64,000 nucleotides of DNA from sequence record LC727698.1; one strand, written 5' to 3'. This document shows, in pieces, positions 1 through 64,000 of this stretch. Numbering within the stretch: the stretch's first letter is position 1; the number at the start of each line of letters is the position of its first letter. Below the pieces are notes generated by a model, which saw only the letters and a list, made by a program, of their open reading frames with translations, had not been told where the DNA came from and did no database searches. Both the position numbers and the translations under genes were made by a program.

Positions 1-5
1 GAAGT

Positions 6-374
6 GTGCTCGACCTAAAAGTTAACGGGGTAGTAGTAGGGCAAGCTTTCCCGCTCTACAGCACAAAAACCCAGCGTAGCTGGAACGCAAGCATGCACGC
101 TACCGTTAACGGTGTAGAGGTGCAGTTTGCACAGGAAGGCGTGTTCAGTGCAATCCGCATTGCACGGGCATTCGAGGATGCAGTAAAGTATGCCGTTAGC
201 AACGGCGAACAAGGACAGCCCCTCCCCGCCCCGGCAGCACAGTCCGATACCCCGGCAACGGCAGAAGCGCAAGCAGAAGCCCCGGCGGCGCAGTCCGACG
301 AGGCGCCGGAGACCCCGGCAGCTGAAGCTAAGCGCGTCCGCAAAGGCGGCAGCAAAGGCGGCAGCAAAAAGTAA
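6..374 (+). CDS. Hypothetical early protein, probably 5'-truncated by the window edge; paralog of 5919..6380
   Basis: Shares TKTQRxW...QxGVFSAIRIAR with 5919..6380; GC-rich codons; Ala/Pro/Glu linker and Lys-rich tail; terminator follows. Confidence 0.8.
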   Translation: MLDLKVNGVVVGQAFPLYSTKTQRSWNASMHATVNGVEVQFAQEGVFSAIRIARAFEDAVKYAVSNGEQGQPLPAPAAQSDTPATAEAQAEAPAAQSDEAPETPAAEAKRVRKGGSKGGSKK

Positions 375-474
375 GCGCTGCTAACACAGGAAAGGGGCAG
401 TTGCCCCTTTCCTTTTATGTCCTAGTTGTAAATGCAAATTACTCTTATTTGCATTTGCACAAGTCAATCTCCTG

Positions 475-502
475 TTGCATTACTGCGGTAAGATGTTAGT
501 AT
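475..502 (+). promoter_or_regulatory. Sigma70-type early promoter
   Basis: TTGCAT-N16-TAGTAT with extended TG, upstream of AGGAG RBS of 543..791. Confidence 0.6.
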
Positions 503-542
503 GTGTTTAGCAGTAACACATAACTAGCAGGAGCAATAGACA

Positions 543-791
543 ATGGCTAAAGTATTGCATGTTAACAGCATCGGCAACATCGCCGAAGTGTTTACATCTG
601 TAGACCTCGATAGCGCCTTGTTGCACGCAATCAAGCGCTGTGCAATGATGGGCAAGGTTAATGTTGTTGGTCCCAACGCTCCTGTGTTTGCTAGCCACTA
701 CGACGCACTGACAGCGTACGACGTGCAGTGGCGCCTAGTTCCTCCGGGCTGCGGCGTTACTTTGTACGTCATCGCCGAGGACAACAACTAA
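543..791 (+). CDS. Hypothetical protein
   Basis: ORF with GCAGGAG RBS directly behind a promoter. Confidence 0.75.
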   Translation: MAKVLHVNSIGNIAEVFTSVDLDSALLHAIKRCAMMGKVNVVGPNAPVFASHYDALTAYDVQWRLVPPGCGVTLYVIAEDNN

Positions 792-802
792 GGAGAGACA
801 TA

Positions 803-1105
803 ATGAATCTCGTTCATCTGTGGATCAACGGGCGTGCTGTGACTGCCCGCAAGGTTGTCAGTAAACACACTGTCCGCAATCCGAACAGTCCGATCGATAT
901 CGAGACTATCGACGTTGTTCGACTGCGTCTGCCCCGCGGTGTGCGTGCTAGCAGTTGGGCACTCCGTAAGGCAGTGTACCAACTCATGGAGCAAAGCTGT
1001 AGCTGCTCGAGAGACTGTTGTGGACACTGGTTTGGCGGCGCACGCAAGATCTACATTAACGGCAGAGACATCAGTGTCGTTGCCGGGTACCAGCGCAATT
1101 ACTAA
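803..1105 (+). CDS. Hypothetical protein with CxCxxDCCG motif
   Basis: AAGGAG RBS before ATG 803; SCSCSRDCCGHWF motif; terminator follows. Confidence 0.75.
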   Translation: MNLVHLWINGRAVTARKVVSKHTVRNPNSPIDIETIDVVRLRLPRGVRASSWALRKAVYQLMEQSCSCSRDCCGHWFGGARKIYINGRDISVVAGYQRNY

Positions 1106-1324
1106 AGGAAAGGGGGCAACTGCCCCTTTCCTTTTATCCATTAATGTGCAAACGCGAATTATTCTTATTTGCACAGGGCAGTGAGATGCGAATGCAAACA
1201 AGAGGCATTCTTGATACGGTCGGGTGATAATAATTGTTCACAAAAAGAAAAAGCTTGCGTTATGCTACACAGATGCTAATATGTGTATTGCAGTGCCTAT
1301 AAACATTAATAGCAGGATAAGAAA

Positions 1325-1645
1325 ATGGTTGACTTCAAAGGTTTTAACTGGGACGCACTAGTCCCGGAGGACAACGTTTCCACAGTTTCCATTAAAAATC
1401 ACTACGAGGAACTCCTACAAAGTTTTGTTGACAACGGCATAGACTATGTGTTAGTCCGGCTGTCCCAGGAACTGCCGCACTACGAGGATTCGGATTATCC
1501 CTGCTACAAATTGGTTGACAAGTATGCAGGATGGATAGTAGGCTGGGACTACTACGGATTTGTTGTGGAACGCATGGACACGCACCTTTTCTTTGACAAC
1601 GGCACTGCAAGGGGTGTAATGGACTTCTTGGAAGCCAACGGCTAG
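1325..1645 (+). CDS. Hypothetical acidic protein
   Basis: Promoter TTGCGT-N16-TAATAT (1255-1282), CAGGA RBS, terminator at 1651-1678. Confidence 0.75.
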   Translation: MVDFKGFNWDALVPEDNVSTVSIKNHYEELLQSFVDNGIDYVLVRLSQELPHYEDSDYPCYKLVDKYAGWIVGWDYYGFVVERMDTHLFFDNGTARGVMDFLEANG

Positions 1646-2088
1646 CACAAAAAGGAAGGGGCGCAAGCCCTTTTCTTTTGTCTGCAATTTCTGTGCAAAT
1701 AAGAACTATTACGGTTGTGGTAAAAGCACAATGCAAATAAGACGCATTCTTGATTAGGCCTGATAATAAGTTCTTATTAACAACAAAGAAACTGAATAAG
1801 AATAATTCTGAAAAAAAATAACCCTGCAGCGTAACACAAAGAGCTTGCAATTTGTAAGCCCTTTTTAATATGCATTTGTTAAGATTAGTTCTTATTTGCA
1901 ATGATAATATCCCCGCCACGCAAATAAGAACTAATCTTAGAACAAATATTCACTTGATTTTTCTCCCAATATAGTGTATGTGTATATTAGATAAGATTAA
2001 GTCTTGTTTGCTTGTTACATTTTATATGTTGCAATGCTAGGGCAATGACAATATTATATGTACAGCAACACAAAACAGGAGATATAAC

Positions 2089-2394
2089 ATGACAGCAGAA
2101 TTGAAGCGGTTGTTAGAGATTTTTCCAACCTTTAAATCATTCATTTATGCTAAAGGGGCATATGGCATTGATGTTTGGAAGGCTACAGGTAGTGTTACTT
2201 TGGAACAGGTAACCAATGCTGTTAATGCAGGTAATGCAGAATGGCAATGTAAAGGTGATCCAACATGCAGCCTGGAACAAAACAGCATGTATATTTTCAT
2301 TACTATTCAGGAACCAGACTACACAGGAATGGTTGATATTGATATTTGTGTAAAGATTACTAACGGTAATGAAGTAAGTTATCAAATAGCATAA
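2089..2394 (+). CDS. Hypothetical protein
   Basis: Promoter TTGCAA-N17-TATTAT (2029-2057), CAGGAG RBS, terminator at 2396-2426. Confidence 0.75.
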   Translation: MTAELKRLLEIFPTFKSFIYAKGAYGIDVWKATGSVTLEQVTNAVNAGNAEWQCKGDPTCSLEQNSMYIFITIQEPDYTGMVDIDICVKITNGNEVSYQIA

Positions 2395-2612
2395 TAAAGG
2401 AAAGGGGATTAATTCCCCTTTCCTTTTATGTATAATATACTTATAAATAAGAATTAATTTTATTTAATTAAAATTAGAATAATTCTTATTTGCACGATCC
2501 CGCGCTTATAACACAAGTATGTTACAAAAGCAAGAATAAAATTAACTTGACACCTATATGTAGAATATAGCACAATGTGTTTATAAATTATATTACTACA
2601 GGAGTGTTAACC

Positions 2613-2984
2613 ATGTTCAAATGCAAATTGTTTGTAATAGATCCTATTTATAACAACCTTTGCTACACTCAACAAATATGGCTCGATAGTGACATAAATG
2701 TGTGTAGCCAAATAAAGCGTATTATTTCTGACGCAGAATTGGCATGCGCAAACAGGATAGTAAATAATCCTCATAGTCCACTGTGCGTTAAATCGGCAGC
2801 ATTAAAAATGGTTATGGACGGGCGCATTGACATCGAACTCAAAGATGTCAATAGTTACGTTGATCAATATAAAGACATTCTTCCTAGCACAAATATTTTG
2901 GGTGTTTTTAAACCGACGTTTTTATCTAACTGGAAAGAAGAGTGTGAACTTTATTTCCTCACTTGTGTTGAAAAAGACAATTAA
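2613..2984 (+). CDS. Hypothetical protein
   Basis: CAGGAG RBS favours ATG 2613 over the tracked 2577. Confidence 0.7.
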   Translation: MFKCKLFVIDPIYNNLCYTQQIWLDSDINVCSQIKRIISDAELACANRIVNNPHSPLCVKSAALKMVMDGRIDIELKDVNSYVDQYKDILPSTNILGVFKPTFLSNWKEECELYFLTCVEKDN

Positions 2985-2995
2985 TATAATATAAT

Positions 2996-3283
2996 ATGGA
3001 ATATGATTTAAAAAATATTGTTTCGAAGACTATCTTATCTAATAAAATTAAGATAGTCTCTTTACGTACTGTAGTAAAAGCTCAATATAAAAGAGTAGAC
3101 TTCCATTATAAGATAGAATGTGAAAATAGTTCTGCAAAACGTAATTTAGCACTTGCCCGTATATGCAAGCCATTAGAACACACATTAGGTTCAAAACTTG
3201 TTTATGTAGATGTTGTGCCTATCAAGTTTAAGAAAGATGAAATGCCATCTACTATTCTATCGGTAAGTGTAATGACTAGTTGA
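2996..3283 (+). CDS. Hypothetical protein
   Basis: ORF co-oriented and adjacent to the previous gene. Confidence 0.6.
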   Translation: MEYDLKNIVSKTILSNKIKIVSLRTVVKAQYKRVDFHYKIECENSSAKRNLALARICKPLEHTLGSKLVYVDVVPIKFKKDEMPSTILSVSVMTS

Positions 3284-3434
3284 TATTTGGATTTGATATT
3301 TGGAAATATAATAGTAATTCTTATTTGCAATTATAATAAATTCTTATTTACTTTTAAAATAAAAGCAAATTCTAGTTGCATAGCTAGCGGCACTGTGCTA
3401 GTATATTAAAAAATAAAGACAGGAGTGTTATTAC

Positions 3435-3617
3435 ATGCAAACCAAAGCAACCGAGTTGGCAGTAGGCGATGTTGTTTTCTACAATGGCATGAAAATGACT
3501 ATCCAGAAAATTTCTAAAGGTCGGTGTGCAATAGATATTACACTAGTAAATACTTTGGCTAAACTCACATCTTATGTGACAGTCGACTATGACGAAGAAT
3601 TTGAAGAAGTATTATAA
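3435..3617 (+). CDS. Small hypothetical protein (beta-rich, SH3/KOW-like pattern)
   Basis: Promoter TTGCAT-N17-TAGTAT (3376-3404), CAGGAG RBS; ELAVGDVV pattern; terminator at 3635-3663. Confidence 0.7.
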   Translation: MQTKATELAVGDVVFYNGMKMTIQKISKGRCAIDITLVNTLAKLTSYVTVDYDEEFEEVL

Positions 3618-3660
3618 TGCAGAAATTATAGTCATAAGAAAAGGGGCAATGCCCCTTTTC

Positions 3661-3900
3661 TTATAGTCCCAACAAATGCTTGCCACTTTTGACTTGCATC
3701 ATACGCACTTTCTTTTTGCGCATTTGCGTTCTTACGTTCAGGCTGTTGGGACCTTTGAAGCTATACAGTATTTCAGTAGTCCCGTCTTCATAGTTGCGTA
3801 CCACATTTGCAACAATTTGACTGCCTTCCTGGAACGCTTCGATAAACACGCAGTAATTGAAATTTTCCTTGTTAGCGTTATGTGCGCGTAGTTGCATCAT
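3661..3900 (-). CDS. Hypothetical protein
   Basis: Minus-strand GCAGGAG RBS and TTGCAT-N16-TATACT promoter; converges on the bidirectional terminator at 3635-3663. Confidence 0.7.
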   Translation of the reverse strand: MMQLRAHNANKENFNYCVFIEAFQEGSQIVANVVRNYEDGTTEILYSFKGPNSLNVRTQMRKKKVRMMQVKSGKHLLGL

Positions 3901-4253
3901 TTTCTGTTACTCCTGCGTTGTTTTGCTTTGTTATGTGTAGTATACGCTATGTGTGTGCTAATGCAAGAATTTTCTTCCATTTTCTTTCAAATAAAATGTT
4001 ATTAGCATCTATTCTGTTATAACATTTTTTACGACTTCATGTTTTGCAAATAAGAATTAATCGCATTTGCATTCCTACCTATCTGCCTAAATTTTAGGCA
4101 GCCTGGGTGATTGTCTCCCCCGCCCTATTACTGGTCTCTGTATAAAGATAATAGCATATTTGTATCTGCATGCAAGCATTTTTTGTAGAATTTTCCTCTT
4201 GACATTCCTTGCTGTAGGCTACATTATGCACACACAGAGCAGGAGATACCATT

Positions 4254-4634
4254 ATGGCACTCATAGCATTAGTAGCAACCGCATATGACAAAGAAGGCGA
4301 TAAGTTCGACTATGTTCGATATCTTAAAGCTCATATCAATTTTGTGTCTGCTCAAGATCAACTGAAAGAATGGATCAAAAACAAAATTGATGCAAGTATA
4401 GCAGAAGTTAAAATCGGATTACGTGCAGAAATCGAAGTATTGGCCTATTTGGGAAACTATATAAGCCATAGTCAACGGATTATTAGTCCCGCCGGGATCA
4501 TCATGTACATTGTTCTTGATGAGAAGTATGTTAATGAACTTCACGGTCAAATTTCTAATGCAATTGATTGTGAAGAAAAGAAACATGTAATAAAGAAAGA
4601 AGAAAACGTCACTTATATTGATTTTAAAAAATAA
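4254..4634 (+). CDS. Hypothetical protein
   Basis: GCAGGAG RBS; 126-aa ORF. Confidence 0.75.
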   Translation: MALIALVATAYDKEGDKFDYVRYLKAHINFVSAQDQLKEWIKNKIDASIAEVKIGLRAEIEVLAYLGNYISHSQRIISPAGIIMYIVLDEKYVNELHGQISNAIDCEEKKHVIKKEENVTYIDFKK

Positions 4635-4669
4635 CTTGCATTAGCTGTAATGTATATGTATTATGTACT

Positions 4670-4827
4670 CAAGTTTGCAGCAAGACGTATTAATTTGTTT
4701 TGCTGTTAGTTGTAACTCCTGCTACCAAGTATGTGTTGAGCTAATGCTCCTGACTTGGTTCTTGGTACACTGGTTTGGGTGTACCGTTCTTGAGCTGCAA
4801 AGGGCTTGCCCGGAGCAGCTTTTTTTT
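4670..4827 (+). ncRNA. Candidate small RNA (~155 nt)
   Basis: Promoter TTGCAT-N17-TATTAT (4636-4664); hairpin GGTACAC/GTGTACC; GAGCTGC/GCAGCTT stem plus T-run; no RBS-led ORF inside. Confidence 0.4.
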
Positions 4828-4907
4828 GACCAATATTATTCATTTGACAAAAAATAATAATTAAAAATATAATAGCTTAGTGTATAACTTCCCGTATTAG
4901 GCTAATT

Positions 4908-5279
4908 ATGAAATTTGTTATTGCTTCTATTGCATTGTCTTTGTCTACACTAGTTTCTGCAGAATCTATTACTGAAGTTAAGATAACTAACGAAACATGC
5001 CTTACACTTCTGGAATTATCTAAGATTCATGTCGATATGGTAGTAAATGAACATATGAATGCAATACAAATTGCATCTCATATGGATATTGTATCTAATT
5101 TATATAAGAATAATAATAGTAAATGGCTTGCGTTCTTGCAGGCTCAAGCAAATATTTCAAAATTAATTGATAACGTATATGAGTTTTCATCTACTGAAGA
5201 AAGAAAGATTATCCCTCTAGCCATATTTAACGGTTGTATGGAAAGAGTTAGTAATACTTTTGAAATATATAAGAAATAA
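4908..5279 (+). CDS. Putative exported protein with signal peptide
   Basis: N-terminus MKFVIASIALSLSTLVSA-E; promoter TTGACA-N18-TATAAT (4844-4873). Confidence 0.7.
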   Translation: MKFVIASIALSLSTLVSAESITEVKITNETCLTLLELSKIHVDMVVNEHMNAIQIASHMDIVSNLYKNNNSKWLAFLQAQANISKLIDNVYEFSSTEERKIIPLAIFNGCMERVSNTFEIYKK

Positions 5280-5280
5280 T

Positions 5281-5586
5281 ATGTATGTATATGTAGTCCA
5301 CGGAATAGTCAATACAGGCGTTGAGACTAATATTTGTGATATAGAACGTTACGTTACAGTTAACGACTTCCATGCTGTAGCAAAGTTTCTTAATTTTAAA
5401 GAACATATAGCAGTAAACCCAAACTTATATATACGATTAATTACTACTGGATTTAATACTAAAAAGAACATATTAGAATTAAATTTATCCAAAAAAGAAT
5501 ATGTAGTATCAGGTTTTAAAGTTACATCAACTGATATAAATGAAGAATATTACCTGTGTAGAAGGATATTTAAGTTACATGATTGA
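5281..5586 (+). CDS. Hypothetical protein
   Basis: ATG immediately after the upstream stop, suggesting translational coupling. Confidence 0.55.
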   Translation: MYVYVVHGIVNTGVETNICDIERYVTVNDFHAVAKFLNFKEHIAVNPNLYIRLITTGFNTKKNILELNLSKKEYVVSGFKVTSTDINEEYYLCRRIFKLHD

Positions 5587-5918
5587 ATTTATATTAAAAT
5601 CCCTTTTATTAACTTCAGTTGTCAGTGTTGGCATACTACTGATATTCATTATTATTTCATTGTTAATGTTTGGCTTAGCACCTATAGTTCCGTTCCTTAT
5701 TTAATTTTAATTATTTGCAAGCAAATGCAAATGCGAATAATTCTTATTATCCAGCAGGCTACTGTACCTAATCTTCGTTAGATAAAATCTATTAGAATCT
5801 ACAAAGTCCATTAAAACGTTCAATTGTACATGGTGGCCAGATCTGCATATACTACACACATGAAGCAAGCAAACAGCGCTTCATAAACAAACCCAAATAC
5901 AGCTAGGAGTTCCAAATC

Positions 5919-6380
5919 ATGACCAAAGCAACCGTTACCGTCGAGCAATCCGCAATCAAACTGGTCCGCCGCAACCTGGAAGGGCACCGGCAGGCCCTGC
6001 TGCTGAACGGCGTCGAAGTAGGCAGCAGCGAAGCGTTCTACAAGACCAAAACCCAGCGCACCTGGTCGGCGAAGATCGACGCCAACATCAACGGCAAGGA
6101 CATCGTCCTCGAACAGAAAGGCGTGTTCAGCGCGATCCGGATCGCCCGGTCGATGGAACAAGCAATCCTGTTCATCCTGACCGACGGCAAAGAAGGCGCC
6201 GAGATGCCGGCCAGCACGCTGAGCAAGGAAGAGCAAGCCCACAACCTGGTCAAGGCAGTAGTCCAGGTCGCCGACCACGCTGTCCAGTCCGCTGACAAGG
6301 ACAGCAGCGACGACTGGTATGCCGCCCCGGCGAAGAAAGGCAGCTCGAAGAAGCGCAAAGAAGCCCAGCCGGAAGCATAA
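5919..6380 (+). CDS. Hypothetical early protein, paralog of 6..374
   Basis: AGGAG RBS; about 57% GC on a hand-counted line; GAAA-loop terminator at 6394-6419. Confidence 0.8.
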   Translation: MTKATVTVEQSAIKLVRRNLEGHRQALLLNGVEVGSSEAFYKTKTQRTWSAKIDANINGKDIVLEQKGVFSAIRIARSMEQAILFILTDGKEGAEMPASTLSKEEQAHNLVKAVVQVADHAVQSADKDSSDDWYAAPAKKGSSKKRKEAQPEA

Positions 6381-6536
6381 TCCGGACTACACCGAGAAAG
6401 CACCGAAAGGTGCTTTCTCTATGACTGTTAATAACAAATATTCTTATTTGCATCTATTCTGACATAATAATAACTCTTATTTACAAATCATACTGAATAG
6501 TGTATTTTACACACTAAACATTGTAGGTAATATAAA

Positions 6537-7025
6537 TTGAATATATTTGTGACTGACACAAATCCTTATGTATGTGCCAAACATCATTGTGATGTTCATC
6601 TAAGAAAGATGATAGTAGAAACAGCACAATTGTTAAGCACTACTCATTATATAATAAACGGATATACTCCTGCATATAAACCTACTCATAAAAATCATCC
6701 ATGTGCCGTTTGGATTAGAGAAAGTTCAAAAAACTATGAATGGACTTATGAACTTCTTACAAGTCTTATAAATGAATTCGAATATAGATTTGACAAACAA
6801 CATGCAACTAAAATGCATCTTTTGTCATTAAAAACTATACCAAAACTCCCTGATATAGAAAGAACAGAGTTTGTCTTAGTTATGCCAGACGAATTTAAAA
6901 CAGGTAATGTAACACATTCATATCAGTTATATTTAAATGACAAATTTAAAGAATGGGCATCGAGATCTAACAGACCCATTTATGCTACATATACAAAGAC
7001 ACCTAAACCATATTTTATTAGTTGA
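6537..7025 (+). CDS. denV: Pyrimidine-dimer DNA glycosylase / endonuclease V family protein
   Basis: MNIF..D.NP..CA.HHCD.H..KMIVETAQLLST.H and THKNHPCAVW motifs typical of this family. Confidence 0.7.
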   Translation: MNIFVTDTNPYVCAKHHCDVHLRKMIVETAQLLSTTHYIINGYTPAYKPTHKNHPCAVWIRESSKNYEWTYELLTSLINEFEYRFDKQHATKMHLLSLKTIPKLPDIERTEFVLVMPDEFKTGNVTHSYQLYLNDKFKEWASRSNRPIYATYTKTPKPYFIS

Positions 7026-7097
7026 AATATAATAAAAATGATTGACATGTACATAAGATCATATTATGCTGTATAAAACAGCAAGGAGTAGATATAC

Positions 7098-7331
7098 ATG
7101 TACCGCAAACTGAATACAAATCCACGCCCAATGCCAAAAACAAAGGCAATTCCAACTAAATTTGTCATTCAGTACACTGCACGGAATAAAGCAACAGAAA
7201 GTTTGTTCAAAAAAAGAACTATTACATTACATGCGTTTGGGCGTCTCGATGCACAAACACTCCTATCAAAACATATCCGAAAAAATAATTTGGAATTAGG
7301 TGTAATTATTGATTTCGGTGAAACAGTTTAG
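7098..7331 (+). CDS. Small basic hypothetical protein
   Basis: Promoter TTGACA-N17-TATGCT (7042-7070), AAGGGAG RBS, terminator at 7343-7369. Confidence 0.75.
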   Translation: MYRKLNTNPRPMPKTKAIPTKFVIQYTARNKATESLFKKRTITLHAFGRLDAQTLLSKHIRKNNLELGVIIDFGETV

Positions 7332-7566
7332 TTAGTGACATAGGGAAAGGGGCAGTTGCCCCCTTTCCCATTATTAAGTCAAATGCAAATGCAAATACAA
7401 ATTATTCTTATTTGCACAGATTATACCCGGTGCTGAGCAGTAATGAACTTTGAATATTGAAAAGTGCCTAAGAAGTAGTTCCGGTTGTATCTAAAACACT
7501 ATGTGTTATTATACATATAGTGTTTTTATTTCTTATAATTATATTCAATAATAATGGTAAAAATAT

Positions 7567-7890
7567 ATGATTGAAGTAATTAAATGCATTATATGTAATG
7601 AATCACCCCGTCCCGGTGCATTTGCAGCATTTATTACTCAAATGCGTCAAGTAGTAAAACCTCATGCAACTATAACTAGTTGGAATATTCTGCCCGGCAT
7701 TAATGATGATCCAACTAGTTATATTCATGCATTCAGTATAAAATCAAAAACAGCATACGATATTAATCAAGCGGTTACCTTATTACTAATGTCATTATAT
7801 AATGCTAGTGAATATAAGACTAGCTACATACCTACTTCGTTTAAAGACTATGAATCTACAATAAAGCATTTATCTAAGATCAAACAATAA
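7567..7890 (+). CDS. Hypothetical protein
   Basis: 107-aa ORF with CxxC near the N-terminus. Confidence 0.55.
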   Translation: MIEVIKCIICNESPRPGAFAAFITQMRQVVKPHATITSWNILPGINDDPTSYIHAFSIKSKTAYDINQAVTLLLMSLYNASEYKTSYIPTSFKDYESTIKHLSKIKQ

Positions 7891-7954
7891 CCAGTTGCAT
7901 ATTTACAAATATACATGTATGCTAATATGTATACACAATCATGAGTACATTATC

Positions 7955-8110
7955 ATGACAAAAGAAATTGCTTTTACTGAAGGATTAAAAGCAGGCACTC
8001 AAATAAAAGAAGGCAAAGCTATCCTAACTGACTTCTTTCGATATTTCAATTCCTTACCAACTAATATGAGAACTTCTTTTATTATCGGTATCAAAACCGG
8101 TAGAAACTAA
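7955..8110 (+). CDS. Small hypothetical protein
   Basis: Internal ATG of the tracked ORF 7895..8110. Confidence 0.4.
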   Translation: MTKEIAFTEGLKAGTQIKEGKAILTDFFRYFNSLPTNMRTSFIIGIKTGRN

Positions 8111-8149
8111 TAAGCATATTAATTTTCATATTTTGGTAGACAAAGGTAC

Positions 8150-8470
8150 TCACTGGATGCATACTGTACACATACAGAACATACGGAGTACAAAGGGATG
8201 GACGCGCGCAGCCTGCTTAGCCTTATCGAAGACCTCCCTATAGCTGTCTTCGGCAGCACAATGGATATTGTTCATCGAGTCAATTTTGAAGCTCTGGACA
8301 ATGCCGCCCGCACCGACGGGGTAAAAGTCCACGAAGACGGAACCAACCGTTATACAGACGCTTTTGTCGATTGTTGGCTCCGCAGCGTCGAAACAGTTTT
8401 GGCCTGTTGCGATTTTGTGACCGAGGATGCCGCTAAGTGGTATATCGAGCACGGTGTCAAGTTTTGACAT
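8150..8470 (-). CDS. Hypothetical protein (GC-rich island)
   Basis: GAGG RBS before ATG 8470 (MSKLDTV...). Confidence 0.5.
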   Translation of the reverse strand: MSKLDTVLDIPLSGILGHKIATGQNCFDAAEPTIDKSVCITVGSVFVDFYPVGAGGIVQSFKIDSMNNIHCAAEDSYREVFDKAKQAARVHPFVLRMFCMCTVCIQ

Positions 8471-8565
8471 CCTCTGCCTCGCCTGCAGATAAAAAGGTTG
8501 ACGTAGACTAGCAATGGACACATAATAATTACAACGCAACGCAACTAGCCCTGGAGGGCAAAACT

Positions 8566-8685
8566 ATGTGCAACATCCAATGCATGAACAGCAAAGCAGG
8601 CGAGTCCTACGCATGGATTTGGAGCGATAGTGATAACGATATCTGCTACGAAGTCATCTTCAGGCATGGCCAGGTCATTACCTAG
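8566..8685 (+). CDS. 39-aa hypothetical protein
   Basis: Promoter TTGACG-N17-CATAAT near 8498-8526, GGAGG RBS; hairpin at 8724-8748. Confidence 0.5.
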   Translation: MCNIQCMNSKAGESYAWIWSDSDNDICYEVIFRHGQVIT

Positions 8686-8764
8686 GTTTGGCTCGGATAT
8701 GATATTGTAGCCTAACACCAACTAAAGCCCCGTCCCAGGCGGGGCTTTACCGAAGGAAAAGATC

Positions 8765-8974
8765 ATGATCGAACAACTGAAAGCCATGCTCGTAGCGCAA
8801 CGCATGCGCATGAACCAACTCGAAAAACTGCGCTACACCGGACGGGTCGCTGGCGAGTTGCATGCCCACGCCAGGGAATTGTGTGAAGCCTTGGAACTGG
8901 CAATTGCAAATGCCCAGTGCCTGGAAATGCGCAAGTGCGAAGAGGGCACCCTGCACGCCCTCTTCGCACAATAA
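8765..8974 (+). CDS. Hypothetical protein
   Basis: AAGGA RBS; host-like codon usage. Confidence 0.6.
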   Translation: MIEQLKAMLVAQRMRMNQLEKLRYTGRVAGELHAHARELCEALELAIANAQCLEMRKCEEGTLHALFAQ

Positions 8975-9007
8975 CCCACCGCGCACAACCCGACAAGGAA
9001 ACTAACC

Positions 9008-9499
9008 ATGAGCACTACCATCCCCGATTCGATTCATCCGAGTGATCTTCCTGAAATCGGGCTGCCATTAGCCGACGGAACCTTCTTTGCCCGCCATTGG
9101 CTCAATGGCAAGGAATACGCCTACGTCGATCTCGGCAAAAGCGCCGAGTTCACTGGAGAATGGGGCGAGTATGGGCAGGACGTGCTCGGCGCCGTTAGCT
9201 ATCGAGACGGAGCTTCGAATACGGTCGCCATGGCTGAAGCTGGCAGCCCGATTGCCAAGCAAGCTATGGAGATCGGAGAAGGCGTATTCATTCCCTCTGT
9301 TCTGGAACTGGCTCTTCTGTTCTCCGCCAAGCAAGCAGGCGAGTTGTCTGGTTTCGCAGATCGCTGGTATTGGTCGAGTTCGCAGGACTCCGCTAACGCC
9401 GCCTTCAACATGGACTTCGGCGACGGCTACACAAGCGGACACGTCAAGTACGTCGACTTCCGTGTCCGCCCCGTTCGCAAGATTCTCATCCTTCAGTAA
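9008..9499 (+). CDS. DUF1566 (Lcl C-terminal, C-type-lectin-like) domain protein
   Basis: PS..EL..L, WYWSSS and C-terminal VRPVR motifs; AAGGA RBS. Confidence 0.75.
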   Translation: MSTTIPDSIHPSDLPEIGLPLADGTFFARHWLNGKEYAYVDLGKSAEFTGEWGEYGQDVLGAVSYRDGASNTVAMAEAGSPIAKQAMEIGEGVFIPSVLELALLFSAKQAGELSGFADRWYWSSSQDSANAAFNMDFGDGYTSGHVKYVDFRVRPVRKILILQ

Positions 9500-9635
9500 T
9501 CTAGCCCCGGCGAGCAAACATTGCCCAGAAGGTGCTAGCTGAACGCCTGGCGGAACAATAAATAAAAGTTGACGTAGCCGAGCGAAGGGCGCATAATAAT
9601 TACAACGCAACACAACAAGCCCCGGAGGCGCAACC

Positions 9636-9836
9636 ATGACCCAGATCGTAGATGTCAAGCAAATTGCAATTGATGCAAACCGTCGCCCTGCCTACAATGC
9701 GGTCATGGTGCGCTGGTTGATGCAGGAAGCTGAATTGCACCGTAGCTGCGGTCGCACCGCTACCCTGTTCTGCATCGTTCGCAACCGCCCTGACGGCACA
9801 CAGCGCCAGCTTGTGCAGCTTGTGGCTAGCGAGTAA
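9636..9836 (+). CDS. Hypothetical protein
   Basis: Second copy of the TTGACG-N17-CATAAT promoter near 9569-9597; GGAGG RBS. Confidence 0.65.
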   Translation: MTQIVDVKQIAIDANRRPAYNAVMVRWLMQEAELHRSCGRTATLFCIVRNRPDGTQRQLVQLVASE

Positions 9837-9866
9837 CCTCTACAACCCTACGCCCAGGAGGCCGTC

Positions 9867-10031
9867 ATGAATGCTGCACTAGCCAGACTTCAAAACGAAC
9901 GTTGCATGTTACTTCGCCGGATGCTTTGCAGCAAATGGCACGGATTCTGTTTTGCAGGTCACCCTTGGGCAGAACAAGCCCGCAATCTGCACAACGAAGC
10001 CAAGTGCATCCGCGAACATCACAGTAAGTAA
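9867..10031 (+). CDS. 54-aa hypothetical protein
   Basis: AGGAGG RBS; MNAALARLQNERCMLLRRMLC...HHSK; below the ORF-track length cut-off. Confidence 0.55.
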   Translation: MNAALARLQNERCMLLRRMLCSKWHGFCFAGHPWAEQARNLHNEAKCIREHHSK

Positions 10032-10171
10032 TCCAATCCCACTGGATCTTACTGAGGATAAGATAATGACCTACGCAGAACTAATAAAGAAACTACATAA
10101 CATAGAAGCTGGTCATTATCTTTCCAATAATGAAGTTAAGTTTCAAAACACAGGCAAGCAGGAGAACTAAA

Positions 10172-10468
10172 ATGAATTGCGAACATTTTTTCCTCAGTGC
10201 AGTAAAAGAACTTCTGTCCCTGTATCACATTAAGAGTACTATTCAACCGTCTTCTGATAACCTCGAAGAATTGGTAGTAGTTATTACTGATACTGCTTTT
10301 GGTACTATCAGATATGTTGGCAATAACACCGGATCAGTTATGTGTTATACGATGGGTGGTAATTACCCGTTCTATGACACTGAGTGTTATTCCAACCGAA
10401 CTATGATAGATTGTGTTATGTTGATATCAGTTTGGTATTCAATGTTTCCGGCATTTGATAATAAGTAA
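10172..10468 (+). CDS. Hypothetical protein
   Basis: CAGGAG RBS before ATG 10172; preceded by a 34-aa ORF at 10066..10170. Confidence 0.6.
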   Translation: MNCEHFFLSAVKELLSLYHIKSTIQPSSDNLEELVVVITDTAFGTIRYVGNNTGSVMCYTMGGNYPFYDTECYSNRTMIDCVMLISVWYSMFPAFDNK

Positions 10469-10724
10469 TATAATGGTTGCTCTATATAGTGTATGATGTT
10501 AGTTGTATACTATATAGAACAATTCTATTAACTGGGAGGGATTAATAAAAATATTTTCTTGACAATAGTAGGTATAGGATAATTCTATTATACTGAAAAT
10601 TGTTATAGAAAAATATAGTTGACAAATTTTGAAAGTGATGAATTCCGACACCGGGTGGCTGTAAGCTGAGACGGTTGACATTCGGTGAGTGGTGGATTGT
10701 TACGCGGGTAGATTTTGAAATTCA

Positions 10725-10803
10725 CCGTCTATAGGTTCACTTATGAGTCATTTCCGTCTATAGGTTCACTTATGAGTCATTTCCGTCTATAGGTTCACTT
10801 ATA
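10725..10803. repeat. 29-bp tandem repeat, about 2.7 copies
   Basis: CCGTCTATAGGTTCACTTATGAGTCATTT at 10725, 10754 and 10783 (partial). Confidence 0.95.
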
Positions 10804-11069
10804 ACACATATAAGTTACTTCCATTCGCTCATAAGTAACGTTCGATTATAAGTATCTTTTGCTTATATGTTCACTCATAGGTTATGATAAATCACATTCA
10901 ATACTGTTACTACACACATTCACACCTATAAGCCATTTCACTGTATTGTACTGTACTGTACCGTATCATATACTTCATACAATTCTCTTCTTTATCATGC
11001 TGCTAGTAAACAATCTATGTTATTATGCGTAGAAATGTTGTATAGTGTATTATAGTAAGTATAGTATGA

Positions 11070-12461
11070 TTGCTATACAATATTCCTAATCTCATATTGT
11101 TGTTTAACTTTCCAAATCTGTCTCGGCTGTTCTACTTTATGTCTCATAGTTACGTATTTTCTTTATCTAGGCGTATACGTAATAAACAAAGTAACTTTAT
11201 AAAAAATTACTATAACTCATTAAAATGGGTATACGGTGAAAGAAACATTTATAGATATATTACACGATACTCATTATGTAGAGCACTATATAGAGGCTAT
11301 TAAATAAAAATGAGTGGTATAATAAAAACATCTGTGTATTATAACAATATTAATATATCTTCTTATGTTACAATCATTAAACTAGCTACAACATATAGGT
11401 TAAAAGAATTTTCACACGTTGGAAATTTAAATATATCTTTAATACGCAATAAAACTTATGTTACATTAAGTGCAAGTAAATATGGTATAAAAATTAATGT
11501 TAATATTAGAAATATCTAGTAGAATAAGGGTTATACGATATCATACATTCCTTAATGCTAAATATACACTTTTTAGTAGTATACCGAATTTAAGCATGTA
11601 TAAAATAGGCATTGATGTTGATGATAACGTTATATCTATAATAGTTTACCAAACATATGAATAAAATATTTTTAATTTCTAACAATATTACTTTAATGAA
11701 GTATAACATACTTTACTATTATTATTCTGCTATTGCAGTTAATACACATAAATTCTGGAAGGATAGAAGCTACGATATTGAAATAACATTTACAGGAGGC
11801 AATGCAATTATTCTGGAGTTGTTATTTCTAAATTGTAGAATAAAGGTTAGGAAACAATATGACTACGAATAAGATGATACACTGCTCGCGTATTGTAGGG
11901 ATGAACAGAATACGAAAATACATTGTTGTATTTTATAGATGTAAGTTTAAAAGTTTATATATACAGCTTAATAACGAGCTTGGCTATTATGGAAGTTTAA
12001 GTTTAATGTATAGAGACTTTGATTCAGATATACTTTTTCGTATAATTCGATAATTATGAATATATTTAAAATTAGTGTTTTATCTTATGAAACAATGCAA
12101 TTAGATACATTGCTTCGATATATTACAATACCCCAACATGTACCTATAAAGACTGTTTCTATAGTATATTTAAATGATTCAAAATTTGAAGTATACATTA
12201 TCTTTGATAATATGAATTATATAATACTCACACATGAATAGTATTTTATTAAGATCTAGAATTCTATCATACGAAACTATAAATTCTTTTTTTAATATAC
12301 TCTCGGCTATCAGTAGTAAGCGTAATCATACCTGGTCTGCTGTACGCAGCGTATCGTGCGAGTGTTTCAGAGACAATAATTACACACGGGTAAATTTCTC
12401 TGTCGAAACCTTTGCAGATAATACATTTATTTTAGCCAAATATAGAAGTAACAAAGCATAA
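11070..12461 (+). CDS. Array 1 of tandem 55-77 aa micro-ORFs (11070, 11310, 11497, 11657, 11859, 12056, 12234)
   Basis: Co-oriented, abutting or overlapping ORFs; includes untracked 11497..11664 (55 aa). Confidence 0.5.
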
Positions 12462-12783
12462 CTCTATATTAAATATACACTAGGGTGAAGGGTGAATAGT
12501 ATAAGATTGAAACTTGTATATAAGAAAGTGGATCATACATGATAAAATGAATAAACATGTAGGAATGGGTTATATATGTGAAATGGATGTGTGATTGTGT
12601 TGTGGCGAAGTGAAATGAAGTGGATGAAGTGATAGTATAGCATGGAGTGGATTATCTACTAGCACAATTGATTTAAAAAAATGCGTGCTAGCTCCACCAT
12701 TCTAAAAAAAAATAAAATCTTGATATGCAAATGTATGCAGTTTTGCTATAATATTATTATATCTAATATAACGGAATTTTAAA

Positions 12784-13158
12784 ATGATATTTGTTTTTGG
12801 TAGTAATGAAGCGGGTCGACATGGCGCTGGTGCAGCAAAATTTGCACTACAGCGTAAAGGTGCAATCTACGGTATTGGTGTAGGTCATCATGGACAAAGT
12901 TATGCAATTCCTACTAAAGATCATAACATAATTACACTACCGTATGCTGATATAGAAAAATATGTTAGGCAGTTTTTAGAATATGCGAAAAATAATCCAC
13001 AATTGCAATTTCAGGTAACCCGAATTGGTTGTGGTTTAGCAGGTTTTACTGATAACGAAATAGCTCCGCTGTTTGTTACTGCATCGGATAATTGCTATTT
13101 CGATAGCGCCTGGTCGCCTTATCTTCCTAGCAATTTTAAATTTTGGGGAAGTATATGA
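12784..13158 (+). CDS. Macrodomain-like phage protein (IFVFGSN...GxHGxGAA family)
   Basis: IFVFGSNEAGRHGAGAA and TRIGCGLAG motifs; extended -10 TGcTATAAT at 12744-12752. Confidence 0.7.
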   Translation: MIFVFGSNEAGRHGAGAAKFALQRKGAIYGIGVGHHGQSYAIPTKDHNIITLPYADIEKYVRQFLEYAKNNPQLQFQVTRIGCGLAGFTDNEIAPLFVTASDNCYFDSAWSPYLPSNFKFWGSI

Positions 13159-15080
13159 ATATAATAGAGAGAATACAAGACTATAATAGTGTTTTTGATA
13201 GAATATCAGTCTTATATTTATTGCAATTAATATCAGGACCTGAAAAGTTAAATAACTTTGATTTTATCAATATAAAGATAGTAACATATAAAACTAGTGT
13301 AACTAGTAAACCTAGTGCAACACTAGAATATAGAACATGCAGTTTTCCTATAAAAATAGGATTAGTATAGTGAATAAACAAGCAGAATATATTCACGCAT
13401 ACATCAAGGTATTAAGCGTCTGTTCTATTAATAAAATAATTAATAAGCGAGTGAAACATTTTAGTATATACATAACAGAAGTTATTCATGATTTTGATGG
13501 AAAATATTTAATTGTGAGAGCTAAATTTTATATTGTAGGTATTTACGGTTGTTATAGCAAGCCGGTTATATACAGATGCATATAGATATATTAGATTATT
13601 CAGCACGTTTCGGCAGAAGGTCTAATGCCGTATCTATGTTAATTTACCTTGCGTTTTTAACGGTTAATAGTAAACATATAAAAATAAAAATAGATAAATC
13701 GTCTAGGGTTTTCTTTTCTATAATAGAAAACAACAATTTAAGATATAGTATAGGTATAGTATGTCAATAAAGGATATACTAATTTTATCTAATTTCTTTA
13801 ATAAAGAAAAGTCAAATGCATCTATTTGTCTTATGCTAACAGTAACTTCAAATCTTGCTCCTTTAAAAATGCCGCTCGAAAACATAAAACTTCTAAATAT
13901 AAATATACATTTTTCCAAAGCTACATCAAACCACATAAAATATGAGTTTACTTTTGTAACAGACAACACCGTACTTAACAACTTAAATGGATATGCAGTG
14001 TATATAAGACATGATTAAACATTTCGACAGTGTTACTAATATCCTATTTTTATCCCATTATATTATTGTAAATGATAAACTTATATCTGCATTTGTAAAA
14101 TTTTACAATACGGATAAAAATAAAGATGTTAAACCGCATTTTATTATAGTTACAGACTATTATAATAGAATATCGAAAAATATATTTTTCGTAGTAGACG
14201 ATGCGTATTATGTAACTAGGTATAACGAATGAATTATCATACCAAACTCTTTACATTAGTTAATGCATTTTCTATATCACATGCCATGCACTGCAATATA
14301 TGTAATGCACATTTAGCTAACATAACGTTTTTATTTTATGTTAAGGATGCATATTGCGTCGATTTGCATCACGTTAAGTTAACAACAAAAAAATTGTTTA
14401 ATAAAGATGAAATTTATATGTTTACTAATGTAAATTCTTTAAAAATATGTGAAATACGTTGTGTATAATTTTTTATATTATAATAAAAAGATTATAGTTT
14501 TATAGCATGATTAAGAATCATCTAAATTTATGTTCAATGTATATACGAATGCCTAATAATCTTACTTATTAACGTACTATTCAGCATTATAGGATTTTAT
14601 AATTGATATGTATATAATAGACCTGCAATATTTTTATTCCTACAAATCTATAATAAAATCTATAATATATATTAACGCACATTCCATTAATGTACGTTTT
14701 TCATTAATAAAATACCACTACGCATGGCTAGTATATACTAGTCACGGTCATACATTATTCAACAAATTAATAACAGATAATATTGCTAAGTAATCGTTTC
14801 ATATTTGCTTATAAACACAATGTTTACATAATTGTATTACATAGTGTATTATTAAGTATTGTTGCAAGGATCGCAACAACGGAGATAACAAGGAATGTTA
14901 ACAATTTCATCAGTAGAATTGGCATATGTAAATACTACATGCCTTTTTAGGGCATCTATGTTGCTAAGGGAAATGCCAGGTAGTAATATAAGAGTTTATC
15001 TAGGTAAAAAAGTACAAACGATGGTAATGTTGTCACGTACATTACCTGTTAAAATTGGATATATTCCGCAGAAGGGTTAA
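13155..15080 (+). CDS. Array 2 of tandem 61-85 aa micro-ORFs (13155, 13370, 13576, 13761, 14011, 14229, 14608, 14895)
   Basis: ATGA-type and short start/stop overlaps; Ile/Tyr/Asn/Lys-rich. Confidence 0.5.
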
Positions 15081-15083
15081 GAA

Positions 15084-16061
15084 ATGACTATAGTATATGC
15101 ACATGAAATAAAAAATGATGTTTTTGTAGTTAGAACTAGTGCATATCTGTTTAACAATAATACAGTAATCCCTAGGCAAAATAACGGAAAACCTATTATT
15201 TCTGTCGATTTTGCTATACATGACGGAATAAAAGAATATGCAGTAAAAAGTAATGGTTTGATAGAATTTTATGCATCTAAAGACGACATAGAAACTAAAC
15301 AGTACACAATAATAACATATATTCATTATGTTTCTCATTATATTCATTCTGTAGATAATACCATATTGTCTGTTCAAGATTATGACACATTTAAAATATG
15401 TAATGAAATAGATAAAGGATATTTAAATCTTTATTCCGAGTGCTATGCTAAGACAAAATACAAAGAAGATACAATCCAAATTGTCATACAAAATAAGCTC
15501 GAAAGTATCGAAGATGAAATGCTAAGAAAGCATGCAATGCCTGTATTTTTGCCAGATCCGCACAACGTAAGTTCTGGAAAATCAGTGTATTCTATAAATT
15601 TAGAAAATGTAATTATAGATTACATTGAAACTAATGTTAATTCTGTAGTTAAAAATAAACTTGAACAAAAAATAAAAAATCCTTCTGAACCGTATTTTTA
15701 TAAATCGAAAATTCTTAGAAATCAATATTATATAGAAAAAACAAACAATTCTATTGCACTAAGTATAGGGCAATCACTACACAATACACTCTATACTAGA
15801 GATACATTTGTTGGGTCTATAGAAAGTATTAACATATCGTTAAAACATGCTATGAAACAACTAAAACTGATGTGCGATCTTTATATATCGTTAAATGATA
15901 CATCAAATACCGATATGACCTTTTTAGTTAGCCATCTTGACTCACTAGCTAGAATAGTACGACAGATAGATTTTAAAATAAAAGATAAAGACAAAAGAAC
16001 CTTATTAACTGATTCGATTGATAAAATAAAAGAAAGTATAATAAAAAGAAAAGAAGATTAA
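15084..16061 (+). CDS. Hypothetical protein
   Basis: 325-aa ORF ending in a bidirectional terminator at 16045-16077. Confidence 0.75.
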   Translation: MTIVYAHEIKNDVFVVRTSAYLFNNNTVIPRQNNGKPIISVDFAIHDGIKEYAVKSNGLIEFYASKDDIETKQYTIITYIHYVSHYIHSVDNTILSVQDYDTFKICNEIDKGYLNLYSECYAKTKYKEDTIQIVIQNKLESIEDEMLRKHAMPVFLPDPHNVSSGKSVYSINLENVIIDYIETNVNSVVKNKLEQKIKNPSEPYFYKSKILRNQYYIEKTNNSIALSIGQSLHNTLYTRDTFVGSIESINISLKHAMKQLKLMCDLYISLNDTSNTDMTFLVSHLDSLARIVRQIDFKIKDKDKRTLLTDSIDKIKESIIKRKED

Positions 16062-16074
16062 ATCTTCTTTTCTT

Positions 16075-17295
16075 TTATATTATTAAAATTGTTTTTGTAT
16101 AAGTATACGTATTATTGTCGTATGTAGTTACTCGCCATGTTATGTCTTGTGTCTGTCCCACTGTACCGGAATTTGACGAAAAAGTCCATGTTCTGTTAAC
16201 TACAACAGGATCGTTAGGTCTTACATAATTAACAGAGCCCTTTGAATTTGTTCTAGTTGTATTAGATCCTACAGGCAGAGGGTATGCAACTCCGTCAAAT
16301 ACTATTTCTTCAGATACGATTGCTTGATAGCCGAATGTAAATATTGCAGATCCGGTTACACTAGCACCCTGCTGTACTTGGTTAGGACCGGAAATGTTCA
16401 TAGTAGGAACTATTGCTGCACTATTTGTTAAATTATATAACAGTGCATAAGTAGGCGATATAACAGGATATATTGCACTAGAAATATGTTCTATTACTGT
16501 AAATTGCAAATTTCCTTGAACTATAGTTTGTGTGTCAAATTCCGTAAATATTACATAAAATGATATAACAGATGGACTGTTTAACTTTGCTTGAACAGAC
16601 ATTTGGACGTTGTCTATTTTAAGTATAAAAACTGTTTGATATGTATTATTTAATTCATAGAACGTTTTAGTACATGGTTTGCTGTTAGTTGGTACGCTCG
16701 GTGCAGATATTCCAAAAAATACAACAGAGTTTATATTTTCTAAAAGCTCCTTCATCTTTGTAGAAATAGTAGTGCTCGGCGAGGTCAACTGAGGCGTTAT
16801 TCTTATTGCGCCGCCTGTATTGAAAAATTGTCTTGCATGATTATTATCATTAAATGTGACAGTAAACTCAGAATATACAGATTGATCCCACGGAGCACTC
16901 GTTGGTCTACTAGATGTTAGTTTAGTAGTATAAGTCGGATTTGCTAATTTACCTCTATTAGTTTCTAATAAAGATAATGCATCGCCTAACGGTAATAGTG
17001 TACCGGGCGGTTGCATTACATCATAGTTATATGCAGCAATTGTATTATTTGAAGATACAATTGCTGGCCAGGCTGCGCCTAGTAACGATGTGCCTTGATG
17101 TAATGCAATAGTTTGCATAGTAGAAAACAGTGTATTCCAGTTAGATGCACTGATTATATTTCCTATAGCAACTTGTTGTACAGGAACAGTCTGTCCGTAT
17201 CCGTAACTACCTGTTCCTGTACCTAAAATATTTTGTATTTTAGAAGAAAATAGATTATAATCAGCAGCCTGTATTACCTGATTTCTTGCGTACAT
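16075..17295 (-). CDS. Virion structural protein (tail/baseplate-associated)
   Basis: I.A.DYN...GTG.GSYGYGQ N-terminus typical of jumbo-phage structural proteins; last gene of the tail operon. Confidence 0.6.
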   Translation of the reverse strand: MYARNQVIQAADYNLFSSKIQNILGTGTGSYGYGQTVPVQQVAIGNIISASNWNTLFSTMQTIALHQGTSLLGAAWPAIVSSNNTIAAYNYDVMQPPGTLLPLGDALSLLETNRGKLANPTYTTKLTSSRPTSAPWDQSVYSEFTVTFNDNNHARQFFNTGGAIRITPQLTSPSTTISTKMKELLENINSVVFFGISAPSVPTNSKPCTKTFYELNNTYQTVFILKIDNVQMSVQAKLNSPSVISFYVIFTEFDTQTIVQGNLQFTVIEHISSAIYPVISPTYALLYNLTNSAAIVPTMNISGPNQVQQGASVTGSAIFTFGYQAIVSEEIVFDGVAYPLPVGSNTTRTNSKGSVNYVRPNDPVVVNRTWTFSSNSGTVGQTQDITWRVTTYDNNTYTYTKTILII

Positions 17296-18731
17296 TATTT
17301 AGAGCCTATTGCACATAAAACTAATTCTACATCCGATGTTGATTTAGAACTAATAGCACGTCCTATAATACTATATACACCCATAGGACCTAACTGTTGC
17401 AATTCTGACATTGTTATTCTGCGGGCAACACCAGGAACATCACTTGCAACTAATCTATCGCCCTTAGATATGGGTCCTATTACTTTCACGGGTACTCTTC
17501 CTGCTAATGCGACAAACGGATGAGTGTCATCCGTCCCTGCGTCGGCATTCATCATTATGCCTGCACTTGTACTTATTACACCGAATACTTCTGTATCTGC
17601 ATCGAGTGTTGTCATTGTTATTTCTTTAGAACCACCCAATTTAACTACAGTTCCTGTATCTAATTCTCCATCAGCTTCATATCTTTCTGCAAGATCTGCA
17701 TATTTACTTGATGTAGACGTACCTATTAAATTAGTTCCATAAATATTTTGGAAAGGACTGGTTTGACTTCCTATAGAAGAAGTAGTTGTTCTAGCATTTA
17801 TTTTAGATGTTGTTATTTCGTTTATGTATGATAGGCCAAATGCATTATTAACATCGCCCATTGTGGTAGTATCAGGTACACCAGGAATTATCTTATCTCT
17901 TGCATATAATTCCATACCGTATATTTTAGAATATCTATTTGTATCTGAACCTAAAGTAAACGCATTAGTTGTGCTAGGTATTAAGTTAGTAATAACACCA
18001 TAACCTGGCTGCCCGGATCCGACCGATAAACTATTAGCATACATCCCGCTTGCATATATACCTGCAATTCTACTCGAAGCACTACCTAGAGTATCAGTTG
18101 TGTTTTTCATCCCAACTGCTGTGTCACTAAGAGGTATAAAACCTAAAGTAATATTACCGTTTGATCTAGAAAATACAATTTCTTGTGTTGCAAGAAATCT
18201 TCTTGCATATATATCTGCAAATGTTAAACTTGCCGAACCTATAGAATATTGAGAATTTGTACTAGGTAGTACATTACCGCCTATAGTAGTAGCACCTAAT
18301 TGAGTTGTTCCTGCAACTAAATTAGTTGTATTAACTGTACTGAAATAACCGACTCTGAATCTATTTGCGGCAGCGCCTAAATCTACGGTATTTGTTGCAG
18401 GAATTATTGTAGAATCTACTGTACTTATTAATGATTTCCACGATGCATGATTTGGGTTTGCACTAGTGTTGTCTGTAGAATTGACAGGATCGTTTCCTAT
18501 CCACACTTTCATTACATTAGTTCTAGTATCAAACCAAAGTTGCCCTTTTATTGCACCCCGAGGAGATGTATTATTTGCAAAGTTTTCTAATGTTCTTATT
18601 GTAGACTGTGCTAAAGATTGTCCATATGCAGGTGTTATTCTACCGACTAAGCTAGTAGAATATACGTTAGATATAGTACCATCAGGTATTGCTATTATAT
18701 TTCCGTTTGACTTTGTAATTGTATATGACAT
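17295..18731 (-). CDS. Tail fibre/spike with C-terminal autoproteolytic chaperone-like (peptidase G2-like) domain
   Basis: Repeated LGS....F..IY units; KYADLAERY...GVIST...VALAGRVPVKV..GD.LV tail. Confidence 0.7.
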   Translation of the reverse strand: MSYTITKSNGNIIAIPDGTISNVYSTSLVGRITPAYGQSLAQSTIRTLENFANNTSPRGAIKGQLWFDTRTNVMKVWIGNDPVNSTDNTSANPNHASWKSLISTVDSTIIPATNTVDLGAAANRFRVGYFSTVNTTNLVAGTTQLGATTIGGNVLPSTNSQYSIGSASLTFADIYARRFLATQEIVFSRSNGNITLGFIPLSDTAVGMKNTTDTLGSASSRIAGIYASGMYANSLSVGSGQPGYGVITNLIPSTTNAFTLGSDTNRYSKIYGMELYARDKIIPGVPDTTTMGDVNNAFGLSYINEITTSKINARTTTSSIGSQTSPFQNIYGTNLIGTSTSSKYADLAERYEADGELDTGTVVKLGGSKEITMTTLDADTEVFGVISTSAGIMMNADAGTDDTHPFVALAGRVPVKVIGPISKGDRLVASDVPGVARRITMSELQQLGPMGVYSIIGRAISSKSTSDVELVLCAIGSK

Positions 18732-18733
18732 TA

Positions 18734-20479
18734 TTAACCTACCCTAATCCATACGTATGCACATTGCCACGGAGATTGGTTATTATGTTTTCCGTCGCCG
18801 CCGACAGAAGAAGTTAGAGGCGCTGTAGTAACGCTCTGGAATCCGTAACCGTCTTCGACCCTAGCAGATTGACCTCCGACTGAACCGAATCTACCCGATT
18901 GCGAAACGTTATTCCCGAAACCTTGTATGTGTTGATGTGCTGGCATCTCTGCTACAGTAAGTTTATGGAAATAAGTTCCTCCTGTTGATCCGGCAGCATA
19001 TCCACCCGAATCTCCATTTGCATCAGTAGTAGATCCGTTACCGACTATAGATCTACCCTGTGCATACGGATTCCAAACCCCGAATCCTAAATAAGTTGCT
19101 GGGTTAGCCGAATTAGTTGCGTTAATGTATACGGAACCTATGGGATATACTAATTCTCTAGTAGCTGCAATGGCAGTTAAAATTTTCTGATCTACTTGGT
19201 CTTGGGTATAAACAGTAGGAAGATTGCCAGTATGCCATATTCTTTGACCATTTATATATAGTGCGCCGTCGTTTACGCCATCTGTATGCAGTCGAACATC
19301 GTAATCAGTAGAAGAGTTCGTGGCATGGTGAAAATCTAAATACCTAGCTATTTCTGTAACACCAGATGTACTAACAACAGGAATCTTGTTAGCCATATTT
19401 CCAGGAACACCAGGTGCTATAACATCGTGTGACGCTGCTGTGCCTAATCCAACTACAGTTGTGTTCATTGTAACGTTTGTAGTACCGTCTAATACTACTG
19501 AACCTAAAACATTTCCAGTTAGTGTTAATGTTCTGCCAAACGTCCATTTATCTGCAGAAGCTGCTCTGGTTGCATTAGTCGCACTTGATGCATTACCTAC
19601 GAAATTTACAGAATACATGTTTCTATAGCGCCGAGCAGTAGAACCTAAGTCATACGTATTATCTATTACAGGCATCAAATGAGAATTTAAACCTTGATTT
19701 GTGCCAGTTCCTAGTGTTAATAACGTCGTATTTACATCTTGGCCGAAGAATCTTGTTACTCTATATGAAGTACCACCTATAATCCATGTGCCCCTACAGA
19801 ATAAATCGTTATTAGGTCCGTTTTCTAATGCTATAACAGAAGAACCATTAGTAAAAGTTATACCACCGGAATTAATCCATGCTTTCTTTGTATATAAATT
19901 ATCCCATTGTTTTGCAGACGAACCCAAACTAGACGATGTTATAAACTGACAAGGATTCGGCATAGTCGATTGGGTTTCGGGTAATATGTCGCCTTGAACT
20001 GAAGTATTTCCTACAACTGTAAGAGCAGTTCTGTTAGAACTAGATGTACATTTTCTTAAAGTTGCTTCTGTTCCGAAAAAGCCCACTGCATAGATATTTT
20101 TAAATCTAAGTGTAGGAGACCCTATATTAATTGTATTATCAACTTTTGGCAATAGATCTTGTATTAATGCTCCGCCAATAGGAGTCCACATTTCGTTAGA
20201 TCTATCTGCACTAGTGTTATCGTTAGGAGATAGAGGGTCTGCTCCTTTCCATACTTTAAGTATTTCCTGCTGAGTATCATACCACAGTTGGCCCTTAATG
20301 GCCCCCCGAGGCGGAATTGTATTGGCAAAATTTTCTAAATGCCTAATTGTACTCTGTGCTATTTCTCCGCCATATGGTGATATGTCTTTGCCTAGTAATG
20401 GCAAAGTATAATTCTCTAATATCGTTTGGTCTGCAACAGTAATAGGGGTGCCGTTACTTTTGGAAATATTATATGACAT
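18734..20479 (-). CDS. Tail fibre with T4 gp10/gp12-like C-terminal domain
   Basis: YPIGSVYIN...NPATYLGFGVW...GR..VG and H.LT..EMP.H.H motifs; N-terminus shared with 17295..18731. Confidence 0.7.
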   Translation of the reverse strand: MSYNISKSNGTPITVADQTILENYTLPLLGKDISPYGGEIAQSTIRHLENFANTIPPRGAIKGQLWYDTQQEILKVWKGADPLSPNDNTSADRSNEMWTPIGGALIQDLLPKVDNTINIGSPTLRFKNIYAVGFFGTEATLRKCTSSSNRTALTVVGNTSVQGDILPETQSTMPNPCQFITSSSLGSSAKQWDNLYTKKAWINSGGITFTNGSSVIALENGPNNDLFCRGTWIIGGTSYRVTRFFGQDVNTTLLTLGTGTNQGLNSHLMPVIDNTYDLGSTARRYRNMYSVNFVGNASSATNATRAASADKWTFGRTLTLTGNVLGSVVLDGTTNVTMNTTVVGLGTAASHDVIAPGVPGNMANKIPVVSTSGVTEIARYLDFHHATNSSTDYDVRLHTDGVNDGALYINGQRIWHTGNLPTVYTQDQVDQKILTAIAATRELVYPIGSVYINATNSANPATYLGFGVWNPYAQGRSIVGNGSTTDANGDSGGYAAGSTGGTYFHKLTVAEMPAHQHIQGFGNNVSQSGRFGSVGGQSARVEDGYGFQSVTTAPLTSSVGGDGKHNNQSPWQCAYVWIRVG

Positions 20480-20482
20480 AAA

Positions 20483-21088
20483 TTACCCCATTTGCACTCT
20501 AACAGTATATTGTATTTGTAATGCTCTATTAGATGATTTTTGTATAGGATGGAATATTACATGAGTAATCATTATTGCTTCACTTTGATCTAAATTTCCA
20601 GCTATACTAGGTGGCCCTACATATAACGCAATTTCATCGAATACAGAACTATCTTTATTATCTTCTGCAAAACTGGGAGCTCTGTCTATAATTTGTTGTT
20701 GTAGTCCTGCTTCATCGTATGCAAGAGTAGTGGTTACTTTTAAATCTGAAAAATTTGTACTTCCTAAAATAACTTCTATTTTATTCTGAAGTGTATTATC
20801 TATTTCTTTTTTAAATGTTTCGTTATATAACGAATCGTCGGGATTACGTATAATAGAAACATTGGGTTCCCTATAAATTATTTCACCCTCAGCAGTCACT
20901 CGAGTACCGCCGTTGCCGAAAGCCATATATCTTACGTGCCCGTTATCTTGTCCAGCCAATGCAGATACTATAGCAGCAGCCAAATTACCGAAATGAATTG
21001 CATTCTTTTTGCTAAGAAGTATTTCACCCGTGTCTTTATCTACAATAGTAAGATGCCCAATAGCACGGATAGTTCCACTATCTTGCAT
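20483..21088 (-). CDS. Virion structural protein (baseplate/tail)
   Basis: GH..I.D..TGE.L..K.NAIH, FDE.AL and HV.FHPIQKS.NR motifs; late promoter upstream. Confidence 0.6.
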   Translation of the reverse strand: MQDSGTIRAIGHLTIVDKDTGEILLSKKNAIHFGNLAAAIVSALAGQDNGHVRYMAFGNGGTRVTAEGEIIYREPNVSIIRNPDDSLYNETFKKEIDNTLQNKIEVILGSTNFSDLKVTTTLAYDEAGLQQQIIDRAPSFAEDNKDSSVFDEIALYVGPPSIAGNLDQSEAIMITHVIFHPIQKSSNRALQIQYTVRVQMG

Positions 21089-21239
21089 ATTAACCCCTTT
21101 TATTTAATAATTCTTTATTTGTTTTCAGATCTACAATTTTAACGTGATCGAGGGCGTGACCGAGCACGTCCTCGTCTGGTTTTTTATTGTTACTGTTATC
21201 TTTCTTATTATCCATATCGATATTTATCTGTGTTTTAAA

Positions 21240-24200
21240 CTACGGAGTTAATCCACTTCCAGGTCTGTTTTGTAAAAATATAGCCCAGGGAGTTGTACTT
21301 AGAGCAAGACCACCGTTATTATTTTCCCATATGTACTTACCTGTATCTTCTTGTTCTTGTTTATACGAACCGTCAAATACTCTAGTATATAAAGGCACAG
21401 TTGTATCTCCATTTGTTCCGGTATATACAGATGTCCCTAATGATCCCCTAGTCAATCCGTGTAATTTATTACCGCGTTTATATAAGAATTCTATACGTTC
21501 GGTTCCTATCCAAACTACACCGGGTTTACTACTAGACGGATCTACTATTGCAGATGCATCTACTAACTCTATAGATTTATCTGTAAGTTTTAATGGTTTA
21601 GCTAATCTAGTGCTATAATAATCAGAAATCCTAACATAGTGTGTTTCGCCCATTTCATCTAGGTGTACCCTGAAGCTTAGCGGTTTGGCAGGATATTTGA
21701 TTACAACATTATCACCTTGCATTGTAACTGGATTTATGAAATTGTGTTGTTCATTGAATACAGCTACCCACGAATTATTAACAATATCGGTTACTTTTTG
21801 AATGTTTGTTTCAGTCCAATCGATTCGTATAATATCGCCTGCGTTAAGAGTACCCTTATATACTACTAATAACTTAGCATTATCACCTGTTATATTTGTG
21901 AATTCTATAGTGTAGTCTTTGTCTTTAGTTTTACTAATTCCATTTATATAAACTGTCTCTCCTACAAAATTACGTATACTAGTATCTACAGTGAAAAGTT
22001 TTGTATTTGTATACAATATTTCTTTACTCTTACGAGTATATAAATTATTAGATACACTGATCATTCTTTTGTTAGCAGCAACAAACATGTCTAAAGTCTG
22101 CAACTTATATTCAGATGTAGTAACAGAAGTTATGTTATATTTGTTCATTACATACGAAACATAATCATCTAACTTCATTATAGAATAAGATTGATATTTA
22201 ACTGTAATTACAGTTCCTGCACTCGGCGCAATTTCAAAATTAATAACAAGTTCAGGAGTAATTCCACTATTATCTACAACTACTGTATAGCCATACATTG
22301 CAACTCCGCTTGAATAAACACCCTGGACTCTGTTGGGGAGAATATTCATACCTGTATGTATCATAGTATCTACACCATTTGCAGTAATATCTACAAACTT
22401 GTATGTAAGTTGTCCCGATGCCTGTGCGACTACTTCGTCAGGATTAGCAATAGTTGGCATATCTATAGGTAGTAGGTACACACTATCTGCATTTTCTGGA
22501 GAATCTATGCTTGGATCCCAAGCAAATGTATCCCATGTGTTTATATCTTTATTTTGTTTTGTATTTCTTAAATCTACAGTTATGTATCCTTGAGTATTAT
22601 CCCTTACTACCGAATTAGTATCAAACCTATAATCGTTAGCTACAGTAGTTTGTGAAGTATAATTATCTTTATAGACTACTGATATAATATCACCTGTACT
22701 GAAACTAGTAGGATATGCAATGACTACGGTATTAATGCCGTTGTTATCTATATTAAACTTCAATTTGTCTTCAGTATTAGGATCTCCGTTTATAACTAAC
22801 CCTATTATATCCTGTAACACTATTTTTTCAGTTAATACTATTTTAACAAACGGGTTCGAAGTATCTGTATTAGTAACAACATACTGAACTTCTGTAGTCT
22901 TCGCATTAGAATCTACAATAATAACCATGTTCTCTGTAGGAGATACTAATGCTTGTTCTTCTGGGATGCCTTCTCTTACGTCAGTATCTTCAAAATATGC
23001 ACCATCTATTATAGGCTTACTAGTGTCACTGTTAAATGTATTAGTAACAGGATTAAAAGTAAACACTATTTCGTCACCTTCTACTGCGCCAGGAACTTCT
23101 ATAGATGTAAAATTAGAACCTTTTGTAGCAGTGTATTGTGTAGAAGATCCATTTAGTGTTACGCTAGTTATATCTACTACATATCGTATGACAAATGTTG
23201 TTTTTCCTTCCGATATGACTGTTGCACTTGTTTCGGTATAATTAGGAGTAATAACATACGTAGCAGTAGAGGCATCCCATGCGTATTCGTCCCATTTTGT
23301 ACTATCCCACGGTCTGCTAAATATGTACTCAAAATCTTTAGCATCTATGACCTTGCCTTCATAGTCACACCCGTATTCGTCGCCGAATCGTTCGTTAAAT
23401 TGGAATAAAACATCTCTCTCGCCGGCTGAACTTTCGTATAGACGTTCAGTAAACGAACTGTATGGATATGAACCGTTTATGGGTGCGGCACTTAAAATAT
23501 CCCGTTGCAAGTCAGTTTGATATAATATATATCTTCCAGCAGCGCCAGAATATTGTAAGTATTCAGTCCATAATTGACGATTACCTTCTTGTATTGTGCC
23601 CGGTATACCCCAACGTAATTGACCCCACTTAGGTATACCCCAGCCGCCTGCGATTTTACCAGCCGGATCTATTGCTAAATCAAATATAGGTTTAAGCACT
23701 TTACCGGGTTGTCTAGCATTATATTCTAACCTCATTTCCTCTAACGGAGTTTGGGTGAATTCTGTACCAGAATATAATTTTATTTTAGATCCTATTTTAA
23801 TAAGAGTATTTGATTTAAATGTTACTTGTAGATAACCATTCTCGTTTATTTCTACATCATATTGCTCTTTAGTAATAGTTTTTCCATCTACCTTAATTTT
23901 CCAAACAGATTTTATATCGGTGTAGTTTACTATTATTACATCACCTGCATCAGGAGTAGAAGGAAGTATTATAAATGTTGCATTTAATATTGTAGTGAAT
24001 GTGTAACCTTCTATTTCTTGCCCATTTATTGTTACAGATGTTATTCTAGAAATATCTTTATTAGCACCTAATTGATATTGAGAAATTCCATCTAATGCTA
24101 TAAATTCATCATTAGGAGTATTTGCTATAAGAACTACTTGGCCACCGGTACCGATAAATGTTTGGTCGCCTAAGTCTATATAATTCGGTTTAGTTATGTA

Positions 24201-27200
24201 ACCGCATTGTACTCGATCGTATAACGAATTTATATCAAATAATCTGGGTACTTCTATCGGACGGAATGGTGCTTGTTCTCCCTCGTGATCGTCTGGCCAA
24301 TCATATAATGAATCATAGTCATACGCTGTTCCGTTCGCGATATCCATAGGAACATTATATTTTACCCCTAAGTCTCTTATTTTTGTAGTATACGGTTTAA
24401 TTTCTTTTATATAAGAAATAAAACTCTGTATAGGATCAGTTGTAACCGATTCTTGCTGAGTTAAACTTTCTCCTTCTTGATTAACTTTTATATAAGTAGT
24501 CTTGAATACCCAATCTAAGTTTTGTTGCTCAGATAAAATATAATTTATTAACGCAAAGAACACTAAGTTCCTCATTACTAAGTTTGCGTCTTTAAATACA
24601 TTGTTATAAAGAGCAAATATTAGTTCTCGCAGTGCATTATCATTTGTATATGATCTAGATACTGTATAGATTGCAGGCAACAACTGAATAGCACTGTTCT
24701 GACGTCCAATTAGCGTAAAATTTTGATTACTGTATTGATAAAGTGTAAATTCTTCAGGTCTTACTAATTTAACTATATCGCCGTCTTTTAGTTTTCCTAC
24801 AAGTCCCGTTAATTCACCTACAGTAGACACCTGTTTTACAGGTGTTGTATTAAATTGATTAAATCCGTCAGCATACCAGTTTACATATCTCCAAAGAACA
24901 GAAGACGCTAATCCGTCAGCCCATGCAGGATTAAAATCTTTTATAGATATAGTAGACAGAAGACTGTTTGCATTTTGAACAAATACTTTTCTTGCTGCCA
25001 TTCTATTATCTATCATAGATTGTCTAGGTCTTACTTTTATACCCAATTTACTAAATTCAGACAACGTAGGGTCAGGAACTATATCTCCGTTTATGTTATA
25101 TCCAACTAAACTATCTACTAATCTATTCCATAGATATGTAGGGATAACCGAAACTTCGTCGCCTTCCCTTAGTAGTTTCCATTCTGTATGTTTCTCGTTT
25201 ATATTTTTAGTGTATCTATAATTAACCTGGAATACTGGTGTTTTTCCATTAATAGTTTTTGATACATTAGAAAATACAAACGAATTATTTCCTATAAACG
25301 AGAACCATTTATAACCCTGTGATTTAGGATTAGTTATAAGATTCTCTACACTAGTAGAAGTCATATTTCTACTTTTTATATTATTAGGTATTTCTTGTTT
25401 ACCTTTTACCCAATAATAATATATAGGTGTTGCTTGGCCAGCAGAATTAGTGTCATACCTGACAACATAATCTGTTAACGATTTCGGTGTGCCGGTGCCG
25501 TTGTATAAATCAGGCGTAAACGGACTTGAAACCCATTCGTAAACATTTATTACTGAACCTGGGAATAGTTTACCCCAATTATCCCTTCTATATTCTAGAA
25601 TTTGTTCTTTGGTTTCAGATCCATCTAGTTTTCCGGGTTGTTCATATTGTAAATACCTGCAAGTAGATGTATCCCACCATAATCTTCCCACTTCAGAATC
25701 TGTAAATGCTAATTCGTCGTCTATATTTGCAGAATTAGCCGAGACAGAATATGTAGTAGGATCTATTTCTGATTTATAGTGAATGTTTCTATCAGCAGTT
25801 CCTGGTATTAATCCTTTAACTGGATCGTAAACTGGTAGAAAATCTATAGTTTGTTTAGTGTCTTTATCATAGAAGTATGCATTTTCGAATAATTTACTAT
25901 CTACTAAATTTTGTCTAGAACGAATATTTGTTATAGTAGATCCAGAAACAACAGCAACAGCCCAGTCATTATCTGAATTTATACTATCTATCCATACTTT
26001 ACCTGATGTTACGTTAACAGTTGCATTATTTTTAAATCTCACATTTTTAAAGAATAAAGGATTCTGTATAGGTACATTAGTTACTTGTTTACCTTCTTTA
26101 TCAAATATTGCATCTATAACACCGTCCGAATCTACAGTATACGAATATACCATATTGTTTATAACACAATACGGATATAGCGCATTAGTAGCAGGTGTTA
26201 GTCCAGAGTATATAACAAATACACCCCAGTCGATACCTACCGACGAGGCATTACCTACCCAAATGTAACTAGTTAGACTCGGTTTAGAAACATCTTTTCT
26301 TTCCCACAATGTAAATATATTTTTAGGATATAGTATTTGATGAGTAACATCTTTAGTGTTTACATACCCAGCTGTAGGTATATTTCCGTCTAGCTGTTTT
26401 GTAGTAGGAACTAATCTATCATTATACTTAATCTCATTACCTACAATTACTGGCATTCTGCCATTAGGTTTAGATAGCCAACGCTCGTTGTCATCGCTAT
26501 CTATAGTAATAATCATATCATATGGACTATCTTCGTCTATTTTATTTTTTATAATAGAAATTAACTTATCTATAGTTATGACAGTCTGGTTATAAATTAT
26601 TGCTATCTTGGGAGGTTTTATATAACCGTATCCTGGTTCAGTTATAGTAACAGAATCAATTCTTCCATTTTTTAATACAACCTGTCCTGTTGCTCTAATT
26701 TCCTCTACAATACTATTATTGGGGCTATTTAATTGATTGCCTTGCAAATACGCATCTACATTAGGATCTAAGCCAGCATTAGCTTCTTCAGGTGTAGCAA
26801 ATACTATTATAGGTGTAGTAGTATAAATCATTTCCGAACTTAACACTCTAACTTCAGAAACTTTACCTGTTCCGTATGATACAGGATATGATAATTCTAC
26901 TATTTGCGGATCACTTTTTACTAAATCGCCGTCAATTAATACTTCTAATTGTGCATTACTATTAGTAGCACCAAAATCTGCTAGCTTAAATGCAAATTCC
27001 TCATAAATCTGAATATTTTCATTACTTTTAATAAATTCAGATCGTAAGAGTTTATCTACAGACTGCTTTGTACCTTTCTGAGAAATCATGCCTTTATAGA
27101 ATAGATATTGCTGATCGCCTGTAATACGTAGATTGTTTAAATACTCTCTATCTTGGAATCCTATTAAATGTCTAGCAGTTTGTTCTATTATGGGATTATC

Positions 27201-30200
27201 TAATGTATTTTCAGTATCGTAATAATGCCATATTGAATCAGTTAAATTCTCAAAGTTTTGTAATAGATTATCATCTTGTATTAAATAACCATCCGCCTCA
27301 AATTTACCGTACCAATCGTTTGTGCGAATGCCGCGCAACTGAAGTCTTTTTTGTCTAGAGTATAGTAACGGATCGTATATAGTATCATTAAATATAGTTT
27401 TGTTATCAAAAAGTATAGCGTGTTCTGTATCACTCGTAGAAACACGGAATAAATATATTCCAATTTGATCGCTTTCGTGAGATACAGAGATAGTTCTTCT
27501 GTCCCTGTCTATAATAGTATCATTAGGCGATATAGCATATCCATTTTGATCTAATATACTATAAACACCATTTGATATTCTTTCTACCTTCTCAGGATAA
27601 CCTTCGTTTACTTCTAATGCAATTTTAGAAGCGCCCGGGGCGACGAATAAAGTGTTATTTGGTGCCCATTGAGTAGTTGCCCAGAATAAGAATCCCTTAG
27701 CAGAAGTAACCCAATTTAATACTTCTCCTGTAGTTTGGTCTATTTCATTAAATTTCCATCCGTTTAATTCTAAATACTGACCATATCCTATTAGGAAATC
27801 AAATACATCCTGAGGAGTATCTAATTCACTTCCGTATTCTATTTCGTAGAATTCGCTATAATCACCTTCATTAACATAGTTTACTGTTATACCGCCGGTT
27901 GCAGGAAGTGATTTTAGACGCATCCAGTTATCTTGATTAAATTTTCCCTGTGCTGCAATAACAACGCATTGATAGTAGACTCCATTGTACCGAACTACAT
28001 CTCCATAGTTGTACTGAACATTTGTGTCATAAATTGTGAAATTAGAAGTTGTTCCGCCTACATTTATTGTAGTTCCAGATACTAATGTACTTCTAGGAAC
28101 AACTTTAAATACAGGATTTAATACATCATATCCTCTTACTTCAAATTTTCCATATTCGTTTACACGTATTGCAACACCGCTGAATACGTATTCAGTTATA
28201 GGTTTGCCGGTGTATACTCTTACATGTATATTTTCGTTAGGTAACAACATGCTAGAATTAGTAGAGCCGCCAGATATACTATCAGCATATACGTTCAATG
28301 TATCTACATTGGTATATCCTGCAAGTCTATGTGCTAAACAAACATCTAACGAACGTATCTTACTACCGAAATTGTATGTAACATCTTGTTTACCCATAAA
28401 GGACAATCTATCAAACACATATTGTTGATATCCAGAGTTTAACACTACATTTCCATTTACCACTTCGCCATGGGCATATGTGTTACTATTAGCAATTCTT
28501 GTATATGTAGAACTTGATATATACTGCTTAGCGTTTATGGGTGCTCTTGTGTCGTCAAGTGGATTCCAATATCTTTCACCGAAATCTGCAGGTTTCATTA
28601 AATATAACAATTCTAACTGAACAAATGGCCATTCCGAATTGGTATACCATGCTTCTTCTACAGGACTATTGTCCCCGAATATCCATTCGTCTTGAAGTGT
28701 TTCTATTTCTTGATTAGAAAGCTGCGGAACTATACCTAACTCCTCTGGTGTTTTTAAATCACCAGAAGCATCCGACGGTATTAGATTTGGAACTAATCCA
28801 GTCCTTTTATACTTTTCATGGGTGCCTGCTCTATTGCCACGGCGAATTATACCGTTTTCAATATCAGTCCACATATCAGTGTTTTGTGAAGTATAATCTC
28901 CATTATATTCTTCATCCCACCAGGTCGGCTTTTCTACAAACCCTAACATTTCCCACGGTGTTTTATTAGGTGTTAGTGTGTTATAGTAGTATTTGTATAA
29001 TCCGCGCCAGGATCCGATAGAATCGTTACTAACTGGACGATAATTCCAAGTTTTCCAGTTTAACGAATTAAATCCAGAATATAATTTATAATTAAGACTA
29101 TTCTTTAAACACCATTTTAAGAAATAAGGTTTTACTATTTCATTATATTGTTGCAGAGTATACCCGTTTTCATAAAATTTTGTCGGTTTTACATCGTCTA
29201 ATTTAAGTAATAAATTGTAATCTAGTCTAAATTTGTCGGCAATATTGTTATATATTCTTGTTTCGAATTCTAATAATAGATCATCCCTAATATCGCCGTA
29301 GGTGGGTATTTTAGAACCATCATGACCTAAAATTACTTCTGTAGGAGTAACATAACTAGTATCTACAATTATTTTAGGTTGATATACAGGATAACATCCT
29401 ATTTTAGAAGGTGTTGCAGGTATTTTTGCAGAAAGTATGTTATTGTATATACGAACAATATACGACGTATTCGAAGGTGTACTAGACAGTTTAACAACTA
29501 AATTATTATTAGAATACGATAGTATATAGTCTTTATCTATTGTTAATGTATTGTAATCAACAGAAGTGCCAGATCTTCTAAATACAAGAACAGAAGAATC
29601 CATTTTACCTAATATGTTATTAGTCGGTACTAATAATGTATTTCCTACTGATGCGCTAGAGAAATTGTATTCATCGTATACATCACCCCATGCAGCCATA
29701 TATGACTGTGTGAAGGCACCATTGTATTCGAACGTGCTAGTAACGCGATTTATCACATATGTAAACAATGCATCTATGTTTACTGGGTTTGTATTTTGAT
29801 TTAAAGGCGTAGCTATTAATTCTTTTGCATATTTTATGAACTTATCTTTATATCTAGTATACTCGTCGCGTGCAAATCTTATAGCAGAATTTATATTTAA
29901 TTCTTCGCTAGAAGATACAAGCATTGTTTTTAACAATGGACTTCTGTTTTGTAGAATAAATGTACCTAAAGATTTGTCTTCAGCAGTATCTCTGTAATTA
30001 TTATTAGAACTATAAGGATCTCCTTTAAATCCTATTTGATTAGTCATTATACTAACAAAATGGTTTGTTAACTCATTCGACGAGTATTCATTTACTTCTA
30101 AGTTGTTAGGGTTATTCTCTAATTGTTGTGGAATTTGATAATACCCTAGTGCGTTATCTGGCAAAGCTTCTTTAGAATAGGTGTATGTTTGAATAACATC

Positions 30201-32813
30201 AGTTGCAGAGAGTGATCTTAGTATTTTTATAGTTTTAGTAGGTTTCCCGTCGTTATCTAGGACTATAGTAAATTCCACATTCTGTGCAAGGGTAGATTTA
30301 TTGTATTCTACTCTTATGTCAAATATACCCGGTTCCAATTCTTCGGGTGTTACGCTTAGTTCGTATTCTTTTTGCGAAGAATCCGATACTACAAATCTAT
30401 CTATTACTCTTTGTTTAGAATTTCCGTCAAATGGCACCCAGGTATGCTCATATGTGGGATTAGAGCCAGATATTGTATAATTCCATTGTTTAAAATAATA
30501 ATAACCTTTTATTGGTTCGAATTCATTTCCGTTAAAGTATTGGAATACATCCATGTGAAGATCGTGTCTAAACACAATATCGGATATTTGACCTAAGTTT
30601 TTTACTTCAATAGGAAATCCTAGTATTTCATCGTCGTATGCACTTTCTTCATTTATTTTATACGAAAAAATCTTAGATCCAGCAAATGTAGATTGCGGGA
30701 AACTATCCAACGAAATTGCATTGTTATTAGAGTCTAAATCAGTATAATATAAATTAAATAAAGGAGCTTTGTTAGCATTTGTTTTTCTATTATAAGTCCT
30801 TTCCCATTGTACTCCAGTATAATAGAACATGTCTCCTGCAAATGTATCTCCTTCAGTTACTAATACTACATCTCCTTTAGCAACTTTTGTGTATTTGTTA
30901 GGAACAGGGATTATACTGTTTACTACAGTATTGTCTGGTTGTTCTACTTTAACTATTTTCCATATATAGTCTGTTGCATTTAGTGTAAGAGTTTCGTTAT
31001 CTCTTACTATTAATTTAACAATACTATCGTCAGGCACTATATTTTTAAATTCTACTAATAGTGCATTATCTTGTTCTATTGTAAAACTAACAAAATCATC
31101 TGCAGGATTATATAAGTAGTCATACGATACTGGATCATTGTTTGCATCTCTTGTATATGCATCTATTTGAATACCTATTATATGATTACCTATATTTTGT
31201 TGAGTAAAATTAAAAGTAAAATCATTATTAAATAAAAATGTTCTTCTGGCGCCTGGTCCTTCTATTGCTTCGGCAGCCGGCTTCTTATACATGTTTACTT
31301 TATTGTTTACATTTATTTCTACTTGGTCACCAGGCAATAACCCATCTATGTTATCATTTATGATTACATCAAATGCTAAATTAGTAGGTAAGGTAGTTCC
31401 TGTAATGGTTACAATGCTATTATTCTTGCCAACCGGTGTATTTAATGTTTCTACATTAAATGTAAACGAAGTTCTTGGCTGTCTTATAGATGTTCCTCTG
31501 TTAACTACATCTATAGTCTTAATAGTTCCTACGCTAGATGGTGTATAAAATTTATATTCAATGCCATTTGTTATGTTTTCAAAACTAACATTGTTTATAT
31601 CATACGAAATAGGATTCCATTGCAATCCTTTTGTGTCTGCAATGAAATTCATTTGGTTTAATTCATCTTCGTACGAATACCATTCGGGATTGTAAAACAT
31701 TTTGTTACCACGTTTTACAATTACAAATATATCATCTGTATCAGTAAATGGTTTTCGTAATATTATATTGTATGGTGCTGCATCTGCAATAAATGTATCT
31801 ACAATTGGATAAGTTATTGTGCTATTAGATAAGAAAATTAACTTATCTTGATCTTCTAATAGTTTTCCATCAATAGTGTATGATGCAGAATTTGATATAC
31901 TAGAAATATTATCAGACTCGGCTACTAGATTAACTTCACCTAAGTAATTATTTCCAGATTTAAATAACTCTATATCTCTATCAAACTCTATAATAGGTCT
32001 TCTTGCCTTAACTGCGTTGTTATATGTAGATGTATTGGTTGCAGAGGCAGAAGTTGCCATTACAGATTTATGATACCATTTGTTAGTGCGCGACCAGGCG
32101 TTGCCATCTCTGCAGCCACGTTCTATAGTGATATAATCTACCGAACCGACCGTATCTACTAAGTGAGATTCATCTTTTACTAAAATAATACCTTTTCCAA
32201 CACCTTCTACAGTTAATGGTCTATTAAATGAAGACGAGTTAGTATATTGTATTCTGAGTCCGTTAGAAAGCTGAATAGTATTACCGTTTTCTAATGTTAT
32301 ACTGGCGTTCTTTTTTCCTATTATATTGTTTATTATCCATTCGTCTGCGTTTATACCACTTTCGTTTTCTACTGTTAACATAATAACAGGCAGCCGATCT
32401 TCTATCCAATAATAATTTTGGAAATTTATAAATTTATCTAAATCTATCGGCGGACCGAAAGAATAATATCCACCAGAAAATAAAGTGTCATTATTCTTTG
32501 TATTGGCACCATAATAATTTAACCTGTTTAACAAGTCTTGGTAAAACATTATATTTGTTTGATCTAACGTAGTAGAATCAATACTATACGAGGTTGCTTC
32601 TAACTGATACCAAGTCCGTTCTTTAGTAGGTTCTGCTAAGTAATAATCGTTTATAGGATCATGTCTACCAGGAACTCTTCTACCTATGTAAGCAGTTATA
32701 TCCTCTACATTCTTTTTAGAAAATAGTTGCTCAAATGTAGCTAAAAAGAATCTTTTTTGGGTATCTGTTCTAAATATACCAGGTAACTTGTTAAACGTTT
32801 TTAATGTTGCCAT
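21240..32813 (-). CDS. Giant baseplate wedge/structural protein (3857 aa)
   Basis: Uninterrupted 11.6-kb ORF within the baseplate operon, after the gp6-like and gp25-like genes. Confidence 0.7.
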   Translation of the reverse strand: MATLKTFNKLPGIFRTDTQKRFFLATFEQLFSKKNVEDITAYIGRRVPGRHDPINDYYLAEPTKERTWYQLEATSYSIDSTTLDQTNIMFYQDLLNRLNYYGANTKNNDTLFSGGYYSFGPPIDLDKFINFQNYYWIEDRLPVIMLTVENESGINADEWIINNIIGKKNASITLENGNTIQLSNGLRIQYTNSSSFNRPLTVEGVGKGIILVKDESHLVDTVGSVDYITIERGCRDGNAWSRTNKWYHKSVMATSASATNTSTYNNAVKARRPIIEFDRDIELFKSGNNYLGEVNLVAESDNISSISNSASYTIDGKLLEDQDKLIFLSNSTITYPIVDTFIADAAPYNIILRKPFTDTDDIFVIVKRGNKMFYNPEWYSYEDELNQMNFIADTKGLQWNPISYDINNVSFENITNGIEYKFYTPSSVGTIKTIDVVNRGTSIRQPRTSFTFNVETLNTPVGKNNSIVTITGTTLPTNLAFDVIINDNIDGLLPGDQVEINVNNKVNMYKKPAAEAIEGPGARRTFLFNNDFTFNFTQQNIGNHIIGIQIDAYTRDANNDPVSYDYLYNPADDFVSFTIEQDNALLVEFKNIVPDDSIVKLIVRDNETLTLNATDYIWKIVKVEQPDNTVVNSIIPVPNKYTKVAKGDVVLVTEGDTFAGDMFYYTGVQWERTYNRKTNANKAPLFNLYYTDLDSNNNAISLDSFPQSTFAGSKIFSYKINEESAYDDEILGFPIEVKNLGQISDIVFRHDLHMDVFQYFNGNEFEPIKGYYYFKQWNYTISGSNPTYEHTWVPFDGNSKQRVIDRFVVSDSSQKEYELSVTPEELEPGIFDIRVEYNKSTLAQNVEFTIVLDNDGKPTKTIKILRSLSATDVIQTYTYSKEALPDNALGYYQIPQQLENNPNNLEVNEYSSNELTNHFVSIMTNQIGFKGDPYSSNNNYRDTAEDKSLGTFILQNRSPLLKTMLVSSSEELNINSAIRFARDEYTRYKDKFIKYAKELIATPLNQNTNPVNIDALFTYVINRVTSTFEYNGAFTQSYMAAWGDVYDEYNFSSASVGNTLLVPTNNILGKMDSSVLVFRRSGTSVDYNTLTIDKDYILSYSNNNLVVKLSSTPSNTSYIVRIYNNILSAKIPATPSKIGCYPVYQPKIIVDTSYVTPTEVILGHDGSKIPTYGDIRDDLLLEFETRIYNNIADKFRLDYNLLLKLDDVKPTKFYENGYTLQQYNEIVKPYFLKWCLKNSLNYKLYSGFNSLNWKTWNYRPVSNDSIGSWRGLYKYYYNTLTPNKTPWEMLGFVEKPTWWDEEYNGDYTSQNTDMWTDIENGIIRRGNRAGTHEKYKRTGLVPNLIPSDASGDLKTPEELGIVPQLSNQEIETLQDEWIFGDNSPVEEAWYTNSEWPFVQLELLYLMKPADFGERYWNPLDDTRAPINAKQYISSSTYTRIANSNTYAHGEVVNGNVVLNSGYQQYVFDRLSFMGKQDVTYNFGSKIRSLDVCLAHRLAGYTNVDTLNVYADSISGGSTNSSMLLPNENIHVRVYTGKPITEYVFSGVAIRVNEYGKFEVRGYDVLNPVFKVVPRSTLVSGTTINVGGTTSNFTIYDTNVQYNYGDVVRYNGVYYQCVVIAAQGKFNQDNWMRLKSLPATGGITVNYVNEGDYSEFYEIEYGSELDTPQDVFDFLIGYGQYLELNGWKFNEIDQTTGEVLNWVTSAKGFLFWATTQWAPNNTLFVAPGASKIALEVNEGYPEKVERISNGVYSILDQNGYAISPNDTIIDRDRRTISVSHESDQIGIYLFRVSTSDTEHAILFDNKTIFNDTIYDPLLYSRQKRLQLRGIRTNDWYGKFEADGYLIQDDNLLQNFENLTDSIWHYYDTENTLDNPIIEQTARHLIGFQDREYLNNLRITGDQQYLFYKGMISQKGTKQSVDKLLRSEFIKSNENIQIYEEFAFKLADFGATNSNAQLEVLIDGDLVKSDPQIVELSYPVSYGTGKVSEVRVLSSEMIYTTTPIIVFATPEEANAGLDPNVDAYLQGNQLNSPNNSIVEEIRATGQVVLKNGRIDSVTITEPGYGYIKPPKIAIIYNQTVITIDKLISIIKNKIDEDSPYDMIITIDSDDNERWLSKPNGRMPVIVGNEIKYNDRLVPTTKQLDGNIPTAGYVNTKDVTHQILYPKNIFTLWERKDVSKPSLTSYIWVGNASSVGIDWGVFVIYSGLTPATNALYPYCVINNMVYSYTVDSDGVIDAIFDKEGKQVTNVPIQNPLFFKNVRFKNNATVNVTSGKVWIDSINSDNDWAVAVVSGSTITNIRSRQNLVDSKLFENAYFYDKDTKQTIDFLPVYDPVKGLIPGTADRNIHYKSEIDPTTYSVSANSANIDDELAFTDSEVGRLWWDTSTCRYLQYEQPGKLDGSETKEQILEYRRDNWGKLFPGSVINVYEWVSSPFTPDLYNGTGTPKSLTDYVVRYDTNSAGQATPIYYYWVKGKQEIPNNIKSRNMTSTSVENLITNPKSQGYKWFSFIGNNSFVFSNVSKTINGKTPVFQVNYRYTKNINEKHTEWKLLREGDEVSVIPTYLWNRLVDSLVGYNINGDIVPDPTLSEFSKLGIKVRPRQSMIDNRMAARKVFVQNANSLLSTISIKDFNPAWADGLASSVLWRYVNWYADGFNQFNTTPVKQVSTVGELTGLVGKLKDGDIVKLVRPEEFTLYQYSNQNFTLIGRQNSAIQLLPAIYTVSRSYTNDNALRELIFALYNNVFKDANLVMRNLVFFALINYILSEQQNLDWVFKTTYIKVNQEGESLTQQESVTTDPIQSFISYIKEIKPYTTKIRDLGVKYNVPMDIANGTAYDYDSLYDWPDDHEGEQAPFRPIEVPRLFDINSLYDRVQCGYITKPNYIDLGDQTFIGTGGQVVLIANTPNDEFIALDGISQYQLGANKDISRITSVTINGQEIEGYTFTTILNATFIILPSTPDAGDVIIVNYTDIKSVWKIKVDGKTITKEQYDVEINENGYLQVTFKSNTLIKIGSKIKLYSGTEFTQTPLEEMRLEYNARQPGKVLKPIFDLAIDPAGKIAGGWGIPKWGQLRWGIPGTIQEGNRQLWTEYLQYSGAAGRYILYQTDLQRDILSAAPINGSYPYSSFTERLYESSAGERDVLFQFNERFGDEYGCDYEGKVIDAKDFEYIFSRPWDSTKWDEYAWDASTATYVITPNYTETSATVISEGKTTFVIRYVVDITSVTLNGSSTQYTATKGSNFTSIEVPGAVEGDEIVFTFNPVTNTFNSDTSKPIIDGAYFEDTDVREGIPEEQALVSPTENMVIIVDSNAKTTEVQYVVTNTDTSNPFVKIVLTEKIVLQDIIGLVINGDPNTEDKLKFNIDNNGINTVVIAYPTSFSTGDIISVVYKDNYTSQTTVANDYRFDTNSVVRDNTQGYITVDLRNTKQNKDINTWDTFAWDPSIDSPENADSVYLLPIDMPTIANPDEVVAQASGQLTYKFVDITANGVDTMIHTGMNILPNRVQGVYSSGVAMYGYTVVVDNSGITPELVINFEIAPSAGTVITVKYQSYSIMKLDDYVSYVMNKYNITSVTTSEYKLQTLDMFVAANKRMISVSNNLYTRKSKEILYTNTKLFTVDTSIRNFVGETVYINGISKTKDKDYTIEFTNITGDNAKLLVVYKGTLNAGDIIRIDWTETNIQKVTDIVNNSWVAVFNEQHNFINPVTMQGDNVVIKYPAKPLSFRVHLDEMGETHYVRISDYYSTRLAKPLKLTDKSIELVDASAIVDPSSSKPGVVWIGTERIEFLYKRGNKLHGLTRGSLGTSVYTGTNGDTTVPLYTRVFDGSYKQEQEDTGKYIWENNNGGLALSTTPWAIFLQNRPGSGLTP

Positions 32814-32819
32814 TTTTAG

Positions 32820-35800
32820 TTAAATTCTCATATTCATTTCTGTTAAGTTATTTACTATCTCTACATTAGCTACAGTTGCAGTAGATATAAACAATTCATC
32901 CGATTCTGCTCTAATTTGGAATAAATTACCAAATTTAGAAGTTTGTTCTATAGGTACTATAACAACCGAACCTATAACTCCCGCTAGGGTTTGGTGAATG
33001 TATGCTGCTAATTCTGTATAATAGAATGATTCACCGAAATCCCAGTTGTTTATGTTAAAATATTCGTCTATTGCAGAAACAACTTTAGATTTTATTTCGT
33101 TATCAGTTAAAGTAGTAGAACCTACTTTAACTACTTTGAATGTACATTTGTATTCTTCTCTTGCTTGCTGACCAAATAATACTTTAAATCTAGCAGGCTG
33201 GAATACAATTTGGTCTGACAGCATTTTGTATGTACTAAGATCACCAAATTGTATTCTTAGTTCTTCAGTAGTAGGCGATTCAGGGAAACGTTCGATAGGT
33301 AAATTTTGATTTTTCCATTTAAGGATATCGTCATAATACGATTGTGTTAAAGTTACCATATCTACAATATTACTTATACTAGGATCTATTCTGTTATCTG
33401 AAGGAGCATAATGTTTCCATTTATAATGCAACGGATAAAACTGAGAATCCTCATTCTGTGTATAACCCCTTCCGTTACTAACACTATGGTCATCATCAAA
33501 CACATATGATAATACAGCATAACTTGCAGTTAATGTCATAAACTGTGCTAATGAAGACGAATTAGCCTTCGCTGCGGTTATACCTGTTATTTCGTTAATA
33601 GTTTGGTTATTTCCATTGTTAATGCGTATTGTTTCAAAAATACGACTACCAGGAGAATCTAAATTCTGTGTTACAATATTTATTCCGTCATTTTCTATGC
33701 GTTCTATAAAAATAGTTGTCCCATCAACACTATTGTTACTATTATAATTATCAGAATATATTGCTTCTAATACTTTAGTCCTTAGCAATGATTTAAAAGA
33801 TGATTCTGCTGCACTTGCAATTAAAACTAAGTCCCTTGCAACAACATCATTATAATTAAAATCTAAACTATTAGGATTCTGTTGTCGAAGATCTAACCAA
33901 GATGCTTGCCATAATCTATTATATTCATACCCGTCGTAATCTGTAGTTTTTTCGTGAAAAACTAAATCCGTAGGTGAAACAAATTGTTCGAAAATAAAAG
34001 TATTATCTGGTATACCGTCTCTATCTCTATCTGCAGGAACTACTACTATTTTTCTGGGATCACTATAGCCGTCAGATTCTATAAATGTTTGGAAAGAATT
34101 CCAGACAATAGAATTACCCAATTGGCCTTGATTAGAATAAAATATTCGTATAATATCGTTAACTTGTTGCCCTACGTATTCTGCATCTAAAATGCCAGCA
34201 GATGCGGCGCCTGTCGGTAATGCACCCGGTAATAATATGCCGTTTTGCCAGTACTGAATTTCTTTAGGTAAAGTATCTCTGTATTTTAAAATTATTTTGT
34301 TGTCAGGATATGTTAAACTAACTATACCATTAACCAAACGCCATTGACCGTTTCCGATAAACTGCCAATTTTCTACTATAGTAGGACCTGTGTTAATTCC
34401 TAGTATTTCTATTTCATCTCGTTGTGCAGAACCAGTGTTTATATCAAATTCGGTTTCGTCAGTATCGTAGTAAAATTCTACGGTACCATTTGTTTCAAAT
34501 ATAAACTTTGTTCCTCTTGATAAAAATGTGTAATTATCTGTTTCGGTAGAGTACGTCAAAACAAGCATCCAGTCTTTTCTAACTGCAGGTTGAGATAAAG
34601 ATAAATCGAATTCAAAATTATCTAAATTTGTAGTGGGTACGCCCAATACAATAAACCACGAACCTTCTGGATCTACATCTATATCGTACTTTAATCCAAA
34701 TTCATTTCTTCTAAATAGTTGATTTGCTATATCTGTAGTTTCTTCTGTATCAAACGTTGTTTTATATCTAGGATATACACTATCTACATACCAATTGGCT
34801 GGAATTTCTATATCAAATACAAATAAACTTGCGTTTAATCTAGTTGCAATAAACTCATTATCTGTAGTTGCATCCCCTTGTGACACCGGGTTAGTAATAC
34901 TTTTAACGGTTACTTCTTTATATTCTGTACCGTTTGTAAATTTAATTTTAGATCCGACAGAAAGGAATCTAAATTCCCCTTCTGGTCTATTATTATAATT
35001 CGTAGGATATATATAGTTTGTAGATCCTTTAACTAAGTATCCTGTATTAGTTGCATCAGACGACGGATACGTTACCCACCTTGCTTGAGTAGAAGTGTAT
35101 CTAAATATATTAGGAACTCCAGGACGAACAATAGAGGTATTTATGGGGTTAGGAGTTGGGTTTTGTCTATATCTTATATACTCGCTCAGGTAATTATTCC
35201 AATAAAAGTTGATTAAATCTTGATTTCTAATAAATGTCTGTAAATTATTTCTAACTACTATATTTTCGCTAACTAATTTATCACCCATTGCTACTGTAGT
35301 AGAAGGCACAGTACTCTGATTGTATATAGAACCATCTTCGCCGAAAATATTTAAATTTTGATGAAATCCAGTGGGATCGTTAATATCTATGTATCTAGAA
35401 TGTCCAGAATGAGTTCTATTGATAGCATGAACTTTTGCAATAGAACTACCCTGTGTTAACGGGAAAACATTATAGTCCTCGTTGTTTACCATTCTATCTT
35501 GGGTATAGTATACTTGCGGTGCTCTGGTTTTTATCTCATCGTTTGTTTCTGTAGGCGAAGAATTAGATATAGTTTGTTCTAAACTAAAAATTAATCGAAG
35601 ATCATATTGTTGAGAATCCGCACCTATATACGGTATTACTAATTCCATTCCAGATGCTTCTTCCGGACGTAAAGTAAAAGTAGTGTTAGATGAAACTCTA
35701 TACCATACTCGGAATGTACCTGTAGGAATAGTACCGAAATTTCCATCAGAGAATTTAACAGAAATTTGATCATTAACTCTAGAAACTACTTCAAATATAT

Positions 35801-36779
35801 TTCTTATACCTAAGTTAATACTATTATAAATTATATTTGTCCCACCCGAAACGTTAGGTACCTTAGTCCATTTTTCTTCAACAGTTCCGATTTCGTTAAT
35901 TTCTTGGACCCACACATCGGTTTCGTTTATATTTCTATCATTTATATCTATAATTCTATTTTGAACAGGGAAATCGAATGCAAAATCTTTAAATGCAAGA
36001 GTACCCTGTTTAAATTGTAAAAAGAAACCTGTGTTTGCAGAATCTAGTCCTTGTCCATCGTTCCTGTATATAACATGAAACGCATCGTCTGGATCGGGTT
36101 GTCTTTCCGTAAATGTTTCGTCAAAATCTGAGTTAACTACTTCAAACGGTAGGGCTACATTATTAACAACTATCGGTATAGGAAATGCAACGTTTACCCT
36201 TTTTACGTTGTTTAATTGATATAAGCTAGTAGGTATATTACCTACTGTTCCACTTTTAAATGGTCTACCGAATGGATTAGTAGAAGCAAATGCCGCATTT
36301 AATATAGTTATAAACTTGTCATAACTATCTATATCGTTAGGATCATTCCAAAATACAGTTCTATTATTTAAATTCCTTTCTTGAGAATCTGTAACTGGTT
36401 CTGACGTTTGCACACCTATTAATTTAAATAATCCTTTAGCAGGTATATTTCGTTTAGGTTGATAGTTTATCATTCTAGCTAAACGTATAATGCTATCCCT
36501 ACGCTCAGCAGTATCCATAAAGTTTTCTCTAGAATTTAAATCCATTCTGAATGCAAGACTAGTTCCCAGATATGCAAGTAATTCTATAATAGCAATAAAT
36601 TCGGAGCTTTCTATGTAATCATTAAAATCCTCAGGATAATGAATTTGAACATAATTAACTAACGCAGTCTTTAAGGAATCAAAATCATATGCTTTGAAAT
36701 CGACGTCCTTGAAACTTTTATATATTTTTCTATAATCTTCTGCTGCGAACAGATTAGATTGTCTTACGTCTTGTGACAT
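32820..36779 (-). CDS. gp6: Baseplate wedge subunit, gp6-like
   Basis: YDFDSLK..L..Y....YPEDFNDYIESSE...IELLAY...E.F..TAERRDSI.RLA N-terminus. Confidence 0.8.
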   Translation of the reverse strand: MSQDVRQSNLFAAEDYRKIYKSFKDVDFKAYDFDSLKTALVNYVQIHYPEDFNDYIESSEFIAIIELLAYLGTSLAFRMDLNSRENFMDTAERRDSIIRLARMINYQPKRNIPAKGLFKLIGVQTSEPVTDSQERNLNNRTVFWNDPNDIDSYDKFITILNAAFASTNPFGRPFKSGTVGNIPTSLYQLNNVKRVNVAFPIPIVVNNVALPFEVVNSDFDETFTERQPDPDDAFHVIYRNDGQGLDSANTGFFLQFKQGTLAFKDFAFDFPVQNRIIDINDRNINETDVWVQEINEIGTVEEKWTKVPNVSGGTNIIYNSINLGIRNIFEVVSRVNDQISVKFSDGNFGTIPTGTFRVWYRVSSNTTFTLRPEEASGMELVIPYIGADSQQYDLRLIFSLEQTISNSSPTETNDEIKTRAPQVYYTQDRMVNNEDYNVFPLTQGSSIAKVHAINRTHSGHSRYIDINDPTGFHQNLNIFGEDGSIYNQSTVPSTTVAMGDKLVSENIVVRNNLQTFIRNQDLINFYWNNYLSEYIRYRQNPTPNPINTSIVRPGVPNIFRYTSTQARWVTYPSSDATNTGYLVKGSTNYIYPTNYNNRPEGEFRFLSVGSKIKFTNGTEYKEVTVKSITNPVSQGDATTDNEFIATRLNASLFVFDIEIPANWYVDSVYPRYKTTFDTEETTDIANQLFRRNEFGLKYDIDVDPEGSWFIVLGVPTTNLDNFEFDLSLSQPAVRKDWMLVLTYSTETDNYTFLSRGTKFIFETNGTVEFYYDTDETEFDINTGSAQRDEIEILGINTGPTIVENWQFIGNGQWRLVNGIVSLTYPDNKIILKYRDTLPKEIQYWQNGILLPGALPTGAASAGILDAEYVGQQVNDIIRIFYSNQGQLGNSIVWNSFQTFIESDGYSDPRKIVVVPADRDRDGIPDNTFIFEQFVSPTDLVFHEKTTDYDGYEYNRLWQASWLDLRQQNPNSLDFNYNDVVARDLVLIASAAESSFKSLLRTKVLEAIYSDNYNSNNSVDGTTIFIERIENDGINIVTQNLDSPGSRIFETIRINNGNNQTINEITGITAAKANSSSLAQFMTLTASYAVLSYVFDDDHSVSNGRGYTQNEDSQFYPLHYKWKHYAPSDNRIDPSISNIVDMVTLTQSYYDDILKWKNQNLPIERFPESPTTEELRIQFGDLSTYKMLSDQIVFQPARFKVLFGQQAREEYKCTFKVVKVGSTTLTDNEIKSKVVSAIDEYFNINNWDFGESFYYTELAAYIHQTLAGVIGSVVIVPIEQTSKFGNLFQIRAESDELFISTATVANVEIVNNLTEMNMRI

Positions 36780-36793
36780 GAATTAATTCCTAC

Positions 36794-37186
36794 TTATAAT
36801 CTATCTATGTTAGAACTATTTTCTTGAGTAAAAATAGCAATAAGCCTTTCTGGTGTTTGGTATGGCAAAAATGTAAGTAATACCTCTATTCTTATTCCGT
36901 TGTGAAGTTGTATTACTTTTATATCGTCATCGCTGTTTAATTGAACTCTCGGATCAGAACCGATTACGTCCTTAACATCATCTACAACTATTCCTACTGT
37001 ATATTCGTCTAGGGGATCCATTACATAGTCGTGTATGATACTCCCGAATTCGGGCAACATAACTCGTTCGCCCTTTCTTGTATAGAAATGATTCATTAAA
37101 TCTACTTTAACTAAATCTATGTCATTTACTTGATACGGTGGCCTAACTTTACCTACCGTAGAAAATCCAATAAACACTTTTGCCAC
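36794..37186 (-). CDS. gp25: Baseplate wedge subunit, gp25-like
   Basis: TRKGERVMLPEFGS.I...V.DP and DPRV motifs. Confidence 0.85.
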   Translation of the reverse strand: MAKVFIGFSTVGKVRPPYQVNDIDLVKVDLMNHFYTRKGERVMLPEFGSIIHDYVMDPLDEYTVGIVVDDVKDVIGSDPRVQLNSDDDIKVIQLHNGIRIEVLLTFLPYQTPERLIAIFTQENSSNIDRL

Positions 37187-37322
37187 TTTATTATTCCTGT
37201 TTATTTCAATATTTATCTGGATATTTTTCTACATACTTAACTTGACGGATAACAGTAAAATTAGTATACTGTGTGCATGTTAAGTAATTCCGCTTAACAG
37301 TAACCAAGCTAAGAAAAAGAAA

Positions 37323-37565
37323 ATGGCAAAAGAAAAAGTAACTTTCCCTATCTATAAATTCAACCGCATTGCAGAAATGGCTGACAAATATAATTCTAAA
37401 ACTAAGACACAACGGTTTCAAGTTATGTCTAAGTTTAAAGGAACTCAGCTCATAGAAGTTGGACTGTACGATACTAAAGATAAGAAATATGTACTAGTAG
37501 ATACACGCCATTATACAATGGATGATTGTATAAAAGAAATGGAATCTATGATTTCGGGAAAGTAA
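37323..37565 (+). CDS. Hypothetical protein (moron-like insert)
   Basis: Own promoter TTGACG-N17-TATACT (37242-37270); hairpin at 37577-37604. Confidence 0.7.
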   Translation: MAKEKVTFPIYKFNRIAEMADKYNSKTKTQRFQVMSKFKGTQLIEVGLYDTKDKKYVLVDTRHYTMDDCIKEMESMISGK

Positions 37566-37609
37566 CTTAAACAGAAGGGAGGGGGTTAAGTAACTAACCC
37601 CCTATTTTT

Positions 37610-37894
37610 ATGCCCGGAAAATTAAAGTATCATAATAGCTACGACTTTATATGCGGCGTCTATGTTATCGCAAAAGATTCCCACAAGGAACAGTATGTAT
37701 GCATAGCTTTATCTGAAGACTTAGACGAAGAATATATATTTAATGAAATCGATTTTTATAGTGTACGCTATATAAAAGATAATTTCTACGATGTATATTG
37801 CAAATTCGATTTATTTACTTTTGCTAGAATGTTGGCAACACATTTAGAATTATTGTACGACAGAAGATACAATTATTTTAATGACGATTTATAA
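37610..37894 (+). CDS. Hypothetical protein
   Basis: 94-aa ORF ending at a bidirectional hairpin AAAGGAGC/GCTCCTTT near 37893-37914. Confidence 0.6.
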   Translation: MPGKLKYHNSYDFICGVYVIAKDSHKEQYVCIALSEDLDEEYIFNEIDFYSVRYIKDNFYDVYCKFDLFTFARMLATHLELLYDRRYNYFNDDL

Positions 37895-37901
37895 AGGAGC
37901 A

Positions 37902-39335
37902 TTATGCTCCTTTATTTTTGTGCTCAGGGCACGGTTCGAATGTATTAAATCTAGATACTATAGTAGTTACTCCTGGCTGAGACATTCTATTATATCTATT
38001 TGCATCACTAAACTCAGGCAATATATTAGTTTTGCCATTAGTAGTAGGTGTACTTGCTTCAGTAGGAGAATCGGGCGCCGGTGGTTGCGGACCGTTCATA
38101 TGTATATTAGCACCTAACTCGATAATATCCCCACCTGCACTTAACCCATATGTTCCGTTAGTAGCAGTTGCTATCTGTCCTGCAGCTTGTAAATTATAAT
38201 TAGAACCTGCTTTTAAAGATATATCAACTCCGGCAGTGTTATGCAAACTGCCTCCTAATTGATTTAGTAATGTATCTTTTTGTGATTGAATATTTAAATT
38301 ATTATTAGCTTGTATAAATATATCTCCGCCTTGACCTGTTAGTTCCGGTGCTATGCCTCCGGTAGAAACAGTAGTATAGTCTTTAGATGCTTTAATGTTT
38401 ATATTTCTTCCTGCCTCTATATTAATATCTCTATCTGCTCGTATATTAAAATCTTCCATAAAACGTAAAGATCCGGATTTTGCACCAAATACATCTACGT
38501 TGCCCGAGTTATCTAATTCTATCCAAGCAGTGCCCAATTTATTAATTATATAAATTATTCCATTAGTTTCATCTAATCTTATTTGAGCACCAGATCTAGT
38601 TCTTAATGTGATATGTTCGGATGTGGGTTCATCATCCATAACGAACTGATGACCGCCATGCCTTCTTGCATTTGCACCGTCTATTACTGGACCTGGGGTA
38701 AGAATACCGAATACCTGACTAGGTGCTTCCCTGCGTGCAGATGATGAAGATACACCCCGTATATTATCGTTAATAAGCCCTTGCGTTTTTAATCCTTGGG
38801 CAAGACTAGCAACAGGTTTATTAATAGTTTGTGCATTTACTTTTTCTAGTGTGTTTTTATTATATTCGCCTACAGGTAGAGATTTGCCTGCTGTCTCATA
38901 ATTATTAACACTGCCAGCAACTGCAGGAATCATATGATTCATCTGTTGTTGCCATATGCATCCAAACCAAAATCCCTTTGCAGGGTCGCCGTTAGCAAAC
39001 ATTACAGCTACCTGATTTTCAAGATCTGGCGGAACTGCCCACATACCGTAAGATGTTTGTGTTTCGTGGAATGCAGATACATCTTGTGAGCCGCCGATTG
39101 TCATAGGATTAGTTGCGCCAGCAAATGGCGAACAGTATCCAACTAACAACCAACCAGATTCATCGCTCGGATCAGTACCGAATTCCGGTACCCAAACCCT
39201 AAGTCTTCCCATTCTGTTGCTATCGACATTATCTTTGACAAACCCAATATACATTCCGTAATATTTTTGTGCTCTGCCTGTCGGTGTTTTGCTAGCAGAC
39301 GGATTTACACCTACTGTTCTAGAATATGTACTCAT
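37902..39335 (-). CDS. gp5: Baseplate central spike, gp5-like (OB-fold plus beta-helix)
   Basis: G.VKDN.D..RMGRLRVW.P, PPD....V.V.F.NGD and HQFVMDD...I.LRT.SG.QI motifs. Confidence 0.8.
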   Translation of the reverse strand: MSTYSRTVGVNPSASKTPTGRAQKYYGMYIGFVKDNVDSNRMGRLRVWVPEFGTDPSDESGWLLVGYCSPFAGATNPMTIGGSQDVSAFHETQTSYGMWAVPPDLENQVAVMFANGDPAKGFWFGCIWQQQMNHMIPAVAGSVNNYETAGKSLPVGEYNKNTLEKVNAQTINKPVASLAQGLKTQGLINDNIRGVSSSSARREAPSQVFGILTPGPVIDGANARRHGGHQFVMDDEPTSEHITLRTRSGAQIRLDETNGIIYIINKLGTAWIELDNSGNVDVFGAKSGSLRFMEDFNIRADRDINIEAGRNINIKASKDYTTVSTGGIAPELTGQGGDIFIQANNNLNIQSQKDTLLNQLGGSLHNTAGVDISLKAGSNYNLQAAGQIATATNGTYGLSAGGDIIELGANIHMNGPQPPAPDSPTEASTPTTNGKTNILPEFSDANRYNRMSQPGVTTIVSRFNTFEPCPEHKNKGA

Positions 39336-41359
39336 TATTGATTAAACCTTTGGATGTCTATGTCTGTTATATCAGTTAATTTATCTCTTACTGCTTGCAA
39401 TTCTTGACGGAATATGCCTTTGGAAAAAACATGCTTTACTACTATAACTTGATATATGCCATTTATAATAGTATTTTGTTTCATTGAAGATGTTACTGTT
39501 CCTTCTATATAATTTAAATTAGGAGTCTGACTAGTAAACAAAAAGAATACTTGAGACGAAGTAGGATTAACATAAGATGTATTTGTACTGTTTATCCTAT
39601 CCTCTACGGTACTTATTTTATTAGTTGTAGGCGGACCTAGCCAATAAGGATCTCCTTTTATAGATAAATCTATTTTAAGCAATTCGGCGTTATCATCATA
39701 CATTATTTGAGAAAATAATGAAGATAAGAAAGATTTACCTGCATGATAGTTGTCTTCTACACCTATATCATCGTTTGAAGTATCTGGGGTTTCTATAGTT
39801 GTAATAGGAAGTTTACTTAATGAATCTGCAGTAGCATCTTCTATAAATTGTATGGCATTTTGCCTTACTTCGGTTTCTTGATCTGTGTCAGGATCTGCAT
39901 TTGTATTTCCTCTAATCCTTGCTTGCCTTCCTTTTGACACCAGAGACGATTGTTCTGTATTTGTATCTACAGTAGATACATTTCTAGGATCCTGGCGATC
40001 TGTACCGGGAGTAACTGTCGAATTAAATTTGCTTTTCACAGATGCACTTGTTGACATCTTCTGTTTTAATAATAACTGATCAGGAGACATTCTTCTACCT
40101 GGATCAACAGATGTATAGGTATCTACTGTTCCTGTTTGTCTAGGTAGCGTAGCATACCACATAAAATTAAATTTCAAATTAAAATCTAATATTTGATCAT
40201 TTAATCCAGTAAATAGATAATTATAATGCTTTCTTAGTACACTTCTACCTAAATATTCATTAAATCTGTTTTCTGAAGACTCAGGTGTAACTCTAGATTC
40301 ATCCTTCGATGCAACTATTGTCATTGTATCGTACGGTACGATAACATACCTAAAATTCCTAGCATAATCCCCTCTTCCTGGGTCATATTCTAGCGTGTCT
40401 ACTTGAGACAAAACCCTATATAATTTTTTAACCATAGACCTATTCGGATCTGGATTAAATTGGGGGTGAGCCGGTACATCTGAACCTGCAATTTCCTTTT
40501 CAATAACTTCTGTAGAATTTATTATAGTTTCAATTATATACTGAATACTAGTATTATCATAAAACTGAACAGTAGTTACTGAGTTATCATCCACTACATA
40601 GTCAGATAGTCTGTCAATTGTTTGGTCGGAATTAGATATTTTTAACGGAGCATTTATTAATCTCTCATCCGAAATTATTATTTCGTACTTATCTGGCTTC
40701 AATTGTTTATTAGATGCTCGCTGTGGCTGTCTATCATTGAGTGATTGTTTTAATTTTTCTAACATTTCGCCTACAGTTTTGCCAGAAAGAGATATACCTT
40801 GTTGCATATCGCCGTATTGGTTTGTATATCCTAGTTCACTGTATACTGCTCCTACAAAATCATAAGTTGTACCCGATCCTGTAACAACCATATCCATTTT
40901 AGTTATAGTAATAGGAAATACCCATTTTGCCTTCATAACAGACGGCAACGAAGAAGTTGTTGTTCTACCTTTAAAAGTCAATTCCATAAAATATGGTGCT
41001 TTTAAGTAATTATCTATACCTAAACTAACAGCAGATGCATATAACTGATCTAACATACTACTGCCATGTGGTTCTTGAATTTTAAAAGATAATGTTGTAG
41101 ACTCGCCCGTGCCGGTTTCTACTGTCATTCCAGGGACAGTTGTTAATATGAAGTCGTCTATACCTAATCCAGTAACACCCGATTCTGCAATTGTTATTTG
41201 CCTAGACCTGTCTAATACATTATTGTTTACTATATCTTCTATAGAGCACATATATAGTCGTAAATGATAAGTAGTGCTAGTTATAGAATCTAATGGATTA
41301 GGTAAAAACGGATACATATTTGTATCCGTATTAGTAGGAGTAGGTTTGTTTAATGACAT
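39335..41359 (-). CDS. Baseplate hub/tail protein (gp27-like position)
   Basis: IAESGVT, I.GDP.WL and G.Y....V.H.F..G.F.Q.L motifs; synteny with gp5. Confidence 0.55.
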   Translation of the reverse strand: MSLNKPTPTNTDTNMYPFLPNPLDSITSTTYHLRLYMCSIEDIVNNNVLDRSRQITIAESGVTGLGIDDFILTTVPGMTVETGTGESTTLSFKIQEPHGSSMLDQLYASAVSLGIDNYLKAPYFMELTFKGRTTTSSLPSVMKAKWVFPITITKMDMVVTGSGTTYDFVGAVYSELGYTNQYGDMQQGISLSGKTVGEMLEKLKQSLNDRQPQRASNKQLKPDKYEIIISDERLINAPLKISNSDQTIDRLSDYVVDDNSVTTVQFYDNTSIQYIIETIINSTEVIEKEIAGSDVPAHPQFNPDPNRSMVKKLYRVLSQVDTLEYDPGRGDYARNFRYVIVPYDTMTIVASKDESRVTPESSENRFNEYLGRSVLRKHYNYLFTGLNDQILDFNLKFNFMWYATLPRQTGTVDTYTSVDPGRRMSPDQLLLKQKMSTSASVKSKFNSTVTPGTDRQDPRNVSTVDTNTEQSSLVSKGRQARIRGNTNADPDTDQETEVRQNAIQFIEDATADSLSKLPITTIETPDTSNDDIGVEDNYHAGKSFLSSLFSQIMYDDNAELLKIDLSIKGDPYWLGPPTTNKISTVEDRINSTNTSYVNPTSSQVFFLFTSQTPNLNYIEGTVTSSMKQNTIINGIYQVIVVKHVFSKGIFRQELQAVRDKLTDITDIDIQRFNQ

Positions 41360-41658
41360 TAAATTATACCTTCTAACGATTCTATAGTGGGTGCATATAT
41401 AGATTTTCCTGCAGTAAAATCGTATATAGGATCGATTAATTCATCCATATTTCTTACCGCAAATACCCACCAAAGTTCTTCTGTTCCGTATAAATCATAC
41501 GAAAGCAAATCGGGTCTTTGATCATATTTAGGTGCAATAACAATTAATTCATCAGTTATATTAGGTAATATTTTCCTAGGAACCCATAAATCTAAATAAA
41601 AATCTTTTATAGGTGTATCATAATATCGGCTTTTCGTAGAAGAAATGTTATTTGCCAT
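41359..41658 (-). CDS. gp53: Baseplate wedge protein, gp53/LysM-like
   Basis: YDQRPDLLSYDLYG...LWWVFA..N...DPIYDF..G. Confidence 0.75.
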   Translation of the reverse strand: MANNISSTKSRYYDTPIKDFYLDLWVPRKILPNITDELIVIAPKYDQRPDLLSYDLYGTEELWWVFAVRNMDELIDPIYDFTAGKSIYAPTIESLEGII

Positions 41659-42293
41659 TATATAAATCCTTTATTATTCTTCAGTAACTCACCTGTCCTA
41701 AATTTACTTAGATCGAATGTCTGTCTAACCTCTTGGGGGTTATATTGAGGTTCTAACGTTATAGTCATAGTTAATTGAGTAGGAACATCTGTATTTTCAC
41801 TTATATTGTTAAATCTTACAGGGACATAATCTACTTTGTTGTCTAAAATAATACTGAAATTTTTAACAACTACTGGCACATTTTTGAACATGTATGTTCC
41901 TAAGTAATTAAATGATAAAATAGGCGGCGGAGTGCCTGCTCTTACTAAATCTGTTTGTCCAAAGTAATTTTTTGTTACTGTTCGCATAAAATGCATTGCT
42001 GCTAATGTATACCTTGCCTCTACATCTGTTTGTGATGTAAATATTGCTTCTACTGATATGGGCTGAGGTGCAGATTTAACATATGCAAGGTATTTGTAGT
42101 TAGTATGAGTAAAATGAAAGGATTCATCGTATTCTGCATCTGCTGCTAATGTAACTATCGGTCTGAACGGAAATATCAAACCGCCTGTCTTTTTTAGAGG
42201 TGCAAGAATGTTAACAAGCTGGTCGTTACTTTCTCCAAATAAATCATTTGCAGCTAACGCATTCTTTGGTTTTAAAATTGCTCTACTATCCAC
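41658..42293 (-). CDS. Tail tube initiator / baseplate-tail junction protein (gp48/gp54-like)
   Basis: G.IFPF.P, PPP...F..LG..MF.NVPVV...F motifs. Confidence 0.6.
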   Translation of the reverse strand: MDSRAILKPKNALAANDLFGESNDQLVNILAPLKKTGGLIFPFRPIVTLAADAEYDESFHFTHTNYKYLAYVKSAPQPISVEAIFTSQTDVEARYTLAAMHFMRTVTKNYFGQTDLVRAGTPPPILSFNYLGTYMFKNVPVVVKNFSIILDNKVDYVPVRFNNISENTDVPTQLTMTITLEPQYNPQEVRQTFDLSKFRTGELLKNNKGFI

Positions 42294-42395
42294 GATATAT
42301 AATCTCTTTTATATATTTATCAGTAGGTTTATATGCTAATATTTGACTTTGAAAATGTTTTGTTGTAAAATAATAATAAAAAGCATGGATGCAAA

Positions 42396-43238
42396 ATGAA
42401 TACAAAAATTGTAGTTAATTATATTAATAATAAAGAAATGTTAAAGGAAATACATCGTAGTAAAAATTCATTCTGCGAATATATTTCCCCGGAATATAAA
42501 GATTACGATATTATCTTTACTTCAAAAGAAGACTGTCTGAAACAAGAAAATATAAACGCAGCAATACTCAAACGAGCAGAGCGTTTAACTCAAGTACAGA
42601 TAGATGAATACGCATTGAGAACAAATACTAGTTCTAAAAAAGCAAAAGCATCTATAACCCAAGTAGATCCTGCAACAATAAATAAACATGATGTTGTTTT
42701 TCGTGTTATAACATACGAACATATTCCAGAAGATCATGATAGGAAAAAGACAAAAAAATCAATTAAAGACTATCATGTTAAGTTAAATTTTACTCCTTTT
42801 AAGCATTTTATTATAGACGAAAATAATAACTTAGTAGAAGTAGGCAGAAGCCACAGCAAAAAAGGAGAGTTTTGCTTAACTGGAGGATCTATATCAGATA
42901 GATTAGCAAAAATGTTTATGTTGTTAATTGACAAATTCGGTCAAAAAAGCAACTGGCGTGGATATTCATATCTAGATGAAATGAAGGGACAAGCTTTACT
43001 TCAGTTAGCGTCTATGGGGTTGCAATTCGACGAACATTTAAGTGATAATCCCTTTGCATATTACACTTCGTCTATAAACAATTCTTTTACTAGGGTATTC
43101 AACATAGAAAAACGTAATCAAATAATCAGGGATGATTTATTACAAAATATGGGACAAAATCCTAGCCTTACTAGACAATTAGAACACGATGAGCAAATTC
43201 GGTTGCTCAGAGAATTAAATGATTCTAAAGATGATTAA
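42396..43238 (+). CDS. gp55: Late-transcription sigma factor, gp55-like
   Basis: YINNKE.L.EI, NW.GY.Y..EM and NPFAYYT motifs; sigma70 promoter TTGACT-N17-TAAAAT (42343-42371). Confidence 0.85.
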   Translation: MNTKIVVNYINNKEMLKEIHRSKNSFCEYISPEYKDYDIIFTSKEDCLKQENINAAILKRAERLTQVQIDEYALRTNTSSKKAKASITQVDPATINKHDVVFRVITYEHIPEDHDRKKTKKSIKDYHVKLNFTPFKHFIIDENNNLVEVGRSHSKKGEFCLTGGSISDRLAKMFMLLIDKFGQKSNWRGYSYLDEMKGQALLQLASMGLQFDEHLSDNPFAYYTSSINNSFTRVFNIEKRNQIIRDDLLQNMGQNPSLTRQLEHDEQIRLLRELNDSKDD

Positions 43239-43249
43239 AAGGATTTAAA

Positions 43250-44263
43250 GTGGGTAATTTATTTAAGAAAGTTGCATGTTTTAGTGATATTCACTTCGGA
43301 TTGCATCATAACTCTAAAATTCACAATCAAGACTGTGAAGATTTCATTAAGTGGTTTTGTAAAACTGCTAAAGAAAAAAATGCAGAAACATGTATATTTT
43401 TAGGCGATTGGCATCATACAAGAAACACCATTAATGTATCTACGCTAAACTACACTATGTCTAGTTTAGAACTACTAAACGATACGTTCGAAAAAGTATA
43501 TTTTATCACTGGCAATCATGACCTTATGTATAGAGAAAAAAGAGAAGTACATTCTATTCCGATGGGTCACAAATATCCTAATATAGTTATGATAGAAGAT
43601 CCGTTAGAACAAGGAGATGTATCTATTCTACCGTGGTTAGTAGGAGATGAATGGAAAGACGTTCCTAAAATAAAAGCAAAATATTTGTTTGGGCATTTAG
43701 AAATTCCAGGATTTAAACTAAATGCAATGGTAGAAATGCCCGATGTAGGAGAAATAAAATCCGAACATTTTGTTAATCAAACATATGTATTTTCTGGACA
43801 TTTTCATAAGAGACAAGTAAATGGAAAAATTAATTATATCGGCAATCCATTTGGTCACAACTATTCTGATGTATGGGATTTTGATAGGGGTGCAATGTTT
43901 TTAGAATGGGGAGGGGAGCCTGAATATGTTAATTACGAAGACGGACCCAGGTTCATATCCACTACATTGAAACAAATACTAGAAAATCCAGATTATTATC
44001 TTAAGCCAAAAACTCACGTAAAAGCAACTATAGATGTAGATATAACATACGAAGAAGCCAATTTCTTACGTGAAACATTCTTGTCTTCATATAAAGTTAG
44101 AGAATTTAAATTATTACAGTCTAAATATAGCGAACACGAAATAGAAAGTGATACTGAAACTGAATTCGAAACTGTAGATGAAATTGTTATTTCCGAACTA
44201 ACTAATATTCAAAGTGATAACTTTGATAAAAACATACTTATAAGCATTTACACAAACCTATAA
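43250..44263 (+). CDS. gp47: Recombination endonuclease subunit (Mre11/SbcD-like)
   Basis: Metallophosphoesterase motifs SDIH, GDW.H, GNHD, GHFH. Confidence 0.9.
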   Translation: MGNLFKKVACFSDIHFGLHHNSKIHNQDCEDFIKWFCKTAKEKNAETCIFLGDWHHTRNTINVSTLNYTMSSLELLNDTFEKVYFITGNHDLMYREKREVHSIPMGHKYPNIVMIEDPLEQGDVSILPWLVGDEWKDVPKIKAKYLFGHLEIPGFKLNAMVEMPDVGEIKSEHFVNQTYVFSGHFHKRQVNGKINYIGNPFGHNYSDVWDFDRGAMFLEWGGEPEYVNYEDGPRFISTTLKQILENPDYYLKPKTHVKATIDVDITYEEANFLRETFLSSYKVREFKLLQSKYSEHEIESDTETEFETVDEIVISELTNIQSDNFDKNILISIYTNL

Positions 44264-46017
44264 TGTTAAAATTTAAATCTATATCAATGCGAAATTTTAT
44301 GTCTGTCGGTAATAATACACAGACTATATTGCTAGACGAAAACGATCTAACATTAGTTTTAGGAGAAAATTTAGATCTCGGTGGCAATGACAGTAAAAAC
44401 GGAACCGGTAAGACTGCAAAATTAAATGCACTTTCATACGCACTCTTTGGTACAGCATTAACTAATATAAGAAAAGAAAATCTAATTAATAAAACAAATG
44501 AAAAAAATATGTATGTTAAATTAGAATTTTTGTTGAATAATAAAGAGTACAAAATAGAAAGGGGAAGAAAACCCAATATATTTAAAGTTATAATCAACAA
44601 CAAAGAATTAGAAACAGACGAAACTGACGAAGCGCAAGGCGACAGCAGACAAACACAACTTGCATTAGAAAAGGAATTAGGTTTTAGTCATAATATGTTT
44701 AAAAACATAATTGCACTAAACACTTATTCCACTCCTTTTCTCTCTATGAAAACTACCGAACAAAGAGAATTAATAGAACAACTGCTAGGCATAACTAAAC
44801 TAAGTGAAAAAGCAGATATTCTAAAAAATTTAGTTAAAGATACTAAAGATAGAATTAAAGAAGAAGAATTTAGAATTAAAGCAATCCAAGAAGCAAATAA
44901 AAGCATAGAACAAAACATTGCTTCTATGGAACTTAGAAGCAAAGCCTGGGATAAAAGACATTTAGATACTTTACAAGAATACAGAGAATCGCTAGAGCAT
45001 CTAAATAAAATAGATATAGATACTGAAATAGAAATGCATAAAGTTTTAAAAGAGATTTCTATTAAAGAAAGAGAAAAAAATGATATTTTAAAAGAATATA
45101 ATATTGTAGAACGAGAAATACAGTCATTATCTACAACAGTATCTCACCTTTCGTCACAATTACTAAAAACTACAGAACACAACGAATGTCCTACATGCGG
45201 GCAAGAATTAAATGATAGTCATACTTCATTAACTGAATCTTTAAAATTAAAGTTAGAATCTGCAACTAATTCACTTAAAGAAAAAGAAAATGAAAAAGAA
45301 TTAATTTTAAATACATTGAATTCTATTTTTATACCGGAAAAACCATCTACGTTTTATTCGTCTTTAGATGATGTTTATAATCATAAAACTATGATTAATA
45401 CACTAGAGCATTCTATAGAAAAAGAAGAAATGCTAACTAACCCTCACGTAGAAAATGTTTCTATTTTACGGGATAGTATAAAACAAGTCGATTTCGAAAC
45501 TATTAATACGTTAGTTTCGCTGCGAGATCATCAAGAATTTTTATTAAAACTGCTAACCTCAAAAGATAGTTTTATAAGAAAAAAGATTATAGATCAAAAT
45601 TTATCGTATCTAAATACAAGACTTGCACACTACTTAATAAAAATAGGATTGCCACACGAAGTAAAATTTATGTCTGATCTAGAAGTTCAGATTACAGAAC
45701 ACGGCAGAGAATTAGATTTTGATAATTTAAGTAGAGGTGAACGCACCCGTTTAATTCTTTCACTAAGTTGGGCATTCAGGGATGTATTTGAAAGTCTTAA
45801 CTATAAAATAAATCTGCTGTATATAGACGAATTAATAGACAATGGATTAGATACTAGAGGTGTAGAATCTGCTCTAAGCATTCTAAAACAAATGTCAAGG
45901 GATTCTAGCAGAAAAGTATTTTTAGTGTCACACAGAGAAGAATTAATTGGACGAGTCGATGTTCAACTAAAAGCAGTAAAAGAAGGTGGATTTACTTCTT
46001 ATACAATCGAAGGATAA
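44263..46017 (+). CDS. gp46: Recombination ATPase subunit (Rad50/SbcC-like)
   Basis: Walker A NGTGKT, CPTC zinc hook, LSRGE signature, Walker B YIDE..D.GLD. Confidence 0.92.
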   Translation: MLKFKSISMRNFMSVGNNTQTILLDENDLTLVLGENLDLGGNDSKNGTGKTAKLNALSYALFGTALTNIRKENLINKTNEKNMYVKLEFLLNNKEYKIERGRKPNIFKVIINNKELETDETDEAQGDSRQTQLALEKELGFSHNMFKNIIALNTYSTPFLSMKTTEQRELIEQLLGITKLSEKADILKNLVKDTKDRIKEEEFRIKAIQEANKSIEQNIASMELRSKAWDKRHLDTLQEYRESLEHLNKIDIDTEIEMHKVLKEISIKEREKNDILKEYNIVEREIQSLSTTVSHLSSQLLKTTEHNECPTCGQELNDSHTSLTESLKLKLESATNSLKEKENEKELILNTLNSIFIPEKPSTFYSSLDDVYNHKTMINTLEHSIEKEEMLTNPHVENVSILRDSIKQVDFETINTLVSLRDHQEFLLKLLTSKDSFIRKKIIDQNLSYLNTRLAHYLIKIGLPHEVKFMSDLEVQITEHGRELDFDNLSRGERTRLILSLSWAFRDVFESLNYKINLLYIDELIDNGLDTRGVESALSILKQMSRDSSRKVFLVSHREELIGRVDVQLKAVKEGGFTSYTIEG

Positions 46018-46029
46018 TAAAAAAGAGGC

Positions 46030-46779
46030 TTAAGCCTCTTTTTTATTAGTTTCTATTTTTGCTTTATCTAGTTGCTGTTTACTAATATATTTCGCATTAA
46101 TTGTTATATTTTTGTTATCTCTTGCTTTAGTTAACCTATGAGCACCGTCTATTACATATAGTTTACCGTTGTCTTTATACACTATTATAGGGATGCTCAC
46201 ATCGGCAGCTTTTACTCTCGACGGCGCTAATTTGGTATATCGTAATATCCATGTTAAGTCTTTTATTTTAACACTTTCTACAGGAGCATGCTCTGTACTT
46301 CTAAAAATATCATCTAATCTATATTCATTACCATTATGCGTTAACGTACTATGTTTACCTTCTGAATAAGATTCAGAAATAGTATTAATATTGTTGCCTA
46401 TGTTAGATATTCTTGTTAAACTAGATTTAGTATTAGAAGCTATTATGTCTCTACTATCTCCCGATCCTTTAAAATCGTAAACAATTATTCTTACTACATC
46501 GGGGAATATAGAAGATTTATTTACTTTAAGTCTTTTTATACGGTTACCCTGGTTGTCGTATAATGTTTCGTCAATTATATTAATATTAAAAGATTTTGCT
46601 AAATCCTTTGCAGTAATACCTACCTCTGCAGGCGATTCTTTAGAATATCTAGCCCTATTATCTATTACTAACTCGGTATTGTTGAAAAATGGATATTTAT
46701 TCAATACATTGTTTAGTATTTTTTTAAATTTTGTATCTATAGGCTTAAACGGTAAAATCTCACCTTCTATAAATCTCAT
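46030..46779 (-). CDS. Hypothetical protein with C-terminal ParB/Srx-like domain
   Basis: PIIV......YVIDGAHRL motif. Confidence 0.55.
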   Translation of the reverse strand: MRFIEGEILPFKPIDTKFKKILNNVLNKYPFFNNTELVIDNRARYSKESPAEVGITAKDLAKSFNINIIDETLYDNQGNRIKRLKVNKSSIFPDVVRIIVYDFKGSGDSRDIIASNTKSSLTRISNIGNNINTISESYSEGKHSTLTHNGNEYRLDDIFRSTEHAPVESVKIKDLTWILRYTKLAPSRVKAADVSIPIIVYKDNGKLYVIDGAHRLTKARDNKNITINAKYISKQQLDKAKIETNKKEA

Positions 46780-46781
46780 TA

Positions 46782-47279
46782 TTATTTACTCAGCTGTTTT
46801 ACTTTCTCTTTATTCTCTTCTGTCCAGAAATTATTCCAACTACAGAATACCCAACCCTTATAATCTATACTATTATTTACTTTAATACCGGTTTTTTCTT
46901 CAAATACTACCCATTTGCCTTGCCGCGTTATTTTTATAAAAATAATATTAAAATCACCTTCGCTAGCAGTATCGCGTACCTGTGATATCCATGTATCTAA
47001 CTGTTTGCACTCTCCTTCGAACAACGAAGTAAATGAAAATTTTGCATACGATTTACATTCAGAATTAAAATGTTCCCATGTATCTGGAGGGAAAATATCA
47101 CCTTTATAGGATTTGATTTGATTATTACCTAGTGATGTTTTTCTGACAGAATTTTGTCCTCCTATAAAGGCACCTGAATGTGCTGTTCTAGTAAAGGGTT
47201 CGTTGTAAAATGAGGTAAGATCTTTTGCTACATCTCGTTCCCAGCTACTACCTTTAATTTTACTTTTCGATCCAGACAT
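46782..47279 (-). CDS. Holliday junction resolvase (Hjc-like PD-(D/E)xK)
   Basis: SK.KG..WERDVAK.L, GDI and ECK motifs. Confidence 0.75.
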   Translation of the reverse strand: MSGSKSKIKGSSWERDVAKDLTSFYNEPFTRTAHSGAFIGGQNSVRKTSLGNNQIKSYKGDIFPPDTWEHFNSECKSYAKFSFTSLFEGECKQLDTWISQVRDTASEGDFNIIFIKITRQGKWVVFEEKTGIKVNNSIDYKGWVFCSWNNFWTEENKEKVKQLSK

Positions 47280-47410
47280 GTTTTGTTAACCTTTTATATA
47301 CCTGTTAAATTTTACATTATTTAGTTAATTTTATACCCATATAATACTGTCGAGATAAATATGTGTGTAGATAACTTATAGCATTATTTTTAACGATTTT
47401 AGTACAATGG

Positions 47411-47439
47411 TTGACAGTATTAATATCGTATGCTATAAT
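47411..47439 (+). promoter_or_regulatory. Consensus sigma70 promoter with extended -10
   Basis: TTGACA-N17-TATAAT with TG at -15/-14; no ORF of 60 aa or more follows for 1.35 kb. Confidence 0.9.
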
Positions 47440-47445
47440 CCGCAA

Positions 47446-48410
47446 CATAATAAAACTAAAGAACGTATGTAACAAAACAGACGTTCTCCTAAGTGTTTTA
47501 AAGTTTTTGCTTAGGAAGACCCAGTTGTATGTTTAAAGGGTGAACGGTAACGGGCATTCTTGTTTAAGACTAGTTCTTATGAAGACATTGGCAACTAACA
47601 TAGCAGCTTTGTTCCATAATTGGATATTGGTAGTAGAAACTATCCCCATCGTGCCTTTACTGTAGTACCGTTAGAGACGGAGATAACGCAGGAAAAAAGG
47701 TTATTTAAATTATGATTTTGGGTGCTGCAGAACACTTTCGTAAACAAAAGGAATATAGTTTACGTATACACAACGGGAACGGGAAAAAGCTTTTTAAGCA
47801 AAAACGAGTCCCTGGTAATTGGTGTTTAACGGGAGTGACGTCCCAAATGTTATTCATCGATTAACACTGTAAGAAGGTTGTAAGGGTTATTGTGTTCGAA
47901 GTGGTTTACACAACTGTTCTTCCTACATTTATGTACAGAAGTGTAAACGAAAGGATGTTGCTCTGGTAGAAAAAGATCAACGTACTTTATGACACTATCC
48001 TTGTGACATATGTACTTGTACCAACAACAGCCGCAGGTTACGGATATGGTATTACAAACTGTACTGCGGTTCCGGGAGTTGAAAGTGGATGTTAGCTTAG
48101 GTGGCTGTTTGCTTAATTATAATGTTTAATTTAGGCAATATAAGCGTCGGGTGAGGCTTTCGTAGGTTGCGTGTTTATGCTACGGTGTAAATGGGCTAGA
48201 CTACTGGCGCATACATGAGTATTGTAGGATTGGCGCTTTAATAAAGAAATTTGTTAAAGTTTGAGTTTAGCTCCCCGCTCATTAGCAATAAACGTTGCTA
48301 GTCGATAGTATACCCACGCCTAAATAATGCCGTCATTGTTTAGTTTTTTTAAAAAATATAATTGTCAATTATATGTCGTACGCATCTACCCCGAAAAGGG
48401 GTAGATGTTT
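47446..48410 (+). ncRNA. Candidate large structured non-coding RNA (~960 nt), family unassigned
   Basis: Strong promoter, no ORF, raised GC with G>C, many local and long-range helices, closing hairpin CATCTACCCC/GGGGTAGATG. Confidence 0.65.
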
Positions 48411-48792
48411 ATGACTTTCGTTTACACTCATGTCATAATCAGTACACGCCATTTTAGGCCATTCTACATCAATACACTGCTAGAAGCAGTGTATTGGACA
48501 TACAAAATAATCTTAAATTATATCAAATTTGTTTAATTACTTTAATCTTGTTACTTTAGTAACTTGTATTTTGTTTATATGAGTTGTAGTTTACGAAAAC
48601 GAATATAAACAAAATACATATGTGAACTGTAGTTCACATACTTACTAACGTTGTATATTACGGTAATTCTATAAAATATCTCTATATAATTATAAACGTT
48701 TTATGGCATACTACGACTGAACGAAATTGAAAATTAACTAGAGATTTAATTAGATAAATAATATTGTAAAAATTGTATAGAGGTATACATCA

Positions 48793-49245
48793 ATGAACGA
48801 TTACACACATTACACAGAGGAAGATTTCATATTTTTAGCATATGATTTAAATACTCAGCTTATAAATGATGGATATCCTGACGCTGCTGTAAAATTTATT
48901 ACTAATCAGTTTATTTTAGAGCATAGACATCCTGACGAAATAAAACGTTGTATAGGATGTAATTCTAAAATGTACGAAGATGTTATTGCTACTAAGAGAA
49001 ATTTATCTGGTAAATCGCATTGCAGACATTGCGAATCGAAACTTAGTATGTATAAGGAAGTTGTTAAAGAAGTAGCAAATACAACACAAATACTTCGCAT
49101 ACCAGAAAAACATTTAAATTCAGTTAAACGATTAATTAGAATATATAATGAGCAAAACAAAACTAGTGCATATCAGAGTATATTAGTTAAAACAAAGAAA
49201 CTTAACACAGGAGTTTCTAAAAAGTCAAAAAGAAAGGGACGTTAA
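48793..49245 (+). CDS. Hypothetical protein with CxxC...CxxC zinc-finger and basic tail
   Basis: CIGC...CRHC; GAGG RBS; GATAAATA at 48754-48761. Confidence 0.75.
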   Translation: MNDYTHYTEEDFIFLAYDLNTQLINDGYPDAAVKFITNQFILEHRHPDEIKRCIGCNSKMYEDVIATKRNLSGKSHCRHCESKLSMYKEVVKEVANTTQILRIPEKHLNSVKRLIRIYNEQNKTSAYQSILVKTKKLNTGVSKKSKRKGR

Positions 49246-49260
49246 TTGTCCCTTTCTTTT
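49229..49260. terminator. Bidirectional intrinsic terminator
   Basis: AAAAGAAAGGGAC/GTCCCTTTCTTTT between convergent genes. Confidence 0.8.
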
Positions 49261-49487
49261 TATAGGAAGCTTCTACCTGTTTCTGCTTCGATTTTTTGTT
49301 TAATAAATTCTCCTAAACGTACCCGCTCTTGATATGATAAAGACCAAGCAGTGTGCCAGTCAAATCCATTAATTTTATCACATATTTGGACTATTTCGCC
49401 TTCTAATCCCAGTGATTCTTGTTCATATTCTTGTATAACGTTCCTAATATCATCTGGGGTTCCCGATACTAGGATTCTCTGAAAAAA
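49260..49487 (-). CDS. -1 frame extension of the gp26-like gene (gp51/gpT-like chaperone part)
   Basis: 73-codon open frame with no ATG/GTG/TTG, entered at slippery T-TTT-TTC (49487-49481). Confidence 0.7.
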   Translation of the reverse strand, partial: FFQRILVSGTPDDIRNVIQEYEQESLGLEGEIVQICDKINGFDWHTAWSLSYQERVRLGEFIKQKIEAETGRSFL

Positions 49488-50323
49488 CTTACTGGGTTAA
49501 AATCTACAGGTACTACAAAACTTTTATTACAGTTGTCGCATACTGCATCAAAGTCGCCATTAACTCCTACTTGATTTATTTCTTTTAAAAGACTATCTAT
49601 TTTATTAACATCTGCTCTATCTATATTTGCTATAAATTCTTTTATATCAGCCAGTGTCTGAGGAGTATTATTAACTATATCTATACCGTTAGTTTCATCT
49701 ACAATACGAACTATTGTTTTTGCAATTAATTCGAAATTTAATGATGACAGTTCATTTATTGTGTTAGAAAATGCAGAAAGTTTTTCTTCATCTGAATACA
49801 TATCGCTTTGCATTATTCTAATAAATTTTGCTTGTTCTAATGCAGTTTTTGCAACTGTCATATTATCTGAAAAATCATATGGTCTAATAAATATAGATAG
49901 ACCGTTATCAAGATTCACGACGTATTGATCTTCTAAATAAGTAGACGTATTAATAACATTTAATAAGTCTATTCCATATAAATTTTTATGATTACAATGC
50001 GGGCACGTAGAAGAAATATCTATTGTGTTACCGTATGATGCTGCTTTTATAGCAACACATATCATATGAATGTCATTAATCAAGAGTTTATTTACATCTT
50101 TAATTCCCGGTACACAACTCTTAATTACTTCTTTTAAGCCTTCACCGTTCACTAATGCATCAGGATTTTTTATTAATACTTCATCTTTTCCTGTCATAGC
50201 ATATACCCCTAGTTCTCCAGAATCGGTGTATTCTACAACATTTGATGGATAAAATGAATTTCCGCTGGGCAAACGAATATAAGATTTGAATGTTCTGTAA
50301 TATTGATGTAATTTGTTGCTCAT
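49469..50323 (-). CDS. gp26: Baseplate hub assembly protein, gp26-like
   Basis: YI.LPS....Y, MT.KDE...KNPDAL.NG, CP.C and C..C motifs. Confidence 0.8.
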   Translation of the reverse strand: MSNKLHQYYRTFKSYIRLPSGNSFYPSNVVEYTDSGELGVYAMTGKDEVLIKNPDALVNGEGLKEVIKSCVPGIKDVNKLLINDIHMICVAIKAASYGNTIDISSTCPHCNHKNLYGIDLLNVINTSTYLEDQYVVNLDNGLSIFIRPYDFSDNMTVAKTALEQAKFIRIMQSDMYSDEEKLSAFSNTINELSSLNFELIAKTIVRIVDETNGIDIVNNTPQTLADIKEFIANIDRADVNKIDSLLKEINQVGVNGDFDAVCDNCNKSFVVPVDFNPVSFFRES

Positions 50324-50392
50324 AATGTGTATATGCTCTTTTGATAAATATGCTATATACCGTATTTATCATAGCATTTTATAGAGGTTCTT

Positions 50393-52789
50393 GTGGCAGA
50401 AGATATTAGAATTGTTGGCGTTGATCCTAGTGTCCCAGGCTGGGCTAGAGAAGAAACTCTTAATAAAATAGTATCTGAGTTAAAAAAACTCAATGGATCT
50501 AATACAAGAGAAAACGACGAACTAAAAGATGCAGTAGATGAACTAGTTAGGGTAACCCGTAGATCTAACGAAGATACATCTAGAACAGATAATAATACTG
50601 AAATAAAAGAAGCATTAAATAGATTATCTTCTTCGTTAAAACAACAGAAAAAATCTGATAATTCTTTATCTGCAAAGCAAGGGGGAAACAAACCTCCCGT
50701 ATTGCCGCCTGACAATAAGAAATCTAAATTAGATACAGATACTATAGGCGCATTTATTACTGCCGTCGGTACTGCTTCAAAGGCAGTAGCAAAATTTACT
50801 TTAAGTATGGCATCTTTTGCAGTTGGCGGAAGTATATATGCTGCATTAAAGCAAGCTGCATCGTCGCAACTTACTTTATCTAGAGATTTATATAAATCAG
50901 GTTGGAACTTCGGAACGGTATTAGACGATGCATCTGGTATTATTAAATCTACCAACTTAGACGGTATTTCGTATGCCATAAAAGGTTTAGGTATAAATTC
51001 ATCTGCACTATCTGAAGTATTAAAAGGCAATGAATTAGCAATACAAAAATACGGAATAAAATCGTTTGTAGATTTGTCTTCTAGCTTAAAAAGACAAGGC
51101 AATAGCTTAGGTATGTCTTTAAAAGAAACAGCAGATTATGTAGGAGAATATTTAGAATCTCAACGTTTAATGGGTACATTTGATAAAATGCGCCAAGTAA
51201 ACATGACTGCCCTTGCATCTAAAGCACTTAAAGATACCCAAGCATTTGCTACTGCATTAAGAATGTCTACAGAAGACCTTCAGGCAAAAATGAATGAAAG
51301 TTTAAAAGATGTAGACTTTCGTGTAGCAATAGAATCAGTTAACGCAAATTCTAAAGAAGCCGCCGCCCAAATTTATGCCGCTTTGCCGGAACAATTGCAA
51401 ACTATGTTTAAGGTAGCTCTTAAAGATACTCCGTCTTTTATGGCATCCAAAGAATACGCCGATTTAATAAAATCCGGGCAAGGAGAATTAGCTAGACAAA
51501 TAATTGCAGTATCATCTGGACTGAAATCTGGTAATATAACTAACGGTCAGGCAGATGATGCAATGAAACGACTTATAAAATCTACTAGTTTTGCAGAAAG
51601 TACAATGCGTAGACTTGCTATGCTAGATGCTCGTGGACTAATAGATAGTAATGTTGCTGCTGCTGCGTATGGATTAAAAGACCTTAGAGATAAAATGGAT
51701 GGTCATTATGAAGGAATCCAAAATACAGAAGCTACAAATTTAGCAAAAGTTGAAGATGTAAGAAATAGAGCATTAGCTGTATTAGATACGTTTGTATCAT
51801 CTATAATGAGGGCAGGATTCGAATCTGATGAATTTGCTAAATTATTAGATAATGCAAATGAAATGTTAAAAACAATTCATAATACAGCAGAAGACTTAGG
51901 TAAACAATTAGGTCCGGAATTATTTAAATTTGTTAACAATGCTATGGAATATCTAAATGGTTTATTTAGTAAAGATGTAGCAGGAAATATAAATGTAAAT
52001 TATTCTAAAATAATAGGAGATATTTTAACAAGTTCCGGTGCTGCTATAGTAGTTGGCGTTCTTGCTATTATGACTACATTTAAAGGTGTTGTTATTTCTT
52101 CGTTATCGTCGTGGCTTAAAGGTGCATCAGGACCTATGTCATCATTAGGTGGCACCGTAAAAACTATAGCAGGAAGATTAGGGGCATTTGCAGCACTAGC
52201 AGTATCGTTTACAAATGGAATAGGTAGATTAAGTCAATCAATTTCGGAAGGCGGCGATGCAATAGAATCTTCATTGAATTTTTTATCGGGCGCCGGCGAA
52301 GGTATAATAGATCCTGTGTTTAAATCCCTTACATGGGCAGCTAACAAATTAGGTATAGTATCTGATGAAGCAGCAGATGGATTTAGTAAATACATCAGTG
52401 ATACTAATTTGCAACAGTTCTTGGGTCTACAAGATATACCTATAAAAGTAGAAACTACTAATAAACCTGCATATACACCGCCTGGACCTACTGCTACTAA
52501 AACATCTGCATACGGTAAAATAGAAACTCCGAAAGCTCCTGCTATAATTCCTACAGCTCAGCCAGATGTCGCAGACGCAGCAAAACAAAGTCCTACTCCT
52601 GTAGATCCTACTAGCAATATAAAGCCTATAGAAAATACAGGAATGAGTTCTCAAGACATGCTAAATAGAAGTACAGATAAACTTATACGTTTACAAGAAG
52701 AACAAATACGACAGTTACAAGAGCTTGTAGATATTCAGCGCAGAGCATTAGCTGCTACTAGAGAAACTGGATTTACAAGAACTAGGTAA
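50393..52789 (+). CDS. Tape-measure-like protein
   Basis: 798-aa Ala/Ser/Lys-rich helical protein with hydrophobic Gly-rich segments; late promoter; adjacent to the chaperone gene. Confidence 0.55.
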   Translation: MAEDIRIVGVDPSVPGWAREETLNKIVSELKKLNGSNTRENDELKDAVDELVRVTRRSNEDTSRTDNNTEIKEALNRLSSSLKQQKKSDNSLSAKQGGNKPPVLPPDNKKSKLDTDTIGAFITAVGTASKAVAKFTLSMASFAVGGSIYAALKQAASSQLTLSRDLYKSGWNFGTVLDDASGIIKSTNLDGISYAIKGLGINSSALSEVLKGNELAIQKYGIKSFVDLSSSLKRQGNSLGMSLKETADYVGEYLESQRLMGTFDKMRQVNMTALASKALKDTQAFATALRMSTEDLQAKMNESLKDVDFRVAIESVNANSKEAAAQIYAALPEQLQTMFKVALKDTPSFMASKEYADLIKSGQGELARQIIAVSSGLKSGNITNGQADDAMKRLIKSTSFAESTMRRLAMLDARGLIDSNVAAAAYGLKDLRDKMDGHYEGIQNTEATNLAKVEDVRNRALAVLDTFVSSIMRAGFESDEFAKLLDNANEMLKTIHNTAEDLGKQLGPELFKFVNNAMEYLNGLFSKDVAGNINVNYSKIIGDILTSSGAAIVVGVLAIMTTFKGVVISSLSSWLKGASGPMSSLGGTVKTIAGRLGAFAALAVSFTNGIGRLSQSISEGGDAIESSLNFLSGAGEGIIDPVFKSLTWAANKLGIVSDEAADGFSKYISDTNLQQFLGLQDIPIKVETTNKPAYTPPGPTATKTSAYGKIETPKAPAIIPTAQPDVADAAKQSPTPVDPTSNIKPIENTGMSSQDMLNRSTDKLIRLQEEQIRQLQELVDIQRRALAATRETGFTRTR

Positions 52790-52818
52790 TAAACACAATA
52801 TATATTGAGATAGAGTAC

Positions 52819-54534
52819 ATGTCTAGTTGGAAAAAACATTTTAAGCCTGCATCAAATTCAGCGCTGCCTATACAAACTAAAAATACATCTGGTTATGCTT
52901 CTGCTGTTTCAAAATATAACACATGGCTTCCTGAAGTTTATATGGGTCCGCCTAATAGATTGGAGCGGTACATTCAATATGAACAAATGGATCTAGATCA
53001 CGAAGTAAACACTGCATTAGATACTATAGCAGAGTTTTCCACACAACCAGACGGTGTAACCGGGTTGCCATTAAATATAAAATTTACAGAAGAACCTACT
53101 GAAACAGAATTAAAAATTTTAACAAAAAGCTTAAAAAGATGGATACATCTTAATAAGTTTGAAGATAGGCTTTTCGGTATTTTTAGATCTACAATAATGT
53201 ATGGAGATCAATTCTTTATAAGAGATCCAGAAACTTACGAATTATATTGGGTAGACCCGCACAAAGTAGAAAAAATAATTGTTAACGAAAGTAAAGGAAA
53301 AGAAATAGAGACCTATTTCATTAAAGATGTCGATTTAAATACTGCAGAGTTAGTAGGATCTAATGTAACTAATAAAATACAAATAGGATACGGAAACACA
53401 GCATCTGCTTTCCCCCAAGCAACTATGGGAATAAATCCTGCAGGACCATACGCATCTGCAAATAATCCTAGTCAGAATGGCTCATTAGCTAACAGCGAAG
53501 CTATGCCGATAAATGCAAAGCATATAGTTCATTTTTCTATGACGGAAGGTATGAATTCTGCGTGGCCGTTTGGTACTAGTGAATTAGAGACTATATTTAA
53601 AGTATATAAGCAAAAAGAAATGCTTGAAGATGCAATGCTTATATATAGAATTCATCGCGCACCAGAAAGACGTGTGTTTATTATTGACACAGGTAACTTA
53701 CCTCCTAACAAAGCTCAGCAAGTGTTAGAGCGCGTTAAATATGAAGTACAACAAAAAAGGATTCCTAATAAAACCGGCGGCGGAAGTAATATTCTAGACT
53801 CGTCATATAACCCTCTTTCTACTCTTGAAGATTATTATTTTGCTCAGTCAGCAGACGGCAGAGGATCGAAAGTAGATGTTTTACCAGGAGGTTCTAATCT
53901 AGGCGAAATAGATGATATGCGTTATTTTAATAATAAAATGATGCGTGCGTTAGGAGTTCCTAGTTCATATCTACCTACAGGACCCGATGATGGTACAGCA
54001 GGGTATAATGACGGAAGAGTAGGAACTGCATATATACAAGAATTTAGATTTAGTGAAAGATGCAAAAGACATCAACGCCAGATAGTAAAAACATTAGATA
54101 AAGAATTTAAACTATATCTTAAGTTTAGTGGCATTACTATAGACAATAGTATATTTAATATAACATTTGTAGAGCCACAAAATTTTGCTAAATATCGACA
54201 AATAGATATGGATTCTGCTCAAGTTGCAGTTTTTAATGGAATTGCTGATGTCCCCTACATAAGTAAGCGGTTTGCATTAAAACGTTATTTAGGTTGGGGA
54301 GAAGCTGAAATTCTAGAAAACGAAAAAATGTATGCAGAAGAACAGAGTCTTAAAAACAAACGTGGTAAAAAAGCTGATGCTGGTATGAGACAAGTGGGTA
54401 TTTCGCCGGCTGCGCTAGCTGGTGTTGGGGAGTTTGATACTAGTGCAGTTAGTGATAGTTCTGACTTTAGTGATGACGATATAGTCGATGATATTGATTT
54501 AGATCAAACAGTAGAAGACTTTGGGAAAGAATAA
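52819..54534 (+). CDS. gp20: Portal protein
   Basis: MLEDAMLIYRI.RAPERRVF.ID.GNLP..KA.Q and EDY.F....GRG..V..LPGG.NLG motifs. Confidence 0.95.
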   Translation: MSSWKKHFKPASNSALPIQTKNTSGYASAVSKYNTWLPEVYMGPPNRLERYIQYEQMDLDHEVNTALDTIAEFSTQPDGVTGLPLNIKFTEEPTETELKILTKSLKRWIHLNKFEDRLFGIFRSTIMYGDQFFIRDPETYELYWVDPHKVEKIIVNESKGKEIETYFIKDVDLNTAELVGSNVTNKIQIGYGNTASAFPQATMGINPAGPYASANNPSQNGSLANSEAMPINAKHIVHFSMTEGMNSAWPFGTSELETIFKVYKQKEMLEDAMLIYRIHRAPERRVFIIDTGNLPPNKAQQVLERVKYEVQQKRIPNKTGGGSNILDSSYNPLSTLEDYYFAQSADGRGSKVDVLPGGSNLGEIDDMRYFNNKMMRALGVPSSYLPTGPDDGTAGYNDGRVGTAYIQEFRFSERCKRHQRQIVKTLDKEFKLYLKFSGITIDNSIFNITFVEPQNFAKYRQIDMDSAQVAVFNGIADVPYISKRFALKRYLGWGEAEILENEKMYAEEQSLKNKRGKKADAGMRQVGISPAALAGVGEFDTSAVSDSSDFSDDDIVDDIDLDQTVEDFGKE

Positions 54535-54755
54535 TGAAAATAAACGATATTATAACAGAAGGTTATTATAATCCTGCAGACGATTCTAGTGCAATTGCAC
54601 ATAAGTCAGACACACGTAGACCTAGACTAACATTTTCTCATTTAAATAAGCTTAGAAAAATGAGAGAATTGCGTAAAGTAGAAACAGAAGAACATTTAGT
54701 GTTAGTTAGACAAATGTATAGCCAGCCGACACAATCGGACGATGCATTTGGATAA
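54534..54755 (+). CDS. Small head-assembly protein
   Basis: Coupled to the portal stop; D.RRPRLT..HLNKLRKMR; T4 gp67/68 position. Confidence 0.55.
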   Translation: MKINDIITEGYYNPADDSSAIAHKSDTRRPRLTFSHLNKLRKMRELRKVETEEHLVLVRQMYSQPTQSDDAFG

Positions 54756-54860
54756 AATTTCTAAAAATGTTAGTTTTTGGGGCATAAATGCCCCTTTTTT
54801 AATATTAAGTGTAAATACCGATATAAATAATATACAACGTTTTCCTAAAGGAGTAAAAAC

Positions 54861-55673
54861 ATGTCTCATCGTAAGGAACTAGAAAAAGTTCTAGATCTTC
54901 TACTAAATGAAAATGCAGAACAAGCTTCGGCATTATTACATCAAATTGTTGTAGCTAAAGCTCGTGATATTTACGAACAAGAATCTGCAGATTTTGAAGA
55001 AGATTTTGTAAATGAAGAAGTAGGTGGCGACAGCCGCGAATCGTTTATCGACGACATTAAATCTGACGAAGAAGAAATCGATGCAGATGAAATGTTTGAT
55101 GATCAGTCTAGCGAATTAAATTCTGAAGATGAAGAAGAAGCTGATGTTGATCAAGATATAGAAGATAAAGTAGAAGATCTAGAAGCTCAGTTAGCTGCAT
55201 TAAAAGCAGAATTTGAAACTCTAGTAAGTCAAGAAGAAGATGAACCGTATCATCCTAATTTAGAACAAGATTTAGATGATGCTGCCGCTGATGCCCTAGA
55301 AAAATTTGAAAGTTTAGAAGAAGCAACTAAGTTTAGTGATTCTGTAAACGTAGATATGAAACAAGAAGGTAAATTAGCAGGAACAGGTAATAAAAGTAAA
55401 ACTGGTTCTGTAGATAAAGAATCACCTTTTAGCAAACCTACTCAAAAGAAAAATTACGGAGTAGATCCTGTTAAATTTGCTAAATCTACTAATCAAGGCG
55501 CTGAAGCTTCAAAGAAAGCAGACGAATCGTGTGATTTGAATACAGAAGCTACTCCTGAAAAAGTTAGCGATCCTGCAATGAAACAAGAAGGTAAATTAGC
55601 AGGAACAGGTAATAAAAGTAAAACTGGTTCTGTAGATAAAGAATCACCCCTATCTAAAGCACCTAAGAAGTAA
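54861..55673 (+). CDS. Acidic prohead core/scaffold-associated protein
   Basis: Asp/Glu-rich; TATAAATA at 54822-54829; position between portal and protease. Confidence 0.65.
   Translation: MSHRKELEKVLDLLLNENAEQASALLHQIVVAKARDIYEQESADFEEDFVNEEVGGDSRESFIDDIKSDEEEIDADEMFDDQSSELNSEDEEEADVDQDIEDKVEDLEAQLAALKAEFETLVSQEEDEPYHPNLEQDLDDAAADALEKFESLEEATKFSDSVNVDMKQEGKLAGTGNKSKTGSVDKESPFSKPTQKKNYGVDPVKFAKSTNQGAEASKKADESCDLNTEATPEKVSDPAMKQEGKLAGTGNKSKTGSVDKESPLSKAPKK
55356..55648 (+). repeat. Perfect 71-bp intragenic direct repeat
   Basis: 55356-55426 identical to 55578-55648 (MKQEGKLAGTGNKSKTGSVDKESP). Confidence 0.95.
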
Positions 55674-55691
55674 TTTAGGATAAGTATAAGT

Positions 55692-56324
55692 ATGGCTAGG
55701 CAGCTTTACGAATATATGTCCCAATCTAAGGGATCGATAATAATAGAACACGGCACCGGACCTGACGGTGCCCGTGATCTATTTATGCGCGGAATATTTA
55801 TTCAAGGTGATGTAAAAAATCATAATCAGCGCATCTATCCCCTACATGAAATATCTCATGCAGTTGAATCAGTAAAAGCAAAAATACAGGAAGGGTTTTC
55901 TGTTTTAGGAGAACTCGATCATCCAGAAGAATTAACTATTAATTTAGACAGAGTGTCTCATATAATCACAGAAATGTGGATGGAAGGCAACTGCGGCTAC
56001 GGCAAATTAAAATTATTAGATACTCCTACTGGAATTATTGCTAAAAGCTTATTAACTGCCGGAGCCAAATTGGGCGTAAGTTCTCGCGGCTCAGGTAATG
56101 TAGGTTATGACGGTGTAGTGAGCGACTTTGATATTGTAACAGTTGACATTGTTGCACAACCGAGCGCGCCTAATGCATATCCTAAACCTATATATGAAAG
56201 TTTATACAACATGAAAGGCGGCGAAATCATTATGGATTTAGCCCGTAACACACCACAGGATCCTAGTGCAGATAAATATCTCAGTAGGGAAATAATAAAA
56301 CTTATATCCGAATTGAAAAAATAG
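55692..56324 (+). CDS. gp21: Prohead protease
   Basis: GIFIQ...N.N.RIYP, GELDHP and GVSSRG.G motifs. Confidence 0.93.
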   Translation: MARQLYEYMSQSKGSIIIEHGTGPDGARDLFMRGIFIQGDVKNHNQRIYPLHEISHAVESVKAKIQEGFSVLGELDHPEELTINLDRVSHIITEMWMEGNCGYGKLKLLDTPTGIIAKSLLTAGAKLGVSSRGSGNVGYDGVVSDFDIVTVDIVAQPSAPNAYPKPIYESLYNMKGGEIIMDLARNTPQDPSADKYLSREIIKLISELKK

Positions 56325-56336
56325 TAGGAGATTTAA

Positions 56337-57443
56337 ATGACAGTGAAGTTCGAACATATCCTAAACGAACAAACTTCTTTAAGTGCAGAAGTAAAATCTG
56401 CTATTACAGAAGCATGGGAAGCTCGTATAGGACAAGTAAAAGAAGAACTCACTGCTGAGCTTCGTGAAGAATTTGCTCGTAAGTTTGCACACGACAAAGA
56501 ACAACTTGTCGAAGCAATGGACAAATTCTTAGAAGAAAAAATCCGCAGTGAAATCGAAGAATTTGCTCAAGACAAACGAGAACTAGCTGCCGAACGAGTT
56601 CAAGCTAAAATGCAAGTAAAAGAACATATCGAAATGCTCGATAAGTTCTTAATAGATGCAGTTTCTAAAGAAGTCAAAGAACTTCGTGAAGATCGCCGTG
56701 CAATTAAAGGCAATCTAGAGAAACTAGAAGAGTTTGCACTCACTAATCTTGCAACCGAAGTTAAAGAGCTTCGGGAAGAAAAGCAAGCATTAGTTCGTCA
56801 GAAAGTTAAATTAATTAGTGAAGCAAAAAAACAATTAGCAGAAACTAAAAAGCAGTTCATAAAGAAAGCGTCGCAAATAGTAGACACAAACATTAATAGC
56901 GTATTGCAAGAAGAAATAAAGCAATATAAAGAAGATATTGATGCTGCTCGTCGAAATGACTTTGGACGTCGTTTATTTGAAGCTTTTGCTGCAGAGTACA
57001 TGACTTCGCATCTAAACGAAGGTAGTGAACTTAAGAAACTCAAAAATATTCTTATACAAAAAGAAGAAGCCCTTAATGAAGCTTTATCTCATGTAGAAGA
57101 ACGTGAAGCACTTGCAGAAAATCTACGCACTCGCATTTCTGTATTAGAAGAGCGTGTTAAACGTAGCTCTGTAATGTCTGAATTGTTAGCTCCGCTAAAT
57201 AAAGAAAAGCGTAGTGTAATGCAAGATCTTTTAGAGTCTGTAAAAACAGAACATTTAAAAGTTGCATATAACAAATATTTGCCAGCAGTGCTAGATTGTA
57301 GTGCAGCACCGGCAAGTAAAAAAGAAGCTCTAACTGAGTCAGCAAGAGCTGTAAAAACTGGTAACAGGGCGTCTAGCGTTGCCCAGCAAGATGACTCATC
57401 TGTAGGCGTTGAAGAATTAAGACGCCTAGCAGGCATTAAGTAA
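56337..57443 (+). CDS. gp22: Prohead scaffolding protein
   Basis: Coiled-coil, Glu/Lys-rich; between protease and capsid genes. Confidence 0.8.
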   Translation: MTVKFEHILNEQTSLSAEVKSAITEAWEARIGQVKEELTAELREEFARKFAHDKEQLVEAMDKFLEEKIRSEIEEFAQDKRELAAERVQAKMQVKEHIEMLDKFLIDAVSKEVKELREDRRAIKGNLEKLEEFALTNLATEVKELREEKQALVRQKVKLISEAKKQLAETKKQFIKKASQIVDTNINSVLQEEIKQYKEDIDAARRNDFGRRLFEAFAAEYMTSHLNEGSELKKLKNILIQKEEALNEALSHVEEREALAENLRTRISVLEERVKRSSVMSELLAPLNKEKRSVMQDLLESVKTEHLKVAYNKYLPAVLDCSAAPASKKEALTESARAVKTGNRASSVAQQDDSSVGVEELRRLAGIK

Positions 57444-57462
57444 TTAGGAGAATAACTTAAAA

Positions 57463-58650
57463 ATGTCTAATCGTCTATTTGAAAGCAACTGGGCTGCTAC
57501 TAAAAGCGCCCTCACTGAAGGTCTAAAAGGTCAACGTAAGTCGACTATGGACGCAGTAATGGAAAACACTAAGCGTTTCTTAGTTGAAAATGCTTCCGCC
57601 GGCGCTACCCAAGCCGGTAACATAGCTACTATCAACAAAGTAATGCTACCCCTAATCCGTCGTGTTATGCCTTCCGTTATTGCTAACGAAATTATGGGTG
57701 TACAGCCTATGACTGGTCCCGTAGGTCAGATACATACCCTACGTGTTCGTTATGCTGATACTGCATCTGGTGTTCAAGCTGGCACTGAAGCACTAAGCCC
57801 GTTCGATATTGCAAAAGCATATTCTGGTAACGAAGCTTTAAACAACAGCACTAACCCAGTTCCAGGCGCTGCCAACACTTCTCGTATGGAAGGTTTTGCT
57901 GGTAATCGCATGAACATTCAAATTCTAAAAGAAACCGTAGAAGCACGTACTCGTCGTCTAAGCGCTCGCTGGACCTTCGAATCTGCACAGGATGCTAACG
58001 CTCTTCACGGTATAGATATAGAAGCTGAAATCATGCAAGCTTTAGCTCAAGAAATTACCGTCGAAATCGACCAAGAAATGCTAAATCGTCTACGTATTTT
58101 AGCTGGTCCGGCTCCTGTAACTTATAACCAAGCTGCTGTATCTGGTACTGCTACTTATGTTGGTGATGAACATGCTGCATTAGCTGTAATGATCAACCAA
58201 CAGGCTAACTTAGTTGCTGCTCGTACTCGTCGCGGCGCTGCTAACTGGGCTGTTATTTCGCCTAACGCACTAACTGTTCTACAGTCTGCAACTACTTCGA
58301 CTTTTGCTCGTACTACTGAAGGTGTATTTGAAGCGCCTACTAACGTTAAATTTGCAGGTACCTTAAACGGAACTATGCGCATTTATGTAGATACTTATGC
58401 TGCCGAAGATGAAAAAGTTTTAATCGGTTATAAAGGTTCGACCGAAACTGATGCTGCTGCATTCTTCTGCCCGTATATTCCGTTAATGAGCACTGGTCCG
58501 GTAATTGATCCTACTACTTTCGAGCCTGTAGTATCATTTATGTCCAGATACGGTTACTTAGAACTCACCAATACTGCTAACTCGCTAGGTAACGGTGCTG
58601 ACTATCTAAGTTCGATTGCTATAGATGCATCCACTCTTAAATTCTTCTAA
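57463..58650 (+). CDS. gp23: Major capsid protein
   Basis: GVQPMTGP.GQI..LR, VEA.TR.L.A.WT.E.AQD and FFCPYIPL motifs. Confidence 0.97.
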   Translation: MSNRLFESNWAATKSALTEGLKGQRKSTMDAVMENTKRFLVENASAGATQAGNIATINKVMLPLIRRVMPSVIANEIMGVQPMTGPVGQIHTLRVRYADTASGVQAGTEALSPFDIAKAYSGNEALNNSTNPVPGAANTSRMEGFAGNRMNIQILKETVEARTRRLSARWTFESAQDANALHGIDIEAEIMQALAQEITVEIDQEMLNRLRILAGPAPVTYNQAAVSGTATYVGDEHAALAVMINQQANLVAARTRRGAANWAVISPNALTVLQSATTSTFARTTEGVFEAPTNVKFAGTLNGTMRIYVDTYAAEDEKVLIGYKGSTETDAAAFFCPYIPLMSTGPVIDPTTFEPVVSFMSRYGYLELTNTANSLGNGADYLSSIAIDASTLKFF

Positions 58651-58685
58651 TAATAACAAGTTATACTTGTTATTCGAAGAATACC

Positions 58686-58718
58686 AAAAAAAGTGTAGTA
58701 GAAATACTACACTTTTTT
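58686..58718 (+). terminator. Terminator after the capsid gene
   Basis: AAAAAAGTGTAGTA/TACTACACTTTTTT. Confidence 0.8.
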
Positions 58719-58768
58719 ATTGACTAGAAAAAAATAATTTGTTAGTATTATAAAAAACTATTTTATAT

Positions 58769-60346
58769 ATGTCAGACTTAATAATACAAATAAAAGAATT
58801 GATAAAAAGTAAACCAAAGCATTTTAGTGTTTTGATTAAAAAAGATTTAAAACTGGCAGAATTTGTAGAACAACACTGCACTAATCCCTCCAATACTGTG
58901 TATGCTGCTAAAGTGTATACTGCCATAACCGGCGAAAAAGAAGAATGCAAATACGGAAACACAAAAAAATTTAATTCAATAAATGATGGGTTTAGATTTT
59001 GTGGTACTGCATCCTCGTGCAAGTGTTGTAAAGAAAGTGTATCTAATAACTTAGTGCAATCAAAAAAGATAGAAAATAAAGAAATATCAAAGAAAAAGCG
59101 TGAGAAAACTAATCTAAAAAAATACGGAGTATCAAATACTGGGCAATCTGCTATTGCTCTACAAAATCATGCAAAATTTTACGAAAATAAACAAAATGTA
59201 GACAAAGTAACGTCTAAGATAAAGCACACCAAGTCAATAAAATACGGTAACAAAAATTTTAATGGTAATAAATGGTATTCTAAAATATCGGAAAAACTAA
59301 AAGAAAATAACTTATCTTTTACTATACAAGAACATGAATATAAAGGTATGGCAGAAACATATTGTATAAAATGTGGAACTTGTAATAACACTTTTATGTC
59401 TAAGGTTAGATATAGTAGTATACCGACGTGTGCAATATGTATGCCAGAATTGACAGTATGCAATTCAACACAAGAACAAGAATTATTTAATTTTATAAGA
59501 CAACATTATTCTGGCGAAATAATAACTGGATCTAGAAAAATATTAGATTCTGGAAAAAGTTTAGATATATACCTTCCTGAAAAAAATCTTGCAATAGAAT
59601 ATAATGAACTTTATTGGCATGTAATAGATAACGATCGTTTACCGCACATAACCAAAACTTATCATTATGACAAATATATAGGTTGTAAAGAAAAAGGAAT
59701 ATCGTTAATTACTATATATGGACATTTGTATAACTCTAAAAAAACTATAATAGAAAACAGATTACTCCATAAATTAGGCTATATACAAGAAACAGTATAT
59801 GCTAGAAAATGTATTATTAAAGATGTGCCTTCTGCAGAAGAAAAAGAATTTTTGAATAAAACGCATATACAAGGTTATGTTCCGTCATCTATAAAATACG
59901 GATTGTATTTTAATGATGTATTAGTTGCATTAATGAGTTTTATAAAATCATCTAACAGAAACATTTCGGGAAATAACAGATACGACTACGAATTGCTTAG
60001 ATATGCAACATCTTGTTCGGTACTAGGCGGCGCATCTAAATTGTTTTCTCATTTTGTAAAGAATAATATTCCTAATTCTATAGTTTCATATTCACAAAAT
60101 GAATGGAATACAGGCAATGTTTACCGTATATTAGGATTCAAACAAGAACCTAAAATAAACATAGGATATTGGTATGTAAGTCCGGATTTCAGTAAAGTAT
60201 ATCATAGGACTAATTATACTAAAAAGAAATTAATAGAACATGGTTTTAATTCAAATAAGTCAGAACACCAGATAATGGAAGAGCGTGGATTTAGACGACT
60301 ATATGATTGTGGTAATACCAAATGGGTGTGGGAAAACAAAATATAA
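58769..60346 (+). mobile_element. Free-standing homing-endonuclease-like gene (Zn ribbon, PD-(D/E)xK, C-terminal GNAT-like domain)
   Basis: TNLKKYGV repeat type, CxxC pairs, LDIYLPE..LAIEYN..YWH, ARKC.IK...GGASKLF; own promoter TTGACT-N17-TAGTAT (58720-58748). Confidence 0.65.
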
Positions 60347-60397
60347 GTTTTTAAAATACAGAGTTGTGTTATACTTTAAAAATAAAAGGGGTTTTTA

Positions 60398-60862
60398 GTG
60401 TCAGACATAGTTGATATACGTTTTGAGTTTGTAGGATACGATTCAGACATAAAATACGTACATAATTGTGAAAATAATGGATGTTATAACGAAGGTATAT
60501 GTCGTTGCGGACATTTTGAAGATACAGATATAAATGGTATACCAGATAATCCCGAATATATTTTTCCAACTAAAATGTCTGTATGGAGACGAGTAGGATA
60601 TAATGGAAAATATGATGATTACAAACATAGTTACTATGAAATCACTGAATCCGATAGAAAATATTTTGCAAAAATAATGCATTTTATCGGTTATACACTA
60701 GATTCTTTTTATTTTGATATCGAATCGGGGTACTATGGTGAAGAAGGCGGAGATCTAGTACACGATAAACAGGGCTTGTTAAAATCTGCCATGATTGACA
60801 TTTTAAACAGACCTGACGAAGAAGACAGATTGGTGTATTTATTATCTAAAACTTGGGAATAA
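60398..60862 (+). CDS. Hypothetical Cys-motif protein
   Basis: HNC...C..EGICRC and GYYGEE motifs shared with the next gene. Confidence 0.7.
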   Translation: MSDIVDIRFEFVGYDSDIKYVHNCENNGCYNEGICRCGHFEDTDINGIPDNPEYIFPTKMSVWRRVGYNGKYDDYKHSYYEITESDRKYFAKIMHFIGYTLDSFYFDIESGYYGEEGGDLVHDKQGLLKSAMIDILNRPDEEDRLVYLLSKTWE

Positions 60863-60863
60863 T

Positions 60864-61562
60864 ATGGATACATTCATTACATTTTATGGCAGATACTATG
60901 CAAATTTAGATTACGAACTGCAACATAATTGTAATAACGATTGTATAGAAAGCGGCATATGCAGATGTTCTGTAATAACATCCCCTGTAGTGGTATCTAT
61001 CAATAACTATAAAGTGTATGATATGGTCGAGGTGATAGTAAATAAACCCGATTTAAACGGAACACCTAGATGTGTTAGATATATGTATAGTCAAATAGAG
61101 CAATATTGTGTAGAAAGAATCATAACAAAACATAAAATTTTAGACGGTTCGCTGTATTATGTAACTGTCGAACGTGGTTATTACGGTGATGAAATAGGTG
61201 ACATAATCCATGAAAATGAACAAAATGCAATGGATGATATATTAACGATGATTTCATTAAAAACCGATATAGAAAAACTACATTATGTTTTAATGTTAGA
61301 ATACGGGTATATTGCTCCTATAATTTCTGAGTGTAAAAACTTGGCTATTAAAAAAGTATGTATAAACGATATAGTTCCTACTATTGCATATAAAAGTATG
61401 GAACCTCAGCATACCTATCATTTAGATGTATATGATGATATGATAATGGGTGTGCTAAAGGGAAATAAATTGATTGATGGTAATCATAGATATTCATTTT
61501 ATATGAATAAAATGAGAGATAAAAATAAAGATAACTTTGTATATTATATAGAATTATCTTAA
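60864..61562 (+). CDS. Paralog of the previous gene with C-terminal ParB-like motif
   Basis: HNC..DC..SGICRC, GYYGDE and LIDGNHR motifs. Confidence 0.7.
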   Translation: MDTFITFYGRYYANLDYELQHNCNNDCIESGICRCSVITSPVVVSINNYKVYDMVEVIVNKPDLNGTPRCVRYMYSQIEQYCVERIITKHKILDGSLYYVTVERGYYGDEIGDIIHENEQNAMDDILTMISLKTDIEKLHYVLMLEYGYIAPIISECKNLAIKKVCINDIVPTIAYKSMEPQHTYHLDVYDDMIMGVLKGNKLIDGNHRYSFYMNKMRDKNKDNFVYYIELS

Positions 61563-61572
61563 CGGTGTATAT

Positions 61573-61878
61573 ATGAAAACAATAGGCGTGGATTATGATG
61601 ACACTATATCACAAGATGATAACGGATGGTTATCTGTATTACTTGCACTTGAGCATATTGGATACAGGGTTGTTATTGTTACTTACCGTAATCCTACCTG
61701 CTATCCAGAAGATCTTCAATTTTTAATAGACAAAGGATATAAGGTATACTTTACAAGTCAGCATGCTAAAAGAACGTATATGGAAAATCTTGGCATAGAT
61801 ATAGATATTTGGATAGACGATAGTCCCGAATCTATATTATATAATTATGATTCATATTTAGGTAAGTATATAAAATAA
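61573..61878 (+). CDS. HAD-superfamily phosphatase/nucleotidase-like protein
   Basis: IGVDYDDTI (motif I) and WIDD.P (motif IV). Confidence 0.75.
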   Translation: MKTIGVDYDDTISQDDNGWLSVLLALEHIGYRVVIVTYRNPTCYPEDLQFLIDKGYKVYFTSQHAKRTYMENLGIDIDIWIDDSPESILYNYDSYLGKYIK

Positions 61879-61937
61879 AAAGGAGCATAATGCTCCTTTT
61901 TTATTGATAAATATATGCATCTTAAGGAATAAGGTGT

Positions 61938-64000
61938 ATGTCGAGTAAAATTAAATTCACGGATCAATATATCCTATCTAGTGTTGGGCAAACTTCTAAT
62001 AATATAGTATATTTGCAAGTAAATGATGATCAGCAATTAGTTGTTACTCATCCTATGTATGCAACTGAATGGTCTACAATAGGTGGGCTTAGAGTAACGG
62101 GTGATCAATCTAAATTCGATGGATCATTAGAAGTTGGATATGAATTGCTAGTAGGACAAACATCTACCTTTAACAACGACATGGTAGTAAACGGTTTAGT
62201 TACAGTAAATAGAGATTCTCTAGATGCAATGCTCATTCACGGGAATGTTACATTACATGGCAACTTAACTGTAGTAGGTAGCAGCTCAGGGACTACACCC
62301 GGGCAAGTAACTATTTCCGACAACATTATGGTCGTGAATACAGATGACGTAGGTCCGGGCGTCACTGCAACATATTCTGGTTTTGAAGTCCAGCGTGGAA
62401 TTCCCGTAGGCGAAACTAATAGTCACGGTGAACCTGGCCAAGGTAAATTGCCTTCTGCTGGATTAGTTTGGAATGAAGTGCAAAAATCCTGGGATCTTAA
62501 TTATAACCCTATTCTTTCTGAAAAATTACCACAAAATCCTAGAATAATTAACTTAGGGCAGCCAGTTGCTGACAACGATGCTTCTACAAAAAAATATGTG
62601 AATGATAGCATAACTGCTGCACTTGACGATGATATTTATTTAGATAGACTTACTGATGTAACAATTTCTTCTCCGGCTAATAAAAATATACTACAGTACG
62701 ATTCTTCTACATCGCAGTGGAGAAATTTACCATATTCGTTTATACGATTAACGGATGTAACTGGTGTATCTGTCCCGAGAGGATATGTAAGATGGAATGC
62801 AGCAGGAACACAGTTAGTATATGAAACCACTATAGATTATGCACAGTTAACTGGATTGTCTGATGTAGCTAAAGCAGGACAAGGGGCTCTAAGTTTTCTT
62901 AGTGATGTAACGTTATCATCGTTATCTAATACACAGGCATTATTTTATAATGGAACCTCTTGGGTTAATAGACTAATTAATTACTCCGACATTCAAAATA
63001 CTCCTACTAACAATTCGTATAGTTTTATTGGATTAAATGATACAAATAATACAGTTGTTAATAACGGATATGTAAGATGGAATGCAGCAGGAACACAGTT
63101 AGTATATGAAACCACTATAGATTATGCACAGTTAACTGGATTGTCTGATGTAGCTAAAGCAGGACAAGGATCGTTAGATTATTTAACAGATGTTAGTATA
63201 GGAACTGCTAGCTCTGGTAATGTACTAAGATATAACGGAACTGATTGGGTAAACCAAGTATTATCATATACTGATCTTTCTAATACCCCTACTAACAATT
63301 CGTATAGTTTTATTGGGTTAAATGATACTAATGATACTGCACTTTCGGGTGGTTATTTACGATGGAATCCCACCGGAACACAGATAGTATATCAATCCAC
63401 TATAGATTATGCACAGTTAACTGGGTTATCTTCTGTTGCTAAAGCAGGACAAGGGGCTCTAAGTTTTCTTAGTGATGTAACTATATCGTCACCTGGCGCT
63501 AGTAATACATTGCGATACGATACTACTTCATCTAAATGGGTAAACACTAGACTTGCTTATTCCGATTTAACAGGTCAACCAACCTCTGCTAATTATCAAC
63601 TAGTTGGGTTAAGCGATACTGCAAGCACATCTGTACCATTGGGATATCTTAGATGGAACGCCGCTGGAACTCAAGTAACATATGCTACTACGATAGATAT
63701 ATCAGTTATATCTGGTAAATCTACTGTAGCTTCTGCTGGTTCAGCAACACTATCTAATCTAGAAGATGCTGCTGTTACAACGCCTGCTGCTGGGAATACT
63801 TTAATATGGAATGCGTCTACAAATAAATGGACAAACGGCATATTGGATGTATCTAATATTACTAATGCTGTACCTGTTAGTAGAACAGTATCTGCAGGAA
63901 CTGGTCTATCTGGCGGAGGAAATTTATCTAGTAATATTACGTTGTCGGTTAATAGAACATTAACTGATACATGGTATGCTGCTGCATCACATACACATGA
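61938..64000 (+). CDS. Repeat-rich fibre/structural protein, 3'-truncated by the window edge
   Basis: AAGG RBS and GATAAATA (61906-61913) upstream of ATG 61938; L..L.DV units; four ~95-aa repeats; absent from the ORF track, presumably because it lacks a stop in the window. Confidence 0.8.
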   Translation, partial: MSSKIKFTDQYILSSVGQTSNNIVYLQVNDDQQLVVTHPMYATEWSTIGGLRVTGDQSKFDGSLEVGYELLVGQTSTFNNDMVVNGLVTVNRDSLDAMLIHGNVTLHGNLTVVGSSSGTTPGQVTISDNIMVVNTDDVGPGVTATYSGFEVQRGIPVGETNSHGEPGQGKLPSAGLVWNEVQKSWDLNYNPILSEKLPQNPRIINLGQPVADNDASTKKYVNDSITAALDDDIYLDRLTDVTISSPANKNILQYDSSTSQWRNLPYSFIRLTDVTGVSVPRGYVRWNAAGTQLVYETTIDYAQLTGLSDVAKAGQGALSFLSDVTLSSLSNTQALFYNGTSWVNRLINYSDIQNTPTNNSYSFIGLNDTNNTVVNNGYVRWNAAGTQLVYETTIDYAQLTGLSDVAKAGQGSLDYLTDVSIGTASSGNVLRYNGTDWVNQVLSYTDLSNTPTNNSYSFIGLNDTNDTALSGGYLRWNPTGTQIVYQSTIDYAQLTGLSSVAKAGQGALSFLSDVTISSPGASNTLRYDTTSSKWVNTRLAYSDLTGQPTSANYQLVGLSDTASTSVPLGYLRWNAAGTQVTYATTIDISVISGKSTVASAGSATLSNLEDAAVTTPAAGNTLIWNASTNKWTNGILDVSNITNAVPVSRTVSAGTGLSGGGNLSSNITLSVNRTLTDTWYAAASHTH
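62781..63740 (+). repeat. Intragenic tandem repeat, 285-291 bp period, 4 units
   Basis: GY(V/L)RWN..GTQ starts at 62781, 63066, 63351 and 63642; about 100 bp identical between units 1 and 2. Confidence 0.9.

Follow-up and report, generated by a model that had tools for sequence, protein, structure and literature searches.

A repeated 27-bp palindrome resembling Fur operators in the early region of PA5oct-like jumbo phages

Pseudomonas phage phi30-3 is a jumbo phage of the PA5oct-like group. The spacers between its early genes carry many copies of a short AT-rich palindrome that resembles the operators of the iron regulator Fur. The question is which protein, if any, would bind these copies and with what effect on the early genes. 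The analysed window, the first 64 kb of the phage genome (LC727698.1), is situated in the long terminal repeat.

Anatomy and distribution of the palindrome

The 19-mers quoted in a sequence-only reading of the window are present at 431, 1151, 4049 (minus strand), 5730 and 7394, with a sixth at 2472 (6 matches at up to 3 mismatches, against 0.11 expected from shuffles). These 19-mers lie at the heart of an imperfect 27-bp palindrome, TGCAAAT-RMRAAT-W-ATTYKY-ATTTGCA, in which four hexamers with 6-bp phasing are arranged as GCAAAT and AAGAAT (or GCGAAT), a single central base and the mirror image. The TGCA flanks and phased GCAAAT runs mentioned in that reading are real, and beside the dyad symmetry the sites display a consistent left/right asymmetry. 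Judged against credible genes, all sites are intergenic, as had been proposed.

A position weight matrix (PWM) trained on the sites themselves (cut-off score of at least 16) finds 26 distinct 27-bp sites in a single 25.3-kb early-gene stretch of the terminal repeat, which is contiguous and comprises record positions 266.8-284.5 kb and 1-7.4 kb. No site was found in any of 20 shuffles, and the other 259 kb contain two weak matches only (Table 1). The earlier estimate of about 17 operators is fair, given the 14 sites at or above the cut-off in the window and some 5 weaker copies in 1690-2014. The core TTCTTATTTGCA, with at most one mismatch, has 11 copies in the window, all at 442-7416, and 24 of its 30 genome-wide matches are inside the 25.3-kb stretch. 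The motif is real and confined to the early stretch. The genome of PA5oct contains 25 sites, from position 8,682 to 35,447, inside the terminal repeat (1-39,080); their range coincides with the gp34-gp105 block, which is highly transcribed by the host RNA polymerase at 5 min (PMC7318152). In the right two-thirds of the 39-kb repeat of PA5oct-like phages, the motif-bearing module precedes the majority of early transcription units, and the same motif is present in divergent metagenomic phages.

The sites occupy a fixed place in a portable module, in which an intrinsic terminator is followed after about 12 bp by the site, after a further 21 bp or so by a -35 element (mostly TTGCAT) and, 16-17 bp downstream, by the -10 element and a conserved leader. 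PA5oct is known to carry host RNA polymerase promoters with TTGAC/TATAATA elements (PMC7318152). The claim that the sites come just after a terminator stands for 6 spacers, by terminator scan and direct reading combined, and the distance to the -35 element, given earlier as 25-100 bp, is in fact tighter, with the site centre 24-37 bp upstream of the -35 element in 15 of 28 cases (phi30-3 and the metagenomic contigs L096, L097 and L098). This module spacing places the centre near -64 to -71. The sites overlap neither the -35 nor the -10 element, in agreement with the earlier observation. In the preferred explanation the element is a putative protein-binding operator, placed in the middle of a regulatory module that is portable. 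For such early promoters the site is dispensable, because a related contig, L099, has early cassettes of the same kind and encodes a member of the gp38/gp86/gp98 family (see below) but lacks the motif, an observation that also counts against the Fur reading discussed next.

Table 1. Sites, module parts and associated genes (window coordinates unless the record is indicated; numbers in the last column are PWM scores)
Feature	Position	Strand	Context	Score or basis
27-bp site TGTAAATGCAAATTACTCTTATTTGCA	427..453	+	Canonical module, upstream of gene 543-791; centre 35 bp upstream of -35 TTGCAT at 475-480	31.5
27-bp site TGCAAACGCGAATTATTCTTATTTGCA	1147..1173	+	Left crossover point of the Callisto deletion	34.6
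Cluster of 5-6 full and half sites	1690..2014	both	Core matches; copies at 1694(-), 1732(-), 1874(+), 1919(-), 1986(+); in a 440-bp non-coding spacer ahead of gene 2089-2394	13.8 to 20.4
Site pair, 2442-2468 (weak) and 2468-2494 (strong)	2442..2494	+	Upstream of gene 2613-2984; an additional cassette is inserted here in PAC2 and MIJ3, indel boundary at 2407/2482	19.3, 27.7
Overlapping-adjacent site pair, 3303-3329 and 3326-3352	3303..3352	+	Upstream of gene 3435-3617; centres 60 and 37 bp upstream of -35 TTGCAT at 3376-3381	19.3, 19.9
27-bp site, minus-strand reading TGCAAATGCGATTAATTCTTATTTGCA	4045..4071	-	Upstream of minus-strand gene 3661-3900, matching its orientation; far upstream of gene 4254-4634	36.6
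27-bp site TGCAAATGCGAATAATTCTTATTATCC	5726..5752	+	Upstream of gp98-family gene 5919-6380	28.1
Two sites, 6426-6452 and 6459-6485	6426..6485	+	Upstream of gene 6537-7025 (Pyr_excise-like); after a terminator-like hairpin at ~6395-6420 (direct reading, absent from the terminator scan)	21.0, 16.5
Best site TGCAAATACAAATTATTCTTATTTGCA	7382..7416	+	Extra GCAAAT hexamer at left; sole exact genome match to the degenerate 27-mer pattern	35.7
Intrinsic terminator AGGAAAGGGGCAGTTGCCCCTTTCCTTTT	388..417	+	First part of the repeated module; similar copies at 1110-1135, 1654-1680, 2402-2427 and 7343-7368	Scan (388-413, 1110-1129, 1654-1674, 2402-2421); 7343-7368 by direct reading, unlisted by the scan
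Sigma-70-type early promoter TTGCAT-16-TAGTAT	475..502	+	Canonical module; equivalents at 1255-1282, 2029-2057, 2547-2576 and 3376-3404	Direct reading and scan
gp98-family gene	5919..6380	+	Paralogue of gp86 (gene ending at 374) and of virion protein gp38	Alignment
Weak match	37797		Within a coding ORF	21.5
Weak match	record 247270			14.4, under the cut-off of at least 16

Likeness to Fur operators and the case for host Fur

Judged by its sequence, the element is built like an operator of the Fur family, with 6-bp hexamers in F-F-x-R-R order around an AAT-n-ATT core. The proteobacterial Fur box (GATAATGATAATCATTATC; described as arrays of the hexamer NAT(A/T)AT or by the 7-1-7 model) shares with the phage site the 6-bp-phased hexamers ending in AAT and the F-F-x-R(-R) arrangement around one central base with the same core. 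Fur has been crystallised on TGCAAAT-C-ATTTGCA, where Arg57 reads the G and Tyr56 the Ts (PMC4506495), and the outer heptamer of the phage site, TGCAAAT, is identical to the half-site in that structure. When the bare 27-bp pattern, with the inner triplets unconstrained, was searched across 185,579 bacterial species genomes, it retrieved 79 sites that mark iron-uptake genes and include classical Fur operators beside TonB-receptor genes; among the flanking ORFs, 18 of 93 encode TonB-dependent receptors, and FTR1, IucA/IucC and ZnuA are represented as well. ATTCTTATTTGCA half-sites also occur in bacterial operators of the same class, where a long ORF of the length expected for a TonB receptor follows directly (676 aa in L031 and 818 aa in L026). 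The inner hexamers of L096 are GCAAAY, which yields GCAAAC-A-ATTTGC, a Fur dimer site of the crystal type. The best phage copy matches AATGAGAATnATTCTCATT at 16/19 positions, as stated earlier (16 of the 18 specified bases), and the density of matches of at least 14/18 is 23-fold higher within the 25-kb stretch (16 positions) than in the other 259 kb of this AT-rich genome (7 positions).

The identification of the sites as Fur boxes nevertheless holds only in part: the operator architecture and the outer heptamer fit, whereas the inner hexamers and the classical rule of at least 14/19 do not. Compared with the P. aeruginosa/E. coli consensus GATAATGATAATCATTATC, the sites reach 12-13/19, only 2 attain the usual threshold, and matches of at least 13/19 (10.6 per 10 kb) are barely more frequent than in the rest of the genome (7.5 per 10 kb). 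The phage inner hexamers are AAGAAT, AAGATT, GCGAAT or GCAAAT, whereas in the bacterial sites, which share the same outer pattern, the free hexamers are GATAAT, AATAAT and GAGAAT; GATAAT accounts for 46 of 158 there and for 0 of 78 in the phage, and this deviation is kept in divergent phages. AAGAAT on both sides was found in no bacterial genome of the scan, and therefore Fur regulons do not select for the phage consensus. Moreover, AAGAAT lacks the guanine contacted by Arg57 of Fur, and the position clear of -35 and -10 differs from classical Fur repression. PA5oct DNA contains a modified guanine, probably a 7-deazaguanine (bioRxiv 10.1101/2025.03.31.646159), which would alter the major-groove reading of G in an unpredictable direction.

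A search with P. aeruginosa Fur as the query (tblastn, E <= 10) detected no Fur homologue in any PA5oct-like genome, and none of the 81 early-region proteins matches a Pfam DNA-binding family. The best single guess for the putative binder, although somewhat less likely than not, is host Fur-Fe2+ acting from upstream, because it is present at DNA entry and reads exactly such hexamer arrays. Centred near -64 to -71 at promoters with an imperfect -35 element, Fur would be an upstream helper rather than a classical promoter-occluding repressor or the target of a decoy: it might activate transcription, counter the silencing of this 33%-GC DNA by MvaT/MvaU or insulate the promoter from the neighbouring terminator, and early expression would be tied to the iron state of the host. 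There are documented cases in which Fur, bound upstream of a promoter, activates transcription or relieves H-NS silencing; E. coli ftnA is cited as one in PMC6922518. Such sites and the phage sites alike are placed upstream of the core promoter, in AT-rich DNA where coating by a nucleoid silencer would be expected. The parallel with ftnA-type activation or relief of H-NS silencing, including any role of MvaT/MvaU, is drawn from position only and may or may not extend to mechanism. Differences from Fur boxes in bacteria are that the phage has about 26 copies within 25 kb of viral DNA, upstream of promoters instead of over them, and that binding of Fur is putative there.

The sequence-only reading had favoured a decoy that titrates host Fur and thereby derepresses iron uptake; the gain for the phage would lie, for instance, in its iron-dependent ribonucleotide reductase. 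This sponge idea draws on the same Fur-like features, on the presence of nrdA/nrdB in the phage and on the high copy number, since each repeat has about 26 arrays, each genome has two repeats, and replication multiplies the genomes; the FURTA assay relies on just such derepression of Fur regulons by multicopy Fur boxes. A decoy, however, needs no fixed position, and these sites belong to a promoter module, of early units only, that fixes them near -64 to -71. Set against the cellular Fur pool, to judge from its size in E. coli, some 50 arrays would be a small number early in a low-multiplicity infection, and deviation from the Fur optimum would be odd in a sponge. In the main text of the PA5oct paper, where 698 host genes are reported as differentially expressed (LB, 25 min; PMC7318152), the words iron, siderophore, pyoverdine and pyochelin do not occur. 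Titration is accordingly the weakest of the readings and very improbable.

A possible phage-specified binder

The densest clusters are located upstream of the members of a single phage gene family, gp38/gp86/gp98, a pattern that looks like autoregulation by a phage protein and also speaks against Fur. Binding by a phage-specified protein with Fur-resembling DNA recognition is nearly as likely as binding by host Fur; the sequence-only reading had allowed for such a phage-encoded regulator, and the gp38/gp86/gp98 paralogues are a speculative candidate. A protein of this family would autoregulate through the clusters before its own genes and, in the course of infection, turn the remaining early promoters up or off. 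The members consist of a domain of about 100 residues with a beta-sheet plus helix, a disordered linker and a short Lys-rich tail, and gp38 could enter with the DNA at time zero because it is present in the PA5oct virion. The three densest clusters precede the three paralogues, with three near-perfect 27-mers at 47-bp spacing upstream of gp38, four sites upstream of gp86 and one upstream of gp98. In the metagenomic contigs L093, L095, L096, L097 and L098, the homologues are likewise preceded, at a distance of a few hundred bp, by motif copies or half-sites, and in L098 these include arrays of four sites with a 29-bp period. The most divergent family member, in L096, goes along with a shifted hexamer preference, and the systematic departure of AAGAAT/GCGAAT from the bacterial Fur optimum, retained in divergent phages, would be natural for a binder other than Fur.

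The family itself, however, has no recognisable DNA-binding fold: there is no Pfam match and no PDB sequence match, and an AlphaFold model (pLDDT 69) gave no significant Foldseek match (best E = 0.06, TM 0.28). The family is also very small: 13 representatives in a set of 1.84 billion proteins. The contigs were retrieved via the family gene, so that the co-occurrence of gene and motif is partly built into the search, and L099 encodes a member with the motif nowhere in 5.5 kb. For an unrelated protein to have chosen the heptamer, the AAT-n-ATT core and the 6-bp phasing of Fur would, furthermore, be a coincidence. Phages with dispersed operators for a single repressor are known, P1 with its C1 system being an example. 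The common feature is one short motif before many phage transcription units; phi30-3, unlike P1, is virulent, its sites are upstream of promoters and not over them, and a cognate repressor is only a candidate.

Cassette boundaries and recombination

The motif copies mark the points at which early genes are swapped between related phages. In window positions 1-9000, each indel between phi30-3 and PA5oct, PAC2, MIJ3 or Callisto has one of its boundaries at a motif copy or the module containing it. Callisto lacks 1174-1883, with the deletion junction inside TTCTTATTTGCA and the right crossover point at the copy at 1889, and the cassette inserted in PAC2 and MIJ3 is bordered by direct repeats ...gcaaactaTTCTTATTTGCAc. 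Because there are about 26 repeats of the module, its copies also serve as crossover points for the gain and loss of early-gene cassettes. The sequence-only reading mentioned neither this cassette-boundary repeat with its recombination nor the location of the window in the long terminal repeat.

The same observations invite an explanation with no dedicated binder, in which the palindrome is the conserved junction of a mobile regulatory cassette, the copies are kept alike by duplication, gene conversion and inter-copy recombination, and the likeness to Fur boxes is a by-product of AT-rich palindromic sequence. It accounts for the crossover inside the 12-bp core, for the cassette inserted between direct motif repeats and for the identity of about 83% between phi30-3 and L098, which spans the whole module beyond the site alone. 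Within 96%-identical genomes, too, no excess conservation of the sites was found in comparison with other spacer DNA (5.8% vs 7.2% variable positions, p = 0.41), which also weighs against the Fur reading. On a longer scale, in contrast, the orthologous site clusters of four divergent phages have invariant columns in the motif arms and variable spacers, which together with the dyad symmetry, the 6-bp phasing and the left/right asymmetry points to selection on the sequence itself. Nor does AT-rich background yield the motif, as seen in the shuffles and in the one or two weak matches in 259 kb. A role as an RNA or DNA hairpin is made unlikely by mismatches that lack compensation (in several copies, GCG opposite CTT), and any operator present in many copies would be expected to recombine at them as a by-product. 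A junction that serves as nothing else is therefore improbable, if somewhat less so than the sponge.

The closest precedent for the cassette arrangement is that of the PeSL (promoter-early stem-loop) elements, mobile regulatory cassettes of T4-type phages reportedly described by Arbiol et al. in 2010. Both consist of repeated units of an early promoter and a stem-loop that flank small early ORFs, and in both, ORFs are shuffled by recombination between copies, as the breakpoints at module copies show for phi30-3 and its relatives. The module described here differs in that it belongs to a Pseudomonas jumbo phage, in whose 39-kb terminal repeat it is located, and in the addition of a 27-bp palindromic putative operator between terminator and promoter. 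At the best site, 7382..7416, PA5oct, PAC2, MIJ3 and Callisto all diverge from phi30-3 immediately after the site, from 7419-7428 onwards.

The palindrome and its place in the terminal repeat

Over its first 8,000 positions, the window matches Pseudomonas phage sp. 30-3 (phi30-3; LC727698.1, 284,544 bp; positions 1-8000) with 100% identity. Identity is 96% to PA5oct 28,019-36,077 and to nine further Wroclawvirus jumbo phages that infect P. aeruginosa. The direct terminal repeat of PA5oct comprises 39,080 bp and, in the available text of the published analysis, the block gp34-gp105 within this repeat is strongly transcribed at 5 min; the phage depends on host RNA polymerase, the promoter boxes being TTGAC and TATAATA (PMC7318152). 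Based on this identity, the extent of the repeat and the transcription of gp34-gp105, the sites described here can be placed among early genes in the right-hand portion of the terminal repeat. Hardly any of the early programme is annotated in PA5oct-type phages, which are therapeutic candidates against P. aeruginosa: the same text reports only -35/-10 boxes and terminators (PMC7318152), and nothing comparable to the sites emerged from a full-text literature search on Fur boxes in phage genomes.

The 19-mers that the sequence-only reading had taken for Fur-box-like operators are present where it had placed them (six matches at ≤3 mismatches vs 0.11 expected). Motif counts were made genome-wide, the remainder of the phi30-3 genome being included alongside the window. 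The best-conserved part of the motif, TTCTTATTTGCA, occurs 11 times at ≤1 mismatch in window 442-7416 and, across the genome, 24 of its 30 matches at this threshold fall inside one contiguous 25.3-kb stretch. When the copies are aligned, the 19-mer proves to be the centre of a 27-bp imperfect palindrome, TGCAAAT-RMRAAT-W-ATTYKY-ATTTGCA, in which four 6-bp-phased hexamers flank a single central A/T and weaker AAT/ATT triplets extend the phase outward. At a score of ≥16, the derived position weight matrix (PWM) yields 26 distinct sites in the 25-kb stretch vs none in 20 shuffles, and in PA5oct 25 sites, all within 8,682-35,447. Outside the stretch there are a weak match in an ORF (window 37797, score 21.5) and a sub-threshold match (record 247270, 14.4).

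Several identities of the motif were considered and rejected. An RNA element is disfavoured by the lack of any Rfam match in window 1-13000 at E ≤ 0.1 and by palindrome mismatches that are non-compensatory. The arm TTGCA(T) resembles a -35 box but is not followed by a -10 at 16-18 bp, so that the motif is not itself a promoter. Compared by eye, the sigma-54 -24/-12 element, the IHF and Fis sites, the TyrR, ARG, Zur and LexA boxes and the PsrA site mismatch in spacing or key bases.

The terminator-site-promoter module

The sites belong to a repeated module that opens with an intrinsic terminator (AAAGGGGCAGTTGCCCCTTTCCTTTT or a variant of it), separated from the site by about 12 bp. Some 21 bp beyond the site come a -35 box (mostly TTGCAT), a spacer of 16-17 bp, a -10 box (e.g. 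TAGTAT) and a conserved leader ending in GCAGGAG ahead of the ATG. Between PA5oct gp38 and gp101, almost all early transcription units have one or more sites. The asymmetric copies are oriented as their gene, and the inverted copy at 4045-4071 precedes the sole minus-strand gene. Measured from the first -35 base, the site centre is 24-37 bp upstream in 15 of 28 cases, which places it near -64 to -71; in the other cases it lies farther upstream. A conserved operator in a fixed position before most early units provides a first handle on the control of the early programme. The sequence-only reading had favoured a decoy or architectural role and had proposed, as one possibility, a sponge that would titrate host Fur; a decoy gives no reason for a fixed distance to the promoter, and we regard the sponge as very improbable.

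The -35 boxes also tend to differ, being mostly TTGCAT, TTGCGT or TTGCAA at site-bearing early promoters and mostly TTGACA or TTGACG at site-less ones (here and in the spacers of L099, a divergent metagenomic phage contig), with exceptions at window 2547, 4634 and about 7900. As read from the sequences, this split is consistent with dependence on a helper at the TTGCAx promoters or, alternatively, with avoidance of modified G in a GA context.

Copies of the module also coincide with the joints at which early cassettes are gained and lost. When window 1-9000 is compared with PA5oct, PAC2, MIJ3 and Callisto, at least one end of each indel falls on a copy of the motif or on its enclosing module. 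Callisto lacks window 1174-1883, with the crossover inside TTCTTATTTGCA (copies at 1162 and 1889); at 2407/2482, PAC2 and MIJ3 carry an additional cassette that lies between direct repeats ...gcaaactaTTCTTATTTGCAc; PAC2 has a cassette of 765 bp with a duplicated terminator-site-promoter module on its flanks; and in all four relatives sequence variability sets in 3-12 bp past the site ending at 7416. Both hallmarks of PeSL-like mobile early cassettes are present, namely repeated promoter and stem-loop modules flanking small early ORFs, and ORF gain and loss with crossovers in the repeated module. This behaviour agrees with that of the promoter-early stem-loop cassettes described for T4-type phages. 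Whatever binds it, the module explains early-gene cassette exchange among PA5oct-like phages; it combines two known kinds of element, operators of host type carried by a phage and mobile cassettes that regulate early genes. That the site is purely a recombination repeat, as these joints might suggest, we consider improbable. The conservation of sites relative to spacers among close relatives is uninformative (p = 0.41); in more distant phages, considered below, invariant columns fall in the arms.

The module is, in addition, a practical annotation landmark, and several small CDSs annotated over sites are probably not genes. Several 30-45-codon CDSs annotated in PA5oct and PAC2 that cross sites or promoters, such as the gp92 equivalent, are probably annotation artefacts. 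Two further features lie among the modules. A hairpin between convergent genes looks, from its stem and flanking T runs, like a bidirectional terminator. Elsewhere, a promoter is followed by about 150 nt that contain no credible ORF, fold at -56.6 kcal/mol (z = -3.87 vs shuffles) and end in a GC hairpin and a T run; this segment, which has no Rfam match, is a probable small RNA gene.

Location of modules, promoters, family genes and accessory features (window positions unless a contig is named; L001 is another segment of the phi30-3 genome)
Feature	Location	Remarks
Module copies	380-545, 1105-1325, 2395-2613 and elsewhere	also in contigs L097, L098
-35 of site-bearing promoters	475-480, 1255-1260, 3376-3381	
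-35 of site-less promoters	4199, 4844, 7042, 8498, 9569	
gp38 gene	L001 32763-33467	preceded by three near-perfect 27-mers, 47-bp spacing
gp86 gene	6-374	preceded by four sites
gp86 gene across the record start	L001 49920-50000 joined to 1-374	
gp98 gene	5919-6380	preceded by one site
Tandem repeats directly upstream of two site clusters	L001 49380-49447 and 32150-32342	18-bp unit 3.4 times, 100% identity; 42-bp and 47-bp units, the 47-bp unit holding the palindrome
Genes of 48-55% GC	1-1100, 5900-6400, 8000-10000	include gp86 and gp98 paralogues
CDS crossing site or promoter	3287-3409	gp92 equivalent
Hairpin	3633-3665	15-bp stem, T runs both sides; between genes 3435-3617 (+) and 3661-3900 (-)
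Probable small RNA gene	4634-4820	promoter TTGCAT-17-TATTAT at 4634-4662
Palindromes beside terminase small/large subunit genes	L007 235-314, L008 6907-7149, L010 4187-4223	other viral contigs

Resemblance to and departure from Fur operators

The sites have the architecture of a Fur box, that is, at least three 6-bp-phased hexamers of the NAT(A/T)AT type in the F-F-x-R or 9-1-9 dyad arrangement: the PWM reads GCAAAT, RMRAAT, W, ATTYKY, ATTTGC, additional phased hexamers often lie outside, and some variants have the exact 6-6-1-6 layout, e.g. GCAAAC-T-ATTCTT-ATTTGC. The bare pattern TGCAAATNNNAATNATTNNNATTTGCA, which leaves six inner positions unconstrained, retrieved from IMG/VR only four unrelated contigs, with palindromes like textbook Fur boxes (e.g. 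GCAAATGATAATCATTATTATTTGC). Applied to one genome per species for 185,579 bacterial and archaeal species, it yielded 79 loci, mostly in Gamma- and Betaproteobacteria, whose 158 inner half-sites include GATAAT (46), AATAAT (24), GAGAAT (13), GCAAAT (12), AAGAAT (7) and GCGAAT (5). Among the 93 ORFs starting beside these loci are 18 Plug/TonB-dependent receptors, nine ZnuA (in Clostridia), FTR1, IucA/IucC, PepSY_TM and siderophore-type binding proteins. Given the GATAAT hexamers and the iron- and metal-related neighbours, in bacteria the 27-bp architecture is that of a Fur-family operator, and this class of sequence marks Fur-regulated iron and metal genes in their genomes. The hexamers GCAAAT and GCGAAT can be considered genuine Fur hexamers because Fur has been crystallised on TTAATTGCAAATCATTTGCAATTGC, with Arg57 contacting the G of TGCAAAT and Tyr56 the Ts opposite AA, and because ATTCGC is present in the natural operator (PMC4506495). 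Finally, matches of at least 14/18 to the GAGAAT-type consensus used by the sequence-only reading, which is found in Xanthomonas and Acinetobacter papers, number 16 in the 25-kb stretch vs 7 in the other 259 kb, and matches of at least 15/18 number 7 vs 0. The pattern scans, the crystal hexamers and these counts together indicate that the resemblance to Fur operators is specific and that the motif is not the AT-rich background which that reading had allowed for.

The resemblance is nevertheless incomplete. By the Pseudomonas criterion of at least 14/19 matches to GATAATGATAATCATTATC (PMC6922518), typical sites score 12-13/19 and only those at 5733 and 284007 reach 14/19; matches of at least 13/19 occur at 10.6 per 10 kb, compared with 7.5 per 10 kb in the remainder of the genome, whose GC content is 33%. 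Taken alone, these figures speak against Fur; the bacterial genome scan and the GAGAAT-type scoring weigh the other way. In the 39 phage sites, AAGAAT, AAGATT and AAGACT make up about half of the inner hexamers, alongside GCGAAT and GCAAAT, and GATAAT is absent (0/78, compared with 46/158 among the bacterial half-sites); AAGAAT on both sides is a combination that the scan of 185,579 species found at no bacterial locus. In the crystal structure, Arg57 contacts the G in position 2 of the heptamer and Tyr56 the Ts paired with AA in positions 5-6. These bases are present in the outer TGCAAAT and in the inner TGCGAAT and TGCAAAT variants, but the commonest inner heptamer, TAAGAAT, is without the Arg57 guanine. 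The overlap with -35/-10 boxes expected of a Fur box is also lacking, only 6459-6485 touching a -35-like hexamer.

The comparison of crystal contacts is made more uncertain by base modification. PA5oct DNA resists several restriction enzymes (bioRxiv 10.1101/2025.03.31.646159) and the phage carries the 7-deazaguanine synthesis genes folE, queD and queE, which together imply that some or all phage guanines are modified; no prediction made for unmodified DNA is therefore safe. Such modification could be the reason for avoiding G-A contexts such as GATAAT in favour of GCAAAT.

Fur-box-like palindromes were also observed directly adjoining terminase genes in three unrelated viral contigs of 54-58% GC (e.g. 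TGCAAATGAGAATCATTCGCATTTGCA); these may reflect a wider distribution of Fur-type sites in phage genomes or, alternatively, packaging-site repeats.

Candidate binding proteins

Binding of the site by some protein, and its membership in a portable promoter module, we consider very probable. A protein needed at early promoters on entry must be either host-derived or carried in the virion. A phage-encoded Fur finds no support: a tblastn search with P. aeruginosa Fur gave no match in any PA5oct-like genome, and Pfam and PHROGs scans of the 81 early-region proteins revealed no regulator family and no Pfam DNA-binding domain. The unannotated record of Pseudomonas phage Y6 (OQ572408.1) holds, at 34498-34899, a stretch with 100% identity to P. 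aeruginosa Fur, and this record probably includes host chromosomal DNA.

To our knowledge, Fur is the sole protein with sites of this heptamer, core and 6-bp phasing. Because of this and the lack of a phage homologue, host Fur, acting from the upstream site on early promoters, is the favoured binder, at somewhat below an even chance; the consistent deviation from the Fur optimum and the site clusters, which resemble autoregulation, count against it. Iron, siderophore, pyoverdine and pyochelin are nowhere mentioned in the main text of the paper on the host transcriptome under PA5oct (LB, with 698 host genes differentially expressed).

The same deviation and clusters speak for a phage-specified protein, a possible binder that we rate as nearly as likely as host Fur. 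The densest clusters precede the genes of one paralogue family, gp38/gp86/gp98, and gp38 is a virion protein in PA5oct. The family shares a conserved domain of about 100 residues (…NGVxVG…TQRxW…VFSAIRI…), for which the model predicts a sheet of six strands and then a helix (pLDDT 69), with a disordered linker and a Lys-rich tail. Its fold is not recognised: a structural search with the model returned no significant neighbour (best E = 0.06, TM 0.28), the top, non-significant matches being sheet-type nucleic-acid binders, and the proteins have no Pfam match and no PDB sequence match. Only 13 representatives were found in 1.84 billion proteins and none in an IMG/VR protein-family scan; matches to giant Big_9/cadherin proteins look compositional.

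Contigs were recovered for five of the 13 representatives. Three of these divergent metagenomic phage contigs, L096, L097 and L098 (GC 47-49% vs 33% for the phage), share the motif. Small genes are preceded, at 86-123 bp, by single copies set in a terminator-site-promoter module, and the family gene is preceded, at a distance of several hundred bp, by clusters of three to four copies (29-bp period in L098). Across orthologous clusters aligned from four phages, invariant columns fall in the arms (GCAAA, ATTCTT, TTTGC) and the spacers vary, a pattern that is the best evidence in this analysis for selection on the site. The link between family and motif is an association only. The sample that yielded L097 also yielded L099, in which a family member and a dozen cassettes of the early type occur without the motif, so that the site is not indispensable.

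In its full form, the proposal is that a virulent jumbo phage has an early switchboard built on about 50 Fur-type arrays per packaged genome and served either by host Fur-Fe2+ as helper or by a convergent virion-delivered phage protein; we hold it tentatively and rate it as rather unlikely. Host Fur-Fe2+ would be a ready-made upstream activator or anti-silencer through which the phage would read the iron state on entering the cell; infection efficiency would then depend on iron, of which infected tissue offers little, and the Fur regulon would be disturbed by the phage DNA. A virion-delivered member of the gp38/gp86/gp98 family would instead represent a new DNA-binding fold, previously unseen and convergent on the Fur DNA code, possibly reading hypermodified guanines. 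In either variant, the operator would at the same time be the joint at which the cassette-exchange system recombines.

Three observations concern the surroundings of the family genes. Genes of raised GC content stand out in the composition profile of the 33%-GC phage, a mosaic suggestive of cassette acquisition from phages of higher GC content, for instance those represented by L096-L099. Tandem repeats adjoin two of the site clusters, and the PA5oct 'extensin-like' CDS spanning one of them is probably not a gene. The gp86 gene spans the arbitrary start of the phi30-3 record; its pieces sum to 455 nt vs 471 nt in PA5oct, and the record seems to lack, or to differ by, about 16 nt at its ends.

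Follow-up and report, generated by a model that had tools for sequence, protein, structure and literature searches.

Evidence for a large structured non-coding RNA gene in PA5oct-type jumbo phages

The DNA analysed here (the window) is a stretch of 64,000 nucleotides from sequence record LC727698.1; its source, the Pseudomonas phage 30-3, is a PA5oct-like jumbo phage. Within the window lies a gene-free gap of 1513 nucleotides (47280-48792; MK797984 75,667-77,187 in PA5oct). The longest start-to-stop ORF inside the gap has 52 amino acids, in agreement with a first-pass annotation, made from the letters alone, that had described 1.5 kb without an ORF of 60 amino acids or more. The two genes that border the gap are listed in Table 1; in the wider surroundings, SbcCD-type and resolvase-type nuclease genes are found on one side and a convergent late baseplate-hub gene on the other. 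The only annotations in GenBank records are tiny hypothetical ORFs, 4-7 per record, about 38-52 amino acids long and on both strands: PA5oct has EST35_0142-0145 and other isolates carry 5-7 such calls. An intron was considered and rejected, as both flanking genes are complete, distinct and on opposite strands, and no intron model matches.

Table 1 Features of the locus on the window, with the evidence or remark for each
Feature	Position	Strand	Evidence or remark
PD-(D/E)XK/RusA-like nuclease gene	46782-47279	-	left flank of gap
GATAAATA motif, candidate phage late-type promoter element 5' of the RNA	47354-47361	+	octamer present; promoter function inferred
sigma70 promoter TTGACA-N17-TATAAT with extended TG	47411-47439	+	12/12 match
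ncRNA body	47446-48357	+	ORF-free; MFE z -4.69; homologous islands; both ends inferred
5' arm of closing stem, pairs with 48336-48351	47448-47463	+	inverted repeat I8, in MFE fold
Hairpin CCUAAG/CUUAGG with conserved U-rich loop	47488-47515	+	L047 counterpart
Island 1: hairpin 47629-34/47639-44, loop AGAA; then 5' arm (47645-47651) of longer-range helix	47626-47651	+	alignment A4, pair count
Island 1b: 47713-15 and 47719-22 pair with 47649-51 and 47645-48	47712-47730	+	pair count
Hairpin CGUAAAC/GUUUACG with conserved loop AAAnGGAnUnUA	47739-47764	+	by inspection
Hairpin GUUUACAC/GUGUAAAC (47904-47948), then island 2 (47950-47976) with hairpin 47957-47981	47904-47981	+	
Island 3: CCAAC, then helix 48030-36/48064-70 enclosing 48039-43/48059-63	48021-48073	+	covariation with L047
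3' domain: hairpin CGUAG/CUACG (48161-84), island UAAAUGGG (48188-95), hairpin 48283-48300 UAGCAAU-AAAC-GUUGCUA	48161-48300	+	
10-bp GC-rich hairpin, loop GAAAA, just 3' of RNA body	48383-48407	+	inverted repeat I7
Two-hairpin module: 15-bp AU-rich stem 48566-80/48603-17, loop with GUUUACGAAAACGA; second hairpin 48618-41	48566-48641	+	inverted repeat I1; same transcript unestablished
150-aa ORFan gene	48793-49245	+	right flank of gap

The putative RNA differs from its surroundings in composition: across 47400-48400 the GC content is 0.35-0.43 with a GC skew of +0.13 to +0.33, compared to a GC content of 0.21-0.29 in the adjacent non-coding DNA and about 0.27-0.35 in the neighbouring genes. The enrichment in GC and G over the flanks that had been estimated by hand is therefore real. 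When the plus strand from 47446 to 48412 is folded, its minimum free energy is -272 kcal/mol versus -239.5 +/- 7 kcal/mol for shuffled sequences (z -4.69; 0 of 20 shuffles as good), and the fold of the minus strand has a z of -2.18. The sequence is also strongly constrained: 30-3 and PA5oct differ by a single substitution in 965 nucleotides (47446-48410) and by 52 and 34 differences in two 4-kb flanks. From the flank rate, about 10.4 substitutions would be expected in 965 nucleotides (Poisson P ~4e-4); among PA5oct-like isolates, the RNA body is about tenfold better conserved than the flanking genes.

Five further distinct homologues were identified, all on metagenome contigs of uncultivated phages (L047, L050, L052, L062 and L086), and the RNA family thus has six distinct members including 30-3. 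The homologues share short, highly conserved islands in the same order, and the hairpins between these islands differ in sequence yet still pair. Collinear blastn islands link 30-3 with L047 and L050, L062 has an exact island match of 19-23 nucleotides, and a profile HMM detects members with E-values of 1e-19 to 1e-30 (5.5e-7 for L052). Identity in island 2 is 83-96% for L047, L062 and L086 (96% in L086), and the island also aligns in L050 and L052; with a covariance model (R1) it is recovered from L050 (E 1.6e-5), L086 (8e-4) and L062 (0.03). Islands 1, 1b and 2 are collinear in 30-3, L047, L050, L052 and L062, and these five also have the island-1 hairpin and the helix 47645-51/47713-22; in L086 only island 2 and, from island 3, the CCAAC are present. 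The RNA is between 575 and 1000 nucleotides long across the homologues, and the fold z is -4.28 in L047, -3.05 in L050 and -1.99 in L062. No gene for a partner protein is consistently adjacent. The genes 3' of the RNA are on the opposite strand in L062, and L052 has different neighbours again.

Searches for further members in IMG/VR, JGI metagenomes and 185,579 reference genomes found none. Scans of IMG/VR with four patterns returned one true match, L062, all others being chance matches in coding DNA, and the matches in JGI metagenomes (16) and in GTDB genomes (5) were all due to chance. Following synteny through GenBank phages, we found no gap in Salicola SCTP-2. Sinorhizobium phage Phosso has a 1-kb ORF-free gap between a resolvase gene and an RNase HI gene; its match to EGFOA is below threshold (29 bits versus 37.7), and it was rejected as a homologue, as no similarity to the window was found.

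The first-pass annotation had proposed a search for relatives and for compensatory changes as a check, and the metagenome homologues provided both. The first of two modules with formal covariation is 47629-47722, which covers the pairs of islands 1 and 1b: of all cells in the table of its 20 pairs, 93% are paired, compared to 30-40% in slid controls, and double changes are present in 8 of the 20 pairs versus 0-2 when slid (0 of 500 shuffles as high). In the island-1 hairpin, double changes affect three of the six pairs, and L052 has the stem AGUAA/UUACU. The helix 47645-51/47713-22 reads CCCA/UGGG in 30-3 versus CACG/CGUG in L047, keeps 7 of 7 pairs in five sequences and has conserved G.U pairs, a feature specific to the plus strand. 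The second module is the island 3 helix (48030-48070): between 30-3 and L047, all 12 pairs persist, there are two conserved G.U pairs and all six substituted arm positions belong to three compensatory pairs, in an island that is otherwise 84% identical. L050 has CAACUG/CAGUUG here. Formal covariation is restricted to these two modules, one of which rests on just two sequences, and the family has six distinct members in total. When pairs predicted from 30-3 alone were transferred to the whole molecule with sequence-only alignments, 64% were kept in L047 versus 37-42% in slid controls; the signal was weak in L050 (about 50% versus 34-43%) and absent in L062 and L052, and these transfers did not separate the two strands. 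The weak or missing transfer over the whole length is probably caused by unreliable alignment at 45-50% identity.

All remaining helices were matched by eye, with the risk of cherry-picking. At the position of the CCUAAG/CUUAGG hairpin, L047 has GUAGG/CCUAC around the same loop (GUUUUAAA-UUUUU), equivalent to two double changes. The equivalent of CGUAAAC/GUUUACG in L047 is AAUCGAGU/ACUCGAUU with a similar loop, and L050 and L062 have other stems in place; GUUUACAC/GUGUAAAC is replaced by GUUUAUAA/UUAUAGAC in L047. In the 3' domain, L047 has a different hairpin before UAAUGGG and reads CUGCAAU-AGAC-GUUGCAG at the last hairpin, again two double changes. Of the helices that had been drawn from the letters alone, TCCTAAG/CTTAGGA, CGTAAAC/GTTTACG, GGGA/TCCC, AGCCGCAG/CTGCGGTT and CGTAG/CTACG are present, with differently spelled helices in place in the homologues. 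In the proposed competition between AACAGCC/GGCTGTT and AGCCGCAG/CTGCGGTT, the latter covaries and AACAGCC/GGCTGTT is the losing alternative. The proposed helix ATTTAGGC/GCCTAAAT is supported neither by the fold nor by L047, and AACGGTA/TACCGTT sits in insertions specific to 30-3 and would cross the supported helix 47645-51/47713-22. The two ends of the RNA can be joined by inverted repeat I8 (16 nucleotides, 88% complementary, 872 nucleotides apart), and this pairing would give the molecule a closed, compact fold; the folds of L047 and L062 have shorter 5'/3' closures.

The start of the RNA is inferred from the promoter and a conserved ACAU(A/U)A. The promoter is the only perfect TTGACA-N17-TATAAT between 46.5 and 49.5 kb, and L047, L050, L062 and L086 have TTGACA or TTGATA-N17-TATAnT at the equivalent position; the consensus sigma70 promoter of the earlier reading, with its TG upstream, is thus confirmed as a sequence element that is kept in position in relatives. 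According to the published PA5oct study, the phage depends on host RNA polymerase (PMC7318152), and early transcription is described as coming almost entirely from the Watson strand, which is the strand of the RNA (PMC7318152; bioRxiv 10.1101/406421). The first-pass annotation had also suggested a tandem late promoter, and here the evidence is divided. The GATAAATA octamer is present and is kept 5' of the RNA in five of the six homologues (L047, L050 and L052 have the same octamer and in L062 it overlaps the -35 element). Other copies in the window lie just 5' of the hub gene, a 798-aa gene and the 150-aa gene (48753), and a reading of the ORF lists places at least five of the nine window sites in the correct orientation and no more than about 70 nucleotides 5' of where a gene or RNA begins. 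However, the window has no excess of the motif (9 sites versus about 9 expected). Given its conservation and its placement near starts, a tandem promoter is plausible, but not shown.

The 3' end is uncertain: it is inferred to lie at a U-run that follows a weak hairpin rich in AU (about 48326-48346). The 10-bp hairpin that had been proposed to close the RNA exists, and all homologues have a hairpin with a different stem at this position (loops GCAA in L047 and L086, GUAA in L050, others in L062 and L052); as no U-run follows, it is not a classical terminator. No strong classical terminator was found on the plus strand of 30-3; the L047 RNA ends with a canonical stem and U6 terminator. Further downstream, stems of differing sequence with an ACGAA loop are found 3' of the RNA in L050, L062 and L086 and also in L085, L084 and the L004 group (see below). 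One palindrome loop in the region is inverted between isolates, indicating hairpin activity at the DNA level. The region's own palindromes also account for its apparent presence in three places per record, and internal paralogues were therefore rejected.

Taken together, we consider it very probable that 47446 to about 48357-48410 is a real, conserved gene for a structured non-coding RNA of a new family, an assessment that does not extend to any mechanism. The data are best explained by an independent gene of PA5oct-type jumbo phages whose product is a large structured RNA (about 0.9-1.0 kb) with several domains; its expression and ends are inferred. Least credible among the alternatives are the small protein genes deposited in GenBank. 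EST35_0142-0145 and the 5-7 calls in other isolates speak for them, as does the fact that the PA5oct authors added many small ORFs where RNA-seq showed transcription (PMC7318152; bioRxiv 10.1101/406421). However, none of these ORFs is kept in any homologue, and the annotated ORFs lie on both strands. When 69 stop-free pieces were each run separately in tblastn against the homologous loci (no general protein database was used), only matches of 5-31 amino acids were obtained, with the one exception of a 56-aa alignment (32% identity, E 0.004); flanking proteins in the same search reached 1e-20 to 1e-72. The short matches cluster at the conserved islands, on either strand and in more than one frame; the shared signal is one of nucleotide sequence. 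Indels between 30-3 and L047 ignore the reading frame, and the ATG of EST35_0144 (47712) falls within island 1b, its frame ending after 7 codons in L050 and 27 in L047. A recoded or hidden gene can be rejected too: all six frames have 32-43 stops in the gap and each contains all three stop codons, so that no recoding opens a frame, and reading through any one stop yields at most 127 (plus strand) or 249 (minus strand) codons with many other stops remaining. The 4-7 'hypothetical proteins' in eleven deposited genomes are therefore most likely not genes. Only marginally more credence can be given to decay, with the region as junk spacer or the remains of a dead gene whose promoter and foldability arose by chance; the lack of any detectable relative beyond a handful of phages would fit, but constraint is stronger than in the neighbouring genes, the promoter is conserved, helices carry compensatory substitutions and no piece has protein-level similarity to the homologous loci. 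It is also very improbable that the RNA is a cis-acting leader, that is, a very long 5' UTR or processing signal of the 150-aa gene. This gene is the next one in the same orientation, a 118-aa homologue (43% identity, detected by tblastn alone) follows the RNA in L047, and no strong classical terminator was found in 30-3. On the other hand, the 150-aa gene has its own GATAAATA at 48753, a protein search found relatives of the ORFan only in PA5oct-like phages, the downstream genes of L062 and L052 do not fit, and the L047 RNA has a terminator of its own.

The alternative that deserves most attention, although we regard it as improbable, is a structured pre-primer of the ColE1 RNA II or T4 oriE type, which would form an R-loop in the AT-rich, palindromic DNA at 48410-48790 and prime leading-strand synthesis. 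Several features speak for it: a strong early, host-type promoter points at a palindrome-rich region of 21-29% GC, and the G-rich folded transcript of hundreds of nucleotides has a GC skew of up to +0.33. The position among replication, recombination and baseplate genes, between SbcCD-/resolvase-type nuclease genes and a late hub gene on which the transcript converges, resembles the arrangement at T4 oriE, where, reportedly described by Vaiskunaite and colleagues in 1999, early transcripts run against late baseplate genes. The Phosso gap between resolvase and RNase HI genes and the inverted palindrome loop can be added on this side, and L052 has a tandem repeat (41 nucleotides x 3.1) just past its RNA; the latter, however, is at the contig end and may be an assembly artefact. 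Several features of these origins could not be identified: there are no iterons and no direct-repeat family with more than two copies in 47280-49300, and no skew switch, RNase H site or antisense regulator was recognised. Cumulative GC skew in the window reaches its minimum at about 42 kb, away from the locus, and this minimum tracks gene orientation. Terminator-like hairpins separate the RNA body from the AT-rich DNA, the length of the RNA varies from 575 to 1000 nucleotides, and conserved loops and junctions, G.U pairs and compensatory changes over 900 nucleotides exceed the needs of a primer: unlike in the model origins, the whole fold is conserved.

The stand-alone RNA belongs to no known family, as had been suspected. 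Rfam 15, which includes GOLLD, ROOL, HEARO, OLE, raiA, group I/II introns, RNase P, tmRNA, 6S, EGFOA and others, has no match at gathering score in the window and returns only noise at E<=10 in 47200-48800 (12.7-23.2 bits versus cut-offs of 55-117); the six homologous loci have no match at E<=1. The core of the first-pass annotation, an RNA of about 1 kb with a consensus sigma70 promoter and no known family, is thus supported by homologues, covariation, the absence of a conserved ORF and the silence of Rfam. A close comparison is with GOLLD and ROOL (RF01998, RF03087), giant ornate RNAs of phages and prophages that tend to adjoin tRNA genes. Like these, the 30-3 RNA is phage-borne, 0.6-1 kb long, non-coding and multi-domain, has its own promoter, short invariant islands between variable covarying hairpins, and no known function. 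Unlike these, it has no neighbouring tRNA or tmRNA (ARAGORN, 47000-49000), it matches them neither in sequence nor in structure (cmscan with Rfam, down to E=10), and it is found in a Pseudomonas jumbo phage and environmental metagenome contigs rather than in Lactobacillales and rumen. PA5oct itself has four published non-coding RNAs, ncRNA001-004 (8263-8498, 21951-22401, 103065-103368 and 246116-246734; Lood et al. 2020, PMC7318152), and five are counted in the 2018 preprint (bioRxiv 10.1101/406421). The four published ones are transcribed regions from the same phage species and, like the 30-3 RNA, ORF-free and without database relatives; the 30-3 RNA is 2-4 times longer than any of the four. 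The locus overlaps none of these four, and the text of the paper does not mention gp141-146 (PMC7318152).

Any function remains inferred, as do the abundance and the early and late synthesis that the first-pass annotation had suggested. Transcription by host RNA polymerase would begin as soon as infection starts, with the GATAAATA element possibly contributing a late phase, and the product would act in trans through its fold, being neither message nor leader. One or more proteins could make contact at the invariant loops and junctions, and a role as protein scaffold or decoy during infection is our tentative preference, the mechanism being a guess. One specific decoy, an RsmA/CsrA sponge, was not supported: GGA (13 versus 11.0 +/- 2.6 expected) and AGGA (5 versus 3.0) are not enriched over composition, with similar figures in the homologues, and although island 2 (AAAGGAUGU) resembles the SELEX site, its GGA is absent in L062 and L052. 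Less likely than a scaffold or decoy, and on present evidence doubtful, is that the RNA works as a ribozyme or assembles on its own into a particle of RNA alone, in the manner of GOLLD and ROOL; neither a ribozyme nor a receptor motif was recognised in it. We know of very few bacterial or phage RNAs of more than 500 nucleotides with a conserved fold, and to our knowledge nearly all that are understood are ribozymes, ribonucleoprotein cores or, recently, self-assembling RNA cages. GOLLD and ROOL are reported to be such RNA-only multimeric cages (bioRxiv 10.1101/2024.12.08.627333). The RNA described here belongs to a jumbo phage that can be cultured and serves as a model (PA5oct and relatives, P. 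aeruginosa PAO1), and as strand-specific RNA-seq data and genetic tools exist for PA5oct, the function of a large orphan RNA becomes directly testable, not only in metagenomes.

The position in the genome, between recombination nucleases and baseplate hub, is a conserved slot in which related phages keep other structured RNAs. In two groups of contigs (L004/L007/L008/L045 and L080-L084), this slot, bounded by the genes for the resolvase-type nuclease and the baseplate hub, is occupied by other ORF-free structured RNAs; the L004-group loci have no Rfam match at gathering score. Direct homology between the 30-3 RNA and the L004-group RNA was rejected, with blastn, profile HMM and covariance model all negative, so that the link to both groups is one of position and otherwise runs only indirectly by way of L086, in which a 5' half that resembles the L004/L080-group RNAs (88% over 50 nucleotides, 83% over 60 nucleotides) is joined to a 30-3-like 3' half. 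It is conceivable, though still less likely than the ribozyme or particle alone, that the 30-3 RNA is the founding member of a new giant 'ornate' RNA class that is confined to T4-core jumbo phages, with host RNA polymerase producing it in large amounts and a fold that itself works as ribozyme or RNA-only multimer; the L004/L080-group RNAs, joined via the chimeric L086, would then be modular variants of one superfamily. The L004-group RNA has 22 covarying pairs of its own, and the RNAs of both groups are, like the 30-3 RNA, followed by the ACGAA-loop hairpin module.

The 1.5-kb stretch matches Pseudomonas phage 30-3 (LC727698.1) at 100% identity and at unchanged coordinates, and ten further records of PA5oct-like jumbo phages (Wroclawvirus, ~285 kb) at 99.4-99.6%; beyond PA5oct-like phages, the INPHARED collection holds no match to it. 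The gap (47280-48792) is bounded by a leftward nuclease gene, RusA-like by PHROG and PDDEXK_15 by Pfam, and a rightward gene for a 150-aa ORFan, and neither tRNA nor tmRNA was found at the RNA locus. The equivalent region of PA5oct (75,667-77,187) is annotated with four tiny 'hypothetical proteins' of 38-50 aa on both strands. The PA5oct omics paper reports four ncRNAs at other coordinates, and reliance of the phage on host RNA polymerase (PMC7318152); the 2018 PA5oct preprint mentions five ncRNAs, 39 TTGAC/TATAATA promoters and early transcription nearly confined to the Watson strand.

The first-pass annotation had described the gap as free of ORFs of 60 aa or more and richer in GC than its flanks, and both statements hold: the longest start-to-stop ORF has 52 aa, every frame has 32-43 stops with all three kinds present, and GC rises to 0.35-0.43 in the RNA region, with positive GC skew. 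Compared piece by piece with the homologous regions (tblastn), the gap's 69 stop-free pieces (15 aa or longer) gave only short matches of 5-31 aa, with the exception of one 56-aa alignment (32% identity, E 0.004); flanking proteins reach E 1e-20 to 1e-72 in the equivalent comparison. A small-protein reading of the gap was rejected because these matches are short and pile up on the nucleotide islands described below, irrespective of strand and in more than one frame.

As DNA searches returned near-identical isolates only, relatives were reached via neighbouring proteins and then via the island pattern, the baseplate-hub protein and a profile HMM. Homologues of the nuclease are encoded on the Logan contigs L047 (70% identity; L048 and L049 are identical copies) and L050 (64%, with L051) and on the metagenome contig L052 (53%), and the DNA next to them has short collinear blastn matches to the gap. 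L062 was found in IMG/VR by the island pattern, L086 through the hub protein, and the RNA of L052 was detected by a profile HMM built on the first module (E 5.5e-7). Only chance matches came from further pattern scans, which covered IMG/VR, JGI metagenomes and 185,579 reference genomes, and the family so far has six distinct members (window, L047, L050, L052, L062 and L086). Counted from their inferred start up to the terminal hairpin, five members measure 966, 803, 1000, 758 and 575 nt; the L052 RNA has a length of ~700 nt. The order of the conserved islands is identical across members and ends with the GC-rich hairpin already proposed to close the RNA, while the hairpins between islands are unrelated in sequence.

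Conserved islands and hand-matched helices of the RNA (window coordinates)
Feature	Position	Strand	Remark
Hand-matched helix	47488-47515	+	sequence changes, pairing kept
Island 1	47626-47650	+	AUUGKUAGUAGAAACUAWCCCCAU, conserved
Island 1b	47712-	+	AUGAUYUUGGGUG, conserved
Hand-matched helix	47739-47764	+	sequence changes, pairing kept
Hand-matched helix	47775-47812	+	sequence changes, pairing kept
Hand-matched helix	47904-47948	+	sequence changes, pairing kept
Island 2	47950-	+	AAAGGAUGUUGCUCUGGUAGAAA, conserved
Island 3	48021-	+	CCAACAACAG...GUUCC, conserved
Hand-matched helix	48161-48184	+	sequence changes, pairing kept
Island UAAUGGG	48188-	+	conserved
Hand-matched helix	48283-48300	+	sequence changes, pairing kept
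Terminal hairpin, GC-rich (hand-matched)	48383-48407	+	last in conserved order; sequence changes, pairing kept

The promoter at 47411-47439 matches the consensus at 12/12 positions and has an extended TG, exactly as claimed. Five of the six members have a TTGACA or TTGATA-N17-TATAnT promoter at the equivalent position, and a similar start region, ACAU(A/U)A, follows it. The octamer GATAAATA, named a phage late-type motif by the first-pass annotation, is a less clear case: it also lies upstream of the RNA in five of six members, but is not enriched in the window (9 sites, ~9 expected). On our own reading of the ORF lists, five or more of these nine sites precede a gene or RNA start by no more than ~70 nt and are correctly oriented for it, among them those on both sides of the divergent hub/798-aa pair; a late-type promoter function is therefore plausible, though unproven.

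Five members were aligned over the module that runs from island 1 through island 1b, and a structure hand-written from the sequences was tested. Across its 20 pairs, 93% of the cells are standard pairs, versus 30-40% after a shift of the 3' partner by 1-3 columns, and both sides change in eight pairs (0-2 when slid), a count reached by none of 500 shuffles. Most members have GUUAGU/ACUAAC as their island-1 stem, whereas L052 has AGUAA/UUACU; a longer-range helix reads CCCA/UGGG in the window, but CACG/CGUG in L047. G.U pairs in this module hold fixed positions and would turn into A.C mismatches if the opposite strand were the RNA, which points to the + strand RNA. In island 3, all 12 pairs are kept between window and L047 (two sequences), and the six arm positions that differ make up three compensatory pairs. 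Such changes had been named in advance as an observation whose absence would refute a structured RNA. Pairs predicted from the window alone are kept to 64% in L047 (37-42% in slid controls), with 29 double changes versus 12-21; the signal is weak in L050 (~50% versus 34-43%) and absent in L062 and L052, in a sequence-only alignment that is unreliable at 45-50% identity. The seven further helices in the table were matched by inspection and are weaker evidence. Between 30-3 and PA5oct, the 965-nt RNA body has one substitution and the 4-kb flanks have 52 and 34; ~10 would be expected in the body (P ~4e-4, our Poisson arithmetic).

The + strand (47446-48412) folds with -272 kcal/mol (z = -4.69 against dinucleotide shuffles; - strand, z = -2.18), and the homologues L047, L050 and L062 also beat their shuffles (z -4.28, -3.05 and -1.99). 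Since the 5' end (47448-47463) shows 88% complementarity with 48336-48351 and the two are paired in the MFE fold, and since the L047 and L062 folds have shorter end-to-end closures, the modelling suggests a closed, compact molecule with its 3' end at the U-run near 48357. The perfectly self-complementary 12-mer AAAAAGCUUUUU (47784-47795) lies within a conserved interior loop of the helix 47775-47812; its L047 counterpart is not palindromic, and it could mediate dimerisation in the window phage only.

Rfam 15 has no gathering-score match in the 64-kb window, and cmscan gave noise only at E<=10 in the RNA region, in agreement with the earlier statement that no recognised family is matched; membership in an Rfam family was thus rejected. 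We conclude that the RNA is a new family within the large structured phage RNAs. GOLLD and ROOL, large structured phage RNAs of unknown role, are examples of this general kind; unlike what is usual for it, the RNA described here resides in a cultivable model phage. Our reading is that it acts in trans as a folded RNA, a function that is inferred. A protein-binding scaffold or decoy is the single likeliest mechanism, to be held only tentatively, followed by a ribozyme or RNA-only assembly, which we consider unlikely. An RsmA/CsrA sponge was rejected, as GGA is not enriched.

A minority alternative that remains open is a replication-origin or primer RNA: the early promoter is strong, the RNA is G-rich, AT-rich palindromes lie downstream, recombination genes adjoin the locus and the RNA runs towards a convergent late baseplate gene, an arrangement like that of T4 oriE. 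However, the window's gap lacks iterons, the skew minimum is elsewhere, and conservation with compensatory changes over 900 nt exceeds the needs of a primer.

More distantly related uncultivated jumbo-phage contigs carry other segments in the equivalent slot. In L004/L005, L007, L008 and L045, an ORF-free segment of ~500 nt (~75% identity; L004 6540-7060, L007 5650-6205, L008 and L045 6505-7040) is flanked by the nuclease gene on one side and, on the other, by a conserved 58-aa ORF adjoining the hub gene; the segment has 22 covarying pairs (4 sequences) and no match in Rfam. The L080-L084 group has a ~630-nt segment between nuclease and hub genes. Neither group shows direct likeness to the window RNA; the L086 RNA combines a 5' half containing segments of both groups (88% over 50 nt, 78-83% over 60 nt) with a 3' half that has window-type islands. 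We regard the segments of the two groups as positional counterparts of the window RNA, and possibly as modular relatives.

Downstream of the RNA, all groups have a two-hairpin module with an ACGAA-containing loop; in the window (48566-48641) it consists of a 15-bp AU-rich stem with GUUUACGAAAACGA in its loop and a second hairpin, and ACGAA-loop stems of differing sequence follow the RNA in L050, L062, L086, L084, L085 and the L004 group. GUUUACGAAA of the window loop is a perfect complement of 47736-47745 within the RNA. The perfect 12-bp palindrome at 48470-48496 has an inverted 3-nt loop (AGA in 30-3, TCT in PA5oct), a hairpin-loop flip such as template switching produces. Just past the L052 RNA, at the contig end (1-127), a 41-nt unit is repeated 3.1 times with 100% identity, and could represent iterons, a terminal repeat or an assembly artefact.

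PA5oct-type phages carry the two-gene block at 46030-47279 (~249-aa structural protein and nuclease) in inverted orientation compared with the L004 group (L004 5231-6555), where it is co-directional with SbcCD. On the minus strand, a single 3857-aa ORF (21240-32813) is followed by a 1319-aa ORF, giant proteins typical of PA5oct-type phages. The metagenomic relative L085 (1-1392) has a T4-type portal gene with an intein (Pfam Intein_splicing inside Portal_T4). Segments 1-2000 and 8001-10000 of the window have 47% and 52% GC, versus ~33% for the genome, and could represent genes of foreign or host origin, or further structured RNAs. Sinorhizobium phage Phosso (PV764938.1) has a 1-kb ORF-free gap with visible hairpins (4954-5967, on the locus's minus strand) between a resolvase-type gene and an RNase HI gene. 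It has a sub-threshold Rfam match, to EGFOA (29 bits, cut-off 37.7, E 0.0056), and may contain a further large phage RNA at a comparable place in the genome.

What the first reader, a model, noticed from the sequence alone, without database searches (positions are those of the whole stretch)
49260..49499. Programmed -1 frameshift fusing a T4 gp26-like gene to a startless gp51/gpT-like frame
Seen in sequence (minus strand): three codons before its stop the gene reads AGT TTT TTC, the heptamer T-TTT-TTC (49487-49481). Six nt downstream is a 10-bp stem UCCUAGUAUC/GAUAUUAGGA (49474-49465 / 49451-49442). The -1 frame opens at a TAA just upstream (49499-49497), has no ATG/GTG/TTG, and runs 73 codons (QRILVSGTPDD...WHTAWSLSYQERVRLGEF...) to TAA 49262-49260, directly before the terminator. 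Predicted products are 284 aa and about 354 aa. Established: lambda-type G/GT tail chaperones use such frameshifts next to the tape-measure gene, whereas T4 encodes gp26 and gp51 separately. Inference: this links T4-type hub chaperones to the G/GT system, and gene callers would miss it.
Basis: partly seen in the sequence, partly recalled or inferred. Interest (0 to 1): 0.75.

Follow-up and report, generated by a model that had tools for sequence, protein, structure and literature searches.

The report
Conserved frameshift in phage hub-chaperone gene
A giant Pseudomonas phage and about 80 related giant phages appear to make two versions of a baseplate-hub assembly protein from one gene by a programmed ribosomal slip. 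This pair matches the two separate proteins (gp26 and gp51) that phage T4 uses, and genome annotations have missed it.

Summary
The window is bases 1-64000 of Pseudomonas phage 30-3, a PA5oct-like jumbo phage. Its minus-strand gene 50323-49469 is a PF12322 (T4 gp26/gp51 family) protein. It carries T_TTT_TTC at its conserved terminal Phe-Phe, a hairpin 6 nt downstream, a startless 73-codon -1 frame, and then a terminator.

Comparative evidence strongly supports a programmed -1 frameshift:
- All 81 evaluable relatives (12 GenBank, 67 IMG/VR, 2 other contigs) have a 70-79-codon ORF in the -1 frame, open across a canonical heptamer: T_TTT_TTY in 78, A_AAT_TTT in 3.
- The T-run never varies across 62 distinct sequences.
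- Coding conservation in the -1 register starts right at the heptamer, upstream of any start codon.
- dN/dS is 0.16 in that register only.
- No in-frame fused homologue exists.

In T4, gp26 and gp51 both belong to PF12322. gp26 ends just after the Phe-Phe, which is not slippery there. gp51 continues in frame into a tail that aligns collinearly with the -1 extension (hhalign P 1e-4). Phage 30-3 has only one such gene.

So the short and long products probably correspond to gp26 and gp51. This is analogous to lambda G/GT, with no detectable homology. No protein-level evidence exists yet.

The parts
49469..50323 (-). Zero-frame gene for the 284-aa baseplate-hub assembly protein of the PF12322 (T4 gp26/gp51) family. 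It has four invariant Cys (CxxC...CxxC) and an invariant terminal Phe-Phe.
   Evidence: ORF list. Pfam PF12322 E 3e-25, 89.5 bits against a cut-off of 24.5. PHROG 150 'baseplate hub'. Alignments A1 and A2. AlphaFold model with pLDDT 90 that matches baseplate hub proteins in BFVD.
49481..49487 (-). Slippery heptamer T_TTT_TTC on the two conserved Phe codons, in the X_XXY_YYZ register of the zero frame.
   Evidence: Sequence. The T-run has zero entropy across 62 distinct relatives. The preceding codon varies but always ends in T.
49442..49474 (-). Candidate stimulatory hairpin: 10 bp plus 3 inner bp, starting 6 nt after the heptamer.
   Evidence: strand folding -14 kcal/mol, z -2.3. ViennaRNA z -3.0. 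Relatives have different stems whose 5' arm starts at the same offset.
49260..49496 (-). -1 frame open reading frame with no canonical start codon. The 73 codons at 49481-49263 form the predicted C-terminal extension of the long product, modelled as a three-helix domain.
   Evidence: Family alignment A3. Three of three differences from phage Cassandra are synonymous in this frame. dN/dS is 0.16 against L083 in this register only. AF2 model pLDDT 77.
49226..49262 (-). Intrinsic terminator hairpin directly after the -1 frame stop. It is shared with the convergent + strand ORF 48793-49245.
   Evidence: Terminator scan: 15 pairs followed by a T-run. L083 has the same arrangement.
50393..52789 (+). 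Context: divergently transcribed 798-aa virion structural protein. It is conserved next to the hub gene in most GenBank relatives examined. Its family is unknown and a tape-measure role is untested.
   Evidence: Annotated regions. No Pfam or PHROG family. The CBB homologue is abundant in virions (PMC5259590).

Best explanation
The gene at 50323-49469 is decoded in two ways.

Most ribosomes read to the zero-frame stop and make a 284-aa PF12322 protein. It ends four residues after a conserved Phe-Phe, as T4 gp26 does.

A fraction of ribosomes hold the two Phe-tRNAs on T_TTT_TTC and are probably slowed by the hairpin 6 nt downstream. They slip back one base and continue for 73 more codons to the TAA just before the terminator. 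The result is a 354-aa protein with the same first 281 residues plus a small helical tail domain. This is the architecture of T4 gp51 (PF12322 domain plus C-terminal tail).

Shown here: the sequence anatomy, and its conservation and selection pattern in about 80 phages.

Inferred:
- that slippage is ribosomal;
- how efficient it is;
- that the two products act together in a fixed ratio as hub (and possibly tape-measure) assembly chaperones, as lambda G/GT do and as T4 gp26 and gp51 are thought to do.
For: (1) In 12 of 12 GenBank jumbo phages at 25-31% identity, the small ORF after the hub gene lies in the -1 frame. That frame is open from 1-16 nt upstream of the Phe-Phe codons, and the heptamer is T_TTT_TTC or T_TTT_TTT.

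(2) 66 of 67 evaluable IMG/VR loci show the same, with -1 extensions of 70-79 codons and unconserved zero-frame tails of 1-11 residues.

(3) The one exception, L015, together with L084 (whose protein P0092 is indexed in 43 blocks of the contig collection, 24 contigs read), carries another canonical heptamer, A_AAT_TTT, and the same -1 ORF.

(4) The T-run has zero entropy across 62 distinct sequences. The first Phe codon is always TTT, and the preceding codon varies but always ends in T. In T4 gp26 the same Phe-Phe is TTC TTT and the -1 frame is closed.

(5) Codon-position periodicity in the -1 register begins directly after the heptamer.
- 43 of 63 loci have no canonical start in the first 12 codons.
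- None of the 20 early starts has a Shine-Dalgarno-like motif.
- The window has no start at all.
- The extension family aligns from its first residue.

(6) Selection acts on the -1 frame.
- Against Cassandra, 3 of 3 differences are synonymous in the -1 frame.
- Against L083, dN/dS is 0.16 in the -1 register and 0.79 and 2.42 in the other two.

(7) The 49 nt downstream of the heptamer are more structured than control windows from the same gene (median percentile 0.12; Wilcoxon 9e-7, not corrected for phylogeny). The 5' arm starts 6-7 nt after the heptamer in most sequences.

(8) The 120 best-scoring hub homologues listed (of 224) are 276-301 aa. The extension matched only three small ORFs among 1.8 billion representatives. 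No in-frame fusion was found, and a sequencing error is excluded.

(9) T4 gp26 and gp51 both match PF12322 (8.8e-64 and 3.9e-52). The gp51 tail aligns collinearly with the extension family: hhalign score 23.8, P 1.3e-4, against shuffles with mean 9.9, sd 2.0 and maximum 17.6.

(10) The complete 284.5-kb genome holds only one PF12322-type gene.

(11) The terminator follows the -1 stop, not the zero-frame stop.
Against: - There is no direct evidence for the long protein. No peptide or ribosome-profiling data were examined. PA5oct's hub protein carries no mass-spectrometry note in its record, and the papers read mention no frameshift.
- The Phe-Phe is a conserved protein feature of the family, T4 included, so part of the T-richness comes from the protein sequence.
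- No single consensus hairpin was found across all clades (alifold gave an empty structure). 71% of the downstream segments are not individually significant.
- The stem arms overlap conserved codons of the -1 frame, so protein and RNA constraints cannot be separated.
- About a third of relatives have a canonical start soon after the heptamer, so separate translation of a small protein is possible there.
- The gp51-tail homology is weak. A single T4 gp51 sequence is not detected by HMM or hhalign, and the fold search of the extension was uninformative.
Confidence: 0.82

Rival explanations
1. The downstream ORF is a separate small gene. It is translated on its own, by reinitiation or coupling after the hub gene's stop or from a non-canonical start codon. 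The T-run is there only because the protein needs Phe-Phe.
For: All 12 GenBank relatives are annotated this way. 20 of 63 loci have a canonical start within 10 codons of the heptamer, some of them overlapping the hub stop. The Phe-Phe is conserved as protein even in T4, where nothing slips.
Against: - The window has no canonical start in the whole ORF, and L083 has none before codon 49. Both are nevertheless under purifying selection in that frame.
- None of the 20 early starts has an SD-like motif.
- Conservation and codon periodicity begin at the heptamer, upstream of most starts.
- The frame is -1 in all 81 evaluable relatives, and it is always open back across the heptamer.
- The Phe codons and the preceding wobble base are fixed at nucleotide level in the jumbo phages, while T4 uses TTC TTT for the same Phe-Phe.
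Confidence: 0.08
2. The shift happens during transcription. RNA polymerase stutters on the T-run and adds a base to a fraction of the mRNAs, which ordinary translation then reads into the -1 frame.
For: The site is a homopolymer of 6 T, and 7 or more in 10 of 66 IMG/VR loci. The outcome would be the same two proteins and the same conservation pattern.
Against: - From general knowledge of bacterial slippage sites, runs of 6 are short for efficient polymerase slippage.
- The clade with A_AAT_TTT has only 5 T, yet still fits the tandem-tRNA X_XXY_YYZ rule in the correct register.
- The heptamer is always in the zero-frame register that two-tRNA slippage requires.
- Structure starts 6-7 nt downstream, which is the spacing expected for ribosomal frameshifting.
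Confidence: 0.07
3. The startless frame is a decaying remnant of a once-separate small gene, or the apparent shift is an assembly error in a homopolymer. Only the 284-aa protein is made.
For: No start codon is present. No annotation exists in the PA5oct-like records. No proteomic note is attached to this gene.
Against: - Eleven independently sequenced PA5oct-like genomes encode an identical 73-aa extension, and the T-run was unchanged in the three compared at nucleotide level.
- All three changes against Cassandra are synonymous, and dN/dS against L083 is 0.16.
- The extension diverges at the same rate as the hub protein (55% against 56% identity).
- No homologue has the two parts in one frame.
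Confidence: 0.03

Closest known systems
Phage lambda gpG/gpGT tail assembly chaperones, and the equivalent -1 frameshift pairs of many long-tailed phages (Xu, Hendrix and Duda 2004, as described in PMC5009743)
   Same: A -1 slip at a heptamer near the 3' end of a tail-morphogenesis gene yields a short product and a C-terminally extended product that share the N-terminal part. The zero-frame tail after the slip site is short and unconserved. The arrangement is conserved across very divergent phages while the sequences are not. The T4 relatives gp26 and gp51 are listed as assembly chaperones (PMC3004832).
   Different: - No detectable sequence or fold relationship.
- The protein is a 280-aa zinc-ribbon-containing PF12322 domain, not a small gpG-like chaperone.
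- The gene does not sit directly upstream of a recognised tape-measure gene. It is transcribed divergently from a 798-aa structural protein of unknown family.
- Binding partners are unknown.
Phage T4 gp26 (hub subunit/chaperone, 208 aa) and gp51 (hub assembly catalyst, 249 aa)
   Same: - All are PF12322 members.
- gp26 stops 3 residues after the conserved Phe-Phe, like the zero-frame product.
- gp51 continues in frame after the equivalent Phe into a tail. That tail opens with a conserved Leu-Leu...Pro-acidic-Glu-Ile/Val motif and ends with a Met-x-Pro...Arg segment. It is collinear with the -1 extension.
   Different: - T4 uses two separate, divergently transcribed genes and no recoding.
- Its Phe-Phe codons are not slippery and the -1 frame is closed.
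- The T4 tail is about 25 residues shorter.
- Similarity of the tail is weak (hhalign probability 54%).
- The jumbo-phage domain is about 75 residues longer than gp26.
Small 'hypothetical protein' genes annotated downstream of the hub gene in Rak2-like phages (for example PHROG 18291; GAP32_242, 121Q gene 595)
   Same: They are the same ORF as the window's -1 frame.
   Different: They are annotated as independent genes from internal start codons. This cuts off up to 36 conserved codons and hides the link to the hub gene. The window's version has no start codon and so is not annotated at all.

Membership tests
PF12322 T4_baseplate (T4 gp26/gp51 baseplate-hub assembly proteins) | Match to the family profile above Pfam's gathering score | tested here: met
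   89.5 bits against a cut-off of 24.5, E 3.2e-25, covering residues 38-282. T4 gp26 and gp51 match the same model. PHROG 150 'baseplate hub' E 3.9e-23.
PF12322 T4_baseplate (T4 gp26/gp51 baseplate-hub assembly proteins) | Shared fold with annotated baseplate hub / hub assembly proteins of myoviruses | tested here: met
   AF2 model with pLDDT 90.3. Foldseek against BFVD gave 75 hits with E <= 0.001, named baseplate hub subunit or assembly protein, with TM up to 0.89. No solved structure exists for comparison.
PF12322 T4_baseplate (T4 gp26/gp51 baseplate-hub assembly proteins) | Role in hub assembly; present in or absent from the virion | not testable with these tools
   Only annotation notes were available. 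PA5oct's hub protein has no mass-spectrometry note. The CBB paper's list of virion proteins does not include it.
gp51-type C-terminal tail (precomputed label PF28602 on gp51 homologues) | Sequence homology of the -1 extension to the tail that follows the PF12322 domain in gp51 | tested here: inconclusive
   Profile-profile score 23.8, P 1.3e-4, probability 54%, collinear end to end; 200 column shuffles reached at most 17.6. The A3 HMM against gp51 tails gave a best E of 6.6e-5. A single T4 gp51 sequence is not detected. PF28602 is absent from the local Pfam copy, and no precomputed hit is recorded on the small ORF of L084.
Programmed -1 ribosomal frameshift sites (tandem-slippage type) | X_XXY_YYZ heptamer in the zero-frame register, conserved at nucleotide level | tested here: met
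   T_TTT_TTC in the window. T_TTT_TTY in 78 of the 81 evaluable relatives and A_AAT_TTT in 3. Zero entropy in the T-run.
Programmed -1 ribosomal frameshift sites (tandem-slippage type) | Overlapping -1 ORF that is open across the site, lacks its own initiation signals, and is under purifying selection | tested here: met
Programmed -1 ribosomal frameshift sites (tandem-slippage type) | Stimulatory RNA structure 5-9 nt downstream | tested here: inconclusive
   The window hairpin is clear. Relatives are on average more structured there than in control windows. There is no common consensus structure, and the arms overlap conserved codons.
Programmed -1 ribosomal frameshift sites (tandem-slippage type) | Trans-frame protein actually produced | not testable with these tools
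   No proteomic or ribosome-profiling data are accessible here.
Lambda-type tail assembly chaperones G/GT | Sequence or structural homology to known tail assembly chaperone families | tested here: not met
   No Pfam or NCBIfam chaperone family matched. The only hit was a sub-threshold PHROG 15960 match, E 0.015. There were no PDB fold matches. The extension's hit to a 'tape measure chaperone' had E 0.74.
Lambda-type tail assembly chaperones G/GT | Gene located immediately upstream of the tape-measure gene | tested here: inconclusive
   The only large neighbour is a divergently transcribed 798-aa virion protein with no family assignment. Its best BLAST hit in the T4 hub region is gp29, at E 3.8, which is not significant.

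The most novel reading that the evidence does not exclude
The short/long pair made by recoding is the general design of T4-type hub (and perhaps tape-measure) assembly chaperones. T4's long-puzzling gp26 and gp51 would then be the same pair split into two genes. On this reading the fixed-ratio two-product logic of lambda G/GT extends, by convergence or very deep ancestry, to T4-like contractile tails. The roles of gp26 and gp51 could then be read off the shared domain (common partner) and the tail (second partner).
Probability: 0.35. Interest if true: 0.85.

Novelty: new variant of a known kind. Interest (0 to 1): 0.72.

Why it matters
Frameshift-coupled chaperone pairs are a hallmark of long-tailed phage assembly. 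T4-type phages have stood apart, and the roles of T4 gp26 and gp51 in hub assembly remain unclear.

This finding has three consequences.
- A whole clade of jumbo T4-related phages (PA5oct, Rak2, 121Q, GAP32, CBB, Atu_ph07, XacN1 and many uncultured relatives) apparently encodes both forms in one recoded gene. That ties gp26 and gp51 together as two forms of one protein.
- It gives a concrete hypothesis for their division of labour.
- It corrects the annotation of roughly a hundred genomes: missing extensions in PA5oct-like phages and truncated 'hypothetical proteins' elsewhere.

It also supplies a large natural set of T_TTT_TTY and A_AAT_TTT sites with varied downstream hairpins, which is useful for studying bacterial frameshift signals.

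Tried and rejected
- tblastn of the 73-aa extension against 50,697 phage records found only the 11 PA5oct-like genomes. Homology to the small ORFs of Rak2-like phages became visible only through synteny and alignment.
- The word-indexed protein search with the extension found nothing. The exhaustive phmmer search found only three small ORFs.
- Pfam, NCBIfam and PHROG scans of the extension found no family.
- BLAST, HMM and hhalign of the extension or hub against single T4 gp26, gp51 and gp25 sequences gave nothing significant. Only family-against-family comparison gave a signal.
- There was no PDB sequence or fold match for the hub protein. The fold search of the extension model was uninformative.
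- RNAalifold on an ungapped 62-sequence alignment gave no consensus structure.
- Rfam found nothing at the site or anywhere in the window.
- I tested whether the 798-aa neighbour is the tape-measure protein. No family was found and only a non-significant BLAST hit to T4 gp29, so this stays open.
- Literature searches for a prior description found none. The library lacks most subscription journals.
- A sequencing error or an in-frame fusion was considered and rejected.

One script also used generic Shine-Dalgarno 4-5-mers as a search pattern. None is a sequence of the element. The recalled heptamers entered no tool; the generic Shine-Dalgarno pattern underlies the 0-of-20 count.

No string that joins the two reading frames was built, printed or submitted at any point.
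Full report
**Identity of the window.** The region is 100% identical to Pseudomonas phage sp. 30-3 (LC727698.1, same coordinates). It is 98.5-99.9% identical to ten other PA5oct-like jumbo phages of the family Arenbergviridae, genus Wroclawvirus. In PA5oct, MIJ3 and Cassandra the hub gene is annotated, but the 223 bases between it and the next gene are not.

**The observation.**
- The minus-strand ORF 50323-49469 encodes 284 aa.
- T_TTT_TTC lies at 49487-49481 in the zero-frame X_XXY_YYZ register, three codons before the stop.
- The -1 frame opens after TAA 49499-49497, runs to TAA 49262-49260, and has no ATG, GTG or TTG.
- A hairpin at 49474-49442 starts 6 nt after the heptamer. Its energy is -14 kcal/mol, with z -2.3 to -3.0.
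- A strong terminator hairpin at 49262-49226 follows the -1 stop directly.
- The predicted products are 284 and 354 aa.

**What the gene is.** The 284-aa protein matches Pfam PF12322 'T4_baseplate' (E 3e-25) and PHROG 150 'baseplate hub'.
- Its relatives share four invariant cysteines (CxxC...CxxC) and an invariant Phe-Phe at the end of the domain.
- An AlphaFold model is confident (pLDDT 90).
- The model has no counterpart among solved structures.
- It matches predicted structures of baseplate hub / hub assembly proteins from many myoviruses.

**Comparative test of the frameshift.** tblastn found the hub protein in 97 phage records, all jumbo phages of the Rak2/121Q/GAP32/CBB/Atu_ph07/XacN1 kind. 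I fetched 12 of them, at 25-31% identity.
- Each has a small annotated ORF (40-76 aa) directly downstream on the same strand.
- In all 12 the small ORF lies in the -1 frame relative to the hub gene.
- That frame is open from 1-16 nt upstream of the Phe-Phe codons.
- The nucleotides there read T_TTT_TTC (T_TTT_TTT in XacN1).
- The -1 peptide that begins right after the heptamer is conserved, although it lies upstream of most annotated start codons.

A scan of IMG/VR gave 68 more loci.
- 66 of the 67 evaluable loci have T_TTT_TTC (56) or T_TTT_TTT (10).
- Their -1 extensions are 70-79 codons long.
- Their zero-frame tails are 1-11 unconserved residues.

Two further contigs were read.
- The one IMG/VR exception, L015, and L084 carry A_AAT_TTT instead. 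This is also a canonical heptamer in the correct register, and the same -1 ORF follows. The L084 protein is indexed in 43 blocks of the contig collection (24 contigs read).
- L083, the closest non-PA5oct relative (56% identity), has T_TTT_TTC and no canonical start before codon 49 of the extension.

**Nucleotide-level and coding-level signals.** These come from 62-63 distinct sequences.
- The six T positions have zero entropy, while flanking positions have 1-2 bits.
- The preceding codon varies (Ser, His, Asn, Tyr, Asp, Ala and others) but always ends in T.
- In T4 gp26 the homologous Phe-Phe is encoded TTC TTT and the -1 frame is closed. The protein motif alone therefore does not explain the T-run.
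- Directly after the heptamer, variability follows coding periodicity in the -1 register, with position 2 lowest, then position 1, then position 3.
- 43 of 63 loci have no canonical start in the first 12 codons.
- None of the 20 early starts has a Shine-Dalgarno-like motif.
- The 38-sequence extension alignment runs from the first residue to the last with few gaps.

Within the window's own lineage:
- Cassandra differs at three bases in the extension, all synonymous third positions of the -1 frame.
- Against L083, dN/dS is 0.16 in the -1 register and 0.79 and 2.42 in the other two.

Fusions are absent.
- The 120 best-scoring hub homologues listed (of 224) are 276-301 aa long.
- An exhaustive search of 1.8 billion representatives with the extension found only three small ORFs.

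So there is no in-frame fusion anywhere, and a homopolymer sequencing error is excluded.

**Downstream structure.** The 49 nt after the spacer fold more stably than control windows from the same gene. The median percentile is 0.12, and 45% fall in the lowest decile. Wilcoxon gives 9e-7, uncorrected for relatedness.
- In most sequences a stem's 5' arm starts 6-7 nt after the heptamer.
- In the window's lineage the stems differ in sequence (window, L083, L084, L015) but occupy the same place.
- There is no single consensus structure, and the arms overlap conserved -1 codons. I therefore rate the stimulator as likely but not demonstrated.
- Rfam has nothing here.

**Relation to T4.** T4 was fetched under the accession given in PMC2993671.
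- Genes 26 and 51 are divergent neighbours.
- Both proteins match PF12322: gp26 over residues 1-206 (8.8e-64) and gp51 over residues 1-201 (3.9e-52).
- gp26 ends three residues after the Phe-Phe.
- gp51 continues in frame for 48 more residues after the equivalent Phe.
- gp51 homologues carry an extra precomputed Pfam label, PF28602, for that tail.
- Across 91 gp51 homologues, the tail begins with a strongly conserved Lys-Leu-Leu-x-Asn-Pro-Asp-Glu-Val/Ile motif. This resembles the start of the -1 extensions.
- Family-against-family comparison aligns the extension profile with the gp51 tail profile collinearly, end to end, with one 12-residue deletion. The score is 23.8, P 1.3e-4, probability 54%. 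Two hundred column-shuffled controls gave mean 9.9, sd 2.0 and maximum 17.6.
- HMM cross-searches are weakly positive.
- Single-sequence comparisons are negative.
- The complete 284.5-kb genome of phage 30-3, read in six pieces, has only one PF12322-type gene and one extension ORF. This holds for family HMMs, including one that recognises T4 gp26 and gp51.

**Interpretation.** The best-supported reading is a programmed -1 ribosomal frameshift at the Phe-Phe codons. It makes a gp26-like short form and a gp51-like long form from one gene, while T4 encodes the two forms separately.

The logic resembles lambda G/GT as reviewed in PMC5009743. I found no homology to tail assembly chaperone families. 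I also could not show that the neighbouring 798-aa virion protein is a tape measure. T4 gp26 and gp51 are listed as hub assembly chaperones in PMC3004832. That the two jumbo-phage products act as such a pair in a fixed ratio is inference.

**Rivals.**
- Independent translation of the small ORF fits the existing annotations and a third of the loci. It does not explain the startless but selected ORFs, the missing ribosome-binding motifs, the invariant frame, or the invariant T-run.
- Transcriptional slippage would give the same products. It is disfavoured by the short run, the A_AAT_TTT clade and the fixed register.
- A pseudogene or a sequencing error is contradicted by the selection pattern and by eleven independent genomes.

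**Prior knowledge.** I found no description of this frameshift in the searchable literature or in any of the annotated records inspected. The library is incomplete.

**Limits.**
- No protein-level or ribosome-level data were available.
- Efficiency is unknown.
- The gp51-tail homology is only moderately supported.
- The statistics on relatives are not corrected for shared ancestry.

No sequence joining the two frames was made at any step.

Noticed in passing
L015:2290-2570 and L084:3800-4075: A subclade, about 40-46% identical to the window's hub protein, uses A_AAT_TTT as its heptamer instead of T_TTT_TTC and ends the domain in Asn-Phe-Ser. The -1 extension is kept. It is a natural example of one slippery site replaced by another.
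   Followed up: partly
L085:7803-9229 (phage T4 genes 26 and 51): T4 gp26 and gp51 both match PF12322 over their whole domain, so they are paralogues. gp51 homologues carry an extra precomputed Pfam label, PF28602, for the C-terminal tail. That model is absent from the local Pfam copy.
   Followed up: yes
L006:3367-3543, L008:3367-3543, L014:3220-3429, L005:3430-3552 and others: In GenBank records of Rak2-like phages the extension ORF is annotated as an independent 'hypothetical protein' from internal start codons. This cuts off up to 36 conserved codons (Atu_ph07 keeps only the last 40).
   Followed up: yes
L087:1200-1331 (phage vB_Pa-PAC2): A 43-aa ORF is annotated on the opposite strand on top of the -1 extension. 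It is probably a spurious call that fills the unannotated gap.
   Followed up: no
(Yersinia phages fHe-Yen9-03/04; several JGI proteins): Members of the hub family are named 'Lead, cadmium, zinc and mercury transporting ATPase' or 'ribosomal protein S27E'. These are probably mis-annotations triggered by the CxxC...CxxC motif.
   Followed up: no
window 50393-52789 (+): A 798-aa protein is transcribed divergently from the hub gene and sits between it and the T4-like portal gene. It has no Pfam or PHROG family. Its CBB homologue is an abundant virion protein. Its composition is rich in Ala, Ser, Leu and Lys. Its best BLAST hit in the T4 hub region, not significant, is the tape measure gp29.
   Followed up: partly
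window 47280-48790: A stretch of about 1.5 kb has no ORF longer than about 50 codons. It holds several hairpins, including a 26-nt near-palindrome at 48565-48618. There is no Rfam match anywhere in the window.
   Followed up: partly
window 48793-49245 (+) and 49226-49262: A convergent 150-aa ORF of unknown family ends inside the same hairpin that terminates the hub transcript, so the terminator is probably bidirectional.
   Followed up: no
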